Virus record (IMG/VR): IMGVR_UViG_3300044630_004720
DNA: 64,000 nucleotides
Direction: 5' to 3' (one strand)
Source: a virus
Taxonomy: Duplodnaviria > Caudoviricetes
Position 1 is the first letter of the stretch. The number at the start of each line of letters is the position of its first letter. Below are positions 1-64,000 of the stretch, one piece after another. The notes beneath the pieces were generated by a model that ran no database searches, had not been told where the DNA came from, and saw only the letters and a program-made list of their open reading frames with translations. Position numbers and translations under genes: made by a program.

Positions 1-1
1 T

Positions 2-3000
2 CAAAACTCAACTGACGACACATACTCTGGTGGTATGTTACTATCTGGACCAAGAAACACCGGTTCTTTGGGCGACGAGCCTGGTTTAATAAGTGGTAGA
101 ATTGTAAAGTCAATTGGTGGTGACCATATTGATGTGTCTATCATATCTGAAACCGGAACAACTATTACAGTTGGTGGTGATTTGGTTGCTAATTCAATAA
201 CAGGTGCTTTTGATTTTTATGGTTTGGTAAACAGACCTACTTTAGTATCAGGTTCATCACAAATTGAAATTACAGGGACAACCGGATATTCAGATTTTAG
301 TTCTTCTATAAAAGATAGAATAGATGTTGTCACTGGTTCAATTACTGACCTATCATCTTCTGTTAAAGATAGAATTGACATCGTTACAGGGTCAATAACA
401 GATTTAAGTTCGTCAGTTAAGGACCGAATTGATATTGTCACCGGTTCAATTACAGATTTAAGTTCATCAGTTAAAGATAGAATTGATGTAGTTACAGGCT
501 CAATTACTGACCTGTCATCTTCCGTTAAAGATAGGATTGATGTTGTTACCGGTTCAATCACTGACCTATCATCTTCTGTTAAAGATAGAATAGATACTGT
601 CACTGGTTCAATCACCGATTTAAGCTCTTCTGTTAAAGATAGAATAGATGTTGTCACCGGTTCTGTTGATTCTTTAAATTTATTTACGAGTTCATATACC
701 ACAAATTCATTCACAGGTTCATTTATTGGTGATGGTTCAGGTTTATACAATATTCCGGCAAGTGGTGTTACAGGATTACAATTAGATAAAATTATTAATG
801 GTAATGCAAGTGCTTCAATTAATAATAGTGGATTTTATGTAAACAGAGATGTTTTTGTTGACGGTACAATTACCGCAAAAGAAATTCATATTGATTATGT
901 AACATCTTCAGTTCTATATCAATCAGGTTCCACAAAATTTGGTGATTCAAATGACGACACACACCAATTCACAGGTTCCGTTAAAATTTCAGGTTCATTA
1001 CAATCCGATTCTATTACAGGTTCATTCACGGGTTCATTTGCCGGAAACGCTTCAGGGTTAGTAAATGTTCCTTTTCATATTTCAGGTTCCGATGTTGATG
1101 GTGGAACATATGATAAACAATTTTCAAAATTACAATTTGACGATAGTACAGGATTAAATGTTAGTGAATCAGTCGCAGGAACAGCATTCATATCGATTGG
1201 GTCACACTTTAGAGATATTTTTGTTTCAGGTTCGGATATGTTAAGAGCAACTGGTTCAGATGCTTTTGAAATTATACCTGAAGGAGGTATTGAAGTTACA
1301 ACTTCAATCACCGACACCAATTCAAATGGTTATGTAAAAGAATTAAGATTAAGTACAACAACGTTATCATCATCTCTTGATACAAGAATTGATAACTTAT
1401 CAAGTAGTGTAGTTTACCAATCAGAAACATCGTCAATGACGGTGTTGAGCTCATCATACGCATTAACTGCATCATTTGCATTAAACGCAGGTGGAGGAAG
1501 TGAAGGTAGAACTTATATACATACACAATCATCAGCATCAACAACTTGGACGGTTACACATAACTTAGGTGAACAATATCCGGCAATTGTGGTATTTGAT
1601 TCGTCAGATAACGTAATTGTTCCGGGTACAATAACAGCAGTAAACGATACTAGCTTCACAGTAACTTTCCCAAGTGCACAAACAGGTAAAGTGAGTGCAA
1701 CTGTTGGTGGTGGATTACCATTTGTTAGTGCAAGTTTTGTTGATTATGTTTTAGCTGTTAATAATGATATTCCATATTGGAAAGGAGGTGTTATATCAGG
1801 TTCGGCTCAAATCATATTAACAGGAACAACGGGATATTCTACGTTTAGTTCTTCAGTTGCAACAACAACATTAAATATAAAAAATAGGGTAGATTCTATT
1901 GAAGTAAAAACAGGTAGTTATGCAACAACAGGTTCTAATTTATTTATTGGTACACAAACACTTAGTGGTTCTATATTACCATCTGTTGATAATTTATATG
2001 ATTTAGGTAGTTCAACACATCAATGGAGAGATGTTTACATTTCTTCTGGGTCTCTTTATATCGATGGAACAAAAGTTATTAGTAGCACAACGCAAGAACT
2101 ACAAATCACAACTGATTCAGGTCAATCAATTAAAATATTAGAAAACGGAACAGATTCAATTATTTTACAAACCGCTGATGGTGATGTTGAATTAAAGTCT
2201 AGCGGCGATGGTGATATATTATTAGACCCAACTAATGGTAAGATAATGTTAAAAGGTCCTGTTGAAATATTAAACGGACAAAAAATACAATCATCAGTTG
2301 GAGGTACACCTGTTGTTTTTGCAAACGATATTGTAGTTTCTGGTTCTATAGAATTAACGGGTACAATTGATGGAATTGATTTAACATCATTTAGTTCATC
2401 GGCTAATACAAGATTAACAAATTTAGAAAGTAGCGGAGGTAGTTTAAATTCATTTACGGCGTCAGCAAACACAAGATTAGGTGCGTTAGAAACACAAAGC
2501 GGTAGTATAAATTCATTTACCGCTTCTGCAAATACGAGATTAGGGGACTTAGAAACAGAAAGCGGTAGCGTAAGATTTGATTTAAATTCTCATATCTCAA
2601 GTGCAAACGGAAGATTAACCTCAATTGAAACATCGACAGGTTCATTAAATTCATTTAGTTCTTCGACCTCGACAAGATTATCATCAATTGAAATATCGAC
2701 TGGCTCGTTAAACTCATTTACTTCCTCAACTGCCGGAAGTTTAATTGCAATTCAAACAAGTACATCGAGTTTGAATTCATTTACTTCCTCAACTGCCGAA
2801 AGTTTAATTGCAATTCAAACAAGTACATCAAGTTTAAATAGCTTTACTGCATCAACAAATACAAGATTGGGAGCGTTAGAAACTTCTACATCGAGCCTTA
2901 ATACATTTAGTTCTTCTACAAATGGTAGATTAACATCAATTGAAACATCTACAGCTTCATTAAATTCATTTACATCTTCTACTGAGGGAAGTTTAATCGC

Positions 3001-6000
3001 AATTCAAACAAGCACAGCAAGTTTAAATAGTTTTAGTTCTTCTACTAATACAAGATTAGGGGCATTAGAAACAGAAAGCGGTTCTATTAGAACGGCATTC
3101 AATAGCTACACCTCATCTAACGATAGTACAAATACAACTCAGAATAATAGATTAACGGCGTTAGAAACTTCTACATCAAGCCTTAATACATTTAGTTCAT
3201 CTACTAATACAAGATTAGGGTCGTTAGAAACAGAAAGCGGTTCTATTAGGACTGCATTTAATAGTTATACATCATCCAATGATGGAACAAATACAACTCA
3301 GAATAATAGGCTAACGGCATTAGAAACTTCCACATCAAGTTTAAATAGTTTTAGTTCTTCTACAAATAGTAAACTAACATCTATTGAGACAAGTACAGGT
3401 AGTTTAAACACATTTAGTTCTTCTACTAATACAAGAGTAGGAGCATTAGAAACTGAAAGTGGAAGCATTAGAACAGCATTTAATAATTATACATCATCCA
3501 ATGATGGAACAAATACAACACAAAATAGTAGATTAACATCATTAGAAGGGAAGACAGGTAGTTATGCTACAACAGGTTCCAACGTGTTCATTGGTGACCA
3601 AACAATAACAGGGTCTTTGTATATTTCACAAAACCTTATAATTGCGGGTTCATCTTCAATACAACACATCACATCTTCTCAACTTAATATTGGTGATAAC
3701 ATTATCACGGTAAATGCTCAAAACCCAAGTATTAGATTTGGTGGTCTTGCGGTTATTGATAGTGGTTCTTCACCACAAGTATCCGGTTCAATTTTATTTG
3801 ATTCAACAAATGACCAATGGATATTTGTTCATCAAAATCAAAGTACCATTACCTCTTCTGTTTTATTAATGGGTCCTGAGACCTATAACAATTTAGGTGG
3901 AGAATCTTACTTAACACAAAATAGAATTCCAAAAGGAAGTGGTATTGAACATTTAAATGATAGTAATATTAGTGACACCGGAACAAAGGTTTCAATCAAT
4001 TCAAATACAGAAATCACCGGTACATTTGTTGCAACAGGAACGGCATTAGTTTCGGGTTCTGCTCAGATTTCATTCAATGGTATAACTGATAAACCAACAT
4101 TAGTTTCAGGTTCGTCTCAAATTACTTTCTTAAGTATTAGTAACATACCATCAGGACTTGTTTCAGGTTCTTCACAAGTATTAAACGGAAGTGGAGTATG
4201 GTCGGGTTCAGCACAATTACCATCAGGAACCGTGTCAGGTTCTTCACAAGTATTAAACGGAAGTGGAGTATGGTCGGGTTCAGCACAATTACCTGCGGGT
4301 GTTGTGTCTGGCTCAAGTCAAGTTTTAAATGGTAGTGGAGTATGGTCAGGCTCAGCACAATTACCATCAGGTGTTGTGTCAGGTTCAAGTCAAATTACGT
4401 ATTCATCTATTAGTGGTATTCCTACAGGTATTGTTTCAGGCTCATCACAAGTATCTTTCGGTGGTATTAGTGGAGTACCTTCAGGATTAGTTTCAGGTTC
4501 ATCACAAGTGGCATTTGGTTCGTTAAGTGGTTTACCTTCAGGTATCATATCAGGTTCATCACAAATATCATTTGGTAGTATTAGTGGAGTACCTTCAGGT
4601 TTAGTGTCAGGTAGTTCACAAGTGGCGTTTGGTTCATTAAGTGGATTACCGTCTGGTTTAGTATCTGGTTCTTCACAAATATCATTTGGTTCAATATCGA
4701 ACATTCCTTCGGGGTTGGTATCAGGTTCATCACAAATATCATTTGGTAGTATATCAGGACTACCACCAGGATTAGTGTCAGGCTCTTCACAAATTTCAAT
4801 CGCATCGACAAGTGGATTCGGTACCTATATAAATCAAGCGCTTTTAACAACATCTACACCCACATTCTCAACAGTATCTGCAACAACATTTACGGGAGCA
4901 TTAAGTGGTAATGCAACAACCGCAAGTTCAACTCAACGTCTTGATGATGTGAACAACTATACTTGGTCACAATCTTCACTACCACAAAGTTATTCAGAAG
5001 GGATGCAGTTAAGCTTTGTTGGACCAAGTGCAGGTGAGGGGAGTTGGCAGAATTATGGTACGGTAATAAATGCAAGAACATATTCTGGTGGAGGTGGTAG
5101 TTTGCAAATGTATGTACCATATGGGCCAAGTAACGGCGGAGCAGCACTACAGGTTCGTTTTGGTGATTATAGTGCTCCATCTTACGGTAATCAATGGACA
5201 GCTTGGAAGACGTTGTTACAATCTGACAACTACAACTCTTACGCTCCCACCCTAACAGGTGGTGGTGCAAGTGGAACTTGGGGTATTAATATCACTGGTA
5301 ATGCGGCAACGGCCACTTCGGCCACCGATTCAACAAAACTTCCACTAGCAGGTGGAACGTTAACAGGTGATTTAAGATTTAATAATGCGGGATATGGTAG
5401 AATTGCGTTTACCGATAACTATCACGGTTTAATTCTTAGAGGAAATCCAAATAACGCCGCAGGTGACATAACAGCAGGTGATGTAACTTCATTAGTACAA
5501 CATAGTGGTGATTTTAGGTTTTACAGAACAAACGGAAGTATAAATGAAGTTTATTTCCAAGTTAATGCAACAGCACCATATTGGAGAGGAAATGTAATAT
5601 ATCACGCGGGTAACATCCCAACTTGGAATCAAAATACTAGTGGTACCGCCGGTTCAATATCGGGATTTAATAACCCCACAACATCGGCAACAGCTAACAC
5701 AATCGCCTATAGAGATAGTGGTGGTGATTTATATGCGAGATATATGTTTGCCGTTCATTTTAATCAGTCTGGAGGAAATAGTGAAAATCCAACAATTGGA
5801 CAAATTTGGACACAAAACACCACGGATAACTATTGTAGAAAATCAACACCTGCACACTTTATTAGTCAATTGGGATTAATAACAACATCCAATATTGGTT
5901 CACAATCTGTTAGTTACGCAAATAGTGCGGGTAGTGCACCTAACGGAACTAATCAAAATTCGGTCTACAATGTAACACCTGGTGAAGGTAATGGATTGAA

Positions 6001-6436
6001 ATTTTGGTCTGAGGACAGTTATAAAATTAGTATGGGTGTTAGTAGTGTGTACCAATATGGGACCGTTACGGATTATTCAATTAAAACCCAAATGAATTCG
6101 GGAGACGCCGGAAGAGGATTTACTTGGGGAAGAATTGGTGTGGTTCCAATTGCATCATTAAACGCAACGTCAGGTAATATGCAACTTGCGGGGTCATTAA
6201 CAACAGGTGGAAGTATATTACCATTAAGTAATAACTCTGTTAATTTAGGTTCAGCATCTTTAGGTTGGGCAAACGTTTATACAAACGACTTACATTTAAG
6301 TAATATGAATAAACCTGAAGGTAATGATATTGATGGTACAAATGGTAACTGGACAATTCAAGAAGGAGCAGAAAATCTGTATATTATCAATAATAATAAC
6401 GGAAAGAAATATAAAATATCGTTAGAAGAAATATAA
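2..6436 (+). CDS. Giant Ser/Thr/Gly-rich fibre-like (tail fibre/adhesin) protein A, 5'-truncated
   Basis: The frame is open to the window edge (QNSTDDTYSGG before the listed ATG at 35). It has 18-aa and ~21-aa coiled-coil-like repeats, GxVSGSxQ repeats, variable distal domains and the C-terminal module WANVYTNDLHLSN...WTIQEGAENLYIINN..GKKYKI. It is paralogous to 44082-48743. Confidence 0.75.
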   Translation, partial: QNSTDDTYSGGMLLSGPRNTGSLGDEPGLISGRIVKSIGGDHIDVSIISETGTTITVGGDLVANSITGAFDFYGLVNRPTLVSGSSQIEITGTTGYSDFSSSIKDRIDVVTGSITDLSSSVKDRIDIVTGSITDLSSSVKDRIDIVTGSITDLSSSVKDRIDVVTGSITDLSSSVKDRIDVVTGSITDLSSSVKDRIDTVTGSITDLSSSVKDRIDVVTGSVDSLNLFTSSYTTNSFTGSFIGDGSGLYNIPASGVTGLQLDKIINGNASASINNSGFYVNRDVFVDGTITAKEIHIDYVTSSVLYQSGSTKFGDSNDDTHQFTGSVKISGSLQSDSITGSFTGSFAGNASGLVNVPFHISGSDVDGGTYDKQFSKLQFDDSTGLNVSESVAGTAFISIGSHFRDIFVSGSDMLRATGSDAFEIIPEGGIEVTTSITDTNSNGYVKELRLSTTTLSSSLDTRIDNLSSSVVYQSETSSMTVLSSSYALTASFALNAGGGSEGRTYIHTQSSASTTWTVTHNLGEQYPAIVVFDSSDNVIVPGTITAVNDTSFTVTFPSAQTGKVSATVGGGLPFVSASFVDYVLAVNNDIPYWKGGVISGSAQIILTGTTGYSTFSSSVATTTLNIKNRVDSIEVKTGSYATTGSNLFIGTQTLSGSILPSVDNLYDLGSSTHQWRDVYISSGSLYIDGTKVISSTTQELQITTDSGQSIKILENGTDSIILQTADGDVELKSSGDGDILLDPTNGKIMLKGPVEILNGQKIQSSVGGTPVVFANDIVVSGSIELTGTIDGIDLTSFSSSANTRLTNLESSGGSLNSFTASANTRLGALETQSGSINSFTASANTRLGDLETESGSVRFDLNSHISSANGRLTSIETSTGSLNSFSSSTSTRLSSIEISTGSLNSFTSSTAGSLIAIQTSTSSLNSFTSSTAESLIAIQTSTSSLNSFTASTNTRLGALETSTSSLNTFSSSTNGRLTSIETSTASLNSFTSSTEGSLIAIQTSTASLNSFSSSTNTRLGALETESGSIRTAFNSYTSSNDSTNTTQNNRLTALETSTSSLNTFSSSTNTRLGSLETESGSIRTAFNSYTSSNDGTNTTQNNRLTALETSTSSLNSFSSSTNSKLTSIETSTGSLNTFSSSTNTRVGALETESGSIRTAFNNYTSSNDGTNTTQNSRLTSLEGKTGSYATTGSNVFIGDQTITGSLYISQNLIIAGSSSIQHITSSQLNIGDNIITVNAQNPSIRFGGLAVIDSGSSPQVSGSILFDSTNDQWIFVHQNQSTITSSVLLMGPETYNNLGGESYLTQNRIPKGSGIEHLNDSNISDTGTKVSINSNTEITGTFVATGTALVSGSAQISFNGITDKPTLVSGSSQITFLSISNIPSGLVSGSSQVLNGSGVWSGSAQLPSGTVSGSSQVLNGSGVWSGSAQLPAGVVSGSSQVLNGSGVWSGSAQLPSGVVSGSSQITYSSISGIPTGIVSGSSQVSFGGISGVPSGLVSGSSQVAFGSLSGLPSGIISGSSQISFGSISGVPSGLVSGSSQVAFGSLSGLPSGLVSGSSQISFGSISNIPSGLVSGSSQISFGSISGLPPGLVSGSSQISIASTSGFGTYINQALLTTSTPTFSTVSATTFTGALSGNATTASSTQRLDDVNNYTWSQSSLPQSYSEGMQLSFVGPSAGEGSWQNYGTVINARTYSGGGGSLQMYVPYGPSNGGAALQVRFGDYSAPSYGNQWTAWKTLLQSDNYNSYAPTLTGGGASGTWGINITGNAATATSATDSTKLPLAGGTLTGDLRFNNAGYGRIAFTDNYHGLILRGNPNNAAGDITAGDVTSLVQHSGDFRFYRTNGSINEVYFQVNATAPYWRGNVIYHAGNIPTWNQNTSGTAGSISGFNNPTTSATANTIAYRDSGGDLYARYMFAVHFNQSGGNSENPTIGQIWTQNTTDNYCRKSTPAHFISQLGLITTSNIGSQSVSYANSAGSAPNGTNQNSVYNVTPGEGNGLKFWSEDSYKISMGVSSVYQYGTVTDYSIKTQMNSGDAGRGFTWGRIGVVPIASLNATSGNMQLAGSLTTGGSILPLSNNSVNLGSASLGWANVYTNDLHLSNMNKPEGNDIDGTNGNWTIQEGAENLYIINNNNGKKYKISLEEI
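299..676 (+). repeat. 7 x 54-bp (18-aa) tandem repeat SSSVKDRIDVVTGSITDL in fibre A
   Basis: Seven consecutive units were read directly. The protein units are almost identical while synonymous codons differ between copies. Confidence 0.95.
2380..3560 (+). repeat. Degenerate ~21-aa (with 25/32-aa variants) S/T-rich repeat SLNSFxSSxNxRLxxLETSTx, predicted coiled-coil stalk
   Basis: The motif recurs many times in the translation. Boundaries are approximate. Confidence 0.8.
4163..4800 (+). repeat. GxVSGSxQ repeats (24-aa and 19-aa units); includes an exact 59-bp direct repeat at 4163 and 4235
   Basis: tcaggttcttcacaagtattaaacggaagtggagtatggtcgggttcagcacaattacc occurs twice, 72 bp apart. Confidence 0.9.
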
Positions 6437-6437
6437 G

Positions 6438-7160
6438 ATGCCATTAAATGTTAAAAATAATGTAATAAGTTCAAATGACATTACGAGTGCCGGCATTTTT
6501 GATACTAAAGTTGTTAAAGATGGTTTGATATTACACTTGGATGCTGCCGATGTGGATTCGTATCCGGGTAGTGGTTCTGTGTGGTATGATAAAAGTGGTC
6601 TTGGACATAACTTAACAATTAGCGGACCTACTTGGACAACAGTTGGAAGTAGAACTGCATTTAATTTTACATCCAATGTTAATGTGGTTTCTGGTAGTAT
6701 TAGTTCATTCCCAACAACAGAATTAACTTATGAGGTTTGGTTATATCCCGCTTCAAGTGAAATAACTGCAGACGATAGAGGATGTGTCATATTGTGTAAT
6801 GGTGGTGCAGGTGCATATATGAGTTGGAATAAATCAAATCAATATATGTCAAATTATTGGTATTCACATTCACCAGAAGGATATCACGAATCGAATGGCC
6901 CATCATCAAGAAATGCGTGGCATCATTGGTGTGCAGTGTGGGATAATAGAGGTCTTAATCAATGGGTTGATGGTAACTATTCTGTGGTAAGAAATATTAT
7001 GGGTCCGTCTTCTGCAAATACTGCTATACAAATCGGAAATGAAGGAGGAGGTAGACAATTTAGTGGTGGTATTGCGGTTGTTAGAATTTATAATAGAGCA
7101 TTAAATAATTACGAGGTATACGAAAACTTCCAAGCTCAAAGAGGAAGATTTGGTATATAA
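6438..7160 (+). CDS. LamG / concanavalin A-like lectin domain protein (putative fibre head/adhesin)
   Basis: DGLILHLDAA..SYPGSGSVWYDKSG start, WHHWCAVWD, GGIAVVRIYNRAL...NFQAQRGRFGI end. Confidence 0.75.
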   Translation: MPLNVKNNVISSNDITSAGIFDTKVVKDGLILHLDAADVDSYPGSGSVWYDKSGLGHNLTISGPTWTTVGSRTAFNFTSNVNVVSGSISSFPTTELTYEVWLYPASSEITADDRGCVILCNGGAGAYMSWNKSNQYMSNYWYSHSPEGYHESNGPSSRNAWHHWCAVWDNRGLNQWVDGNYSVVRNIMGPSSANTAIQIGNEGGGRQFSGGIAVVRIYNRALNNYEVYENFQAQRGRFGI

Positions 7161-7171
7161 ATGAATATAGT

Positions 7172-7951
7172 ATGGGAGTAATATTAGGAGGAAAAAATTT
7201 AGCAGCAATCAACTTTAATACTTTAGGACAAATACCAACAACACCTAAAGTAATTACTGATGGATTGGTTCTACATTTAGATGCTGGTGATTCTAACTCA
7301 TTCATAAACACGGCAACAAATTACTATGATTGTGGATATGGATATCAATATTATGCATCAAATCCTGGATGTACCGCCGCACAATCTAAATGGGTTGATA
7401 TAAGTGGTTACGGACACGATTGGACTCCCGCTGGAACTTATAACGGAAACTTTTTTACATTTAATAGTCAATCAACATCGAAAGCCGCCCCTGCTGATTG
7501 GGCAACAACATCAGAAAGAACAATAGATACTTGGTTTTATCCTGTGTCTGGTGGTATCAATACCGGTTGTTGTGAGACTATATTTGGTTCATACTGGTTT
7601 AGATTTTTTATGATTGGACAGAGTATCTATACTATGATTGGTTTTGCAAATGGTGACGGTTCGTATAACACTTACCAACACCCCGCATTTACAATATCGT
7701 ACGATGCTTGGCATCACATAGTTGGAATGAGAAGAGGTAATAACTATATAATTTGGGTTGATGGTGTTGAAATGTATAATACAACATTTGGCAGTGGATT
7801 AATTTTATATGACCCATATGGTACATATTACATTAGTAATAACTCACATACTAATGTTAGAATTGCTAGTGTTAAAATATACAATAGAGGATTAACTGAT
7901 GCGGAACTTTTAGAAAATTTTAACGCAGGAAGACAAAGATTTGGAATATGA
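7172..7951 (+). CDS. LamG-like domain protein with inserted YYDCGYG mini-module
   Basis: DGLVLHLDAGDSNS, WHHIVGMR, IASVKIYNRGL...NFNAGRQRFGI. Confidence 0.75.
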   Translation: MGVILGGKNLAAINFNTLGQIPTTPKVITDGLVLHLDAGDSNSFINTATNYYDCGYGYQYYASNPGCTAAQSKWVDISGYGHDWTPAGTYNGNFFTFNSQSTSKAAPADWATTSERTIDTWFYPVSGGINTGCCETIFGSYWFRFFMIGQSIYTMIGFANGDGSYNTYQHPAFTISYDAWHHIVGMRRGNNYIIWVDGVEMYNTTFGSGLILYDPYGTYYISNNSHTNVRIASVKIYNRGLTDAELLENFNAGRQRFGI

Positions 7952-8127
7952 TAAATTTAAAAATTGTTGAAATACCGGATAATGAAATAAATGCAGATGA
8001 CCCATCTTGTATTTTAAACGCTTTCCCATTTATGGTGGAAGATGAAAATGGTGCAAGATGGTTTGGTGCAAACACATTAGAAGAATGTGAAGAATATTTA
8101 ATAAAACATACAACAACTGAAGAATAA
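7948..8127 (+). CDS. Small acidic protein, 59 aa (not in ORF track)
   Basis: MINLKIVEIPDNEINADDPSCILNAFPFMVEDENGARWFGANTLEECEEYLIKHTTTEE. It has an ATGA overlap with the upstream stop and a TAATG overlap with the downstream start. Confidence 0.75.
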   Translation: MINLKIVEIPDNEINADDPSCILNAFPFMVEDENGARWFGANTLEECEEYLIKHTTTEE

Positions 8128-9785
8128 TGCCAGTAATTTTTAGAAGGTCAAATATTTTAGACCCATATTCTTGGACAACTGGTTCGGGAGGAATCGGTAG
8201 TTTTAGTCAAAACGGAAGTACTGATGAAAATGAAAGAGTAATTGGTACAGACCCTTTTGGTAATAGTTCTGTTTTATGGGAAACAAGGGCAAACGGTTCT
8301 GCTGCCGATGATGGTGGTTGGAATCATAGTTCCTTTTCTGTTGATAATACTAAATTATATAGAATGTCTGTTTGGGTTAGAAGGACATCAAGTTCCGCCG
8401 GCGGAACATTTTATCTTGGAACAAATGGTGGAGGACAATGTGTACTTAGACTATCTGATTTTGGCGAAGAATGTAATCCATATTGGGATTGTGTAGGCAC
8501 TGGTGCATTTACACAAAACGTATGGTATTTAGTTGTTGGTCACGTTTTTCCTGTCTCTTATCCAAATTCTAATCAACACGCAGACACAGGTAGATGGGTT
8601 ATAGGTAGTGGTAAGGTTTCAGGTATTAATGGTTGTAATGTGGGTAATGATATGAAATTCGGTCCGAGTACAACATCATTAAATCACAGAACATATCACT
8701 ATTATTGTGGTGATAACACTACAAGATTACAATTTTTTGAACCAAGAGTAGATTTATGTGATGGTTCAGAACCAAGAATAACAGATTTACTTAATAATAC
8801 ACAAAGTAGAATTCAATCAAGTACCGTTACTGTTGAAGGAGCATCAAACGAGAATCAAAAAATAATGGCAACAGGTGGTGTCATAACGGAACACGGAGAA
8901 TGGAGAATACATCGTTTTAATAGTTCAGGCACTTTTACATTATCATCACTAATAGGTACATCACTACACGTTGAATACTTAATCGTTGGTGGTGGCGGTG
9001 GAGGTGGTATGGATATGGGTGGAGGTGGAGGAGGCGGTGGTGTCCTTTCAGGAAAACACGTTTTAACACCGGGTTCATATACTATTACGGTTGGTGCTGG
9101 AGGTACTGGTGCACCCGCGGCGGGTACTAACGGACAGCCAGGAGGCCACCAATACACTATACCTGCAACCGCAGGAGGTAATTCATCATTCAATGGACTA
9201 ACATCGATTGGTGGTGGATTTGGTGGTAGTTCCTATAGAGGATATTCACCAGGTATCGCAGGTGGTAACGGAGGTTCAGGTGGAGGTGCTAGCGGATATA
9301 ACGACAATGCCGGTACATTCAATGGTGGTTCAGGAACATCAGGACAAGGATTTAGAGGAGGAAACTCAACCGCAGCTTATTATTCTGGTGGTGGTGGAGG
9401 TGCAGATGCGCAAGGTACCGATTCAACATCAATTGCTAATGGTGGGTCAGGAAGACTAAATAGAATTTTAGGAAGACCATTCTATTGGGGTGGTGGAGGT
9501 GGTGGAGCAGGTTATTCCACATTTGGTGGTGCAGGTGGAAGAGGTGGTGGAGGAGCAGGTGCACCTAATAGTTTCGCAAACAATTATGGACAAGGTGGAA
9601 GAGACTCCATTGAATGGGGTAGAGATACTCTAAATGGATGTACAGGTTGTTGGACCAATCTTCCGGGTGGAGATGGGGGAACCAACACTGGTGGAGGTGG
9701 TGGTGGAGGAGCTCACTACAATTCAAATAATAAAGGAGGTAACGGTGGTTCAGGTATCGTTATCATTAGATATAAAAAGAAATAA
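8127..9785 (+). CDS. Virion accessory protein: N-terminal beta-sandwich (CBM-like) domain + C-terminal glycine-rich domain
   Basis: C-half has VEYLIVGGGGGGG...GGGGGGGV and ends GGNGGSGIVIIRY, typical of phage Gly-rich domains. Confidence 0.65.
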   Translation: MPVIFRRSNILDPYSWTTGSGGIGSFSQNGSTDENERVIGTDPFGNSSVLWETRANGSAADDGGWNHSSFSVDNTKLYRMSVWVRRTSSSAGGTFYLGTNGGGQCVLRLSDFGEECNPYWDCVGTGAFTQNVWYLVVGHVFPVSYPNSNQHADTGRWVIGSGKVSGINGCNVGNDMKFGPSTTSLNHRTYHYYCGDNTTRLQFFEPRVDLCDGSEPRITDLLNNTQSRIQSSTVTVEGASNENQKIMATGGVITEHGEWRIHRFNSSGTFTLSSLIGTSLHVEYLIVGGGGGGGMDMGGGGGGGGVLSGKHVLTPGSYTITVGAGGTGAPAAGTNGQPGGHQYTIPATAGGNSSFNGLTSIGGGFGGSSYRGYSPGIAGGNGGSGGGASGYNDNAGTFNGGSGTSGQGFRGGNSTAAYYSGGGGGADAQGTDSTSIANGGSGRLNRILGRPFYWGGGGGGAGYSTFGGAGGRGGGGAGAPNSFANNYGQGGRDSIEWGRDTLNGCTGCWTNLPGGDGGTNTGGGGGGGAHYNSNNKGGNGGSGIVIIRYKKK

Positions 9786-9786
9786 G

Positions 9787-10149
9787 ATGGCACATTTCGC
9801 ACGAATAGATAATAATAATATTGTACAAGAAGTTTTAGTTGTACCTGATGAACAACAACACAGAGGAGAAGAATTCCTATCAAGTGATTTAGGTCTCGGA
9901 GGTAGATGGATTCAAACATCCTACAATAGTAATGTGAGAAAAATATATGCAGGAGTCGGATATTCATACAATGAAGAGTTAGATGTATTCTTAGCACCAA
10001 AACCATATCCATCTTGGGTAATCAACCCCATTGAACAAGTATGGGTTTCCCCTATTGCGAGACCTGAAGTTGAAAACGATAAAGTTGCAATTTGGGACGA
10101 AGAGAATCAAGAATGGAGAATTGAAGATTTACCACCAATTATTCAATAA
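9787..10149 (+). CDS. Conserved phage protein typically adjacent to Gly-rich fibre genes (possible assembly factor)
   Basis: Start re-set to MAHFARIDNNNIVQEVLVV (ATG 9787, just after the 9785 stop). Contains WIQTSYN...YAGVGYSY...FLAPKPYPSW. Confidence 0.6.
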   Translation: MAHFARIDNNNIVQEVLVVPDEQQHRGEEFLSSDLGLGGRWIQTSYNSNVRKIYAGVGYSYNEELDVFLAPKPYPSWVINPIEQVWVSPIARPEVENDKVAIWDEENQEWRIEDLPPIIQ

Positions 10150-10176
10150 TCCGAATAATTTTTTTATATTTTACCT

Positions 10177-10920
10177 ATGAACAACATAGGTTTTGGAATA
10201 TTTTGTTTTGGTGAAGAATATTATTTCAACGGAGCGTTTGAAAAAATAAACAATATTCTTAATGAGGGGTATCATTGTTATGTTCTAACAGATACCCCTG
10301 AAATTTTTACTGCAAAATATACCGATACTTTCGTTCACGTTATTCCATATTTTAGAACATTCAAATCATATTCAGATAAGATGTTACTACCCAAATACAT
10401 CTTAAAGAAACACGACATTAGTATTCTAATTGATGCTGACACACACATCACAGATTATGGTTTCTTAAAAGAATTTAAAAACTATAATTTCAAATACGGA
10501 ATCACATATATTAACACATTAAAAAATCACGCTTCTCATAGAGAATTTGTTAAAGATTTAATTACGATAGATAACCCTGAGTGGAATTCATATCACACAT
10601 ATGCAAGTAAATTATATCCTCCATATGGTGAATATGAAACTATATGGGAATACTTTTTAATAGTTAATAAGATTGGTTTTAATGTTGATGCGTTTTATAA
10701 TTGGTATGAAAAATTACAAATAGCAAAAGAGTTTTCTGATTTAAATCACAATAAAGAGGTGAACGGTGCGGGAGAAGGTGTATCAGTTAGAATAAGTGCT
10801 AGATTATCGGCAACAATGATACAAAGAGATTTATATCTTTATGATTTACTAAAAGATAAAATGATAAGTGTCAGTAAAAGATACACACCAAAACATCTTT
10901 GGCCAGATTGGATGAAATGA
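10177..10920 (+). CDS. Putative GT-A-fold glycosyltransferase-like protein (paralogue of 33338-33970)
   Basis: ILIDAD DxD-like motif. Shares GE(E/F)Y, (S/N)Y(S/F)DK and (G/A)EG motifs with 33338-33970. Confidence 0.4.
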   Translation: MNNIGFGIFCFGEEYYFNGAFEKINNILNEGYHCYVLTDTPEIFTAKYTDTFVHVIPYFRTFKSYSDKMLLPKYILKKHDISILIDADTHITDYGFLKEFKNYNFKYGITYINTLKNHASHREFVKDLITIDNPEWNSYHTYASKLYPPYGEYETIWEYFLIVNKIGFNVDAFYNWYEKLQIAKEFSDLNHNKEVNGAGEGVSVRISARLSATMIQRDLYLYDLLKDKMISVSKRYTPKHLWPDWMK

Positions 10921-11645
10921 TAAGTAACGAAGATTATATTAAGAAATTTATCACCAATAATGATGATGTTCCCGTTACATATAGATGGACACACGGAGCA
11001 ACTGATTTACATATGGGTGATGGTATACTCGTGTATTCGATTATCCAACATATGAGAGCAAAGAATTGTGTTTGTATTGGTTCTGGTGGTGGGTTTATAC
11101 CACGTATTATGACACAAGCGAGAATAGATTTACATAAACAAAAAATATTTGATGGAAACAATGATTATAATTGGGGGGATATTGGGTGCACTTATCTTGT
11201 CGACGCTTGTAATGGTGTTGGTGGGCCTAACGACCTTGAAGACGAGTCCTCATTCTTCAGGAGCACGTTTTACCCGCGTCTTATTAAAGCGACTTCAGTC
11301 GATGCCTACTATGACTTTTTTATTAGACAAGATATTAAAATAGATGTCCTTTTTATTGATGGAGACCATTCATATGAAGGGGTAAAAAAAGACTTTGAAC
11401 TTTACTCACAAATACTATCAGATAATGGTATTATTTTTATACACGACACAGATGCCGACTATGAAGAAACATTAATAGTTTCTGAAGATTCTAAAAAAGA
11501 CCATTATAGATTTGATGGTCCGGCAAAATTTATAAAAGAATTACAAGAAGACTCCGAGTGGAACTTGATTAATCTCTTTAATTTTCGTATATTATCAACA
11601 AAGCCATCATCTAGTGGCATTACGTTGATAAACAGAAGAAAATGA
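10917..11645 (+). CDS. Class I SAM-dependent methyltransferase (Methyltransf_24-like)
   Basis: CIGSGGG motif I and DVLFIDGDHSYEGVKKDF...GIIFIHD. Start re-set to MISNEDY (ATGA overlap). Confidence 0.8.
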   Translation: MISNEDYIKKFITNNDDVPVTYRWTHGATDLHMGDGILVYSIIQHMRAKNCVCIGSGGGFIPRIMTQARIDLHKQKIFDGNNDYNWGDIGCTYLVDACNGVGGPNDLEDESSFFRSTFYPRLIKATSVDAYYDFFIRQDIKIDVLFIDGDHSYEGVKKDFELYSQILSDNGIIFIHDTDADYEETLIVSEDSKKDHYRFDGPAKFIKELQEDSEWNLINLFNFRILSTKPSSSGITLINRRK

Positions 11646-12493
11646 TAAGATTGTTATCAGTTATTGGACACGGAACGGAATTAATTCCACACTTTGTTAA
11701 TCACTACTCAAAATATGTAGATGAAATACAATTCGTGGTATATCAATCTGCCATTCATCCTTCATTAATCAATGATGTCAAAGAAAAAATAAAAGACTAT
11801 AGTAATGTTAAAGTTGTAAAAACAGTTGAGGATAGAATTTTCGATTGGAATAAGGTAACCGCTTTATATAATTTAATTAAATCAAAGAAACCAAATGATT
11901 GGTGGGTTATTGCTGATATTGATGAGTTTCATTTATATCCAAATGATGATTTATATGATTTAATTCAAGATTGTGAAAAAAATGGGTGGGATATTGTTAG
12001 AGGTGGATTTATTGATAGAATCGGACCCGATGGGGAGTTTTCTGAACTAAATGATGACGTGGAAATCTTTAAACAATTTCCAAATATGGGATTTTTCAGA
12101 TATCCTATGAGCCAAGCTTGTCCAAATAAAGTTTGCGTGATAAGAGGTGGGATTGAAATAACATCAGGACAACATTATGCAAAGATTAATGGACAAACAA
12201 CTTGGAGATGGCAAGGTTGGAATCATCCTTTAATTAACTCAGATTCATATGTTCAAGTGCACCATTTTAAATGGGATAGTACATCCATAGATAGAATCAA
12301 AGCAGTTGCATCTATTAAACAAGAATATGCATATTCTGATGAATATGGTAAAATGTACGATGCATTAAGAAAAACAAAATTTAAAATAGATTTAAATAAT
12401 CCTGAATTTATGGTTGAATCAAGTGAAGGTCAAGCAGAGTTTAGGAGATATAGAAAATGGAATAAACTAATAAAAAAAATAATATCAATATGA
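11642..12493 (+). CDS. Glycosyltransferase family 2/92-like protein
   Basis: HFVNHY..YVD, WWVIADIDEF (DxD), NKV...GQHY, VHHFKW. Confidence 0.65.
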   Translation: MIRLLSVIGHGTELIPHFVNHYSKYVDEIQFVVYQSAIHPSLINDVKEKIKDYSNVKVVKTVEDRIFDWNKVTALYNLIKSKKPNDWWVIADIDEFHLYPNDDLYDLIQDCEKNGWDIVRGGFIDRIGPDGEFSELNDDVEIFKQFPNMGFFRYPMSQACPNKVCVIRGGIEITSGQHYAKINGQTTWRWQGWNHPLINSDSYVQVHHFKWDSTSIDRIKAVASIKQEYAYSDEYGKMYDALRKTKFKIDLNNPEFMVESSEGQAEFRRYRKWNKLIKKIISI

Positions 12494-12711
12494 GTGAAAA
12501 AACAAAAGACCCTCAAGTAGAATTGTTAGAACTTGAGAAAAGAAAAGTAAAAGCAATTGAGAAAATTGCAAATTCCTTGGACGCACTTACAGTATGGTTT
12601 GAAGAAATCGACAAACAAGAATGGAGTGACAGAATCCAATATTATTTAGCGGAATGGCATAGTTCAACACAAGACCCTAATAGTCCCACTAATAAAAAAT
12701 TAAAGGGTTAA
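12490..12711 (+). CDS. Hypothetical protein, 73 aa
   Basis: Overlap-coupled ORF in a co-oriented gene run. Confidence 0.6.
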   Translation: MSEKTKDPQVELLELEKRKVKAIEKIANSLDALTVWFEEIDKQEWSDRIQYYLAEWHSSTQDPNSPTNKKLKG

Positions 12712-12718
12712 GTATTGA

Positions 12719-14134
12719 ATGGCAAAAAAGTTAGGATTAATAGTACCATATAGAAATAGACCTAAACATTTAGAACTATTTCAAAAAAGAGTTACAAGAT
12801 ATCTTGATAGACATAAGATACCGTATGAGATTATCATTGTCGAACAAGATGAAGCTAAACTTTTTAATAGAGGTATGCTCCTTAACATTGGTTTTGCTTA
12901 TGCTAAAAAAATGAATTGTGATTATGTGGTTTTTCACGATGTGGATATGGTTCCACTTCACGTGGATTACTCATATTCAAAATTTCCGGTACATTTAGCA
13001 ACAGGGTTTAAACAAGAAGATTGGGAAACACCAAGAATGTTATTTGACACATATTTTGGAGGCGTTACAATGTTCACAGTTGATGACTTTGAAAAAATAG
13101 ACGGATACTCAAACAAATATTGGGGGTGGGGTTATGAAGATGATGATTTGTTATTGAGATGTGTTAAGAAAAAATTAAAGCTAGACACAAAAGTTGTTAA
13201 AAACGTTGGTATTGATGGGCAGAAGTTAAAATTTAACGGATATAACGCATATGTGATTGGTGAAAACAAATTAAACTATAGTAAAGAAAATACAATCTTT
13301 ATTTCTTTTTTTCCAGATGAATTAACTTGTAATCACGAAAAACATAACGACGACTTTTCAATATTTTCAATACCTGGTTTTGATTTTGCAATTTCATATA
13401 ACTCATTTTCAAGATATAACTTTTGTGCATTTGATTCAACTAAGAAACCTATCTATGTTAATTCATTAATCAAAACCAATTACCAAACAAACATAACGAT
13501 TACAATTAATCCCGAGTATAAAAAAATTAGAGTGTTCCAAGATGGACAATTTATAGGAGAAACCGAAGATTTTGATACACTCTACTACTATAAGAAAGAA
13601 AAAAATTTTTATATCGGAGTTGGTAATCCTGAACGAGAAGAAAATCCAAATTATTTCAGAGGATACTTTGATAAATTCATCATATTCAACGATGTACTAA
13701 CTGATGATGAGATTGAACATTTATCAAATAATCACGATGAGGGCGTAATGAAAATGTTTGGTAAAGAAAAACACATTCAACTATACTATAATTCTAAGTT
13801 TGTTGACAATTATCATTTAACAGACTTAACGGGTAATGGTAAACACGGAAAAATAGTTAATTGTGAAATTGTGAATTTGTCATTAGATAATAAAAGGAAA
13901 ATTAATATACCATTTAGAAGAGATTCTGTTTTTATTACCCAACATCACGAAGATAATGGTTTTAGTGGAAACAGATGGAAAACACAAGCAACAAGGTGGA
14001 ATCAATTAAGATACTATAACGAGGTTTCTAAAAATGATGATTTGTTAGATAATGACGGACTATCTACTTTAGAATTTGTGGAGCACGGAAAAACAAAAAA
14101 TAATAATATAACACATATTAATGTAGGAATATGA
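12719..14134 (+). CDS. GT7 (beta-1,4-galactosyltransferase-like) glycosyltransferase with inserted LamG-like domain
   Basis: IVPYRNR, FNRGMLLNIG, FHDVD, YFGGV, GYSNKYWGWGYEDDDL are GT7 hallmarks. A ~230-aa jelly-roll-like insert precedes the terminal GT7 segment. Confidence 0.8.
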   Translation: MAKKLGLIVPYRNRPKHLELFQKRVTRYLDRHKIPYEIIIVEQDEAKLFNRGMLLNIGFAYAKKMNCDYVVFHDVDMVPLHVDYSYSKFPVHLATGFKQEDWETPRMLFDTYFGGVTMFTVDDFEKIDGYSNKYWGWGYEDDDLLLRCVKKKLKLDTKVVKNVGIDGQKLKFNGYNAYVIGENKLNYSKENTIFISFFPDELTCNHEKHNDDFSIFSIPGFDFAISYNSFSRYNFCAFDSTKKPIYVNSLIKTNYQTNITITINPEYKKIRVFQDGQFIGETEDFDTLYYYKKEKNFYIGVGNPEREENPNYFRGYFDKFIIFNDVLTDDEIEHLSNNHDEGVMKMFGKEKHIQLYYNSKFVDNYHLTDLTGNGKHGKIVNCEIVNLSLDNKRKINIPFRRDSVFITQHHEDNGFSGNRWKTQATRWNQLRYYNEVSKNDDLLDNDGLSTLEFVEHGKTKNNNITHINVGI

Positions 14135-15540
14135 GTCACAAATTAGGAATCTGTATACCTTATAGAAATAGGAAACATCATATAGATAAATTAATACCGA
14201 ACCTATCAAAATATTTAACAAAACATAAAATTGACCATAAATTTTATGTTGGACATCAAGTTGATGACAAATTATTTAATAGAGGTGCAATGAAAAACAT
14301 CGCAGCTCATTATGCATTTCAAGAGGGTTGCGACTACATAGCTTGGCACGATGTTGATATGTTACCATATGATGAACAAGGTGTGATTCCTGATTATACA
14401 TATCCTGCCGAACATCCGAGACACATTGCAACAAGACTTTCCAAATACAATTACGGAATATTATATGACCAATACTTCGGAGGAGTGGTTCTTTTCACAA
14501 AAGAACAAGCACTTCAAACAAATGGGTATTCAAATGATTATTGGGATTGGGGTCAAGAAGACGATGATTTATTTTGGAGAGCACATTTTGAAGGGATGAC
14601 AACTGGAAGAGTTATCAAAACTTACCAAAATAAAAAAGTAGCAAACTTTAATGGTGATGATTCTTATTTAGTAATTCCCACAAATAGAGAGTTAAGTTCT
14701 TGTTTACATAATGACCACACAATTACAATAACCTTCAATGCGGAACAACAGGACCACAAAGTTCCAATTTGGTTGGTGGGAGATACTCAAAAGAGATTTG
14801 TAGAATATCCATTACTAAGAAAAGATGGTTCATTTACTTGGGGGATTTCATTCAATAATTCAAGAGCGGTAACAATGTCTCTTTTAGATAGAGAATCAAG
14901 AAATCACTACAATTGGGCAAAACGTTTTGAGGGGATGTGGACACAAGTAACTTTATCATATAATAGTGAGGAAAAGAATGCGTATTTTTACGTAAATGAT
15001 GAATTGATTTCACAGATGAACGGAATAAAACAAGGTATACCGTTCCCTATAGGTAGAGACCTTAAAACACACGATGGTATAAAACCATTTTTATTAGGTT
15101 TTTGTAATCATATGAAAACTTTTTACAAAGGAAAAATTTCTGATGTAAAAATATATGACACATATTTTAGCGACATCAATGAAATGGAATCTAACACTGA
15201 AAATTTAGTAATGGATTTCAATGATGTTAATGAAAAACTGATTAATAACAATGTTACATTCACAAATGAAGACATTGAAATTATAGAGAACATCGTTCCT
15301 TATAGAAAACAAGGAATGTTTTATTGTTTACCACACCAAGACGAAGGTTTTATCAATGGTAAGTGGGCGAAGGGTGAAACAACCGCAAGAAATGAAAAAC
15401 GTTTCGTAACTGAAATGCAACAAAAGAAAATAAATTATAAAGAGGAAGGTTTAAATAAAATTACTGAAGTAACTGAAATTGTTGAACTAGATGAAAAATT
15501 GTATCCAAATACAATGTTCATAAATTGTAAAATGAAATGA
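14131..15540 (+). CDS. GT7 glycosyltransferase with inserted LamG-like domain (paralogue)
   Basis: CIPYRNR, FNRGAMKN, WHDVD, YFGGV, GYSNDYWDWGQEDDDL. The insert has WTQVTLSY...YFYVND...YKGKISDVKIYD. Confidence 0.8.
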   Translation: MSHKLGICIPYRNRKHHIDKLIPNLSKYLTKHKIDHKFYVGHQVDDKLFNRGAMKNIAAHYAFQEGCDYIAWHDVDMLPYDEQGVIPDYTYPAEHPRHIATRLSKYNYGILYDQYFGGVVLFTKEQALQTNGYSNDYWDWGQEDDDLFWRAHFEGMTTGRVIKTYQNKKVANFNGDDSYLVIPTNRELSSCLHNDHTITITFNAEQQDHKVPIWLVGDTQKRFVEYPLLRKDGSFTWGISFNNSRAVTMSLLDRESRNHYNWAKRFEGMWTQVTLSYNSEEKNAYFYVNDELISQMNGIKQGIPFPIGRDLKTHDGIKPFLLGFCNHMKTFYKGKISDVKIYDTYFSDINEMESNTENLVMDFNDVNEKLINNNVTFTNEDIEIIENIVPYRKQGMFYCLPHQDEGFINGKWAKGETTARNEKRFVTEMQQKKINYKEEGLNKITEVTEIVELDEKLYPNTMFINCKMK

Positions 15541-16955
15541 TAGATTTTAATATAACTAAAGATAAACTTAATGGTGTTGGTTGTGGATTTTGCCTCGCAA
15601 AGTGGACACAAGTAACAATGCATTTACACAATGGGACAACCCATTCTTGTCACCACCCGTCACCACATAAGGTACCTTTAGACGAAATCGAGAGGAACTA
15701 CACTGCACTTCACAATAGCAATACAAAAAAGTATGCTCGTAAAGAAATGTTAACGGGTAAGAGACCGAAAGAATGTGGATATTGTTGGAATGTTGAAGAT
15801 AATTCTAATTCATTTTCAGATAGAATATTTAAAAGTGCGGAACCTTGGAGTGAACCATATTTCGATGAAGTATCCAATTTACATTGGAGAGCAGATTACA
15901 ATCCAAAATATGTTGAGGTAAACTTTTCAAATACGTGTAATTTTAAATGTGCCTATTGCGGACCTGAGTACTCTACAAAATGGATGGAGGAAATAAATGA
16001 GTTTGGTGAATATAAATTGGGTTTCGACTATAATGGTATGAAACAAATGGATGACAATAAAACCAGACCATATAAACAAACTGAGTTTAATCCTTATGTT
16101 GAAGCATTTTGGAAATGGTGGCCTGAGTTATATCAGACATTAGATACTTTCAGAATTACAGGTGGAGAACCTTTATTGTCTAAAGATACTTGGAAGGTGT
16201 TAGATAAGATAATTGAAACCGAGGAACCTAATAGAGAATTAAAATTATCGATTAACAGTAATTTAGGAGTTAATGATGAATTGATAGATAGATTAATCTT
16301 AAAATTGGATAAGATAATTAGTGAGGACCGAGTTAAGGAAGTTGTCATCTTTACATCTTGTGATGCGTACGGCAAGCAATCCGAATATGTTAGATACGGA
16401 TTAAACTTTGAACAACTTTTTAGTAACATAGATAAAATTCTAACAGTACTCCCTAAAGTAACTGTCGTCATAATGTCGACGTTTAACATCTTTAGTATAT
16501 TCTCATACGAAATGTTGATAAAGAAGGTGTTAGACCTAAAACTTAAACATTTCAACACCGAAAGATATTGGAATTCGGCACTCATTTTAGACACTTCTTA
16601 TCTTAGGTTCCCTGAGTTCCTAAGTTTCAGAATACTAAAAGGTTTCTTAGATGTTGAGTATTTCAATAGGTGGGAGAAGTTTATGAAATTCAATTCAACC
16701 TACAGAAGTTTAAATTTCTACGAGCAACAAACAATCGATGATGTTGGATTTTCAACCAAAGAGATAGAAAAAATAACGAGAATAAAAGACCTATTCATTA
16801 GTGACTCTAAATCGGATATTTCATTTGATGACAATAAAAGAGATTTTGTGATGTTTATCGATGAATATGAAAAAAGAAGAGGATTGAATTGCCAAGAATA
16901 TTATCCTGAATTAACTGACTTTATAAAAAATATAAGAAATGAGAATAAGATTTAA
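15537..16955 (+). CDS. Radical SAM enzyme with N-terminal Cys-rich (Twitch/SPASM-like) segment
   Basis: CNFKCAYC (CxxxCxxC), RITGGEP, and N-terminal FCLAKW..SCHH..ECGYCW. Confidence 0.85.
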   Translation: MIDFNITKDKLNGVGCGFCLAKWTQVTMHLHNGTTHSCHHPSPHKVPLDEIERNYTALHNSNTKKYARKEMLTGKRPKECGYCWNVEDNSNSFSDRIFKSAEPWSEPYFDEVSNLHWRADYNPKYVEVNFSNTCNFKCAYCGPEYSTKWMEEINEFGEYKLGFDYNGMKQMDDNKTRPYKQTEFNPYVEAFWKWWPELYQTLDTFRITGGEPLLSKDTWKVLDKIIETEEPNRELKLSINSNLGVNDELIDRLILKLDKIISEDRVKEVVIFTSCDAYGKQSEYVRYGLNFEQLFSNIDKILTVLPKVTVVIMSTFNIFSIFSYEMLIKKVLDLKLKHFNTERYWNSALILDTSYLRFPEFLSFRILKGFLDVEYFNRWEKFMKFNSTYRSLNFYEQQTIDDVGFSTKEIEKITRIKDLFISDSKSDISFDDNKRDFVMFIDEYEKRRGLNCQEYYPELTDFIKNIRNENKI

Positions 16956-17682
16956 AGAACCGTATTGGGTAAAATATAAATGGGATTTAGATACTCACCA
17001 CGAGAATCAATATGTTACAAAATTTAATAAAACAGATATTGAAGAAATAAAGACATTATTTCACCAAGAAAAATTTGTTGTAACCATAGAGGCAAGAGTT
17101 TTAGATGTCTATAGTCGAGACAGTGTTTTCGCGTTGTATGGAAAACCTGGAAAGAATATGGGGTTAACATATAATAATGAAAGTAAGATAATGGCATTTG
17201 AATTTTGGACAAAGTCGGATACCGAAGAATGGGATGATTTTAACTTTGTTTCTTTTGATAATGTTAGACCTGAAGATATTAAAAATGGTGTTACATTATC
17301 TGTTGCAAGAAACAAGGATTCATTCACTCTATATAAAAATTTCGAACCTGTAAATAAAATTAGATTTAAGAATAATCTAATTGATGATTACAAATACACT
17401 GGTTTGTTTTTAGGTTGCGGTAATCCCGGTTCTCCCGTTCCTGAACATCGACAACACGGAGAATATGATATCCATCATTTCTCTATTTTACAAAATACTT
17501 CTGACATAAAATATGCAAGAGAAATATACGAATCAAAACCGGAGGTTTTACTAAAGAAACCATTTTATTCTGATATTTTATGTCTTTATAATTTTAAAAC
17601 AATCAACAACATCGGAATCATATTCGATGAATCTAAAAACAATAATTTTTTAGAAAGAGTACCTAACGATTTCGTATTGTAA
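16939..17682 (+). CDS. Stand-alone LamG-like protein related to the GT7 inserts
   Basis: LFLGCGNP matches FYIGVGNP in 12719-14134. Similar beta-strand pattern and terminal xDxSxNxN. Confidence 0.45.
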   Translation: MRIRFKEPYWVKYKWDLDTHHENQYVTKFNKTDIEEIKTLFHQEKFVVTIEARVLDVYSRDSVFALYGKPGKNMGLTYNNESKIMAFEFWTKSDTEEWDDFNFVSFDNVRPEDIKNGVTLSVARNKDSFTLYKNFEPVNKIRFKNNLIDDYKYTGLFLGCGNPGSPVPEHRQHGEYDIHHFSILQNTSDIKYAREIYESKPEVLLKKPFYSDILCLYNFKTINNIGIIFDESKNNNFLERVPNDFVL

Positions 17683-17719
17683 GTATTTTTTTTTATATTT
17701 TAATTAAATTGAAAATATT

Positions 17720-19174
17720 ATGTCTAATGAACTAAGAGAATGGCGAAATAAAAACCTTAATTGTGTAAGTAAAAGTTTCTGTGCTGCTAAATGGTATAAT
17801 GCAAGTTTACATTTGGGACACGGATACACCAATTCTTGCCATTTACCACTCCCACACCCAATTGATTTGGAGGAGATTAAAACAAATCCATCAGCATTAC
17901 ATAACACCAAACATAAGAAAGAAGCACGAAGAATGATGTTGACAGGTATTAGACCTGCTGAATGTTCTTATTGTTGGAAAATTGAAGATATTGGTAGAGA
18001 CAACATATCTGACCGAGTTTATAAGAGTCAGATTTATAGTGAAGAGGACATTGCACTATTGAAAGATATTCCATATGATGAAGATATACTACTTAAAACC
18101 GTAGAGGTAAGCTTTGACAGAATTTGTAATTTTGCTTGTAGTTATTGTAACTCTGGTTATAGTACTACTTGGGCAAAAGACATTAAGAATAACGGAGCAT
18201 ATCAAAAGTTTCAAACAAGTAGTGCAGGTGCTTATTATGCTGACGGGTCTTGGTCTGAAAAGTGGGGTAAATTTAATGAAAAGAACCCATATGTACAGGC
18301 ATTTTTAGAATGGTGGCCTGAACTTTCAAAGACACTACAGGAGATTAGAATTACGGGTGGAGAACCATCACAGAGTCACAATTTTTGGGAGTTTATTGAA
18401 GTAATGAAACAATACCCATCTGAAAATTTAAGACTCGCAGTGAACTCTAATTTGGGTTTAAACGAAGCGACACTTTTCAAACTAGTTAGTATCTCTCACG
18501 AGTTACAAATTAAAGAGTTTGACCTATATACAAGTAATGAATCATTCGGAGCTCACGCTGAATATATCAGAGATGGTTTGAAATATGATGTTTGGAGAAG
18601 TAATATGATTAAGTTCATTGAGAACGCTAAATTCCGTTCATTAACCATTATGATGACGATTAATAGTTTATGTTTATTCAGTATCACTGAGTTCTTGGAT
18701 GATATGATTATACTGAAAGAGAAATATGGACCTAACAGACCTAATGTTGATTTTAACATATTGAGATGGCCATCATTTATGTCTCCATTATCACTACCCG
18801 ATAATGTTAAATCAAAATTACATCTTAAATTAAAAACTTGGTACGATAAACATAAAGATAGTCCACTTTTTAGCATTCACGAGAAAGCTCAAATCGAAAG
18901 ATTAATTGATTATATCGAAGTTGTTAGAAGAGGTCATAACCAAACTGAGTTGGATTTTGATAAACAGGCTCACGACTTCAAAAGTTTTTATGAACAATAT
19001 GATGTTAGAAGAAATAAAGATTTCAGGGCAACATTTACAGACCCTGAATTACTTGAGTGGTATGATAGTATCAAAGTAGATTATTCAATCCCTGATGTTG
19101 AAGTAACAAACGGAGCAATAACACATTATGAACCTGGTGAGTATGTGTCAGATGTTAAAACAAATATCATTTAA
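17720..19174 (+). CDS. Radical SAM enzyme with N-terminal Cys-rich segment (paralogue)
   Basis: CNFACSYC, RITGGEP, FCAAKW..SCHL..ECSYCW. Confidence 0.85.
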   Translation: MSNELREWRNKNLNCVSKSFCAAKWYNASLHLGHGYTNSCHLPLPHPIDLEEIKTNPSALHNTKHKKEARRMMLTGIRPAECSYCWKIEDIGRDNISDRVYKSQIYSEEDIALLKDIPYDEDILLKTVEVSFDRICNFACSYCNSGYSTTWAKDIKNNGAYQKFQTSSAGAYYADGSWSEKWGKFNEKNPYVQAFLEWWPELSKTLQEIRITGGEPSQSHNFWEFIEVMKQYPSENLRLAVNSNLGLNEATLFKLVSISHELQIKEFDLYTSNESFGAHAEYIRDGLKYDVWRSNMIKFIENAKFRSLTIMMTINSLCLFSITEFLDDMIILKEKYGPNRPNVDFNILRWPSFMSPLSLPDNVKSKLHLKLKTWYDKHKDSPLFSIHEKAQIERLIDYIEVVRRGHNQTELDFDKQAHDFKSFYEQYDVRRNKDFRATFTDPELLEWYDSIKVDYSIPDVEVTNGAITHYEPGEYVSDVKTNII

Positions 19175-20460
19175 TGAAATTAGTATTCGAAGATATTGGA
19201 AATCTACATAACTTTAAAAGTTGTCCTGATGTAAACCCATCAGGAATTAAAAGATTTACATATGCTCCTTTAATCAATGCGACTAATATGTTCTTCAGTT
19301 TCAGTAGAACTGAATCTTTTTTAAAGTTCATTGAATTTAATCCCGAAGTTGAAAACTATATTATACCGGCAGCAGTAAATCATAGTCCTGATGATTGGAC
19401 AGGGTACAATGATAAAGTTAAAAGTTTATTTGAATACCTAAATCCGAAGTACATCAAAGACTTAAGAAATAAGAAAGCTTTGTTATTATTGGACCAAAGT
19501 TTTGAAGGATATCAGACAAGTTGGTTATGGGACTTTTTCCACACACACTGCAAACAATACGATGTGCCACCATCAAGTATCATTTATGTGACAGGTAATA
19601 TGATTGCAGATGAGACATATGAAAAGTTTTGTTATGAAAATGATATCCAAGATAAAATGAAAGTCATTCCATATGCTCATTTTGAATTGGACGTTGGAAT
19701 GACTTGTTATCATATGGACCAAACGGGATTGTTACCTAATTTCAACACACATTTAAATTACAAGAAAAAAAATAAAAAAAATATAAAAACGTTTTCTTGT
19801 TTAAATAAGAGAATTAGACCTCATAGGGTATGGTTCTATAAGTATATGTTTGAAAATGACATTATTAAAGATGGGTTAGTGAGTATGAACGAATTCTCAA
19901 AACACCAATACCCATTTGAAAATAATCTTATTGACTTAGATGTGATTGATAAGATAAGTGAAAACTTACCGTTATTGATTTATGATAAACGCAACAATGA
20001 ACTTGACGATAACTATTACATTAGAAGATTAAACGAACAGATTTGTTTAGATAGTTTTATTAGTGTTGTTAGTGAAGCACATTGTGGAGATAGTGATGAG
20101 ACAATGTTTTTAAGTGAAAAACTTTTTAAACCGATTGCGTGTCGTCACCCTTGGATGGTTATGGGTAATAAGGATAGTTTATCGATGATGAAGAAAATGG
20201 GATATAAAACATTTTCCAATTTTGTTAACGAAGACTACGATAGTTTACCAACACACGAAAGAATGTTATCGATTATTGAAAGTATAAAAAAAGTAATCGA
20301 TGTTAAAGATAAAATTGAGTGGTACGAATCAACAAGAGAAATTGTTGAACATAACCACAAAAACTTAATTGATAAATTATATAAACTTCCTGAATCATTT
20401 GTTGAGGTATTGAAATATTACAATGAATATTTTACAGGAGAAAAAAACAAACTAATATGA
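19174..20460 (+). CDS. GT10/exostosin-like GT-B-fold putative glycosyltransferase (SEK family, copy 1)
   Basis: CLNKRIRPHR ... ISVVSE ... FLSEKLFKPIACRHPWMVMG. Confidence 0.5.
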   Translation: MKLVFEDIGNLHNFKSCPDVNPSGIKRFTYAPLINATNMFFSFSRTESFLKFIEFNPEVENYIIPAAVNHSPDDWTGYNDKVKSLFEYLNPKYIKDLRNKKALLLLDQSFEGYQTSWLWDFFHTHCKQYDVPPSSIIYVTGNMIADETYEKFCYENDIQDKMKVIPYAHFELDVGMTCYHMDQTGLLPNFNTHLNYKKKNKKNIKTFSCLNKRIRPHRVWFYKYMFENDIIKDGLVSMNEFSKHQYPFENNLIDLDVIDKISENLPLLIYDKRNNELDDNYYIRRLNEQICLDSFISVVSEAHCGDSDETMFLSEKLFKPIACRHPWMVMGNKDSLSMMKKMGYKTFSNFVNEDYDSLPTHERMLSIIESIKKVIDVKDKIEWYESTREIVEHNHKNLIDKLYKLPESFVEVLKYYNEYFTGEKNKLI

Positions 20461-20861
20461 GCGAAAGAAAATATTTACCAACACTATCGGAGTTAATAGA
20501 TAGATTGAGCATTGTACAATTAAAAGAAGTTTTTATTTCAGAACACAAAGATGAATATAGTCAAGAAATTGGAGACATATTACACGACATTCAATTACTC
20601 CTTAATCAAAATGATGACAAAATTACCTCCGAGACTATTAGAGCTATTGTTGTTTTATCTCAGATGAATCTTCATATTTGGCACAACGAGTCAAATTATA
20701 GGAAAGGAATTAGAGATGGTAATAACTTAGAACTAACTCACGGTTTGAATGGTATTAGAAACACTGCTAAGAATAAAATACAAGAGATTGTGGGTGGAAG
20801 AAAGGATTATAAAATTGACTGTTTAGCCGCAGAGTTTAAAGACTGGGAAATAAGTTGGTAG
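20457..20861 (+). CDS. DUF6165-like helical protein
   Basis: LSELIDRLSIVQLKE...LHIWHNESNYRK...NGIRNTAKNKI resembles this family, often seen near sugar-transferase genes. Confidence 0.45.
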   Translation: MSERKYLPTLSELIDRLSIVQLKEVFISEHKDEYSQEIGDILHDIQLLLNQNDDKITSETIRAIVVLSQMNLHIWHNESNYRKGIRDGNNLELTHGLNGIRNTAKNKIQEIVGGRKDYKIDCLAAEFKDWEISW

Positions 20862-20908
20862 GATTTACTTAACCAACAAAAATTAATAAATTTATTAAAA
20901 AGAAAATT

Positions 20909-21685
20909 ATGTTTAAACACTTATCAGATTTGGAAATCCAGCAAATGACATTTGATTGGAGATACAGAGGTTTCACAGTATTAGAATTGTTAACAGAAGA
21001 CGAATGTGACGCAATTAATGAAGAGTTAGACCGTTTAAGAATGGAAAGAAAGAACACACCTACTGAAGACGGTAAAGAGTGGGGTGATTGGGACCCTTTT
21101 GCATACCCACATAAATTATCACCAATGATTGAGAAGATGTTCTGTCACCCTAAAGTGATTGAGGCTTGTGAATTTTTGATGGGTGGTGATATTGTAGGAA
21201 TGCAAACTTGGTGTTACTTTAAACCACCCGGACAATTAGGTAGAGATATGCACCAAAATGCATTTTATACCGGTTGTAAACACAATGAAATCATCAACAC
21301 TGCATTGGCATTGGATAATCACGACCCTGAGAATGGTGCGGTATGGAACTACGAAGGTTCTCACAGATTACCAACGTTGGAAATTGAAGTAGATGAAGAA
21401 AGAACAAAAACCAATCCATCATTTTGGAGAAATGAAAGAGGTAAACCTTGTGTAATGCCGGAAGGTCACGACTTCAAAAAAGTAGAAGGTTATTTGAGAA
21501 AAGGTCAAATTGTTCTTTTACACTCACACGTTGTTCACGGTTCAGAACCTAACAATTCAAACCGTATGAGAAGAAACTTATTAGGTGGATATCTCAAGAA
21601 GGGAGCCCACTTTAATCAAGGTGGTCATATGAAAAGAGAACCAATTGATGTTCACGAATTGAGAGTACAACATTGGGGTAAATAA
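20909..21685 (+). CDS. PhyH-like Fe(II)/2-oxoglutarate dioxygenase
   Basis: GFTV start, YFKPPG, HQN (HxD position), ALALD...ENGA...GSH, HGSEPN.S..R. Confidence 0.8.
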   Translation: MFKHLSDLEIQQMTFDWRYRGFTVLELLTEDECDAINEELDRLRMERKNTPTEDGKEWGDWDPFAYPHKLSPMIEKMFCHPKVIEACEFLMGGDIVGMQTWCYFKPPGQLGRDMHQNAFYTGCKHNEIINTALALDNHDPENGAVWNYEGSHRLPTLEIEVDEERTKTNPSFWRNERGKPCVMPEGHDFKKVEGYLRKGQIVLLHSHVVHGSEPNNSNRMRRNLLGGYLKKGAHFNQGGHMKREPIDVHELRVQHWGK

Positions 21686-21689
21686 AAAT

Positions 21690-21717
21690 AAAAAGGGACT
21701 TAATAGTCCCTTTTTTT
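21690..21717. terminator. Bidirectional intrinsic terminator between convergent genes
   Basis: aaaagggact-taat-agtccctttt with an A tract before and a T tract after. Confidence 0.85.
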
Positions 21718-22264
21718 ATGCCTCATAATATAACTCGGGGTATTCTACAATTACATTGATACCACCATTTTCATAACAGTATTCATAGAGGTCCTCAATC
21801 GAATCCCATTTTTTTAAATCAAAGAACCCAATATTTGGACAAAGTTTTCTATATTCTTCTATGTAATTTCCTCTATGTTGATGACCCGGGTCCAAAGGTT
21901 TATCCGAACCCTTACCTAATCTTATAATCATATTTGGTTTCCAATCACCCTTACTCATTAAACCTATTTTGTCTACGTGATTAACCAATTGGTTTGTTGC
22001 ACAAATAATAAAATCCCAACGAGGATAGAATGTAATTACAAATTTACCTGCCATTGCCATTCCTAAACTCATACCCATTTGAGATTCTTCCATAACAGGA
22101 AGTTCAATCATTTTAGACTTAGGTACTTCTCCTAATGTTGTACTCATCGGATTACCCGGAAATAATATTTGTTGACCAATGAATATTGTATCGTCTTTTT
22201 TTCCTAAAACTGACATTGCATTTGTTAATGCGTCTTTATATCTTGTGTATTGTGGTGAACTCAT
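21716..22264 (-). CDS. TPP-dependent E1 beta-like subunit (transketolase pyrimidine-binding domain only)
   Basis: IELPVMEESQMGMSLGMAMAG, FIICATNQLVNH, GHQH. At 182 aa it has no C-terminal transketolase domain. Confidence 0.8.
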   Translation of the reverse strand: MSSPQYTRYKDALTNAMSVLGKKDDTIFIGQQILFPGNPMSTTLGEVPKSKMIELPVMEESQMGMSLGMAMAGKFVITFYPRWDFIICATNQLVNHVDKIGLMSKGDWKPNMIIRLGKGSDKPLDPGHQHRGNYIEEYRKLCPNIGFFDLKKWDSIEDLYEYCYENGGINVIVEYPELYYEA

Positions 22265-23070
22265 AATGACTCAATTTTTTTAATTATTGCATCTGCAATT
22301 AATTTATGACACTCCTTAGATGGGTGAGAATCTACGGGTGGATTTGGACCTAAACCTTCAGTATCGTATCTAACCAATAAATGAGGATACAATCTTTGTA
22401 TATAATCTAAATTTGTATATTGTTTTCCATCATAATCAAAGTATATCATTCTTTCGTGAAGATATGGGTCCTCAACTACATATTTCACATAATCATCTTG
22501 CCAATTCCATATTAAACATTTAATACCTAACGCTTCATATTTTTCAAACAATTGCTTGATGCGACTAACTTGTTGTTTACAATGTTCAACATACCATTCA
22601 GGAAATCCACCGATATTATTATCTTCCATCCATTCAAAAAATAATTTTTGTGTTCCTTTATCAGAACCAATCCAATTCATTTTGTGGTTGTAACCTTTGT
22701 GTGTAAAGTTAAATGAAGACCTACCTGGTTGAGTAGTTTGAAATATAATATATCCAATTTCTTCAGGTTGGAATGTCTCTTGAATTAAATGGGTATAATG
22801 ATGGTTTTTATCAAAACATATATCAACGAACTTTAAAGATTCATCTTCACTACCACCATTCTCCTTTTTTACTAGTTCAAATGTTTCAAAGTGATTTGCA
22901 ACTAACCTCGGATATCGAATTGTCGACATATATCTTCTATGTGCGTCATTCACTAAAGTATTATCAAATTGTTCAGGTGCAGGTTGTTTTAATGTACTCA
23001 GATTGGAGTAATAGTATAACCCTTGACCCCAAGTGAAAGAACAACCGGCAAATATCATTCCTTTTTTCAT
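22261..23070 (-). CDS. SGNH/GDSL-like protein (copy 1)
   Basis: IFAGCSFTWG, NGGS, DSHP near the C-terminus. Confidence 0.55.
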   Translation of the reverse strand: MKKGMIFAGCSFTWGQGLYYYSNLSTLKQPAPEQFDNTLVNDAHRRYMSTIRYPRLVANHFETFELVKKENGGSEDESLKFVDICFDKNHHYTHLIQETFQPEEIGYIIFQTTQPGRSSFNFTHKGYNHKMNWIGSDKGTQKLFFEWMEDNNIGGFPEWYVEHCKQQVSRIKQLFEKYEALGIKCLIWNWQDDYVKYVVEDPYLHERMIYFDYDGKQYTNLDYIQRLYPHLLVRYDTEGLGPNPPVDSHPSKECHKLIADAIIKKIESL

Positions 23071-24041
23071 TTAAATTCTTCTTTGTTTTTTAGATACCAA
23101 TCATAGGCCATTTTTAGACCTGATTCTAATGATGTTTTAGCTTCCCAACCCAATTGGTTTTTAATTTTATTTGAGTCAATTTTTCTTGTTGGAATCATTG
23201 ATGGTTTACCTGAAATAAATTCAGTAGGTGCGTCGTATTGTGCAACACGTTTCATAATATCTAACACTTCTAAAACTGAATACACTTTATTTGAACCAAT
23301 GTTGTATACCTCAAACATAACTTCTTCTTTTTCCATCACAACTTGTAACGCCTCAACAAAGTCTTCTATGTATAGTAAATCTCTTAGTTCAGTGCCATCA
23401 CCCCAAACAGGTATCGGATTCATTTTATCTGCAACTTTACGAATTGTTGCAGGTGTTACGTGACACTTATTGAAATCGTACTTATCGTGAGGGCCAAACA
23501 AATTCGCTGGTCTAATAACTGTACACTTCATTGTTCGTGGTAAGTATTTTGCATAGAGTTCACATTGAACTTCAGCGTAACGTTTCATCCAACCAACTGG
23601 AAAATAAACGGGATAAGGTTCATCAAATAAGAAATCCGTTTCAACAACCGGTTCATCACCTTTTGGTGGATACACAGTGTTTGATGATATAAATATGTAA
23701 TGTTTCACACCATTTCTCCAAGCAGTATCGATAAGGAAGTTATTCATTGCTACGTTAGGTGTAACGTGAGCTAATGGGTCAACAACAGTATCCACGGCAT
23801 TTGAAGTTGACGCTGCGGCGTGAAAAACAACATCCACATCTTTTGTTGCCAACATACAACCTTCGTATGTTTGTAAATCACAATGAGTATATTCAACGTT
23901 ATCGTATGTTTGTCTAACACCTCTATTGTGTAGATTTACTCTTAAATTTGTGTAACCTTCTTTAATAAGTCTTGCGGTTAAATTCTGACCCACTAAACCA
24001 GAACCACCCGTAATTAAAATTTTTGCGTTTTTATTTATCAT
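23067..24041 (-). CDS. Extended SDR, GDP-L-fucose synthase-like NDP-sugar epimerase/reductase (atypical active site)
   Basis: ILITGGSGLVG, RPANLFGPHD, VWGDG...RDLLYIED. VGWMK stands where YxxxK is expected. Confidence 0.75.
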   Translation of the reverse strand: MINKNAKILITGGSGLVGQNLTARLIKEGYTNLRVNLHNRGVRQTYDNVEYTHCDLQTYEGCMLATKDVDVVFHAAASTSNAVDTVVDPLAHVTPNVAMNNFLIDTAWRNGVKHYIFISSNTVYPPKGDEPVVETDFLFDEPYPVYFPVGWMKRYAEVQCELYAKYLPRTMKCTVIRPANLFGPHDKYDFNKCHVTPATIRKVADKMNPIPVWGDGTELRDLLYIEDFVEALQVVMEKEEVMFEVYNIGSNKVYSVLEVLDIMKRVAQYDAPTEFISGKPSMIPTRKIDSNKIKNQLGWEAKTSLESGLKMAYDWYLKNKEEFK

Positions 24042-25801
24042 ATAAATTTAGTTTTTCCATCGAAATTATTTTCCAATTCTTTACCATATGTCGTATCAAC
24101 ATCAGGTTCCCATACCATCTCAACTTTTTTATTTCCCACGTATCTTGGAATTATTTTAAAGGGTCCAACACTAATGAAATTTATGTATGTAAACCTTTTA
24201 AAATCATTTTTAACAGCCTCAACTGCGTGATTCACATTATTTTTAGAAAAATCAAGAATCGCAAAATTCACGTCAACAGGAACAACTTCGTCATAGTTAC
24301 CTTTATCTTGCAATATTAACTTTCCGCCACCATCAATATATTCTTTTTCAGGTGTTAAGTAAATCAATACCACACAATATCTTGTAGGATTTTGCCCATC
24401 GATGTGTGACTCAATAAAATCACCATTTTCATATATTGTGATACCATCATCATTGTGTGTGTTCCATTCTTTCAAATCAGGGTAAAGTTTATATAGGAAT
24501 CTTTGAATTTTTTCCCTAAAGTATTCTAAAAATTCCAACCACTCCCCACTTTTATAATTCAATTCCCACCAATGCTGTATAGTTTCCCAACCATTATCCG
24601 ATATGAATTGTCTTCTCTCCTCAATTTCTTCCTGAGTCTCTAAACTCCTTTTAAAGTTTAAAATTTCTTCATCTGTAACGGTATTAGGAACTCTATATTC
24701 ATATCTGTATGAGTAATATTTTTTATCTTCAGATAATTTAAAAATTTTATCACAAATTTCTTTGTGTTTTTCCCATTCGTCTTTTCTTATGAACTCACTA
24801 ACTTTTCCAACATAGTATCCCTTTTCAAAAAATTCATTCAAATCAACATTCAATGGGTTCTCACCATAATGTCTTGTATAAAATTCATAGGTTAACCTCA
24901 ATCCCTCCTTAAAACTATGTTTTGGTAATAATGCATAACCAGTTTGTCTATGTACAGACATTTTTCTATGCATATCACCATTTGGTTTCGTCTTATCCCA
25001 TTCGATTGATAATTTCTTACCACTCACCTCAATTATATTTTTAATCATTGATTCTATAGTAATAGACTCACCAGAACCAACGTTAACAACATCGGCGATT
25101 TGTCTTCTATAAGATTCTAACACCGCGGTTGCAACATCTTTAGCATACACAAAATCTCTTTGAGGTGTTCCATCACCCCAAGCAATTATAGTGTCACCAT
25201 CTTTCGCCTCACATACCTTTTTTATGGTACTCGCAATTACAGTACCATTACCACTAAAATCATCGTACTCACCAAAAATATTAGCCGGTCTAATTATAGT
25301 GAATTTTCTATAATTGTATTGTTTTTTATATGCACCTAACAAAAGTTCACCCATTCTTTTCGACCAAGAAGGAAACCAATCGTTTTCAGATGGTAATGTT
25401 TTCCAAACATCATCTTCGTAAAATGTTTCCGCAGGAGCATATACACCAACAGAACTTAGAAACACTAACCAAACATTATTTTTTGCGCACTGATGAATAA
25501 TTTCTGTATTAATTTTAAATGAAGGATATAAGAAATCAACAGGTTGTTGTTTTGCTTTAAGTGGTGAACCCTTTACACCAAAACAATTAAATACCGCATC
25601 TGGTCTCTCCTCCTCAAATATTTCTTTAATTAATGATTCAACCATTAAGTCTACATTTAAAAACTTAAAGTATTCAGATTCAGGTAAATCATCTGATTTT
25701 TTTATATCTACGCCGATAACATAGTCGCCTCTTTCCAAAGTTTCTTTAACAAGATGTACTCCGACTAAACCTGAACATCCGGTAATTAATATTTTTTTCA
25801 T
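24038..25801 (-). CDS. Fusion: NDP-sugar epimerase/reductase (extended SDR) + C-terminal 2OG-Fe(II) oxygenase
   Basis: N-part: ILITGCSGLVG, RPANIFG, WGDGTPQRDFVY. C-part: IESHIDG...GGGKL...HAVEAV...R. Confidence 0.75.
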   Translation of the reverse strand: MKKILITGCSGLVGVHLVKETLERGDYVIGVDIKKSDDLPESEYFKFLNVDLMVESLIKEIFEEERPDAVFNCFGVKGSPLKAKQQPVDFLYPSFKINTEIIHQCAKNNVWLVFLSSVGVYAPAETFYEDDVWKTLPSENDWFPSWSKRMGELLLGAYKKQYNYRKFTIIRPANIFGEYDDFSGNGTVIASTIKKVCEAKDGDTIIAWGDGTPQRDFVYAKDVATAVLESYRRQIADVVNVGSGESITIESMIKNIIEVSGKKLSIEWDKTKPNGDMHRKMSVHRQTGYALLPKHSFKEGLRLTYEFYTRHYGENPLNVDLNEFFEKGYYVGKVSEFIRKDEWEKHKEICDKIFKLSEDKKYYSYRYEYRVPNTVTDEEILNFKRSLETQEEIEERRQFISDNGWETIQHWWELNYKSGEWLEFLEYFREKIQRFLYKLYPDLKEWNTHNDDGITIYENGDFIESHIDGQNPTRYCVVLIYLTPEKEYIDGGGKLILQDKGNYDEVVPVDVNFAILDFSKNNVNHAVEAVKNDFKRFTYINFISVGPFKIIPRYVGNKKVEMVWEPDVDTTYGKELENNFDGKTKFI

Positions 25802-25802
25802 T

Positions 25803-27077
25803 TTATCTTTTTATAAGTGATGCAAAGAACTGAGCATCGTCAGTGTTATTTAGTAAGCTAATTAATCTATTTTCATTCTCTAAAAATCTATCTTCTAATT
25901 CAGGATAGATTTTCATAATACTCTGTTTATTTTTATATAATCTTTTTATTTCTTCGAATAATTTAAAGAGTCTTTTTCTATCATCACTTTCACTATCATA
26001 AGAATGGTCAATGACATCTTCAAATAAATCAAAACCATATACGTCTTTGGTTATTTTTGCGTGATTTGCACTGGCAACATATAATGGAAATTGATGAAAA
26101 AAGAATGGTTTGAATGTCTTTTCACTCAAGTGGACAACATCTCTTCTACTAAAACAAGATTCGGTTGTTATGTTGATATAACTATTTTGATACGTCTGTT
26201 TATCATAAACCTGATTCCATTCAATGTGCATAGGTTCTTGATTCACGTGACACCTCCAATCCCTATCAAACCAATCTAACCATTCTTCATATCTACTTTT
26301 TTTAATGTCAATCTCCTCAAAAAAATCAATATCAGATTTCATTTTTTTAATTTCACTTTCAGTAAAAATGAACCTATAAAAATTATTAATGTTTGAATAT
26401 TTCATCTCATCTTTATGGTTCCACCCCATAACCAAAGACCAATCAACCTCCTGAAGTAATTTATTTTTCCGTAATAAAACCAACAATGCGTACCGATGTA
26501 GTTTTGGTGTTCTATTATGACACATAAAGAAATTCGATTCCTTTTCTGGTTTGAAATCAATTGAATGTAAATCCAATTCTCTAGCAACTTTTATCGGTAA
26601 AAATTTTACAGTATGGAAATTTAAAGATAATTTGTTTCTTTTCTTGTATTCAGATAAATTGTAATTGTTATTAATTACATAAAACCTGTCGGGTTCTAAA
26701 CCTAAAGAAATTATTTTTTTATTTAATAATATTATAGTTTCTTCAGTTTCTATTTCGTGTTCATTAATGAATATAACAAATAGGTTTTTGTTATCTTTCA
26801 TTGATTTAATTACAGTTTCAGGTAGAGGTATTTCGTTTCTCGCCTTTAATGCCCACCCTAATTCGTGAATATGTCCAATAACATAATAGAAATTCTCATC
26901 GGGGTGTTTACCAACGTCAGTAAGTCTAAACTTTTTGAAATTTTTAAAATTAAAAAATTGTAAAAGTCCATCAAACCTTCTAAATGAGTTTTGCCCAAAT
27001 TGTTTTTCACAATTTATATTTGGCTCTAAATCTTTATCAGGCCAATTATCATAAACTAAATTTAAAAAATTACCCAT
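25803..27077 (-). CDS. GT10/exostosin-like SEK family protein (copy 2)
   Basis: CHNRTPKLHR, INITTES, HLSEKTFKPF. Start re-set to ATG MGNFLN. Confidence 0.5.
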   Translation of the reverse strand: MGNFLNLVYDNWPDKDLEPNINCEKQFGQNSFRRFDGLLQFFNFKNFKKFRLTDVGKHPDENFYYVIGHIHELGWALKARNEIPLPETVIKSMKDNKNLFVIFINEHEIETEETIILLNKKIISLGLEPDRFYVINNNYNLSEYKKRNKLSLNFHTVKFLPIKVARELDLHSIDFKPEKESNFFMCHNRTPKLHRYALLVLLRKNKLLQEVDWSLVMGWNHKDEMKYSNINNFYRFIFTESEIKKMKSDIDFFEEIDIKKSRYEEWLDWFDRDWRCHVNQEPMHIEWNQVYDKQTYQNSYINITTESCFSRRDVVHLSEKTFKPFFFHQFPLYVASANHAKITKDVYGFDLFEDVIDHSYDSESDDRKRLFKLFEEIKRLYKNKQSIMKIYPELEDRFLENENRLISLLNNTDDAQFFASLIKR

Positions 27078-27691
27078 TTCCCTGTTCCGTAGTGCGGCCA
27101 CTGCTTATTATAATTATACCAAATCACATCCTGAGGTGGTTCGGATTTTACTTCCCAAGTCTCAACTGTCGGTGTGTTTGTAGATACACCATTATCCTCA
27201 ACAACAAATACAATCGGCAAATCAAAATTCTTTGCATACTTATAATTTTCCATAAAAGTACCAGTCTCAAACGCCATATCACCAACAAAACACCACACCT
27301 TATCTTTACTACCTTCTTGTTTTAACGCCATAGCAACTCCAACGGCAATTGGAATAGCACCACCAACTATTGCAGTTGAATAAAACTTTTCTTTTTTATT
27401 AACAATAGTGATTGACCTACCAGCTAAAATTTCATCTTCTAACCATTCAGACGGTACCCCTTTAAGTAATGCGTGATAGTGAGACCTCCAAGTGGAAAAA
27501 ACCCAATCACTCTTTTTAACTCGTTTAAAAATTTCTATTAGTTGTTCTTCATTTCCTCCACTTAAATGTATTGGACCCCTTACCCTTCCTGCTTCCCAAT
27601 GGTCTGCCATTTTTCTCTCAAATCCAATTAATCCGTGTTTATCCCATAATGGTTTACTTATCACAGGATATTGTTCTAAATTTTTTATCAT
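27062..27691 (-). CDS. TPP-dependent E1 alpha-like subunit (dehydrogenase E1 / TPP-binding domain)
   Basis: GPIHLSGGNEE, STWRSHYHAL, AIVGG.IPIAVGVA, VGDM...VVEDN (GDG..N TPP motif variant). Confidence 0.85.
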   Translation of the reverse strand: MIKNLEQYPVISKPLWDKHGLIGFERKMADHWEAGRVRGPIHLSGGNEEQLIEIFKRVKKSDWVFSTWRSHYHALLKGVPSEWLEDEILAGRSITIVNKKEKFYSTAIVGGAIPIAVGVAMALKQEGSKDKVWCFVGDMAFETGTFMENYKYAKNFDLPIVFVVEDNGVSTNTPTVETWEVKSEPPQDVIWYNYNKQWPHYGTGKWVIF

Positions 27692-28233
27692 TTATCTCTT
27701 TTTTGTAATATTGGGTTATTTGTTGGCCATTCCATTTGATATTCTGGGTCATTCCATTTAACAACTCCTTGTTCATTTGCATCGACATAACCATCTTTAT
27801 AAAATAAGTTATAATGGAATATACAATCAGTTAATGCGAAATGTCCATTTGCAAATCCTGGCGGAACCAACACTTGATTTCTATCTTTTTCAGTTATCAT
27901 AAATGATTCCCACTCACCAAATGTTGGTGATTTTTCTCTCATATCTAAAACAACTAAATAAATGTCACCAACGGCAGCTTGAACCAATTTCCAAGTTTTG
28001 TTATCATAATGTAATCCTCTTAATACTCCCTTATATGATTTTGAAAATCTACCGTGAATACTAATTTCAGATTTTTCATAATGAATGTGCCTCATCACCG
28101 GATGTTCTTCACTATGAAAAGTTGTGAATATTTCACCCCTATATTCTCTATAAATTGAAGGTGTGAAAATAGGTACTTGATACCCGAATTTTTTTGATGG
28201 AGTTTCTTTGAACTCATCCCATTTATTACTCAT
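27688..28233 (-). CDS. rmlC: dTDP-4-dehydrorhamnose 3,5-epimerase-like cupin
   Basis: GVLRGLHY, KLVQ...G.IY.V.LD.R..SPTFGEW, VPPGFANGH, WNDP. Confidence 0.85.
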   Translation of the reverse strand: MSNKWDEFKETPSKKFGYQVPIFTPSIYREYRGEIFTTFHSEEHPVMRHIHYEKSEISIHGRFSKSYKGVLRGLHYDNKTWKLVQAAVGDIYLVVLDMREKSPTFGEWESFMITEKDRNQVLVPPGFANGHFALTDCIFHYNLFYKDGYVDANEQGVVKWNDPEYQMEWPTNNPILQKRDK

Positions 28234-28234
28234 A

Positions 28235-29203
28235 CTATGTCTGATTTGCATAACCTAATGGAAAACCGTTTCTAAACTCTGAAGTCATTTTAGGTATCAA
28301 CACCTGATATGTTTTCATTAATTCTTTAATTCCATCATCTAATGACCAATTTGGTCTCCAACCCGTATTCTCAATCTTTTCGTTTGATACGATATAGTCT
28401 CGTTTATCGGGGTCTTCATAATAATCAGAATATGTGATTGCAAAATCAGGTACATACAATTGTATTTTTTCTAACAATTCTTGTTTACTTAAATTTGCAT
28501 CACTTAATCCAACATTATATACATTCTCTTTCATTCTATCATAGTTATCCAACGCAAATGTGAATACATCACCAACATCTTGAATATGAATGAAATTTCT
28601 TTTAAAATGTTTCTCAAATACAACAATGTATTTGTCCGTCATTGCTTTATAAACAAATTCATTAACTAATAAATCAGTTCTCATCCTCGGTGATGAACCA
28701 AATACCGTTGCCAATCTGAAGCAAATAGCGTTAGTATAATTAAGAAGTTTCTTTTCGGCTGCACACTTTGTTTCACCATATACCGATATCGGATTTAATG
28801 GTGATTCCTCGGTACAGAACTTATCATCCTTACCAATACCATAACCACTATTAGTGTTAGGGTATATAATGTATTGATTAGGACTAAGATAATCCATCAA
28901 GTTAGTTATTTGAACATAGTTAATCTGATTTGCTAATTCAGGGTCTTTCTTACAAGCGGGAAACCCCACAATTGCCGCTAATGGAATTATCACATCGTGA
29001 GATTTCACTTCCCTCTCTAATAATTTTGTGTTTCTAACATCACCATAGATGAAATTATAATTTGGGTTATAAGTAAATTGTAACGGGGATATTTGATTAA
29101 AAACCAAATTATCAATGACAGTTACCTTATGACCTAAATCTAAAAATTTTTTGGTTATAACGGAACCTAAATAACCCGCACCACCTGTTATCAATATCTT
29201 CAT
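28235..29203 (-). CDS. NAD-dependent NDP-sugar epimerase/dehydratase (extended SDR)
   Basis: MKILITGGAGYLGS, PLAAIVG, YGETK (YxxxK), FRLATVFG. Confidence 0.85.
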   Translation of the reverse strand: MKILITGGAGYLGSVITKKFLDLGHKVTVIDNLVFNQISPLQFTYNPNYNFIYGDVRNTKLLEREVKSHDVIIPLAAIVGFPACKKDPELANQINYVQITNLMDYLSPNQYIIYPNTNSGYGIGKDDKFCTEESPLNPISVYGETKCAAEKKLLNYTNAICFRLATVFGSSPRMRTDLLVNEFVYKAMTDKYIVVFEKHFKRNFIHIQDVGDVFTFALDNYDRMKENVYNVGLSDANLSKQELLEKIQLYVPDFAITYSDYYEDPDKRDYIVSNEKIENTGWRPNWSLDDGIKELMKTYQVLIPKMTSEFRNGFPLGYANQT

Positions 29204-29256
29204 ATAAACGTTGTAATTCACTTTAAATTTAAATAAAAATTTTCTATATTTAAACA

Positions 29257-30528
29257 GTGAACGAAAAAATTATTTGTAGTTTAGAAGATTGGGATAGTAT
29301 TCTAAATTATTGGAGACCAAACGGTTCTTCAAAGACTTGGTACATCAAAGAAATGAAAAAACTTTCCATACCACATATGTGGGGGGAATGGAATGTTTAC
29401 ACCGAACAAGGAGAAATGTTCGAAGAGGGTCATTTGAGTAATGCAATAACCCCAATGCATAGTAGTTTAGTAAAATACACACCAAAAGACGAGATAGGGG
29501 ATTCTAAACACATATACATCATAAACGTTTATACTCACGATTTTTTCACACATAATTCACATATTGGATTAAAGTGTATATCTCCAGAATATGTCGAAGA
29601 TATTAAATGCGGTAAAGCAAAGATTTTAATGTTCTTTATATATGAAGGTTATTCAGGTATTTGGGGTAATAGTGATTTTGAGATGATTGAGAGATGGAGA
29701 AATGAAATGGGATTTCCAGTTAACTCCATTTATTATGTTTGTGGTAATCTATTATCTGAAAAAATTGTAAAGGAGAGAGGTTTTGGATATAAGGCAAGAG
29801 GTATTCACTATTTTGAACCTTGGAACCAATACAAAGGACCAATGGTGGGATTTACCCCACAACCCGAAAAGTATTTGTTCTTGTCATATAACAGACAACC
29901 AAGACACCATAGAATTAGATTTATGATTGATTTGTATGAAAGAAATTTAATTAATGATGGTTTAATTAGTTTAAATAAAATTGATAGGATTCCATATAGA
30001 GTGGGTCCCAACACTGAACTTTTTTTCCAAGAGAACACACCGCTAATTATTGATAGTTTACCCGAATTGAGGTATAATTTAGCTTGTAACATTACCACAG
30101 AAGACTTTGAAAGGACATTTGTTTCCGTTGTAACTGAAACATTGGTTGATGACGGAACACTATTCTTTTCTGAAAAAATTTGGAAACCGATTATGGTTGG
30201 ACATCCATTTATGATATATGGTAATAAGGGTTCATTAAGTTATTTAAAATCAATTGGTTATAAAACATTTGATAGATGGTGGGATGAATCATATGATGAT
30301 GAACCTGACAAAGACAGAAGAAGTATTATGATTGCAAATGAGTTGTTGAAACTGAAAACAAAGTCAATTGATGAATTAAAAGTAATTAGAAATGAAATGT
30401 TGGAAGTTATAAATCACAATAAAGAAAACTATAACAAAGTCTACCAAGAAAAATATAGTGAAGGAGACCAGTCATCTACAATAAGGGAGGTATTGTTAGA
30501 AATGTGGCAGGAATTAAAGAACGATTAA
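29257..30528 (+). CDS. GT10/exostosin-like SEK family protein (copy 3)
   Basis: SYNRQPRHHR, VSVVTET, FFSEKIWKPIMVGHPF. GTG start. Confidence 0.5.
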   Translation: MNEKIICSLEDWDSILNYWRPNGSSKTWYIKEMKKLSIPHMWGEWNVYTEQGEMFEEGHLSNAITPMHSSLVKYTPKDEIGDSKHIYIINVYTHDFFTHNSHIGLKCISPEYVEDIKCGKAKILMFFIYEGYSGIWGNSDFEMIERWRNEMGFPVNSIYYVCGNLLSEKIVKERGFGYKARGIHYFEPWNQYKGPMVGFTPQPEKYLFLSYNRQPRHHRIRFMIDLYERNLINDGLISLNKIDRIPYRVGPNTELFFQENTPLIIDSLPELRYNLACNITTEDFERTFVSVVTETLVDDGTLFFSEKIWKPIMVGHPFMIYGNKGSLSYLKSIGYKTFDRWWDESYDDEPDKDRRSIMIANELLKLKTKSIDELKVIRNEMLEVINHNKENYNKVYQEKYSEGDQSSTIREVLLEMWQELKND

Positions 30529-30529
30529 T

Positions 30530-31567
30530 ATGAAGATTATACACACATATCAAAATACAGATAATGGTGGACCTTTAACAAGAAGTACTTTCTATTATAT
30601 GACTCTTTCTGCGTTACTGGCAAAAAGACACTACGGATACGTTGTTCTTTATACCAATAATGAGATAGCTGAGATGGTTAGAAAAATAGGTATTCCGTAT
30701 GATGAGATTAACACTGATTTATTAAATGAAGTTAGGGTTAAAACATTTTCGATTCCTAAAATGATGGTGTATACGGTACAAGAAGAACCTTTCATCCATA
30801 TTGATTTGGATTCCTTTATTTTTAAATCTATTGATTTTCCTAAGACAGATTTAATCTATTCAACATACGCTGAAGGGGATGGAGATGTTTTAAATTTTGA
30901 CACAAGTAATTCCGCGTTTTATAACACATACATCAAACGAACTTTTGAAATTCAAAATAAACTACCAAAAGAGTTTTTAAAATTTGTTAAGTTTAACAAA
31001 ATACCTAATATGTCAATTTTTGGTGGTAGCAATTATAAATTGATTAAAGAAGCCACCGAATATTGTTTAAACATATATAAAGAAACTCCGAGTTTATTTG
31101 ATAACAATTATTATAATGCTTGTGTAATCGAACAGTTATTCATTCCGTCTGCTATTAGAATGATATTGAACAATGTGAATCACGAATCGTTTAGATTTCT
31201 ATTTAAAGGAAATCCGTCATTTGTTGATTTTGTACCTGGCAATGATTGGGAATATCCATTTACCATAAGGTCCCAAAATGACAAGATTAAAATTGAGGAC
31301 AATGAGATTCTTTTTAAACACGTTATGTACGATTTTAATGGTTTTCTCCATTTGAATGGGTATAAAACGATGGAAGAACTTGTATTCTTGTTGAGACAAA
31401 GGATAATTGAAGATTTTGATGGTACAAAATATATAAAAGTTATTGATGAATATTTCCCTAAAAAGACTAAAGCGGATAAACTAATGATACTTTATCAAAG
31501 AAGGTTAAAATACTTTTCGGATAACATAACAACATTGATAACTAATAACAAAAGCGACACTAACTAA
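30530..31567 (+). CDS. DUF6734-like protein (GT-A/nucleotide-diphospho-sugar transferase-like)
   Basis: MKIIHTY, LYTN, FIHIDLDSFI, PNMSIFGG, IEQ. Confidence 0.5.
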   Translation: MKIIHTYQNTDNGGPLTRSTFYYMTLSALLAKRHYGYVVLYTNNEIAEMVRKIGIPYDEINTDLLNEVRVKTFSIPKMMVYTVQEEPFIHIDLDSFIFKSIDFPKTDLIYSTYAEGDGDVLNFDTSNSAFYNTYIKRTFEIQNKLPKEFLKFVKFNKIPNMSIFGGSNYKLIKEATEYCLNIYKETPSLFDNNYYNACVIEQLFIPSAIRMILNNVNHESFRFLFKGNPSFVDFVPGNDWEYPFTIRSQNDKIKIEDNEILFKHVMYDFNGFLHLNGYKTMEELVFLLRQRIIEDFDGTKYIKVIDEYFPKKTKADKLMILYQRRLKYFSDNITTLITNNKSDTN

Positions 31568-31579
31568 TACTTATTGTAG

Positions 31580-33226
31580 ATGTATACAATTGGAATTTCT
31601 GCATATTATCACGATTCGTCCGCCTGTCTCTTCAAAGACGATAAATTACTTTTCGCCTGTGAAGAAGAGAAGTTCACTGGTATCAAACACGACAGCTCTT
31701 TTCCTAAAAAAACAATTGAATATATATTCAATCATTACAATTTAACTAAAGACGATATTGAGGCGGTTTGCTATTACGAGAACCCGAAACTTAGATTTAA
31801 ACGAAAAAAATCTTTCCTCACCTCACTCCAAACAAATTTAAAAGTTTGGTGGAATCTAAGAAAAATATCAAATAATATTCATTATACACCACACCATATG
31901 TCACATATGGCGTACTCATATCTGTCATCAAATTTTGATAAATCAGTTATAGTTTCAATTGATGGGGTAGGTGAAACCACCACGATTTCATTTGGTAAGG
32001 GTGTAGGAGGTTCGTATTTTAAGATTAAAGATATTGATTATCCACATTCATTAGGTTTATTTTATTCCGCAATGACTGCGTTTTTAGGATTTAAACCAAA
32101 TGAAGGAGAGTATAAGGTTATGGGTTTAGCTGCATACGGTAACCCTGAAAAGTATAGACAAAAAGTAAAACAACTAATAAACTTCAACAACCTTACATTG
32201 ACTTGTAATTTAGAATGTTTCAATTGGAATCGTTCTAAAGATATGATGTTCACTCATAATCTGGTCGAACATTTGGGTATTGATAACAGACTACCTAACG
32301 AACCAATTACCGAAGACCACAAAGACTTAGCAGCGTCGATACAAGAAAGATATGAGGAATTATTTTTTGAAATTATAAAAGACGCTCAAGCGTTTTTCTA
32401 TTCTGAGAATTTAAGTTTAGGTGGAGGTTGTGCGTACAATGGTTGTGCAAATGGTAAAGTAATTGAAAAAGGATTATTTAAAAAATTATGGGTACCTCCC
32501 GCACCTTCAGATGCCGGTTCTTGTATTGGTAGTTGTCTTGATTATTTGGTTAATGTTAAAAAATTAAAAGTTAGAATACCACCAAATCCATTTTTGGGTC
32601 CATCATTTACCGATAATGAAATCCAATCTGTCCTAAACAAATATGGTAATAAAGTTTTTTATAGAAAACAGACCAAAGATAAATTAGTTAGCAGAACCGC
32701 ACACTACCTAAACTTAGGTTTGGTTGTAGGGTGGTTTCAAGATAATATTGAATTTGGTGCAAGAGCATTAGGTAATAGGTCAATACTTGCTAATCCGACC
32801 TTCCCTAAAATGCAAGAGAAAATTAACAAGGTGATAAAAAAACGAGAAGGGTTTAGACCATTTGCACCAATGGTTATTTTCGAACAACAAGATAAGTTTT
32901 TTGAGTCGAGAGAATTTATTCCATATATGAATCAGGTAGTTAAAGTTAGAGCTGAACATAGGGATAAATTACCTGCAGTTACTCACGTAGATGGAACTGC
33001 TAGGGTACAGTCAGTACTTCCAAATAGTTTGATTTATCAGTTGTTAAAAGAATTTGAACAACGAAGTGGATACCCGATTTTATTAAACACTTCTTTTAAT
33101 GTTAAAGACAAAACAATGGTATTAACACCAGAGGATGCAATTCTTACATACTTAGATACCGCAATGGATATTTTAGTTATGGGAGATTATATAATTTATA
33201 AAAATGATAAAAATAACACAAGATGA
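31580..33226 (+). CDS. O-carbamoyltransferase (NodU/CmcH family)
   Basis: GISAYYHDSSA, EEEKF...KH, HHMSH, GEYKVMGLAAYG, GGCAYN, EFGARALGNRSIL, FRPFAP, VTHVDGTARVQ, LNTSFN. Confidence 0.93.
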   Translation: MYTIGISAYYHDSSACLFKDDKLLFACEEEKFTGIKHDSSFPKKTIEYIFNHYNLTKDDIEAVCYYENPKLRFKRKKSFLTSLQTNLKVWWNLRKISNNIHYTPHHMSHMAYSYLSSNFDKSVIVSIDGVGETTTISFGKGVGGSYFKIKDIDYPHSLGLFYSAMTAFLGFKPNEGEYKVMGLAAYGNPEKYRQKVKQLINFNNLTLTCNLECFNWNRSKDMMFTHNLVEHLGIDNRLPNEPITEDHKDLAASIQERYEELFFEIIKDAQAFFYSENLSLGGGCAYNGCANGKVIEKGLFKKLWVPPAPSDAGSCIGSCLDYLVNVKKLKVRIPPNPFLGPSFTDNEIQSVLNKYGNKVFYRKQTKDKLVSRTAHYLNLGLVVGWFQDNIEFGARALGNRSILANPTFPKMQEKINKVIKKREGFRPFAPMVIFEQQDKFFESREFIPYMNQVVKVRAEHRDKLPAVTHVDGTARVQSVLPNSLIYQLLKEFEQRSGYPILLNTSFNVKDKTMVLTPEDAILTYLDTAMDILVMGDYIIYKNDKNNTR

Positions 33227-33336
33227 AAATTTTTAATTGGATAAAGAACAAGATAGTTCAATGGAAAAAGAAAAGGGAATTTAAAAAGAAATTAGCGGAA
33301 TTGAAAAAAAGAGACCCATTTGTTTACAAGCATTAA
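33223..33336 (+). CDS. Small basic protein, 37 aa (not in ORF track)
   Basis: MKIFNWIKNKIVQWKKKREFKKKLAELKKRDPFVYKH. It has an ATGA overlap with the carbamoyltransferase stop and ends 1 nt before the next ATG. Confidence 0.7.
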   Translation: MKIFNWIKNKIVQWKKKREFKKKLAELKKRDPFVYKH

Positions 33337-33337
33337 T

Positions 33338-33970
33338 ATGGTTGATGATATCATAGCATTAGTCGCTGTTGGTGAATTTTATATCCAAGAAATTAAAGAC
33401 TATTACTGGGATTTAAAAAAAGATGGTTTCACAATTAAAGTGCTAACCGACGATTCGTCACATTTTGATGTTAATGATGTTACCATATACAAAAGACCTG
33501 TTTTCAATTACTTTGATAAATTACATTTTTCACTTAGTCTCGTTGAGAGGTATGGTAAAAATGTAATCTATATGGACGGTACGTCCGCACTACCAAAACA
33601 CATTGTTGCGAACATATCATCTCGTTCAGATTCTGATTTCATATACACATCAAATTGGCCAAAAGGTAATTTTTATGGTTACGAAGATGACCCCTGTTTT
33701 AGATATTTGTTTGAATATTTCCATTATAAAAATATACCAATAATTGACTATCCAACAATATTAGAACAAGTTATGGTTTTTAAAAAAACCATCAATTACG
33801 AACTAATTAATAAAGAACTTCAAATAATACAAACGGTATTTGATTACATATCTGTAATGAATAACAACACATACATAAGACCATTTGTATTGGGTTCGGC
33901 GGAAGGATTAGCACTTTCTATAGTACTAACAAATAATAACATTCCATTTACTAAAATTAACATAGAATGA
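33338..33970 (+). CDS. Putative GT-A-like protein (paralogue of 10177-10920)
   Basis: VAVGEFY, NYFDK, IYMDG, SAEGLAL. Start re-set to MVDDII. Confidence 0.4.
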   Translation: MVDDIIALVAVGEFYIQEIKDYYWDLKKDGFTIKVLTDDSSHFDVNDVTIYKRPVFNYFDKLHFSLSLVERYGKNVIYMDGTSALPKHIVANISSRSDSDFIYTSNWPKGNFYGYEDDPCFRYLFEYFHYKNIPIIDYPTILEQVMVFKKTINYELINKELQIIQTVFDYISVMNNNTYIRPFVLGSAEGLALSIVLTNNNIPFTKINIE

Positions 33971-34911
33971 AGATAATTTTTGTAAATTGGACTAAACCCT
34001 TCTTTCACAGGGATAAATTTGATGGGTATAAGAAAGATATAACAATTGTTGATGAAGGGGAAGAATATCAATTACAACCATATGAGTTGTATATGCAACT
34101 GGCTGCGATAACTAGTGCGAAGAAATTTGGAGGAGTACCTATAAAGTTATATACCGATACTGTTGGTTATGACTACTATACAAAAATTGGATTTATTGAT
34201 TTATTTGATGAGATTGATATTGATGTATTAAATAAGTTAGATAGTACATTGGTGAATCCCGCACAGTTTTGGACTAGTGGTAAGATATTCTCAATATGTC
34301 ACGAGAAGCCCCCATTTATATTTTTAGACTTAGATTTAATTATCAAATCACCATTACCTAAGTGGTTATTTAATTATGATGTAGTCCACACCCATTGGGA
34401 GATGTTAAGAGGTCATATGTTTATACACGACTATCAACTAAGGGAGGTTAAATTACATATGCCGGAGTTTGAAGAGAGAATGGCTATACCTAACACTTCA
34501 TTTTTATTTATTAACAACAATTTACTACTCAAGAAATATCGAGAGCTTCATATGAGGATTGTTAATAAAACTTATGAAAGAGTCTCGGATTGGTTATGGT
34601 TAATGTCGGACCAAAACATATTAGGGTACACCATTAGAAATTTAGATTTAAAGGTTGGAGACATTGAGAATCGTATCTTCATCCAATTCGCAGACCCATA
34701 TGACAAAAGACATATGCAAGGTTATATTTCAGATTGGATGGAATATGATGGATGTGAAAAAAACATCCCAAAAATAGAATATGACCACATATGGTTGAAA
34801 AAATCACATATCGTTAATAATGAGGAATACAGAACAAAGAGAATTAACGATTTTAAACATATCACAATCGACAACGGATACGAAAGTTATTTAAGTAAGT
34901 TAAGTAGTTGA
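33967..34911 (+). CDS. DUF6734-like protein (second copy)
   Basis: LYTDTVG, FW..GK, FIFLDLDLII, PNTSFL, DQ. Confidence 0.5.
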   Translation: MKIIFVNWTKPFFHRDKFDGYKKDITIVDEGEEYQLQPYELYMQLAAITSAKKFGGVPIKLYTDTVGYDYYTKIGFIDLFDEIDIDVLNKLDSTLVNPAQFWTSGKIFSICHEKPPFIFLDLDLIIKSPLPKWLFNYDVVHTHWEMLRGHMFIHDYQLREVKLHMPEFEERMAIPNTSFLFINNNLLLKKYRELHMRIVNKTYERVSDWLWLMSDQNILGYTIRNLDLKVGDIENRIFIQFADPYDKRHMQGYISDWMEYDGCEKNIPKIEYDHIWLKKSHIVNNEEYRTKRINDFKHITIDNGYESYLSKLSS

Positions 34912-34936
34912 TTTTCTCTTAATTTTTATGTATATT
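34908..34936 (+). promoter_or_regulatory. sigma70-type promoter
   Basis: TTGATT-N17-TATATT with TG just upstream of the -10, 8 nt before the cysC ATG. Confidence 0.6.
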
Positions 34937-34943
34937 ATATCTT

Positions 34944-35381
34944 ATGATATACTGGTTCACAGGACAACCCGGCGCAGGTAAAACTACCCTATCAAAACAT
35001 CTGATTTCGTATTTAGAAAATACCGAAAAAGTGATTCACATTGATGGGGATGACCTAAGATTAATTTTTGAAAACAAAGACTTTTCAGAAACAGGCAGAA
35101 GAAAAAACATAGAAAGAGCACAAGACATTGCTCGTTTTATGAATGAAAAGGGATACACAGTTGTGGTGTCATTAGTTTCTCCATATAAAGATATGAGAGA
35201 TAACTTTAAAACTCACAATTCGGTGATTGAATTTTATGTACACACAACTGAAACAAGAGGAAGAGAATCGTTTCACGTGTCAAATTACGAACCCCCAACA
35301 GAAAATTTTATTGATATTAATACCACTAACAAAGATGAAAGAGAATCTTTCATCGAATTAATTAAATTTATAGATTTATGA
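34944..35381 (+). CDS. cysC: Adenylyl-sulfate (APS) kinase
   Basis: WFTGQPGAGKTTL P-loop, IDGDDLR, DFSETGRRKNI, SLVSPY..R, YEPP. Confidence 0.9.
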   Translation: MIYWFTGQPGAGKTTLSKHLISYLENTEKVIHIDGDDLRLIFENKDFSETGRRKNIERAQDIARFMNEKGYTVVVSLVSPYKDMRDNFKTHNSVIEFYVHTTETRGRESFHVSNYEPPTENFIDINTTNKDERESFIELIKFIDL

Positions 35382-35761
35382 AAAAGTATGCATTGTACAT
35401 CGGAAGATGGCAAAATTGGCACGCAGGACACGAATGGTTAATTAGCCAACAATTAGATAAAGGGAAAAATGTATGGGTGGCTATTAGGGATGTTGAAGTT
35501 GATGAGAACAACCCTAAAACCGCACAAGAAGTATTCCAAGAACTAATCAAAGTACCATTTTTTAATGAGAATTTTGATAAAATACTTCTCTCAATTATAC
35601 CTGATATCGAATCCGTAAACTATGGTAGAGGTGTAGGTTATGAGGTGATTTATCATAATCCCCCATCGGATATTGAAAGTATCAGCGGAACCAAAATAAG
35701 ACAAGGTTATATGGACAGCAACGGAGACGTTATTGTCTATTCAGTAGATGATGTGAAATGA
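35378..35761 (+). CDS. HIGH-family nucleotidylyltransferase (candidate minimal sulfate adenylyltransferase)
   Basis: YIGRWQNWHAGH (HxGH) and ISGTKIR. Overlap-coupled to cysC. Confidence 0.65.
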   Translation: MKKYALYIGRWQNWHAGHEWLISQQLDKGKNVWVAIRDVEVDENNPKTAQEVFQELIKVPFFNENFDKILLSIIPDIESVNYGRGVGYEVIYHNPPSDIESISGTKIRQGYMDSNGDVIVYSVDDVK

Positions 35762-35979
35762 TAGTAGAACGTAAAAGACACATAGCCAAAACAATATCAT
35801 ATAGAGTAGTATCAACCTTAATCGGGTTTGGTATAATGTGGTGGTTGAGTGGGGACCTTAAAGTAGGGGCGGCGTTCGGTGTCGCGGAACTTGTCTATAA
35901 ACCAATCCAATATTACATACACGAAAGAGTTTGGTATAGGTGGATAAAATACGGTTTAAAAGATAAAAATAAGTTATAA
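35758..35979 (+). CDS. DUF2061-like small membrane protein
   Basis: RHIAKTISYRVVST...YYIHERVW. Confidence 0.75.
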   Translation: MIVERKRHIAKTISYRVVSTLIGFGIMWWLSGDLKVGAAFGVAELVYKPIQYYIHERVWYRWIKYGLKDKNKL

Positions 35980-36540
35980 ATGGATAAATTATATACGGTT
36001 GAAAATTTTCTTAGTGAAAATGAATGTTTGAGTATCTTAACAAAATACAAATCCGAATTAAAACTAAAACCCGCTGAAGTGGCGGTAAAGGAGGGCAATA
36101 CATTTAGTGATAAAAGGAAATCATCCATTGCATTTATTGACGGTATAGAAACGATAGATGAGAGAATTAAGAACACATTAAAGAATCTTATACAAATCAA
36201 AGGATTTGAAGTAACAGGTTTAGGTCCATACCAATTTACGGAATATAAAGTCGGTGAGTATTATGATTGGCACACCGACTCATCATCAATTGGAGATGAA
36301 TATAAGGACAGATTTTGCTCTATTGTCATTCAGATTAATGATGAATATGATGGTGGATATCTTCAATTAAAAGATGAGAATGGAAATAATATTCAATTGG
36401 ATAAGGGTATTGGTACAATGTATATATTTTATTCAAATATAGTACATAGAGTGGTTCCGGTCACTAATGGAGTTAGGTATTCTTTAGTTAATTGGGTATC
36501 TCTTAGAAAATTAGAAAATTTTAAAAAAACACTATTGTAA
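35980..36540 (+). CDS. 2OG-Fe(II) oxygenase (prolyl 4-hydroxylase-like)
   Basis: YDWHTD, YDGGYL, HRVVPVTNGVRYSLV. Confidence 0.88.
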   Translation: MDKLYTVENFLSENECLSILTKYKSELKLKPAEVAVKEGNTFSDKRKSSIAFIDGIETIDERIKNTLKNLIQIKGFEVTGLGPYQFTEYKVGEYYDWHTDSSSIGDEYKDRFCSIVIQINDEYDGGYLQLKDENGNNIQLDKGIGTMYIFYSNIVHRVVPVTNGVRYSLVNWVSLRKLENFKKTLL

Positions 36541-36555
36541 CATACACCCATCCCA

Positions 36556-36584
36556 TTGATAAAAAAAATACCCATATTTATAAT
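36556..36584 (+). promoter_or_regulatory. sigma70-type promoter (overlaps a TATTTATA element)
   Basis: TTGATA-N17-TATAAT, 24 nt upstream of the ATG at 36609. Confidence 0.7.
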
Positions 36585-36608
36585 AGAATAAAAAAATAAT
36601 AAGACAAT

Positions 36609-38060
36609 ATGAAATCACTATTAATCGCGACGGACTTAATAAAAACAGTTTCAGGAGATGTAAAAGTACTGGAAACAAACACAAACGCTCTTGTAAATTA
36701 TAAATTTGACGATAATATACATTATTTGGATAATCTTACTGCGTTTATCCAATCCAACCAATTCCAAACGGTACATTGTATATATCCAATTTACTCTTCT
36801 AATTTTACCAAAAAGCTAAAAGAAATATGTGAATCATTAAACATATCTGTCGTTCAGCACCCTACGGATACCGGTTCAGTTACCGTTCCATACATTGAAG
36901 ATTCAGAAGATATTTTGATTATTAGAATTTCATATGATACGACTGCGATAATTGATGAGGAGTACTGTAAAGACAAATTCAAATTACAGAGCATTATTAA
37001 TAACAAAACCTATGGTTCTAAAACATTTATACCAAACGAAATAGATAATTTTGCGTCAATATCAGATTTTCAATATTCAGACGATGTACCAAATTTCATA
37101 GTAAAAAAGAGATTTCCTAATTATGATAGAGAAATTTATCCCAAATTATATAAAGTACAAAACTTGGCAGAATTAAACGAATTAAAGACTACAATAGAAT
37201 CCGATTGTTATTTACAAGAATTCCACCATTCAGAATTAGTACAGGGTAAAAGATGTGTTATAAGAAGTTTAGACCTTCTTTATGGTAGTAATTTAGATGT
37301 GTTAAATATTTGTAGTTTTTATAAGACAAACCAATTGGCTGAGAATCAATGGGAAAACACATATAATGAGGAGGGGTTGTTGGATAAAAAAGATAGACCA
37401 AAATATATAACAAACACAAACGAAAATCATAATTCTTTTTGGCCTTACGTTTATGATGTTGACCAAGAATTGGTTATGGGTGATGGAGGTAGAAAACCAT
37501 TTAATGAATTACAAATTGGTAATAGTGTTAAAACTGTACATATTGATGGGTTAGATTTGGATGAAAGAGCATATAAAATGTTTGAGTGGGTCGGAAACTA
37601 TAATGATTTTGTATCTAATATTTATCTTAAAGAAACCCAGGTAACATCTATATTTACATCTCCCCCAACATCACAATTATTTTTAAGAGTTACTTTAGAT
37701 GACGGAGTAACAGAATGGGATGATTTGAATGAAACACCCCTATTAGTTAAGGTTGGTGAAACAATAATTTTTAAGGAGTTTGGAGACCTTGAAATTGGAG
37801 ATAGTATTGTAACTTTTAACTTTGAAACTAATTTACCTGAAATTAAAAACGTACAATCTATTGATGTTGTCTTTAAAGATGAACAAGTGTTAGGTTCTAT
37901 TGATGTTGAACCAGAAGATGTCTATATGCCGTTGGTTTCACAATATATTACGATTATTCAACACAACCAATGTAATAAAGGTTGTAAAGCAACAGGATGT
38001 GCGGATGCATATTATTGTGGAGATTGTACACCTGTTTTTTGTGGACCACCCCCAAAATAA
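36609..38060 (+). CDS. Circularly permuted ATP-grasp-like domain + Hint (intein-like) domain + 30-aa Cys-rich C-terminal peptide
   Basis: N-terminal ATDLIKTVSGDVKVLETNTN, IVKKR and YLQEF resemble CP-ATP-grasp motifs. Residues 281-453 carry Hint blocks (LVMGDGGRKPFNELQIGNSV; DLEIGD; IDVE...IIQHN). Confidence 0.6.
   Translation: MKSLLIATDLIKTVSGDVKVLETNTNALVNYKFDDNIHYLDNLTAFIQSNQFQTVHCIYPIYSSNFTKKLKEICESLNISVVQHPTDTGSVTVPYIEDSEDILIIRISYDTTAIIDEEYCKDKFKLQSIINNKTYGSKTFIPNEIDNFASISDFQYSDDVPNFIVKKRFPNYDREIYPKLYKVQNLAELNELKTTIESDCYLQEFHHSELVQGKRCVIRSLDLLYGSNLDVLNICSFYKTNQLAENQWENTYNEEGLLDKKDRPKYITNTNENHNSFWPYVYDVDQELVMGDGGRKPFNELQIGNSVKTVHIDGLDLDERAYKMFEWVGNYNDFVSNIYLKETQVTSIFTSPPTSQLFLRVTLDDGVTEWDDLNETPLLVKVGETIIFKEFGDLEIGDSIVTFNFETNLPEIKNVQSIDVVFKDEQVLGSIDVEPEDVYMPLVSQYITIIQHNQCNKGCKATGCADAYYCGDCTPVFCGPPPK
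37449..37967 (+). other. Hint/intein-like domain (Val281-Asn453), C-terminal His-Asn retained, N-terminal Cys and block-B TxxH absent
   Basis: VYDVDQELVMGDG aligns to the CxxxxTxVxMADG pattern. The terminal codons cac-aac (HN) lie at 37962-37967. Confidence 0.65.
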
Positions 38061-38096
38061 ATTTAAAAATAAAAATAAAAATAAAAATTATATATT

Positions 38097-38207
38097 ATGT
38101 TAATACAAACTATATTTGCACCTACGGAACAAGGAACTAAAACAGGAGTTGAAACCACAATACAAGATATGGTTTTAACAATTTTATCCGATGTCCAATC
38201 TTCTTAA
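38097..38207 (+). CDS. Small Thr-rich peptide, 36 aa (not in ORF track)
   Basis: MLIQTIFAPTEQGTKTGVETTIQDMVLTILSDVQSS fills the gap between two genes and has an A-rich leader. Confidence 0.55.
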   Translation: MLIQTIFAPTEQGTKTGVETTIQDMVLTILSDVQSS

Positions 38208-38228
38208 TTAATTGTTTAATTCAAACCG

Positions 38229-38522
38229 ATGCCAATAGATATACGAGAAATTACGGTAGCTTGGTGGGATTCTTATTTTGCGGATGATAATCAAAAAAAA
38301 TTAGCTAAAGAAAGGTTAAGTATTTGTGAAAGTTGTCCATCATTAGAACAAAAATTTAAAAAAATAAGAAAAATAACTATTAGTGTTTGCGGAGAATGTG
38401 GATGCCCAATTACCAAAAAAGTATTTTCAAATAAGTTTAATGCGTGTCCTTTGGGTAAATGGAAAGAAGTAGATGAATCACAACCAGAATTTTTTAAAAT
38501 TAAAAAGGATAAATTAATATGA
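38229..38522 (+). CDS. Small Cys-rich, probably Zn-binding protein (DUF6171-like)
   Basis: RLSICESCP...CGECGCP...CPLGKW. Confidence 0.6.
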   Translation: MPIDIREITVAWWDSYFADDNQKKLAKERLSICESCPSLEQKFKKIRKITISVCGECGCPITKKVFSNKFNACPLGKWKEVDESQPEFFKIKKDKLI

Positions 38523-39118
38523 GTTACCCCTTTTATCAGGAAGTTATTTTTACAGACGAAGAGTGTAAAAAAATAATAGAATATTCTAAAGTTTATCCTG
38601 CAAATGCTGAAAAGAGAAAATTAGAACCTAATATAAATCTTGAAACAAATAGGGCGGAACAAAATATACCATCTATTGATGGAAAGAAAAAAGGAAAAGC
38701 CTTCTTTGTTTATGATATTGATAGGGAGGAAAATACAGAATGGGTTTTTCAAAAACTATTAAATTGGTTTCAAAAAGTTTCAAATATTAAATTAAAAGAA
38801 ACACATACATTAAATGGTATGACTCTACTTAACTATAAAGTTGGTGATTTTTTTATGAGACATACTGACATATATCCAAATTTTGAGTGGAGGAGATGGA
38901 CAATAAACATTCAGTTGGGTGACCAATATAAAGGAGGTGATTATGTTTTATATTTGGATGAGAAGGAAATTGTTTTGAACAAAGAAGTAGGTAACGCAAT
39001 TGCATATTGGGCAGGAACCGAACACGAAGTTAAAGAAATCAAAGAAGGTGAAAGATGGTCTATTGTGTGTTCGGTGGGAAAACACCTGATTATTGAGAAC
39101 GAAAAAAAGTTATTGTAA
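38519..39118 (+). CDS. 2OG-Fe(II) oxygenase
   Basis: RHTD, YKGGDY, EHEVKEIKEGERWSIV. Confidence 0.85.
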   Translation: MSYPFYQEVIFTDEECKKIIEYSKVYPANAEKRKLEPNINLETNRAEQNIPSIDGKKKGKAFFVYDIDREENTEWVFQKLLNWFQKVSNIKLKETHTLNGMTLLNYKVGDFFMRHTDIYPNFEWRRWTINIQLGDQYKGGDYVLYLDEKEIVLNKEVGNAIAYWAGTEHEVKEIKEGERWSIVCSVGKHLIIENEKKLL

Positions 39119-39119
39119 A

Positions 39120-39818
39120 ATGTCATTATTAATAAATAATGAATTAATTTGGATATCTGTTCCAAGATGTGCCAGTTATTCAATCGAAACATCTTTTTAC
39201 AACTCAAATTTAAAAATAGAACATTATAATAATTCGTTTAATCATTTAGCACCGGGTGATGTTGGGTTTGTACACGAACACTTTAATTTATATAATTTAA
39301 ATAATAGATGGTTAAATAAAAAAACAATTAGAATCAAAAGAGACTGGATGGAAAGATGGTTATCTGCTTTAGAACATCTTTGGTTCAGTATTGAGAAAGC
39401 AAACAATAGAAAGCCTATTATACCTTATGAGGAAATTGATAACGATTTTATTTATCAAACATTCACAAAAAAATTTGGAAATGAACTATATTCTGAAGGA
39501 GGTCAGTATAAAATATTTTACCATTTAATAAAAGATTTTGTACTTACAGAAAGTTTCAAATTAGGAACGAGGACCGGATTACTATGGTCTCAAAACTATT
39601 GGTTAAGTGGTGAAAAAAAGTGTGACTTCGAATTTGATATAAATGAATTAGATAAGTTCGCGGATTTTATCGAAAAAAAGTATGGTGAAAAATTAATTAT
39701 TGAACATCAAAACAAATCAAAAAAGAAAACGAACAAAATCATTATAAATGATGATTTAAAAAATCACATATGGGATGTCTTTGAATCTCCATTTCATAAA
39801 GTTTCAAAAATTTTTTAA
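39120..39818 (+). CDS. Sulfotransferase family 2-like protein
   Basis: WISVPRCASYSI (5'-PSB loop) and RDWMERWLSA (3'-PB), SQNYWL. Start re-set to MSLLIN. Confidence 0.65.
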   Translation: MSLLINNELIWISVPRCASYSIETSFYNSNLKIEHYNNSFNHLAPGDVGFVHEHFNLYNLNNRWLNKKTIRIKRDWMERWLSALEHLWFSIEKANNRKPIIPYEEIDNDFIYQTFTKKFGNELYSEGGQYKIFYHLIKDFVLTESFKLGTRTGLLWSQNYWLSGEKKCDFEFDINELDKFADFIEKKYGEKLIIEHQNKSKKKTNKIIINDDLKNHIWDVFESPFHKVSKIF

Positions 39819-39835
39819 CTTTCAATAAATAAAAT

Positions 39836-40207
39836 ATGATTATTAAAAATGAAATTCAATTAGAGGTAAAATATATAGACGAAACAATGGGTTTTGGTGT
39901 TTTTGCTCTTCAAGATATTGATGAAGGTATTATTGTTGAAACTTGTTATAGTATTAAAACATATAACCAAGTGTTTAATCCTTGTTTTGATTACCTTTTT
40001 AGTTTAAGTAACACGGAATCCTTATTACCTTTGGGATATGGTTCAATATATAATCATAGTTACACACCAAATATACATTGGAGAATAGTAAATATGGAAA
40101 AATCAGTCATTGAATTTTACGCACTAAAAAAAATAAGGACGGGTGATGAGTTGTGCCACAACTATGGGCAACACTATTGGAAAGTGAGGGAAAAAAAATT
40201 ATTATAA
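39836..40207 (+). CDS. SET-domain protein (Lys methyltransferase fold)
   Basis: GFGVFA..DI..G, YNHSYTPN, ALKKIRTGDELCHNYG. Confidence 0.88.
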   Translation: MIIKNEIQLEVKYIDETMGFGVFALQDIDEGIIVETCYSIKTYNQVFNPCFDYLFSLSNTESLLPLGYGSIYNHSYTPNIHWRIVNMEKSVIEFYALKKIRTGDELCHNYGQHYWKVREKKLL

Positions 40208-40230
40208 ACGAAAAACAAAATTAATTTGAT

Positions 40231-40896
40231 ATGTCAAATCTTTGGACATTTGGAGATTCGTTTACGGCGGGCGATGGATGTGTGGAAAATATACCTATTA
40301 GAGATGGTGATTTTAAATATTATAACGAATATAAACAATCAGATAGTGATATATGGCCAAACATATTAGGTGAAACTATTAGATATAACGTAAAAAATAT
40401 GGGAAAAAGTGGGGCAAGTAATGATTATATTTTAGATTCTATTATTGACAATTTCAATATGATAGAACCAGATGATGTAGTTATAATTGAAAAAACATTT
40501 TACCAAAGATTCGATGTTCCTAAATTAAATAGTAATGAATTTCACACAATATATGGTGAAGCGCTTTATATAATGGATACTGATTTAAAAAAAAATAAAT
40601 ATAATAAAGATAAATTAGAAATTGAAACAATATTAAATTATGGTGTTTTATTTTGTCAAAACTCTTTGTTTCAGGAAAGGCAGAACAAACGATTTCGATT
40701 TATTCAAACATTATTAAAATCAAACGTAAAAAAAATTTTAATTTGGGATATTGATAGTGATTTAAGAAAATCAATCGAAACAATTTCACAACATACAAAA
40801 GGTAAAATAAAGGATTATCATTTTAGCTTTAATGGTCATAAAGAATTTAGTGAACTGCTGTATAAAAAATTATTTACTAAACCCATATTAATTTAA
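40231..40896 (+). CDS. SGNH/GDSL-like protein (copy 2)
   Basis: WTFGDSFTAG, GKSGASN, DYHF. Confidence 0.6.
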   Translation: MSNLWTFGDSFTAGDGCVENIPIRDGDFKYYNEYKQSDSDIWPNILGETIRYNVKNMGKSGASNDYILDSIIDNFNMIEPDDVVIIEKTFYQRFDVPKLNSNEFHTIYGEALYIMDTDLKKNKYNKDKLEIETILNYGVLFCQNSLFQERQNKRFRFIQTLLKSNVKKILIWDIDSDLRKSIETISQHTKGKIKDYHFSFNGHKEFSELLYKKLFTKPILI

Positions 40897-40915
40897 GTGA
40901 AAAATAAGGATTGAT

Positions 40916-41413
40916 ATGATAGTACAAAGACAAATTTTTACTGAAATCGAATGTACCCAAATAATAAATTTAATAAAGGAAAATCAAAATATTTGGGAGA
41001 ATAGTGATAGGAGATATGAATCTAAGTCAATATTCTATAATGAAAAAACTAAATGGATTTTCGATAAGATGGTTAATTTTTTCCAAGAATCCACGCACCA
41101 TCAAATTTTAGAACTAAAAAAAGAAATTCATTTTCACACATACAATAAAGGCGATTGGTTCGGTAAACACAATGACACTAGAGATAGGAGAGTATACTCT
41201 GTGGGTGCATTGTTAAATTCTGATTTTGATGGAGGAGATTTTAAAATATATACCCCACAGGAAACGACATTAACTAAAAATGCAGGCAATGCGTATGTAT
41301 TTGATGTGACTTATGAACACGAAATAACAAGAATTACTAACGGAATCAAATATTCAATTATATGGTTCGTACAAGATAATCACATTAAAATTAAACAATT
41401 ATCAATTATATAA
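40916..41413 (+). CDS. 2OG-Fe(II) oxygenase
   Basis: GKHND, FDGGDF, EHEITRITNGIKYSI. Confidence 0.82.
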   Translation: MIVQRQIFTEIECTQIINLIKENQNIWENSDRRYESKSIFYNEKTKWIFDKMVNFFQESTHHQILELKKEIHFHTYNKGDWFGKHNDTRDRRVYSVGALLNSDFDGGDFKIYTPQETTLTKNAGNAYVFDVTYEHEITRITNGIKYSIIWFVQDNHIKIKQLSII

Positions 41414-41414
41414 T

Positions 41415-42665
41415 ATGTTGACCATATATGTTCACCATTTTTACACTAATTTATTATTTCAAAAATTATTTCACAATGTTAAAGACAAAGAAATTTTTGA
41501 AATAGACAATACTAATGGTGCAATAAGAGAGATTACTTTCAATTATAATAACCACAGTTTTAAAGTTATTTTTAACCCCGAAATCATTGATGATGAGGGA
41601 TTACATATTATTGATTATTTCGGTGCACTTAGACAAAGAGGACAGGGACATACGTTATTTGAAAATACTGAAATGAATGGTTCAGAATCATTTGCAGTAC
41701 TGGAGAGAATCGTTGAATTGATTGAGGATAAGAAAAATTGGATTATAACTCTTTTCAGAACAGAAAAACTTTTCATACTAAATGATAATACAAAAGTAAA
41801 ACTTGGGGGGACGGAGCAAATAGGTGAAACAGAACAAAAAATATTAAAACTATCAAACCATCAAATTTTAACTGATAGTGTTTTTATTGATGAACTTGTA
41901 AAAAATAAGTACTTAAACGTACACAATGCGTTTACCAATATAATTTTTCAATGGAATGAATTGATTAGTATTAGGTGGTTTTATGATTATAAAAACATAG
42001 CAGAAACAAATAATCCTAAATATAAATTAGGTTACAGTGTCAGGAGACATAAACCATACAGAATTAAACTAGCAAAAAGGTTATCAAAAATTGATGACAT
42101 ATTTGTTTCACAAACAAATTCAATCAACGAACCGAACTCAATGACGTACTATGAAAAAATAGATAGTATATATTTCAACGACATTGATTCAGAAATTGAC
42201 TTCCAAAACATTAGAGGTATTGATAATTTAACAATCGGACTTGATTTCTTTTTAAGAATTCTTTCAATGTATAAGTTACAAATATGTGATGAATCTTGGT
42301 CTGATAATGCTTCTAACTACACTAGTCAATATTTGAGTGAGAAAACTATCGGTTTAATATTAGCGAATGTCCCATTCATTTGTACTCATTCATATCCTTA
42401 TGATTGTTTAACTAAATTAATAGACGCCCCTAAACACCCGTTTTACGAGGAGTCTAAAAAATACCAAGGTAATGTCGACCTCTTTGTTGAATTTGTGGAA
42501 ACATTTTTAAGTGACTTCGATAGAAACTATAAATTATGTAAAGATTGGGTTGAGGAATGTCATAACATTTTTATGGATAGATTACATAACGAGAACTCAA
42601 TGCTCGATATGATTATTAATGATGAGATAAAAAGTAGAGAACAGATTAAATTTAATTTAATTTAA
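41415..42665 (+). CDS. Divergent GT10-like SEK family protein (copy 4)
   Basis: RRHKPYR, CDESW, YLSEKTIGLILANVPF. Confidence 0.4.
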   Translation: MLTIYVHHFYTNLLFQKLFHNVKDKEIFEIDNTNGAIREITFNYNNHSFKVIFNPEIIDDEGLHIIDYFGALRQRGQGHTLFENTEMNGSESFAVLERIVELIEDKKNWIITLFRTEKLFILNDNTKVKLGGTEQIGETEQKILKLSNHQILTDSVFIDELVKNKYLNVHNAFTNIIFQWNELISIRWFYDYKNIAETNNPKYKLGYSVRRHKPYRIKLAKRLSKIDDIFVSQTNSINEPNSMTYYEKIDSIYFNDIDSEIDFQNIRGIDNLTIGLDFFLRILSMYKLQICDESWSDNASNYTSQYLSEKTIGLILANVPFICTHSYPYDCLTKLIDAPKHPFYEESKKYQGNVDLFVEFVETFLSDFDRNYKLCKDWVEECHNIFMDRLHNENSMLDMIINDEIKSREQIKFNLI

Positions 42666-42671
42666 AAAATT

Positions 42672-43256
42672 GTGGTCATTAAGATATACGATAACAAAAT
42701 TTTATCGCCAGTTAAATGTGGTACAAGATACTTAGATAAAATTTGGTTGAATAAACTTGTTGAGTACACACATAATGATTACTTGAGATTTCCTAAAGTA
42801 AAATATATTATTGTTAGGTCACCATTAGAACATTTAATAACCGCACTTCATACTGAAACCGTTGGATACATAAATGAATTTGGTAAAGTAATGGATTTCT
42901 ACCACCAACTCAATGATTTTATTAGTCCAATTGGGGCAACACATTGGTCAACACAATTTTACAAATATCTTTATTATTACAGAAATAGATACGGAAGTGA
43001 TGTTGAGGTAGTTGAACTATCAAACTTAACTACCTTATTACAAAATTTAGGTTATGATTTGGAGTATAACTCGGAAGAGTATAATTTTAAAAAGTATGAA
43101 CATTGGTGGGAAAAGAACGAATTATTTGATATTTTAAAAGAAGCCTATCCCCAAGAAATCAAATGGCTTCTTGAAAAGGTAGAAGAACAAAATGTTTATT
43201 ATAATAAACTTTTAAACAATGAAACAGATAATAATCTGATTGGTAATTTAATATGA
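42672..43256 (+). CDS. Degenerate sulfotransferase-like protein
   Basis: PVKCGTRYL and IIVRSPLEHLITAL resemble PAPS-binding motifs. GTG start. Confidence 0.45.
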   Translation: MVIKIYDNKILSPVKCGTRYLDKIWLNKLVEYTHNDYLRFPKVKYIIVRSPLEHLITALHTETVGYINEFGKVMDFYHQLNDFISPIGATHWSTQFYKYLYYYRNRYGSDVEVVELSNLTTLLQNLGYDLEYNSEEYNFKKYEHWWEKNELFDILKEAYPQEIKWLLEKVEEQNVYYNKLLNNETDNNLIGNLI

Positions 43257-44026
43257 AAGCATTAAAGTTTTGGTCCAAGTCAGGATTCGATGTTGCAAGT
43301 TATAAATGGAAGTTAGAGGAAAGAAGAAATAAATCCTTTAATGGTTCTGGTTCTGATGAAAGCGGAACCAACAAGTACACCTACAACGAAATGGGGTTTA
43401 GGGGAGACTCAATATACAAAGACGGTTTTAGAATTATGTCGGTTGGTTGCTCCCATACCGAAGGTGTCGGGGTGAATGATTGGGAAACCTGGCCACACTT
43501 GTTTTCCAAATTAATACCAAATGGAGTCGATTTAAACCTTGGATTTGGTGGAAGGAGTAATGATTATGTTGCTCGAGCTATTGTGTCATTAATAGACACT
43601 ATGAGACCGAATTTGGTTAATATTATGTATACCTACCCTTCTCGTAAGGAATACTACAAATATAATGGTGATTTGGAACCATTCCATATGACACCTTGGG
43701 GATACTTTAAGGAGGATTCTGAGGGACAGGAAGAGTACAAATCGATAGCAAGAGTTACCCACGATGAGAATGATTTAATTGGATGGTACAAAAATCATTT
43801 ACTCATCACCAACTTTTTAGAGAATAGAAATATTCCATATATATGGAACGGAAGCTTCCTTATGGATGGTGAGTATACTGATAAAAATAGGTTCGATGGT
43901 GACTATGGAGACTTCAGAGAGTTTTCTGTGGATGGTAAACACGCAACCGCCAAACACAATGAGGAATACTCCAAAAAACTATATGGATTTATAAAATCCA
44001 ATTTCCCCAATTATTTACCCAAATAA
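43253..44026 (+). CDS. SGNH/GDSL-like protein (copy 3)
   Basis: SVGCSHTEG, NLGFGGRSN, DGKHA. Confidence 0.6.
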   Translation: MKALKFWSKSGFDVASYKWKLEERRNKSFNGSGSDESGTNKYTYNEMGFRGDSIYKDGFRIMSVGCSHTEGVGVNDWETWPHLFSKLIPNGVDLNLGFGGRSNDYVARAIVSLIDTMRPNLVNIMYTYPSRKEYYKYNGDLEPFHMTPWGYFKEDSEGQEEYKSIARVTHDENDLIGWYKNHLLITNFLENRNIPYIWNGSFLMDGEYTDKNRFDGDYGDFREFSVDGKHATAKHNEEYSKKLYGFIKSNFPNYLPK

Positions 44027-44081
44027 CCCGAAGTCATAAAGGACAAACAAAGTATTTATCTAAGTATAATATTATATTTAG

Positions 44082-47000
44082 ATGAAAATATTTGACGCAC
44101 ACATATCCGGGTCTTTATCCGTATCGAGCTCAGCTCACATTGAAGGGGATTTAACGGTTTTAGGTACGTTATTTGCAACTGTTAGTGGTACAACCACCAA
44201 CGCATTAACGGCCTCTGAGGCTCCGAGGTATACACTTACTTCGAGTTTTAACTCATTTACCTCTTCATATACAACAGGTTCTTTCACCGGTTCATTTATC
44301 GGTGATGGAGGTAATTTATATAATATTCCGGCTAGTGGAGTTACCGGACTTAATCTTAACAAAATAACCAGCGGGAGTGTTAGTGCGTCAATCTCTCCTG
44401 ACAGAGGTTTAGAAGTTAATACCGACTTAAATGTTGTGGGTATAATCACAGCAAAAGAAATCCACACATCAATTGTTACATCATCGGTACTTTTTGAATC
44501 GGGTTCAACAATATTCGGTAACACTTCAGATGACACTCACCAAATAACAGGTTCGGTTGGTATAACGGGTTCATTAACTTTAAATAATGACCCTGTTGTT
44601 GTTAACACCACATTTAATTCTTTCACATCAAGTGCGAATGGTAGACTAAATTCAATCGAAACCTCAACGAGTTCATTAAATAGTTTCACGTCGAGTGCTA
44701 ATGGAAGATTATCTTCAATTGAGGGAGTAACAGGTTCAATTACATTATTAAATACCTACACAGGTAGTAACAATACGGTGATTGGTACGTTACAAACGTC
44801 CACCAGTAGTTTAAATTCATTTACTTCATCTATTGATACCACAATTAAAAATAAACTTAATAGTGATAATGTAATATCTGGTTCGGCACAAGTTATAATT
44901 ACAGGAACCACAGGATATTCCAATTTTAGTTCTTCGATTGGATTTACAACAATTACAATTGAAAACAGAGTAGGTTCTTTAGAGACTGAAAGTGGAAGTA
45001 TAAGAACAGACTTCAATAGTTACACCTCATCAAACAACGGCACAAATACAACTCAAAACAATAGATTAACAGCAATAGAAACCTCTACAGGTTCACTAAA
45101 TACATTTACATCTTCTGCCAGTGGTCGTTTAAATTCACTTGAATCAACTAGTGGAGCATTAAACACGTATACATCAAGTGCGAATGGTAGACTAAATTCA
45201 ATCGAAACCTCAACAGGAAGTCTTAATTCCTTTAGTAGTTCTACATTAAGTAGTTTAACCGCGATTCATACTTCAACAGGTTCATTGAATACATTCAGTT
45301 CATCTACATTAACAAGATTAACAAATTTAGAAAGTGCTAGCTCTTCAATTAGAAGTGATTTCAATTCCTACACATCAAGCGCAAATGGTAGACTAAGTTC
45401 AATTGAAACATCAACAGGTTCATTGAACACGTTTAGTTCGTCAACATTAACGAGATTAACCGCAATTGAAACGTCAACAAGTAGTTTAAATTCATACACG
45501 AGTTCGAACACTACAAATATAAATGCCATTCATACTGCAACTGCAAGTTTGAATTCATTCTCTTCAAGTGCGGATGGTAGACTAACATCTATTGAGGGGG
45601 TAACAGGTTCAATTGCGGCGTTGAATACTTACACAGGTTCAAATAACACCGCAATCAATGCGTTAAATTCTTATACGAGTAGTAACACTACTAATATTAA
45701 TGCGATTCATACCGCAACAAGTAGTTTAAATTCATACACAAGTAGTAACACGACAAACATAAATGCTATCCATACTGCAACAAGTAGTTTAAATAGTTTT
45801 ACAAGTAGTGCTTCGGGTAGATTAACCGCGTTAGAAACTGCATCAAGTAGTTTAAATTCTTACACAAGTAGTAACACAACCGCAATTACTGCGTTGAATT
45901 CATTTACCACATCATTTAATACTGCATTTGGTTTAAGTGGTGCAAACGTTACCGTTAAAGGTAATTTAACCGTACAAGGTTCCACAACTCAAGTTGATTC
46001 GACAACTGTTAATATTGGTGATAACATTATTCAATTAAATGGTACAGGGGCAACCAATGCAGGTATTGTTGTTAGAGATGCGACATCACCAACACTTACT
46101 TCAGGTTCATTCCTTTGGGACTCAACAAATGATAAATGGGTTGCAGGTCCATTAGGTTCTGAAGACGAAGTTGTATTAAAGACAGCATCACAAGCATTAA
46201 CAAACAAAACAATTAGTGGAGGTTCTAACACATTATCAAATATTGGTAACTCTTCACTTACAAATAGTTCAATCACAATTGCGGGTACGAGTACATCATT
46301 AGGGGGTTCAATAACCGCAGCAACGATATTAACATCCACAGGTGTTTGGTCAGGTTCCGCACAATTACCATCAGGAGTTGTTAGTGGTTCTGCACAGGTA
46401 ATTGCAAATTTACCATCAGGAACTGTATCAGGTTCTTCCCAAGTACTTGCAGGGACAACAATACATTCGGGAGCGTTTTTTAATGGAATATCTGTTGTGT
46501 CTGGTTCTGGTCAAATATCTTTTAACGGAATCACTGATAAACCTACGTTGGTTTCAGGTTCTTCACAAGTATTAAACGGAAGTGGAGTTTGGTCAGGTTC
46601 CGCACAACTTCCAAGTGGAGTTGTTTCGGGTTCATCACAAATAACATTTGGTTCAATAAGTAGTATACCATCAGGACTAGTATCAGGTTCATCACAAATA
46701 ACATTTGGTTCAATAAGTAGTATACCATCAGGTTTAGTTTCAGGTTCATCTCAAATTGCAATCGCGTCAACAAGTGGGTTTGGAACATATTTGAACCAAG
46801 CTGTTTTAACAACATCAACACCAACATTTGACCAGGTTATTACAAGTAACAACGGTAATGGTACAAACTTTAGATTAGGGGACGACACTTGGATAGGTGA
46901 TATTAATGTTGCAAATACTTTTAGAGTTACGGGTCTCCAAGATGCCACACAAGGTTACATTGTATTTGGTAACAGTAACGCAACGGCATTAGGTAGAAGT

Positions 47001-48743
47001 GGTACAGGAGCATTAACATATGGTGGAAACACAATATGGCACGCAGGGAACGATGGTTCGGGTACAGGATTAGATGCGGATTTATTAGATGGTAGTCACG
47101 CATCTGCGTTCTCACCTGTGGCAGGTAGTTCATCAATAACAACTGTTGGAACAATTAGTAGTGGTACTTGGAATGGTTCTTCCATTTCAACAACATACAC
47201 AGACGCAAAAGTTACAAGTGTAAGTGCAGGTACTGGAATTAGTGTAAATGCTACGACAGGTGCTGTTACAGTGACCAACACCGGCACATTAACCGTAGCA
47301 GGAACTGCAAACCAAGTATTAATAAATGGTGGAACAGCGGCCGCTAATGGTAACATTACATTATCGTTACCACAAAGTTTAGGTACAGGTAGTTCACCAA
47401 CATTTGCCGCAATTACAGTTGGTAAATCGGGAACCGATTCAACAATTACGTTCCCCGCACAAACCAATGACCCAGGCTATATTAAACATTATGAAAGTAA
47501 TAACACCGCAATAATGTACTTTAACGTATCTGACGATACGAATGATGAGTTTCATTTTGGTTATAGTGCAGACGCTTCAACATTTAGATTAAGAGCGGAC
47601 GGTGTTGTTCTAGAGGGTACTTGGCAAGGTTCTGCAATTGGTGATTCATATATTAGTTCTGCGTCAAATTGGAATACAGCATATAATAAGAGACCATCAT
47701 CTTTAGGTTTTACAAGTTCAACTGTAACATTAACACTTGGGGATGGTTCTACCGTCACAGCATCTGTACCGACATTTAATCAGAATACAACAGGTAATGC
47801 TGGATATGCAACTACGGCAGGTGCATTAACTTCAATGAATATATCTCAGTTCACTAACAACTCAGGATATATTACCAGTTCTTCAACAATTAGTGGAGCT
47901 GCTGGTAGACTTTCAACTAGAGATTTAAGAACTATTGCACCTAACTCCGAGAATGCTGCGGAATTAAGATTTGGATTTACATCTTTCGCTAATAATAATA
48001 CATCTCCTTGGGCTGATTACTTACATCTTCGTTCGTATAGTGATGGTAGTGGTGGTGCTGACAATTTAGTGATGTTTTCAAAGAGTGGTATTGGTATGAG
48101 AATATACCAACAAACATTTGGTTCAGGGACTGCATATTCATCATACGCGGACGTACTGCATTCTTCTAATTACAACTCTTATTCACCAACCTTAACAGGT
48201 ACAGGTGCGTCTGGAACTTGGGGTATCAACATCACAGGTAATGCTGCAACACTTGGTAATATATCGGCATCAGGTTTTTGGCAAGCTAGTGGTTCTTGGG
48301 GTGCGGATTTAACATCAAATGGGTATACAAGACAGATTGGTCTCGCATACGCTGGTGGAGAATTTGTTATATTAACAAGTAGTGGACAAATTTCGACTTT
48401 AATTGACGGTTCATATTTTGCTGGTGAACAAGGAGGTTTTTACTCAATGAATACATCAAACCAATTTTCATCTAGAGTTGGTTTTAACAGAGATAGTAGT
48501 GGTAACGCATCGTTTAACGCTAGTATTGTTCCAACAACAAATGGTACTTTGAACTTAGGTTCGTCATCGGCTAGATGGAACACAGTGTTCACATCTGACT
48601 TAAGTATGTCGAATGGCATTGGTGATTATACAATTGTTGAAGGTGAAGAAGATTTATTTATTTATAATAATAAAACCAATAAGGTGTTCAAGTTCTTATT
48701 ACAAGAAGTTGACTCATCAATAGTACCGGCTAAAAAGATTTAA
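44082..48743 (+). CDS. Giant Ser/Thr-rich fibre-like protein B (paralogue of fibre A)
   Basis: Shares GSFIGDG..LYNIPASGVTGL, SGSTxFG..DDTHQ, S/T repeats, GxVSGSxQ repeats and the C-terminal module (WNTVFTSDL..YTIVEGEEDLFIYNNKT). Confidence 0.75.
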   Translation: MKIFDAHISGSLSVSSSAHIEGDLTVLGTLFATVSGTTTNALTASEAPRYTLTSSFNSFTSSYTTGSFTGSFIGDGGNLYNIPASGVTGLNLNKITSGSVSASISPDRGLEVNTDLNVVGIITAKEIHTSIVTSSVLFESGSTIFGNTSDDTHQITGSVGITGSLTLNNDPVVVNTTFNSFTSSANGRLNSIETSTSSLNSFTSSANGRLSSIEGVTGSITLLNTYTGSNNTVIGTLQTSTSSLNSFTSSIDTTIKNKLNSDNVISGSAQVIITGTTGYSNFSSSIGFTTITIENRVGSLETESGSIRTDFNSYTSSNNGTNTTQNNRLTAIETSTGSLNTFTSSASGRLNSLESTSGALNTYTSSANGRLNSIETSTGSLNSFSSSTLSSLTAIHTSTGSLNTFSSSTLTRLTNLESASSSIRSDFNSYTSSANGRLSSIETSTGSLNTFSSSTLTRLTAIETSTSSLNSYTSSNTTNINAIHTATASLNSFSSSADGRLTSIEGVTGSIAALNTYTGSNNTAINALNSYTSSNTTNINAIHTATSSLNSYTSSNTTNINAIHTATSSLNSFTSSASGRLTALETASSSLNSYTSSNTTAITALNSFTTSFNTAFGLSGANVTVKGNLTVQGSTTQVDSTTVNIGDNIIQLNGTGATNAGIVVRDATSPTLTSGSFLWDSTNDKWVAGPLGSEDEVVLKTASQALTNKTISGGSNTLSNIGNSSLTNSSITIAGTSTSLGGSITAATILTSTGVWSGSAQLPSGVVSGSAQVIANLPSGTVSGSSQVLAGTTIHSGAFFNGISVVSGSGQISFNGITDKPTLVSGSSQVLNGSGVWSGSAQLPSGVVSGSSQITFGSISSIPSGLVSGSSQITFGSISSIPSGLVSGSSQIAIASTSGFGTYLNQAVLTTSTPTFDQVITSNNGNGTNFRLGDDTWIGDINVANTFRVTGLQDATQGYIVFGNSNATALGRSGTGALTYGGNTIWHAGNDGSGTGLDADLLDGSHASAFSPVAGSSSITTVGTISSGTWNGSSISTTYTDAKVTSVSAGTGISVNATTGAVTVTNTGTLTVAGTANQVLINGGTAAANGNITLSLPQSLGTGSSPTFAAITVGKSGTDSTITFPAQTNDPGYIKHYESNNTAIMYFNVSDDTNDEFHFGYSADASTFRLRADGVVLEGTWQGSAIGDSYISSASNWNTAYNKRPSSLGFTSSTVTLTLGDGSTVTASVPTFNQNTTGNAGYATTAGALTSMNISQFTNNSGYITSSSTISGAAGRLSTRDLRTIAPNSENAAELRFGFTSFANNNTSPWADYLHLRSYSDGSGGADNLVMFSKSGIGMRIYQQTFGSGTAYSSYADVLHSSNYNSYSPTLTGTGASGTWGINITGNAATLGNISASGFWQASGSWGADLTSNGYTRQIGLAYAGGEFVILTSSGQISTLIDGSYFAGEQGGFYSMNTSNQFSSRVGFNRDSSGNASFNASIVPTTNGTLNLGSSSARWNTVFTSDLSMSNGIGDYTIVEGEEDLFIYNNKTNKVFKFLLQEVDSSIVPAKKI
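44600..45910 (+). repeat. ~21-aa S/T-rich repeats in fibre B (SLNSYTSSNTTNINAIHTATS etc.)
   Basis: Recurrent units in the translation. Boundaries are approximate. Confidence 0.8.
46629..46732 (+). repeat. Exact 47-bp direct repeat, period 57 bp (19 aa)
   Basis: ggttcatcacaaataacatttggttcaataagtagtataccatcagg at 46629 and 46686. Confidence 0.9.
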
Positions 48744-48745
48744 TT

Positions 48746-48883
48746 ATGGAAAGAATATATCATAGATTATTTGAAAATGAAGATGGTAAATGGTGTGTTG
48801 AATATACAATAATTGAAAACGCTCTTGTTGAGACTCAATGTTTTGATACAAATGAAGAAGCGGTAGAATTTTATATGAGTTAA
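48746..48883 (+). CDS. Small acidic protein, 45 aa (not in ORF track)
   Basis: MERIYHRLFENEDGKWCVEYTIIENALVETQCFDTNEEAVEFYMS fits exactly between fibre B and the next gene. Confidence 0.75.
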   Translation: MERIYHRLFENEDGKWCVEYTIIENALVETQCFDTNEEAVEFYMS

Positions 48884-48886
48884 ATT

Positions 48887-49642
48887 ATGCCGATAAATGT
48901 TAATGGTGATATTATATCATCCAGCTCATTAGGTTCGAATTCGTTAATAAATAACGTTGTACTAAATGGTTTACAATGTTACTTGGATGCCGGTGATAAA
49001 AATAGTTATCCTGGTTCAGGAAACGTTTGGTATGATTTAAGTGGGTTAGGTAAACACGCAACTTGGAACGCTACACCATCTTGGACATCGAATGGTGCAG
49101 CTTCATTTTTTTCACCATATGGTAATATGTGTAGAGGTTTAAATTCTGAAAACTACGGATTAGATAACACTACCGGATACTCAATCATATGGGCATCTCA
49201 AACAAATAATGGAGGAGCAAACGCCGTTTTTAAATTTGTTGCACCAACAAGGACACTTACAAGAGGAATTTTCGTTCACCCTGGTTGGTCTAATAACACA
49301 ATTTATTTTGACCAAGGAGGATGTTGTGATTCAGACACTAGAACAAACTATACGTTTACTTTAGGTGATATGACGAATTGGAGAATTTGGGCAGTCACAA
49401 GAAACGGTAATGATAGAAGAATCTATATGAACGGAGTTCAATATGCGAAAAACACCGCAGGGGCTGCCGACATTACGTTAGGAGGTACCCAATTATATAT
49501 TGGTGGAGATAATGACTATTCAAGTGCCACTTCATCCAATTGGGACGGTAAGTTAGCAATGTTTATGGTTTATAATAGAGGATTAAGTTCTGCTGAGATA
49601 TATCAGAATTATTTTGTACAAAAAAATAAATTTAGCATTTAA
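48887..49642 (+). CDS. LamG-like domain protein
   Basis: NGLQCYLDAGDKNSYPGSGNVWYDLSG, WRIWAVTRN, GKLAMFMVYNRGL. Confidence 0.75.
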   Translation: MPINVNGDIISSSSLGSNSLINNVVLNGLQCYLDAGDKNSYPGSGNVWYDLSGLGKHATWNATPSWTSNGAASFFSPYGNMCRGLNSENYGLDNTTGYSIIWASQTNNGGANAVFKFVAPTRTLTRGIFVHPGWSNNTIYFDQGGCCDSDTRTNYTFTLGDMTNWRIWAVTRNGNDRRIYMNGVQYAKNTAGAADITLGGTQLYIGGDNDYSSATSSNWDGKLAMFMVYNRGLSSAEIYQNYFVQKNKFSI

Positions 49643-49643
49643 T

Positions 49644-50231
49644 ATGGGATTTGATATAGGAGGAAAAATATTATCGTCAGAATTAGTAACACCAGATGGT
49701 ACTCTCTATGCTCAGAGATTTAGAAGAGTGACTGCCAATATGATTGATGCAGTAAATACGTCAGGTACGTCAAGTATTAACTCTTCAGGTAACGATTCAA
49801 ATGGATACTATAGATTAAATTTCCAACATAGTAACAGTGGTTGTGATAGTAGTGGGTTTGCAATAAAAATAAAAAGAGATATTGAATGGTCATTTTTAAT
49901 GTGTGATTTTTATATGGAAGGAGGAGCATCCTGTTGGAATTTTAACGCTGATGGATATTCACCATCTTCAGGTATGTTGACTTGGGATGCTAATAGTGGT
50001 GATTTATTTATGGATGCATTCAATTCATTTGAATTGCCTCAGTACACCAAAAAATCAAACGCCTGTGATAATGAACCAACTAATTTTATGCACGGAGGAT
50101 ATCTTACAGGTAGTAATAGGGGGTTTACAATGTTATCAAGAAGAAACGGAACATCATATGCGGGACCAACACACGGAAGGGCTTGTAATGGTTCAGGAAT
50201 AACAATAGTATCAAACATTATAATTTTTTAA
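49644..50231 (+). CDS. Hypothetical fibre-associated protein
   Basis: Start re-set to MGFDIGGKILSS. The N-terminus resembles those of neighbouring head proteins. Gly/Ser/Cys-containing beta-rich body. Confidence 0.55.
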   Translation: MGFDIGGKILSSELVTPDGTLYAQRFRRVTANMIDAVNTSGTSSINSSGNDSNGYYRLNFQHSNSGCDSSGFAIKIKRDIEWSFLMCDFYMEGGASCWNFNADGYSPSSGMLTWDANSGDLFMDAFNSFELPQYTKKSNACDNEPTNFMHGGYLTGSNRGFTMLSRRNGTSYAGPTHGRACNGSGITIVSNIIIF

Positions 50232-50233
50232 GT

Positions 50234-50440
50234 ATGGGTTACGTAATTTTAAAACAACTTTTACCGGTAATTGAGGGTGATGATAATTTTAATTACATAG
50301 ATAAATGTAGTTGTATTGATAATGATGAAATTTTTTGTTACAATACAGAAGAAGAAGCGTTAAACAAAATAACAGAATTACAAACCGATGAGAGATATGT
50401 CGGTAGAAATTTTAAAATAGTAGAAAGAGAATGCCATTAA
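50234..50440 (+). CDS. Small acidic protein, 68 aa
   Basis: Contains CYNTEEEALNKI, similar to 7948-8127 and 48746-48883. Confidence 0.7.
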   Translation: MGYVILKQLLPVIEGDDNFNYIDKCSCIDNDEIFCYNTEEEALNKITELQTDERYVGRNFKIVERECH

Positions 50441-51618
50441 ACCTTAGTGGAAATATTGTTTTATCTAAGTCTATAGACGGCTCTGGTACACAAATGTCAG
50501 GAGTAGTTAGAGACGGTTTAGTTTTGTATTTGGATGCTGGAAATAGTAACAGTTATTCAACTACAAGAACATTTGTCGCAGCTAGAATATACTCAGTGTT
50601 TAGTGGATTAAGGTCAGCCAATTACTCAGTACAATGGAGTGATGATAATTCGAATTGGACAACCGCTTTTAGTGGTGTTATGTCAAATAATTCCGACTTT
50701 GGTGTCCAAACGGGAACCATAACAAGTTCATCTCCAACACCACCACATAGATATTGGAGATACGTGGAAGGAAGTGCGGTTAACTCACACCACCCAAGAG
50801 TATCGAGAATTATGTTGGTTACCAATTCAGGTGATGAGACAACATTAATCAGATACACAGACGATAATCAAAGTGATTCAGGGACATATATTGTTGGTAC
50901 GGTTGGTATTGATTATGCTTCTGTATGGACTGATTTAACTTTAAACGGTTTAAATTTTAATATAAACTCGGGAGCATATAATTCCACTGGTCCAAAGTAT
51001 ATGGATTTTAATGGAAGTTATGGGTGTGCAAAAAACGATAGTGATATTTCACTTAGTGACACGAATGGAGTAACATACATTGTTTGGACAAGGGTAAAGA
51101 ACTCAACCTCAGAATGGAGAACACTAACAAGGTCATATGTAAGTGACCACCACGTCATTATCCAAGCCGGTGCTTGGGATATTGGTATATACGATAACGA
51201 TAGTGTGGGATTCATTGATAGTGGATACGACCAAACGTCATTACCTGGTTACAATACGGGTGTTTGGAATATGATGGCTTTTAGATTTAGACCATCATCA
51301 CCACATTATATAGTATCAATAAATAACTCACACGAAACTTATAGAGGTACAATAGCAAATGAAAATGCAAGATACAACAGAGGTTTTGGTAGTATAGGTG
51401 CATACCATAATGGGAATACATCAGTTAATAGTGCTTCACAATATTGGGGAGACATAGGTATTTTTCAAGTATATAATAGAGAACTATCATATAGAGAATT
51501 AAATCAGAATTATTACGCGACGGTCAATAGATTCGGTTCAAATTATTATGATTGTGGGTATGGTTGTCAATACTATACGTATAATCCGAGTTGTACCGCT
51601 TGTAATCCTGTATCTTAA
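50431..51618 (+). CDS. LamG-like protein with inserted discoidin (F5/8C)-like segment and C-terminal YYDCGYG module
   Basis: DGLVLYLDAGNSNSY; insert YSVQWSDDNSNWT...HRYWRY; GDIGIFQVYNREL; ends NYYDCGYGCQYYTYNPSCTAC. Confidence 0.7.
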   Translation: MPLNLSGNIVLSKSIDGSGTQMSGVVRDGLVLYLDAGNSNSYSTTRTFVAARIYSVFSGLRSANYSVQWSDDNSNWTTAFSGVMSNNSDFGVQTGTITSSSPTPPHRYWRYVEGSAVNSHHPRVSRIMLVTNSGDETTLIRYTDDNQSDSGTYIVGTVGIDYASVWTDLTLNGLNFNINSGAYNSTGPKYMDFNGSYGCAKNDSDISLSDTNGVTYIVWTRVKNSTSEWRTLTRSYVSDHHVIIQAGAWDIGIYDNDSVGFIDSGYDQTSLPGYNTGVWNMMAFRFRPSSPHYIVSINNSHETYRGTIANENARYNRGFGSIGAYHNGNTSVNSASQYWGDIGIFQVYNRELSYRELNQNYYATVNRFGSNYYDCGYGCQYYTYNPSCTACNPVS

Positions 51619-51620
51619 TA

Positions 51621-51649
51621 TTGACTTTTAAACTATTTTTATTTATAAT
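51621..51649 (+). promoter_or_regulatory. Near-consensus sigma70 promoter
   Basis: TTGACT-N17-TATAAT, 6 nt upstream of the ATG at 51656. Confidence 0.8.
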
Positions 51650-51655
51650 TAAATT

Positions 51656-52111
51656 ATGGAAAAAGTAAAACTATCGTTAAAGGACGCTTTACAATTAGAA
51701 AGCGAATTAAATGGTTTGGTTAATCAACAAACCGGGGAAATTATTTATGAAGGGTTTTTAAAGCAAAACCTATCCATCATTAAGAAATACGAACTAAAGG
51801 AAACTGTGGACTTTCTTCAAAATGAAAGAAAGAAAGTAAATGAACTTAAAGATGAGTTAATAAAAAAACACGGAGAAGATGACGGCAAAGGCGGTCTTAT
51901 GGTTAGAACGTTTGACGAGGTCGTAGATGATAAGGGTCTTGTTATTAGTAGAAAGTTTAATGAAAAGTATCTTGAGTTTGATAAAGAATATGCAGAGCTA
52001 CTAAAAAAGGAAATTGAATTTGATGTTCCTGAGGTTACTAAAGAAGACCTTATAAGAGCAGGAGAAACACAAGATGATTACATTGTCTTATTTAAGTTAG
52101 TAAAAAAATAA
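51656..52111 (+). CDS. Hypothetical charged helical protein
   Basis: 151-aa ORF with its own promoter and terminator. Confidence 0.7.
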   Translation: MEKVKLSLKDALQLESELNGLVNQQTGEIIYEGFLKQNLSIIKKYELKETVDFLQNERKKVNELKDELIKKHGEDDGKGGLMVRTFDEVVDDKGLVISRKFNEKYLEFDKEYAELLKKEIEFDVPEVTKEDLIRAGETQDDYIVLFKLVKK

Positions 52112-52131
52112 AGGAGATTTAAATCTCCTTT
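52110..52131. terminator. Perfect 22-bp palindrome at the convergence point, probable bidirectional terminator
   Basis: aaaggagatttaaatctccttt overlaps both stop codons and is flanked by A and T runs. Confidence 0.8.
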
Positions 52132-53222
52132 TTTATTTCTATTAACATATTACCTATTTGATATTCACCTGGTTCGTAGTATGGTACGGATAACCTCAAT
52201 TTCGTTAACACCTCTATATCTGAATTAGTAAATGGTGCAGTTTCATAAACCATCACATCCACATTATCTGTAAAAGTAAATTTGGTTCTTAAATCATATC
52301 TAGTATTTTTCTGTTCATTAGATATGTATTCCTCTGGTATCTCACCACCAACGTTTAATTTATCGAAGAAAGGTTCAATCTGAAATAATCTTGACTTGCC
52401 ACCAGTGAAACCCATATCGAATATTTTATATTCGAACTTACTATCTTCCCAATATCTTTGTTCGTGAAAGGCTGAGAAAGGTAATCCCCATTTTCTCACA
52501 AAGTTTCTATTGGAATTAAATTCATATTGTGTTCTATTTGATTTATACTCCTCACTAAATCTTGACGTTTGAGAAACAAAATGATAAGTAATTGCACAAT
52601 CAGTTGTCTTGATTCTATATCCTTTAATTTTTGCTCTGAGTAAGAAATCATCATCTTCACAAAACGCAGGAACAAATGTAAATCCATCGAACCCACCTAC
52701 ATCATCGAATAATTTTTTGTATCCACTCATAAAGAATACACCACCATCGTGTAATGTCTTCCTATCTTTATTAAGTTCAACATATTGTTCGAATAAACTA
52801 TGGTTGAAATTATCAAATGAATCACCTAAGTCCATAAGAACCTTGCCCGGTCTTAAATGGCCTTTAAACACTGGTGGTTCTATTGTTGTGTAACATAACA
52901 ACAAATCTTCTTCCAACATATTATCGAGGTTCTCTAAAAAGTATTTCCCGATAACCATATCGTTATGAATCAAGACACACTTTTCAGTATCAACTAACTT
53001 AATAGCTGCATTGTATGTTTCGGAGAAAGTTAATCTATCATCATCGTGAATAAAAGATAGATGGTCATCTTCTAAAGATTCTAACCATTCCTTTGTTCCA
53101 TCATCTGAACCACCACTACTAATAACTAATGGTGCCAATGGATATATTTCTCTTATCCTTTGATAACATTTTTGTGTTAAGTCTAATTTATTATATACTG
53201 ATAGTACTAGTGTTATATTCAT
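52119..53222 (-). CDS. GT2 family glycosyltransferase
   Basis: SSGGSDDGT, LIHNDM, GGFDG..F...CEDDDF..R, YHFVSQT. Confidence 0.85.
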   Translation of the reverse strand: MNITLVLSVYNKLDLTQKCYQRIREIYPLAPLVISSGGSDDGTKEWLESLEDDHLSFIHDDDRLTFSETYNAAIKLVDTEKCVLIHNDMVIGKYFLENLDNMLEEDLLLCYTTIEPPVFKGHLRPGKVLMDLGDSFDNFNHSLFEQYVELNKDRKTLHDGGVFFMSGYKKLFDDVGGFDGFTFVPAFCEDDDFLLRAKIKGYRIKTTDCAITYHFVSQTSRFSEEYKSNRTQYEFNSNRNFVRKWGLPFSAFHEQRYWEDSKFEYKIFDMGFTGGKSRLFQIEPFFDKLNVGGEIPEEYISNEQKNTRYDLRTKFTFTDNVDVMVYETAPFTNSDIEVLTKLRLSVPYYEPGEYQIGNMLIEIKKEI

Positions 53223-53839
53223 TTAATTTTACCGATTTTTGTTGACCACATATATTCATCTTCTCTAGTTATTGGCCATATCTTTGGTTGAAGAATTGTT
53301 GCGGATATCTGTCCACCAACTTTCCAATTGGTTATTTCATATGGTTGTTTACCTGTCTTTTCGAATAACCAATTATCACCATACCATACTTTAATTTCTT
53401 CAGGTATGTGTCTATAAACATTTTTATGAATGAAAAACAAACAAGCGAATCCACCTCTAAATTGATATATTGGTCTTATACCAAAATTACCTCGTTTATA
53501 TTCCCAACAACCTTCTCCTAAACCGATAATACCTTTATCCTCATTAATGTGTTCATAAACTTCATCAATCAAAGAGAAGTCAGTTATAACATCATCATTA
53601 AGGAACATTAACTTATCGTACTTAGCCATTTCAGCTCCTTTATTCCACGCTGGATTAATGTAAGTATTCTTACCTTCTTGGATGTATATTAGTTTAGGTA
53701 TCTCCTCTGTTATGTGATTACCCTCAACTGTATTATCCATTAATATAAATTCACCTACCAGTGGATGATTACAAACTTCTTTAACTCTATCTACTATTCC
53801 ATCGGGTATAAACATTGATGGCATTATAACACTTATCAT
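53219..53839 (-). CDS. GT2-like glycosyltransferase
   Basis: ISVIMP, ILMDN, YINPAWNKG, MFLNDD. Confidence 0.75.
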   Translation of the reverse strand: MISVIMPSMFIPDGIVDRVKEVCNHPLVGEFILMDNTVEGNHITEEIPKLIYIQEGKNTYINPAWNKGAEMAKYDKLMFLNDDVITDFSLIDEVYEHINEDKGIIGLGEGCWEYKRGNFGIRPIYQFRGGFACLFFIHKNVYRHIPEEIKVWYGDNWLFEKTGKQPYEITNWKVGGQISATILQPKIWPITREDEYMWSTKIGKIK

Positions 53840-53842
53840 ATT

Positions 53843-54841
53843 CTATTTTTTAGTTTTCCAAAATGAATAAATTCCTTTATCTAATTCATATGACGGCCAT
53901 ACGAACCTTTCTCTTACAGGTTGTTTCTTTGCCCATTCCCACATCTTTGTTAACCCTTCCTTTAAGTCTGTCTTAAATTCGAAATCTAACAAGTCAATCG
54001 ACTTCTGCCAAGTTGGTATAGAATGTTTAACCTCGTGTCTTTGTTCGTGGTATTGAACAGACCCACCACCAATTACTTCTCTTAAAATTTCATTTGCTTC
54101 ATTGATTGAGTATTCTTTAATTCCACCAAGGTTAATAATTTGTTTACTCGCTCTTGGGTCTTGAGATGCTTTCCACAATGGTTGTAAACTATCATCTATA
54201 TATGAGAATGCTCTGGTTTGATTACCATCCCCGAAGATTGTCATTGGTTCACCAATCATATGTTGATACATCCAAATACCTAATACGTTTCTGTACTTGT
54301 CCCAAATGTTTTGATTAACACCAAACACATTATGTGGACGGATAATACACCAATCCAATCCGTGTTGTTCACCTGCGATTTGTACGTCCATTTCACAACC
54401 GAACTTTGCAACCCCATATGGGTCAATTGGTTTAGGTATTTGAGTTTCATCAAAGATATTACCATCTTGATGACCATACACCGCCAATGTAGATGTGAAC
54501 ACTAAACGTTTAACATTGTGTTTGATACATTGATTTATAATTCTTGCTGTTGCAACTAAATTGTTTTCGTAGTTGTATTGTCTAATGAATGGTGATAAAC
54601 CTTCAGCTGCGTATGCTGCAAAATGATACACATAATCAAACTCGTGAACTTCAAAACAATTCTCAATTGGATGTGTAACTAAATTCATTTGCCAAAATTC
54701 CACTTTTGGATTTACATTTTCCTTGTATCCGCCGCTCAAATCATCAATACCCACAACTTTAACATCGGGATGATTTTCAATTATATAATCCGATAATCTC
54801 GAACCAAGTAAACCAGCAACACCTGTAATTAATACTTTCAT
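53843..54841 (-). CDS. NAD-dependent epimerase/dehydratase (UDP-glucose 4-epimerase-like)
   Basis: VLITGVAGLLG, HFAA, FTST, YGVAK, RPHNVFG. Confidence 0.88.
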   Translation of the reverse strand: MKVLITGVAGLLGSRLSDYIIENHPDVKVVGIDDLSGGYKENVNPKVEFWQMNLVTHPIENCFEVHEFDYVYHFAAYAAEGLSPFIRQYNYENNLVATARIINQCIKHNVKRLVFTSTLAVYGHQDGNIFDETQIPKPIDPYGVAKFGCEMDVQIAGEQHGLDWCIIRPHNVFGVNQNIWDKYRNVLGIWMYQHMIGEPMTIFGDGNQTRAFSYIDDSLQPLWKASQDPRASKQIINLGGIKEYSINEANEILREVIGGGSVQYHEQRHEVKHSIPTWQKSIDLLDFEFKTDLKEGLTKMWEWAKKQPVRERFVWPSYELDKGIYSFWKTKK

Positions 54842-54843
54842 TG

Positions 54844-55464
54844 TTATATGTTTAAATAAAAATTATTTTGACTTTCCTGTCTTTTTATTTCTTTATTGTG
54901 AATCAGACAGAAGTCCTCATCATCGGGTAAAGATGTTATTGTCTCAGCACCCATTATTCTTTCGTGGACTTTACCGAACCACTTTAATTTTTTTCTGAAT
55001 ATTCTACCTTGTCTATCAGGAAAATTTATCCATCCTTTGGTGTTTGTGCTCCACCCCCACTTTCTAAGATGTTCTTCAGTAATTCCCTCCACTCTATTAA
55101 TTCTTGAAAGATAGTATAAATCAACTTCAGGGTTCGCCTCCAAAATTGTTTTAATATTTCTGATAATAACTTCACCAATCATCTCATCGGCATCTAATTG
55201 AAAAATATAATCACCAGTACAATAATCAGATAATTTATTTTTCCACGACGCAAAATCATTATCGAAATCCAATCCCCTCCAAGTCTGAACATTAGGTAAT
55301 TTATTAAATGTTAAAAGATAATCAAGTACTTCTTTACTACCATTTTTCTCATCGAATAATATTACAATTTCATCATCGGCACCCTTATATTGAATTAGGA
55401 AGGGTAATAGCTCTGATATTTCTTTTAGTTCATTACAAACAGTTATTGCGTAACTTAATTTCAT
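54844..55464 (-). CDS. GT2 family glycosyltransferase (WxGxVHE type)
   Basis: YAITVCNE, GDYIFQLDADE, FPDRQGR, WFGKVHE. Confidence 0.8.
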   Translation of the reverse strand: MKLSYAITVCNELKEISELLPFLIQYKGADDEIVILFDEKNGSKEVLDYLLTFNKLPNVQTWRGLDFDNDFASWKNKLSDYCTGDYIFQLDADEMIGEVIIRNIKTILEANPEVDLYYLSRINRVEGITEEHLRKWGWSTNTKGWINFPDRQGRIFRKKLKWFGKVHERIMGAETITSLPDDEDFCLIHNKEIKRQESQNNFYLNI

Positions 55465-55465
55465 A

Positions 55466-55672
55466 TTATGCTCTTTGGTTTTCTCCTCCGTTTATTCTTC
55501 TAGTTAATGTTCTGATTATATCATTATCTATTTCATTTGCAATTTCTTGAGACATTAATCTAACTAGCTCGTCTTCTTCATAAAAGTTTCTTACAATGTC
55601 ATTATTATATTGAACAGTGAAAACTCTTTGTTTTTCTGATATGCCTCTAAAAAATTTAAAATCTCTAAGCAT
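55466..55672 (-). CDS. Small hypothetical protein beginning MLRDFKFFR
   Basis: Start re-set to ATG at 55672, overlapping the upstream gene stop. Confidence 0.55.
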   Translation of the reverse strand: MLRDFKFFRGISEKQRVFTVQYNNDIVRNFYEEDELVRLMSQEIANEIDNDIIRTLTRRINGGENQRA

Positions 55673-55931
55673 TTTGTCTTTCTCTTGCAAATATTTTGAA
55701 AACTCTTTCATTATCATTAAATGTCACATTACCATTTGGTGATGGTGAGATGTGAATATGTAAATCATTAGGACCTCGCCCGAACACTACAGGTTCTTCA
55801 TCATTAAATTGAAAACAAAACTCAACGTTATCAGTTTGGAACGATGGTTGAGAGATTGTGAACTGAGGTTCATAGTCCATTAAATTTATTACTCCTACCG
55901 ATTCTTCATTTCTAAAAAATTTAAAATCTCT
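55646..55931 (-). repeat. 21-bp direct repeat at the 5' ends of two adjacent genes
   Basis: tctaaaaaatttaaaatctct (plus strand) at 55646-55666 and 55911-55931. Confidence 0.9.
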
Positions 55932-55934
55932 CAT
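55665..55934 (-). CDS. Small hypothetical protein beginning MRDFKFFR
   Basis: Coupled to the upstream GT4 stop. Confidence 0.6.
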   Translation of the reverse strand: MRDFKFFRNEESVGVINLMDYEPQFTISQPSFQTDNVEFCFQFNDEEPVVFGRGPNDLHIHISPSPNGNVTFNDNERVFKIFARERQNA

Positions 55935-57184
55935 TACTTAACTTTAGTTAATTTTGGTAGAACCAATTTATGTTCTTTGGGTTGAGTTGTATATGGTTTA
56001 ATGATATCCAAGAACACCTCTTTCATTTTTTCAAGAGAGAATGATTCTTTATTTTCTTGTCTTAAAATTTCTGACTTATCTAAGAATGTTTCGTAATCAC
56101 GTTTAACCAATCTTAAGACTTCCGCAAATTCATTATAGTTAGCGGTAAACCATTTGGAACCTTTGATAATGAAATTATCAATTGCGCTATCGTGAACGTC
56201 GGTTAAAGAACCACCAATCATTACCGCTTTATCCATTGGTAAAAAATCTTTATGTCCCGACCAATTAGATGCCATAATTGGTTTACCTGTCATCGTAAAT
56301 TCCAATAAAGGTCTCCCGAATCCTTCACCCTTTGTGATAGAAACCATTGATTTAATTTTAGGGTGATTGTACAATTCATTCATTTCTGAATTAGTTAACT
56401 CACCAAATAGAAGATAAACCGAAGGTGGATTTTTATATCCCTTAGTTATTTGTTCTATCTTCATTCTCATATTTTCTCTTTCTTTAATTGAGAATGTAGA
56501 TGATGATGTTTTAAGAATTAGTGCTGGTTTATCTTCATCATCTTTAAATGATTCCATAAAACATTTTATCATCATCCCAATGTCTTTTCTGTCCTGACCT
56601 AAGTCACCCTTCAACCAATGACCAACAAAAAGATAACCAAAATCTTCCTTTATATCGATGTCGATACCTTTATATTCATTGTTAAATATAGTAGTATCAA
56701 CACCCTCAAAAAGAACCTCAATAGGTTTTTCTATTTTATATTGTTTTATTAATTTACCAGTATTGTTTTCAGTTTCGTTGTAGACTGTCGATAATAAAAC
56801 ATCTTTTGAGAACTTAGATGTAACAATAATTAAATCCATTCTATTACAACCATCTATCCAATCTTTTGGGGCAACGGTCGTTTCAATACCTGCTGTAATT
56901 CCAATATTAATTTTACCCATTCTTTGAAATTCATTAGGTACTGTAACTTGAACATAGATGTCAGGAGTCTTTGAGAGTTGTGTGATTATATTTGTTTCAA
57001 TCCATTTGTGAAATGGGTTATCACTTTCTAATGCAGTCAATGGAGTTACACCCCAATTACAACTATCAATCTTAATATCAAACAGGTCCATTTCATATAA
57101 CGCCTGTAGTAAATCTCTTGAGTGAGCACCATAACCACTTCTCGTTTTTACCGGTCCTCTAAATAACAATAAGGGTCTCATCAT
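55934..57184 (-). CDS. GT4-like (GT-B) glycosyltransferase
   Basis: SGYGAHSR, TKGEGFGRPLLE, SNWSGHKDF. Confidence 0.85.
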   Translation of the reverse strand: MMRPLLLFRGPVKTRSGYGAHSRDLLQALYEMDLFDIKIDSCNWGVTPLTALESDNPFHKWIETNIITQLSKTPDIYVQVTVPNEFQRMGKINIGITAGIETTVAPKDWIDGCNRMDLIIVTSKFSKDVLLSTVYNETENNTGKLIKQYKIEKPIEVLFEGVDTTIFNNEYKGIDIDIKEDFGYLFVGHWLKGDLGQDRKDIGMMIKCFMESFKDDEDKPALILKTSSSTFSIKERENMRMKIEQITKGYKNPPSVYLLFGELTNSEMNELYNHPKIKSMVSITKGEGFGRPLLEFTMTGKPIMASNWSGHKDFLPMDKAVMIGGSLTDVHDSAIDNFIIKGSKWFTANYNEFAEVLRLVKRDYETFLDKSEILRQENKESFSLEKMKEVFLDIIKPYTTQPKEHKLVLPKLTKVK

Positions 57185-57862
57185 TTATTTTAATTCTTTC
57201 AATATTTTATTTTTTAAATCAATATGGGCTTTAAACCCGGGATGACCATCATTCTTATATTTTTTAGGAAACTCACTGTCTATTGTAAGTTTCTTTTTAG
57301 ATATGTAATCAATCCAAGACGTGTTTTCCAAGTTATTCTTAAAAGGAAATAACAAAACATTGTCTAAACTTATGTTCTCTTCCTTTTGTAAAAATATAAT
57401 GAAATTTTTTGTCTTTTTTGTCTTTTTAAGAAAATTTAATGTATTAATTGGGTTGGTATATGTGAATAAAAATCTTCTATCCTGCCAAGTAATTGTAAAA
57501 TCTAACAATGCAGAAACTTCATCATAAGATAAACCTGAATATGATTCCTCTTTCATCTTATGCTCAATACCAAAATCTGGCAATCCCGCACTTGATACGT
57601 AAGTGTGTATGTTATTTTTATCTTTGAATAATCCTATCCTATTAAAAAAAGTAAATTGGTAAATTACAACATCACCAGTTTTAATTTTATCAAGGTTTGA
57701 GGTTAATGTGTTGAATATTCTTTCATTACAAAATCCAGGTTCGGCGAAATTATTTGATTTGAAACCCAAATCTTTTGCCAATAGGGAACAATAAGTGTCT
57801 TCCCTTTTTACATCTAAATAACCCGAAGAAAATGAACATCCAAAAGACCAAACATTTTTCAT
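57185..57862 (-). CDS. SGNH/GDSL-like protein (copy 4)
   Basis: WSFGCSFSSG, PGFCN, DGHPG. Confidence 0.6.
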   Translation of the reverse strand: MKNVWSFGCSFSSGYLDVKREDTYCSLLAKDLGFKSNNFAEPGFCNERIFNTLTSNLDKIKTGDVVIYQFTFFNRIGLFKDKNNIHTYVSSAGLPDFGIEHKMKEESYSGLSYDEVSALLDFTITWQDRRFLFTYTNPINTLNFLKKTKKTKNFIIFLQKEENISLDNVLLFPFKNNLENTSWIDYISKKKLTIDSEFPKKYKNDGHPGFKAHIDLKNKILKELK

Positions 57863-59220
57863 ACTATCTTATATAAATCAAATCGTTTTCTAGGTTTCCA
57901 TTTTTTTATTGTTTCATCAATTCCTTCAATCATCTTTTTACACATAATCTTTGATGAAAGATTTTTAATCATAAACTTACGGCCCTTTAATCCAATTTCT
58001 TTTCTAACGTCTCTACCATAACCATAGATTTTCATTATTGCATCAGCAACCTCATCATCATTTACTCTATCGTCAAAAATATATGGAGTTGGTACTGACC
58101 CTTGAACATTAATTGCTGATGGCCATACCGGTATAACCCACTCACCTTCTTGAACTAAATGTCTTGATTTTTCTTTGTGGTGTAACGAACCAATAGTTAT
58201 GTAATCGTCTTCAGAAAATTCAAATCCCATTTGGTCTTGTAAACCACCCGTAACATTTGCAAGTATCGGCGTACCCGCCATTAACGATTCTGCAGTTGTT
58301 AAACCGAATCCCTCGTTGTTTGCGATATTGATTGTACAATCAACAAGGTTGTATATTTCATTTAACTTATCTTGTTCTAATTTTACTCCCGTGAATCTAA
58401 CTTCATAGTCAGGACAAAGAGCATCAATTACAGCAGGTAAATCAGTTCCATTTTCATCAACTGCCGCGGTGTGCATTAGTAACAAACATCTATCAGCTTG
58501 CTCCTTTGTTAGTTTATCACAAAATAATTTATAAGAATAGATTACATCGGATGGTTGCTTTCTTCTTATGTTTCTGTTGTTATAAAATAAAATGAAATCA
58601 TATTCCTTTTCACCATAAACTAATTTCTTAATGTCTTCCGAAACTTCCGGTAGAGGTTTAAAAACATCAGGATTAATTCCGTGAGGAACATATTTTATTT
58701 GCCAATCCTCCAAAGGTTTATATGTGACCTTATCAATCATCTTACCGACTCTATGAACGATACCATATGTTTGTTTTGATATACAACCCAACCAATCACA
58801 GCTCTCATATATGTTTCTATTGTATTTTGGGTCAGGTAAATCATCCCATATATGGTAATATAATAACGGAACACGTTGTCTTATTTCGTGTTCATTATCA
58901 TATAACCACTGCCAATAATGTGGGTCGGTAAAATGTAGAATAGCATCTGGTTTTTCAATGTCTAAAAGTTTCCTTAAAGTTTGAATATCACCATACCCGT
59001 TGCTTGGATATATCTTGAGCGATGCATCCTCAACACCTGTCCTTTTTCTTATGTCATCATTTATATCGATAACTTTACCAATTTCAGGGTGTTTAATTGA
59101 TGCACCTAATTGTACCCAATCGTATTTGTGAATAGTCCCAACAACAATTTCTTTAGACATTGTTGATATACCTGATGTCATCCTCAAGTCATCAGACAAT
59201 AACAATATTTTTTTCTTCAT
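57859..59220 (-). CDS. GT4-like (GT-B) glycosyltransferase
   Basis: NRNIRRKQ, NEGFGLTTAESLMAGTP, TGGLQDQ. Start re-set to MKKKILL. Confidence 0.85.
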   Translation of the reverse strand: MKKKILLLSDDLRMTSGISTMSKEIVVGTIHKYDWVQLGASIKHPEIGKVIDINDDIRKRTGVEDASLKIYPSNGYGDIQTLRKLLDIEKPDAILHFTDPHYWQWLYDNEHEIRQRVPLLYYHIWDDLPDPKYNRNIYESCDWLGCISKQTYGIVHRVGKMIDKVTYKPLEDWQIKYVPHGINPDVFKPLPEVSEDIKKLVYGEKEYDFILFYNNRNIRRKQPSDVIYSYKLFCDKLTKEQADRCLLLMHTAAVDENGTDLPAVIDALCPDYEVRFTGVKLEQDKLNEIYNLVDCTINIANNEGFGLTTAESLMAGTPILANVTGGLQDQMGFEFSEDDYITIGSLHHKEKSRHLVQEGEWVIPVWPSAINVQGSVPTPYIFDDRVNDDEVADAIMKIYGYGRDVRKEIGLKGRKFMIKNLSSKIMCKKMIEGIDETIKKWKPRKRFDLYKIV

Positions 59221-59224
59221 TAAA

Positions 59225-59422
59225 TTAAAATTTTGAACCACTCGACGCTAAACCGTTATGGTTATTAATCTTTTCCCTAAAGTTTTCGTCTTTGTTATAT
59301 AAGTCCAATGACCTATTAACTAATTTTTGTAAATTGATTGAACCTTCGATTGATTTCACTTTAAATTTCTTGTAAACATCATCGAGAATGTTTACACTTG
59401 TGAGTTTTACTTCCGCTTTCAT
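59225..59422 (-). CDS. Small protein, possible ribbon-helix-helix DNA-binding fold
   Basis: Alternating N-terminal strand KLTSVNI followed by two helices (DDVYKKFKVKS; LQKLVNRSLDLY). Confidence 0.4.
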   Translation of the reverse strand: MKAEVKLTSVNILDDVYKKFKVKSIEGSINLQKLVNRSLDLYNKDENFREKINNHNGLASSGSKF

Positions 59423-59462
59423 ATTAGTATATATATTCTTATATATTGATTATGTAATAAAA

Positions 59463-59489
59463 TATCGGACAATTAGTTTTCGTCCGATA
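59463..59489 (-). terminator. Inverted repeat tatcggac-N11-gtccgata (terminator or operator)
   Basis: On the minus strand it follows the 59496 stop and is followed by TTTTATT. Confidence 0.55.
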
Positions 59490-59495
59490 AGTCAA

Positions 59496-59681
59496 TTATT
59501 CTTCTGGATTAGATACGATATCTTTTAATTTATCAGCAATCTCATTAATTAATGTTTGCTGCTCTTCTGTAACAGGTCCAGACTCAGTTACCACCGTTTG
59601 ATTTGAAAAATCTAAATTAACCGCAATTGGCATCGGTGTGTTTTCAGGTTGAGCGTTTCTTTTTTTACATCCACATCCCAT
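59496..59681 (-). CDS. Small protein with N-terminal MGCGCKK motif
   Basis: 61-aa ORF with a TATTTATA element upstream and a hairpin downstream. Confidence 0.65.
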   Translation of the reverse strand: MGCGCKKRNAQPENTPMPIAVNLDFSNQTVVTESGPVTEEQQTLINEIADKLKDIVSNPEE

Positions 59682-59777
59682 AGTGATATTTTTATTTATA
59701 AATATTTTGGTTTATTGTTTTTTAAATGGTATATTTTACTAAAGTGTAACTAAAAAAAAGATAAAAATCAAGAGATA

Positions 59778-60470
59778 ATGAAAATCGGAGTAACTGGATG
59801 TTCACATAGTTCAAAAAACTACGGGGGTAAACCTTGGTGGTATTGGATGGGGGAGGAATATAAGGTTGAAGTAGTTCCAACCTCATCAAGAGGAGGGGCT
59901 AATGAAATCAATATTGAAAAACTAAAGTATATTTTTGATAATTACACAGATATAAGTCACGTCGTTATCCAACTTACTCATCCAGCGAGAATAACAATGG
60001 GGGTAAGTGTTTTAAAAGAGGAAGAAGAGACAGGACCACATTCTCCTACGATGATAAATGGTGCTCAGGTAATAAACTTCACTACGGTAAGAAATGACAA
60101 TTACATAAAGTCAATGTTTTATGAGGACTATACCCCCTCATTAGATTTTATCTACAACCAATCAGTCGCATCTAGATACAACCTTGAATTCAAATTAATT
60201 CATACAATGATGTCAATGGCTTATCTGTGTGAAAAAAACGGAGCAAAACCAATATTTTTCAGTTGGTATGTTGATTTAGAAAAACTTGCTAAAAAAATCA
60301 AATATTTGGATTTGTTAAAAAATATGTGTATAATTAATGGAACGGTGGATGATTTTACGAAAAAAAACAAAGTACCATCATTACCACAAGACTCACATTT
60401 TGGAAATGAATCACAAAAAATCATATTTGAACAATTTATCAACCCACAATTAAAAACATTCTTATCTTAA
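59778..60470 (+). CDS. SGNH/GDSL-like protein (copy 5)
   Basis: VTGCSHS, GGAN, DSHFG. Confidence 0.5.
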   Translation: MKIGVTGCSHSSKNYGGKPWWYWMGEEYKVEVVPTSSRGGANEINIEKLKYIFDNYTDISHVVIQLTHPARITMGVSVLKEEEETGPHSPTMINGAQVINFTTVRNDNYIKSMFYEDYTPSLDFIYNQSVASRYNLEFKLIHTMMSMAYLCEKNGAKPIFFSWYVDLEKLAKKIKYLDLLKNMCIINGTVDDFTKKNKVPSLPQDSHFGNESQKIIFEQFINPQLKTFLS

Positions 60471-60471
60471 A

Positions 60472-61173
60472 ATGGAAAAGGACTTTAAACCGATTAAAAG
60501 TGTTTACAACACGAATGATGATGTTATTAAAAACATTATGAAGCTGTACAATATTGAGCAGTTCGACCTTGATTGTACGTACTCTTCAGGTAATTTTTGG
60601 AAAAACCTAAAGGGGCCTAAAATCAAGACAGATTTGTTTCCTAAAAATGATACAATCATTCAAGCAGATTCCGAAAATTTACCCTTCGAGGACGGTTCAA
60701 TGACAAGTATTATGTACGACCCACCATTCGTAATTGCTGGTAAATCATATAGAGATAATAAAGAGGGTAGTTCCATCATTGCTAAAAGATATGAAGGTTA
60801 TGAAAGTTATGGTCATTTAACTAAAAATTACTATAACACATTAAAAGAATTATATAGAATTACTGAAAAGGGAGGTATTGTGGTTTTTAAATGTCAGGAC
60901 ACAGTGTCGGGAGGAAAGAATCACTTCACACATTGTTTAATTATGAATATGGCTATCAATATTGGATTTTATCCAAGAGATATGTTTGTTCTCCATAACA
61001 ACGTGAGAATCAATAGTTTCGGTACTAAATGGACAAAACAGGAACACGCAAGAAAATACCATTCATACTTTTGGGTATTTGAGAAAGTGAAACCGAGGGT
61101 GAAATATGATTTTACAATTCCGGTGGAGGTAACTATCTCACAGGATTCTGAGGAGTTCCAAGATACATTTTAA
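60472..61173 (+). CDS. Amino-methyltransferase (DNA N6-adenine/N4-cytosine type)
   Basis: DCTYSSGNFW (SAM-binding), MYDPPF catalytic motif, GIVVFKCQD. Confidence 0.75.
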   Translation: MEKDFKPIKSVYNTNDDVIKNIMKLYNIEQFDLDCTYSSGNFWKNLKGPKIKTDLFPKNDTIIQADSENLPFEDGSMTSIMYDPPFVIAGKSYRDNKEGSSIIAKRYEGYESYGHLTKNYYNTLKELYRITEKGGIVVFKCQDTVSGGKNHFTHCLIMNMAINIGFYPRDMFVLHNNVRINSFGTKWTKQEHARKYHSYFWVFEKVKPRVKYDFTIPVEVTISQDSEEFQDTF

Positions 61174-61489
61174 CCTTGTCACCTATTTTCCACCCATTAG
61201 ACGTACCTGATTGAAATTCAATTACGTGGTCGCCAATGCCCGAATATCTTTGGTTACAATCCATATCACAAGGTTGACAATCTCTATGGATATTACTGAT
61301 ACGTCCCTTATTGACAAATACAATATCCAAGGGTATTAAACACTTTTTCATCCAAAATGAATGAGTACCCATACCCATTTTGAATACCATACAACCCTCT
61401 AAACTATCTCTACCCATCATACCTTTCTGAAGGTCATCTGGTTTTTCGAGATACTCGGCGGGAAATGATTTGTTATTGATTATAACCAT
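61133..61489 (-). CDS. DUF192 family protein
   Basis: GMMGR...CMVF...FWMKKCLIPLDIVFV...VIE. Start re-set to MVIINN. Confidence 0.8.
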   Translation of the reverse strand: MVIINNKSFPAEYLEKPDDLQKGMMGRDSLEGCMVFKMGMGTHSFWMKKCLIPLDIVFVNKGRISNIHRDCQPCDMDCNQRYSGIGDHVIEFQSGTSNGWKIGDKVKMYLGTPQNPVR

Positions 61490-61539
61490 ACTACCTATAA
61501 TTATTTGGAATTTACAAAATAATTTACTATTATTGTAAA

Positions 61540-61773
61540 ATGGAAAGTATATTTGGAGGAATCGTAGAATTCCACTCAAAAGAACAATTGAGAGGACTCA
61601 CAGAAGAGTTGACTAAAGGTTTGGCCATCAAAATGATTGAAGCCTCTTTAGAATATTGTAACAAAAATGGAATGTTCTCTTTAGATGAAGCACACATTGT
61701 ATATAAATCATTAGTAAAAATCAAAGAAGATGATGGACTTAACAGCAGAGATGCAGAACTACAACAAGGTTAA
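61540..61773 (+). CDS. Hypothetical protein
   Basis: ORF preceded by TTGGAA-N17-TATTAT. Confidence 0.6.
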   Translation: MESIFGGIVEFHSKEQLRGLTEELTKGLAIKMIEASLEYCNKNGMFSLDEAHIVYKSLVKIKEDDGLNSRDAELQQG

Positions 61774-62023
61774 AGAAATTGTTTTAAGTAAACTTGTTGA
61801 TGAGGGGTTATTAGACAAATCTGACGCAGATGAATTCGGTGAAAGGTGTCAAGTACTCGCATACAAGGGTAAGTGGTTCAGTAAATGGTTTGACAAAAAC
61901 GTTAAAGCAGAAGACCCTAATGCAAAAGAAGATGGATACTATATCCGTATGATTGAACTCAAAGACAGAGAAGATGATGTCGATAAACTTTTAAGAAGAA
62001 CAACCGGTAATTATGACGACTAA
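61730..62023 (+). CDS. Hypothetical protein
   Basis: Co-oriented overlapping ORF. Confidence 0.55.
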   Translation: MMDLTAEMQNYNKVKEIVLSKLVDEGLLDKSDADEFGERCQVLAYKGKWFSKWFDKNVKAEDPNAKEDGYYIRMIELKDREDDVDKLLRRTTGNYDD

Positions 62024-62222
62024 AGAACCCAAATACCTAACTGATTGGTTTTTATATAAGAAGAAACACCATTGGTTTATTATACCAACTATCGTATTTT
62101 TTTATAGAGATGATGTTTTTTTCGAAACAGGAATTACGACTCCCGCAGTAGGTATTTCTTTTAGGTGGTTAATATTTTTTGCGGGGATACAAATCCAACG
62201 AAACGCATATTATGTCAAATAA
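62013..62222 (+). CDS. Small hydrophobic hypothetical protein
   Basis: Aromatic/hydrophobic stretches. Confidence 0.55.
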   Translation: MTTKEPKYLTDWFLYKKKHHWFIIPTIVFFYRDDVFFETGITTPAVGISFRWLIFFAGIQIQRNAYYVK

Positions 62223-62847
62223 ACTTTGGTGTTTTGGAGATAGTTACACCCAAAGGTACAACCCAAATGTTGATTGGTGTAAAAGTTATATTGATTACAA
62301 AGGTTATTTACCAAAAGTTTATTGTGATTTTTTAGGTGAAAAATTAGGAATTGAAAGTGAAAACTTAGGGGTTGGTGGGTACGATAACTATTCTATTTTA
62401 GGAACCTTATGTAATAATGTACATAAGATTAAAGAAAATGATATTGTAATAATCGGTTGGTCGAGTGTAATTAGATTTAGACTTGCATCTAAGGATGGTA
62501 ATTGGGTTAAGTTTGTACCTGGTGCCGTCACTGACTATCACATCACTCATCACACTGATATGTCAAGAAATACGATTGAAGAGATTTTTGTTAACAGAGA
62601 TAATTCAATTTACTACAAAGAAGTTAATGATTGGATTCATTTTATTAATCACACAATGAAGAAAAATAAAATAATTCATTGGACACCGTTTGATGATAAT
62701 GTTGATTTAAATGTACACAAGTTGTTAAAACTTGAAACAATAAAAATGGAGAGTAATAATGTTCTTACGGATAATCACTATGGTGAGAATGCACATAAAA
62801 TTCTCGGCAATATATTTTTTGAATTACTAAAAAATAAATTAATATAA
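62212..62847 (+). CDS. SGNH/GDSL-like protein (copy 6)
   Basis: LWCFGDSYT, NLGVGGYDN, DNHYG. Start re-set to MSNKLW. Confidence 0.6.
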   Translation: MSNKLWCFGDSYTQRYNPNVDWCKSYIDYKGYLPKVYCDFLGEKLGIESENLGVGGYDNYSILGTLCNNVHKIKENDIVIIGWSSVIRFRLASKDGNWVKFVPGAVTDYHITHHTDMSRNTIEEIFVNRDNSIYYKEVNDWIHFINHTMKKNKIIHWTPFDDNVDLNVHKLLKLETIKMESNNVLTDNHYGENAHKILGNIFFELLKNKLI

Positions 62848-63224
62848 TGGAAAATAAAAACGACCAAATCATCAGAGTGGTAATTGGTGTGATTATCATT
62901 ATTATTTTAACCATCATTGCTGTTAGGAAACCGCACGACCTCACACCACCAATATATAATAGTTGTAATGAAGATTCTTTACGTAATGTGATAACTCAAT
63001 TACGAATAGACAATCAAAATGAAGAAGATGGTTGGGACAAAAAAGAGCATAGATATGAAGATGTTTTATTTGAATATGAATTAGGTATATCACATCTTAA
63101 AGATTATCATCCAAAAGCATATCAAGATTTTCATAGAATAATCGGTATGAAAGAAAGATATTCAAATGAACTTGAGAGAGAAAATAAGAAAAGATTACAA
63201 TTAGAAAAGTTTGACTATGAATAA
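62847..63224 (+). CDS. Protein with a single N-terminal transmembrane helix
   Basis: [19 protein letters not shown]. Confidence 0.65.
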
Positions 63225-64000
63225 TTTAGACGCAAGGTATCAAGCACTACTTGAAGATATTCTTCATTGGGGTGTTGAAAAAAAAGATAGGACAGGGACT
63301 GGTACCATATCAGTGTTCGGTAGACAAATCCGTCACAAGATGAGTGAAGGGTTTCCATTACTAACAACAAAGAAAATGCATTGGAACTCCATCGTAACCG
63401 AACTCCTATGGTTTCTACGAGGAGAAACTAATATCAAATTTCTATTGGATTATGATTGTCACATTTGGGATGGAGACGCATATAAAAGATATATGAATGT
63501 CTACGACATAGAAAGTAGAGAAAGCACATACGCTTTAGAAGAACTTCATATGTTATCTAATTTAACAAAGGAACAATTCACCAACAGAATTAAATCAGAT
63601 GACCAATTCGCAAAGAAATGGGGTGAGTTAGGTCCAATCTATGGTAATCAATGGAGAAAGTGGGGTGAAAGAAAACACGATTCTATATCCAATGAATACT
63701 TTATAGGAATAGACCAAATCCAAAATCTAATCAACGACCTTAAAACAAATCCAGACTCAAGACGACTAATGGTTAATGCTTGGAATGTGGGTGAATTAGA
63801 CCAAATGGTGTTACCACCTTGTCATTACGGATTTCAAGTATACACAAGAGAATTGAGTATAGAAGAAAGACTTGATTTAGGATATAAAACATACAAAGAA
63901 CTATTTGAACCTTTTGATTTTTATAAAGTTGACCACGAAGAAATAGATGAGTTATATCCTGTACCTAGACGAGCAATATCATTAATGTGGAATCAAAGAA
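63217..64000 (+). CDS. thyA: Thymidylate synthase, 3'-truncated (not in ORF track)
   Basis: MNNLDARY...[56 protein letters not shown]. Confidence 0.95.

Follow-up and report, generated by a model that had tools for sequence, protein, structure and literature searches.

What might a phage gain from a protein that joins a ligase-like enzyme to an autoprocessing fold and a short cysteine-rich peptide? The question is raised by one gene in a stretch of viral DNA of 64,000 nucleotides (IMG/VR record IMGVR_UViG_3300044630_004720), referred to here as the window. The gene (P0001; 36609-38060, plus strand) encodes 483 aa without internal stops, in which an ATP-grasp ligase domain is followed by a Hint domain and a Cys-rich tail. 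On re-translation, all of the motifs named in the initial annotation were at their places: the N-terminal hairpin motif at aa 7-26, IVKKR at 164-168, YLQEF at 201-205, DLNETP at 372-377, His-Asn at 452-453 and the tail at aa 454-483. We found 137 homologues with a word-indexed search and 230 with an exhaustive one; together with the models and fold matches described below, these place the reading frame and its two domain folds far beyond chance. Among sigma-70-like promoter sites in the region, the strongest candidate (36556-36584, plus strand; TTGATA-17-TATAAT, 11/12) lies 25 nt upstream of the start codon; it is a consensus match only, in a region without enrichment of promoter-like sites. 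The protein has no signal peptide. Any disulfides would form only after lysis or export. When searched as a whole with sequence models against Pfam, PHROGs and PDB sequences it gave no match, a BFVD search returned Hint matches only and no named two-domain relative, and every source labels the members of the family 'hypothetical protein'.

The ligase, the Hint domain and the tail

The AF2 model of the first 272 residues (36609-37424, plus strand) has a pLDDT of 90.4, and model residues 1-272 match GspS (2io7, Z 9.9), YgiC (7uka, Z 9.8; Foldseek E 1e-7) and eukaryotic GS (2wyo and 3kaj, Z 9.1). RimK, LysX, TTLL and bacterial GshB reached Z 5-7 only and were aligned only from residue ~45-54 onward. 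Full-length alignment to the GspS class as opposed to partial alignment to classical ATP-grasp enzymes is the signature of permutation, and structure prediction thus bears out the circularly permuted, glutathionylspermidine synthase-like fold that had been claimed for this part of the protein. Among 326 sequences, the near-invariant ligase residues were D9 (305/305), E22 (307/309), N24 (309/309), R106 (314/314), K166 (316/317) and R219 (310/311), which by motif likeness would be the metal- and ATP-binding residues. The opening motif had been described as D..(x7)..E.N; its E22-x-N24 part held, and the invariant acidic residue proved to be D9, at a spacing of x12, rather than D17. The model, the fold matches and the conservation together show aa 1-272 as a minimal circularly permuted ATP-grasp ligase domain that looks catalytically intact, and ATP-dependent carboxylate-amine ligation is its predicted activity. 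At the sequence level, no Pfam family was matched at E up to 1, the relevant ones being GSP_synth and CP_ATPgrasp_1/2, and no PDB sequence was matched by the domain. Enzymes of the class that comprises GspS, YgiC/YjfC, eukaryotic GS and Cp1B activate a carboxylate, usually the C-terminal one of a short peptide, and join an amine to it. The permutation of eukaryotic glutathione synthetase was reportedly described by Polekhina in 1999. YgiC and YjfC are peptide-spermidine ligases, according to a later article (Pederick 2023, cited in PMC12568646).

The second domain spans aa 281-453 (37449-37967, plus strand), and the AF2 model that includes it has a pLDDT of 87.3. Foldseek matched this domain to Hedgehog (1at0 and 6tyy, TMt 0.80; rmsd 2.9 Å to 1at0) and to over 40 inteins and BILs, including the BIL structures 2lwy and 6y75, at E 8e-9 to 1e-5; hhalign matched it to genuine Hint domains at 98% (E 3e-13), and a comparison of the family profile with the PDB yielded nothing beyond weak intein matches. 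In the hhalign alignment, Cys1 falls on V281, Thr B:7 and His B:10 of block B fall on L373 and T376, and the terminal His-Asn falls on H452-N453. Position 1 is H, I, V or L across the family and never Cys, and position 375-376 of block B is variable. The Hint fold without an N-terminal nucleophile that had been proposed for these residues is therefore one on which Foldseek and hhalign agree, and the conservation of the His-Asn pair among homologues, on which the initial annotation had made its reading depend, is nearly complete (N453 in 295 of 295 relatives, H452 in 290 of 296). The domain is thus a Hint fold stripped of what N-terminal cleavage and splicing require, with the terminal His-Asn kept, which leaves its own C-terminal end as the probable sole site of cleavage. 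The His452-Asn453 codons (37962-37967, plus strand) form the predicted Asn-cyclisation cleavage site, with the scissile bond between N453 and Q454.

In inteins, Asn cyclisation is catalysed by His F:13, His G:6 and Asn G:7; C-terminal cleavage can run off-pathway without the earlier steps, and in some inteins it is strictly coupled to them (PMC4031507). Block-F position 13, D437 in our protein, is Asp in 244 of 297 sequences and His in 32 of 297. This prevalence of Asp, along with the impossibility of the earlier intein steps for this domain, speaks against cleavage. The +1 position that follows the Hint domain varies (A, P, L, S, Y, V and others) and shows no required nucleophile, and a Cys is conserved at +2 (269/282). 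An N-terminal Gln that could form pyroglutamate, as had been suggested for the released peptide, is accordingly not a feature of the family.

The tail, a putative released peptide (aa 454-483; 37968-38057, plus strand), is 30 aa long with six Cys in the pattern C-x3-C-x4-C-x5-C-x2-C-x4-C, ends in Lys and has a mass of 3098.6 Da when reduced. It is modelled by AF2 with a pLDDT <50 and is undocked from the ligase. About 95% of family members carry a Cys tail, and in 265 tail sequences the number of Cys is even rather than odd by 263 to 2, with six in 185 of them, up to 16 at most, and CxxC present in 222. The non-Cys identity of the tail is 0.40 at a domain identity of 0.70, consistent with the earlier suggestion of a hypervariable tail on a conserved Cys scaffold. 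Substitution rates give dN of 0.20 for the tail compared with 0.07 for the domains, and dN/dS of 0.20-0.25 compared with 0.11-0.13. The tail changes at about three times the rate of the enzyme domains, and its dN/dS indicates that it is still under purifying selection.

Some relatives continue beyond the tail, 25 of them with a complete Hint domain that has Cys1 and 14 with an S74-like autocleaving chaperone domain. The second Hint domain of one relative (P0095) has PT-HINT as its best Pfam match. The S74-like ends match Pfam at E 4e-4 to 0.02, below the cut-off, and a profile of 13 of these sequences weakly matches 3gud (E 0.015) from its first residues, Ser-Asp, the cleavage motif with which the chaperone domain of peptidase S74 begins. 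If these similarities hold, autoprocessing modules would lie on both sides of the tail and would trim the sequence after it. Rare relatives without a tail, such as P0177 (locus L081), keep the ligase, the Hint domain, the His-Asn, the micro-ORF described below and the tailoring genes, which indicates that the Cys tail is not the sole possible substrate and that the enzyme has a role with no need for it.

The gene module and the phages that carry it

The initial annotation had taken the fusion for a single-gene system. When we counted neighbouring genes in 81 loci, this view was not upheld. The fusion gene belongs to a co-conserved module, with genes for a micro-ORF product, a Zn-ribbon-like protein, 2OG oxygenases and sulfotransferase-like proteins, that persists over 42 diverged groups. 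Judged from this conserved neighbourhood, the fusion gene does not stand alone but forms the core of a module of several genes. The micro-ORF (38097-38207; this and all further features are on the plus strand) is conserved, unannotated and 36 aa long. A homologue of 36-50 aa begins 1-25 nt past the fusion-gene stop in about 60 of the 81 loci, and in an ENA contig it is a called gene of 41 aa. Its C-terminus is not conserved between subfamilies, and an Atlas search with it gave no usable match. Natural in-frame deletions in four variants (P0085, P0105, P0113 and P0142) join the ligase directly to the micro-ORF. Next follows a gene for a Cys-rich, zinc-ribbon-like protein of 97 aa that is weakly DUF6171-like (38229-38522); 74 of the 81 loci have it, with a median distance of 980 nt to the fusion gene, and an Atlas search with its product returned viral hypothetical clusters only. 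A predicted complex of the fusion protein with the 97-aa protein scored 0.02, which is evidence neither way. We considered whether the 97-aa gene and the Cys tail are always lost together and rejected this, because in three loci with complete 10-kb flanks the tail persists although the gene is absent. Contigs from RNA libraries align, with 0-2 mismatches, to parts of the fusion gene, to the micro-ORF and to the beginning of the 97-aa gene, DNA carry-over being possible.

The 2OG-Fe(II) oxygenase family is found in 78 of 81 loci with 2-4 copies each, and the window has three: one of the P4H-like PF13640 type upstream of the fusion gene (35980-36540) and two downstream (38519-39118 and 40916-41413). 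Sulfotransferase-like genes occur in 70/81 and 66/81 loci; the more frequent (cluster c241; 39093-39818) has PSB-loop-like 'PRCASTS' and R-x7-S motifs and a profile match to heparan-sulfate 2-O-sulfotransferase (E 0.001). Less constant are a SET-domain methyltransferase (39836-40207; 18/81 loci), a GDSL/SGNH-like hydrolase (40231-40896; 43 loci), and an APS-kinase-like gene with a 127-aa gene and a DUF2061 gene (34944-35979), each of which lies within 10 kb of the fusion gene in 29-40 loci. A Trp-halogenase is present in 46 of 81 loci and a radical SAM protein in 25 of 81. In the window, as at other loci, the module is flanked by giant coiled-coil ORFs and Laminin_G_3 genes. The window is also rich in glycosyltransferases, and the sulfotransferase-like and 2OG genes could therefore act on glycans, a point against peptide decoration.

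In our searches the family was confined to phages, with 313 IMG/VR contigs. No relative was found in 185,579 prokaryote genomes, one per species, scanned with one peptide pattern, nor did 50,697 cultured or deposited phage records yield a match by tblastn or megablast. One relative lies in a 'GVMAG' contig, and a giant-virus origin was rejected on the absence of an NCLDV capsid gene and the presence, in complete records of relatives, of T4 Gp23 capsid and T4 portal genes. The replicon that hosts our fusion gene is a large uncultured freshwater (lake) T4-like jumbo phage.

Candidate mechanism and rival explanations

We lean slightly towards reading the protein as a self-processing fusion of enzyme and peptide, in which release of the tail and ligation lead to a RiPP-like decorated product made by the multi-gene module. 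In the folded protein, Asn453 would cyclise to a succinimide and the N453-Q454 bond would break, freeing a six-Cys peptide of ~3.1 kDa with a new alpha-amine. The ligase might then act on a peptide carboxylate, with the exposed C-terminus of the tail and the C-terminus of the 36-aa micro-ORF product as its most likely substrates. The 2OG-Fe(II) oxygenases and sulfotransferase-like proteins, and elsewhere the halogenase and radical-SAM proteins, would subsequently decorate the product, the tailoring enzymes of the module being predicted to act on the peptide. The outcome would be a cysteine-rich peptide that the phage makes and modifies in the manner of a RiPP; RiPP-like traits seen here are a variable core on a conserved scaffold and co-localised, conserved tailoring genes. 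The undocked, low-confidence tail of the AF2 model, the relatives that have no tail and the missing signal peptide weigh against this reading. A more specific version appears doubtful to us: the Hint domain would free the alpha-amine of the Cys-rich peptide and the ligase would then activate the carboxy end of the tail and either cyclise it head-to-tail to a cyclic cystine-rich peptide or cap it, for example with a polyamine, giving a new phage-borne peptide route with further decoration of the product. Relatives with a second, Cys1-bearing Hint domain would activate the tail end as a thioester, and the product, once hydroxylated, sulfated or halogenated, would have its target beyond the enzyme, such as the host or competitors.

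Release of the tail has to be weighed against a Hint-derived domain that cleaves nothing, with a structural or binding His-Asn and a tail that stays attached to an ordinary ATP-grasp ligase as its docking module, which binds metal or is stabilised by disulfides. The loss of Cys1, Thr B:7 and His B:10 and the mostly Asp F:13 position would fit such a protein, as would the CxxC of 222 of 265 tails, which resembles that of zinc knuckles, and the overall purifying selection on the tail (dN/dS about 0.2). We nevertheless think it unlikely. An Asn in 295 of 295 sequences at the last Hint position is hard to explain without Asn chemistry when other motifs are being lost, and Hedgehog-type Hint domains, which to our knowledge make no C-terminal cut, carry no terminal His-Asn. 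Moreover, the non-Cys positions of the tail change about three times faster than the enzyme, even Cys numbers of up to 16 suit disulfide pairs better than one metal site, and relatives append further autocleaving modules past the tail.

Other explanations move the substrate or the site of action elsewhere. Of the partners, the micro-ORF is the most constant (about 60/81 loci, and also in the tail-less variant), and its peptide, or else the 97-aa protein, could be what the ligase modifies as a LysW/LysX-style carrier, the Hint domain and tail being accessory, for example as a removable regulatory cap. LysX/ArgX-LysW complexes are indeed among the structural matches (Z 6), and the four deletion variants fuse the ligase straight to the micro-ORF; however, those deletions also truncate the ligase and may represent dead genes or assembly artefacts. 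With about 95% of members carrying a Cys tail and a micro-ORF C-terminus that differs between subfamilies, we regard this alternative as quite improbable. The protein would be stranger still as a virion- or fibre-associated component with a C-terminal host-binding or assembly tip, whose neighbouring enzymes act on glycans of the virion or on fibres. The intact ATP-grasp active site and the model, which looks like a monomer of two domains, are unlike a fibre, and no PHROG structural family was matched. In favour of this explanation, to which we assign very little probability, are the S74-like chaperone domains that end some relatives and are typical of phage fibres and spikes, the giant coiled-coil ORFs and Laminin_G_3 genes that flank the module, and the many glycosyltransferases in the window; the S74 matches are weak (E 4e-4 to 0.02).

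If the tail is released and modified, as in the self-processing reading that we prefer, these genes would constitute a route to ribosomal peptide natural products that is widespread and specific to phages, present in hundreds of uncultured T4-like phages of lakes and other aquatic habitats, with enzyme, release device and cargo in one chain. It would also provide a natural case of a Hint domain cut down to an asparagine-lyase 'release switch', give a very small permuted ATP-grasp a function, and suggest substrates for the many 2OG-Fe(II) oxygenases, sulfotransferases and halogenases that are orphans in large aquatic phages. Predicted tools include a 272-aa peptide ligase and a 173-aa C-terminal self-cleaving tag that needs no N-terminal nucleophile. 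Should the tail never be released, this is still a large, conserved and unannotated phage enzyme family with a defined gene module.

Comparison with known systems

The initial annotation had considered the architecture undescribed, and our literature search likewise found no published description of a ligase, Hint domain and Cys-rich peptide in this combination. The ligase shares with GspS, YgiC/YjfC and eukaryotic GS the permuted topology, in which the Mg-binding D...E-x-N hairpin comes first. It differs from them in having 272 aa instead of 380-480, in an identity of only 8-14% and in its fusion to a Hint domain and a peptide.

Like BIL and PT-HINT domains, which cleave their own ends and thereby release the adjoining polypeptide, our domain is a Hint fold within a non-splicing protein. 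Those domains keep the N-terminal Cys/Ser and block B, whereas ours keeps only the C-terminal His-Asn; their cargo is a toxin domain, whereas in this family it is a Cys-rich peptide of 23-100 aa, with an ATP-grasp ligase as partner. The best TM-score (0.80) is to Hedgehog, and as in Hedgehog and Hog proteins a domain is joined to a Hint autoprocessing domain. The polarity is reversed, however, since Hedgehog cuts at the N-terminus of its Hint domain by means of Cys1 and lacks the terminal His-Asn. In relatives with two Hint domains, the order of His-Asn Hint, peptide and Cys1 Hint mirrors the engineered SICLOPPS cyclisation design.

Among RiPP systems, graspetides (microviridin-like RiPPs) similarly place an ATP-grasp gene beside small peptides in a tailoring cluster. 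Their ligases are RimK-like and non-permuted, unlike ours, and the tail lacks conserved pairs of Asp/Glu with Ser/Thr/Lys; a graspetide-type reading was set aside because of the ligase class (7mgv, Z 4.9 from residue 52; RimK, Z 5.4-5.5, partial). Borosin-type precursors such as OphMA carry their core peptide at the C-terminus of the enzyme that modifies it; the enzyme is a methyltransferase and a separate protease is needed. The likeness is that an enzyme and, at its C-terminus, a ribosomal peptide as its possible substrate share one chain. The phage protein differs in that its enzyme is an ATP-grasp and in that the predicted release device, a Hint domain acting by Asn cyclisation, is built in.

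Domains of the fusion protein

The fusion gene (36609-38060, + strand) is an open frame of 483 aa, with every motif quoted in the initial annotation in its place, and the combination of an enzyme, a Hint domain and a tail in this one protein is virtually certain. The protein matches no model in Pfam, PHROG or PDB sequences. By AF2 it was modeled with a pLDDT of 87.3 (90.4 for the N-terminal domain alone). An exhaustive structural search with the ATP-grasp ligase domain (aa 1-272) returned permuted ligases that align over the entire domain, including E. coli glutathionylspermidine synthetase (Z 9.9), YgiC (Z 9.8), trypanosome and plant (homo)glutathione synthetases (Z 9.1), the ligase Cp1B (Z 8.2) and trypanothione synthetase (Z 8.0), whereas classical ATP-grasps (TTLL, LysX/ArgX, RimK, ITPK1, PurK, bacterial GshB and a RiPP grasp ligase) reached only Z 4.7-7.0, in alignments beginning only at about residue 50. 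Foldseek concurs (YgiC, E 1e-7). The hairpin formed by the first 25 residues carries D9-x12-E22-x-N24, a motif that sits near the C-terminus in classical ATP-grasps and whose spacing we take to be that of the DdlB Mg ligands D257/E270/N272. In the model, this hairpin and the partial classical alignment are the pattern predicted for a circular permutation of the eukaryotic-GS/GspS type, as initially annotated; such a permutation of GS was reportedly described by Polekhina et al. in 1999. The (near-)invariance of D9, E22, N24, R106, K166 and R219 in more than 300 sequences makes the enzyme very probably active. In characterized relatives a carboxylate, mostly that at the C-terminus of a short peptide, is activated and then joined to an amine; according to Pederick 2023, as cited in PMC12568646, YgiC and YjfC ligate peptides to spermidine.

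For the Hint domain (aa 281-453), Foldseek found the Hedgehog autoprocessing domain (TMt 0.80, rmsd 2.9 A), BIL domains and dozens of inteins (E 1e-8 to 1e-5), and AFDB and BFVD searches gave the same picture. Some relatives contain a second, canonical Hint, and when 29 copies of the family's domain were compared by hhalign with 13 of these genuine Hints, the match scored 98% (E 3e-13), pairing Cys1 with V281, Thr B:7 and His B:10 of the intein motifs with L373 and T376, His F:13 with D437, and the terminal His-Asn with H452-N453. Both the proposed Hint fold and the proposed lack of an N-terminal nucleophile and block-B TxxH are thus upheld. Across the family, position 1 is H, I, V or L and never Cys, residue 437 is Asp in 244 sequences and His in 32, and the closing His-Asn is conserved (N453 in 295/295, H452 in 290/296), followed by a variable +1 residue and by Cys at +2 in 269 of 282. 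As an intein the protein falls short, having no Cys1, no TxxH and no +1 nucleophile. Judged from these alignments, the domain has lost what it needs for splicing and for N-terminal cleavage, and the predicted Asn-cyclization end is absolutely constrained.

The cysteine-rich tail

Among 295 family members, the tail (aa 454-483 here; the putative released peptide) is plain in 226, followed by a complete Hint (beginning with Cys and ending in His-Asn and a few Lys) in 25 and by a domain resembling the self-cleaving Peptidase S74 chaperone in 14; another 26 have other long ends and four almost no tail. The 265 extracted cores have a median length of 31 aa and contain mostly six (185 sequences) or eight (44) cysteines, with 10, 12 or 14 in others. 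An even number is the rule (263 sequences, against two with an odd one), which argues for paired cysteines. Lys occurs among the final four residues in 204 of the 265. Outside the cysteines, tail identity is 40% in comparisons with 70% domain identity and 19% at a domain identity of about 50%, so the anticipated hypervariable tail with conserved cysteines was indeed found. Over 18 disjoint pairs, the tail has a dN of 0.20 and the domains one of 0.07, with dN/dS at 0.20-0.25 and 0.11-0.13, respectively; the tail thus changes quickly but remains a coding sequence under selection.

The S74 assignment, though weak, is consistent: the Pfam matches are poor (E 4e-4 to 0.02), and a profile of these ends matches the GA-1 neck-appendage chaperone domain from its Ser-Asp cleavage motif. 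In the S74-like and second-Hint variants, autoprocessing modules bracket the tail on both sides, which supports the idea that it functions on its own and has a fixed C-terminal end. Some distant relatives (P0263, P0267, P0268 and P0254) have a complete 280-300-aa Cys1...His-Asn Hint directly after the first Hint's His-Asn; in P0254 the Cys-rich stretch sits behind the second Hint instead. The Hint/tail junction seems to attract additional Hint modules.

Gene neighborhood, possible expression and the phages that carry the gene

The fusion gene is single-copy in each of 81 phage loci (42 groups at 80% identity) that we compared. Within the 168-nt gap on its 3' side we found an unannotated micro-ORF of 36 aa (38097-38207, + strand), preceded by four tandem AAAAAT units (38065-38088) after the fusion-gene stop. 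Using a small HMM, a homologous ORF of 36-50 aa was identified in about 60 of the 81 loci, starting 1-25 nt past the stop, with a single weak match (E 0.04) elsewhere in these loci. Its peptide starts with a strand-like stretch, is rich in Ser/Thr in the middle and ends in an amphipathic helix. The micro-ORF is kept in the S74 and second-Hint variants and in the tail-less variant P0177, whose locus has 2OG, sulfotransferase-like, SET and APS-kinase genes and is missing the 95-aa gene. In four metagenomic variants (P0085, P0105, P0113 and P0142), in-frame deletions from about residue 240 or 340 remove the Hint and Cys tail and join the truncated ligase directly to the micro-ORF peptide; these may represent genes in decay, artefacts of assembly or a genuine second type of architecture.

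Conserved neighbors include 2OG-Fe(II) oxygenases (78/81 loci, two to four copies each), a further cluster of weakly 2OG-like proteins of ~243 aa (72/81), and a zinc-ribbon-like, weakly DUF6171-like protein of ~95 aa with six invariant Cys (74/81, median distance 980 nt; 38229-38522 here). Two sulfotransferase-like families (70/81 and 66/81) have PSB-loop motifs and weak profile matches to HS 2-O-sulfotransferase and NodH. An APS-kinase-like gene, a 127-aa gene and a DUF2061 gene (34944-35979, + strand) stay together close to the module, each being present in 29-40 of the loci, and with the sulfotransferase-like families look like a PAPS supply-and-use set, in which the 127-aa gene could conceivably provide ATP sulfurylase. 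A flavin-dependent tryptophan halogenase (Pfam E 1e-103), absent from the window, lies within a few genes of the fusion gene in 46/81 loci (for example at 13238-14770 of locus L019); Tyr/Trp-rich tails would be its candidate substrates. GDSL hydrolases (43/81), radical-SAM enzymes (25/81), a carbamoyltransferase (19/81) and a SET methyltransferase (18/81) also occur. Given the conserved micro-ORF and neighbors, the initial label of a single-gene system has to be replaced by that of a multi-gene module with the fusion gene as its core.

Farther away in the window are two radical-SAM-like genes of about 475 aa (15537-19174, + strand; weak PHROG matches), whose homologs in other phages lie three to four genes away from the fusion gene, and two tandem ~470-aa genes (12719-15540, + strand) joining a beta-1,4-galactosyltransferase-like domain (Glyco_transf_7N/7C) to Laminin_G_3. 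Two giant ORFs of 2133 and 1553 aa (35-6436 and 44082-48743, + strand) with coiled-coil DUF7310/DUF7365 matches, each with Laminin_G_3 genes behind it, probably encode fibre proteins; in 13 loci, homologs are found some 9 kb away from the module.

Four RNA libraries from lakes or fresh water, belonging to three studies, contain contigs that match the region, mostly with 0-2 mismatches: at 36497-36630 (upstream gap and fusion-gene start), 36943-37242 (inside the gene) and 38023-38281 (tail, micro-ORF and start of the 97-aa zinc-ribbon-like gene), plus a more diverged relative at 37800-37990 inside the gene (10 mismatches). They are compatible with transcription, without proving it. By consensus match, the best sigma-70-like site of the region is 25 nt upstream of the fusion-gene start codon.

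A word-indexed search yielded 137 relatives and an exhaustive one 230 cluster representatives, mostly of 476-510 aa (some 540-760 aa) and, where named at source, called 'hypothetical protein'. In IMG/VR, 313 viral contigs carry a relative, the closest (92% identity) on a 176-kb contig. T4 Gp23 (E 1e-77) is present in complete relatives' records of 288 kb, with terminal repeats, and 238 kb, and the T4 portal in a third; NCLDV capsid is absent from all three. No relative was matched in 50,697 deposited phage records (tblastn, megablast) or, with one peptide pattern, in prokaryotes (one genome for each of 185,579 species), and the exact stretch (G+C of the window ~31%) was found again in metagenomes of lake water from at least 14 studies. 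The gene therefore belongs to uncultured T4-like jumbo phages, here freshwater.

Proposed fate of the tail and comparison with known systems

The residues that catalyze Asn cyclization in inteins are His F:13, His G:6 and Asn G:7; the reaction can run off-pathway as plain C-terminal cleavage and in some inteins is coupled to earlier steps (PMC4031507). Such coupling and the Asp at F:13 are the chief caveat for cleavage at Asn453, and a Hint domain that does not cleave at all is an improbable but real alternative. Considering the invariance of the Asn, the bracketing autoprocessing modules and the evolution of the tail, we somewhat favor an Asn453-dependent release of the tail. With the tail released, the ligase might work on the tail's own C-terminus, by cyclization or amine capping; we hold this only tentatively, the two grounds being the reactions of the structural relatives and the conserved, exposed C-terminus. 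That it acts instead on the micro-ORF product or the zinc-ribbon-like protein seems to us rather unlikely, with the micro-peptide a serious alternative substrate.

A full-text literature search turned up no paper on a phage protein that fuses ATP-grasp, Hint and peptide, in line with the initial view of the architecture. The ligase belongs to no ATP-grasp family by sequence model, does not qualify as a graspetide ligase, and is nearest to the GspS, YgiC and eukaryotic-GS ligases; BIL and PT-HINT domains offer the nearest known likeness for Hint-mediated release of a neighboring polypeptide, and borosin-type enzyme-core fusions a conceptual one. The fusion therefore represents known kinds in a new combination, and there is a genuine possibility that it is a peptide-maturation system of a new kind.
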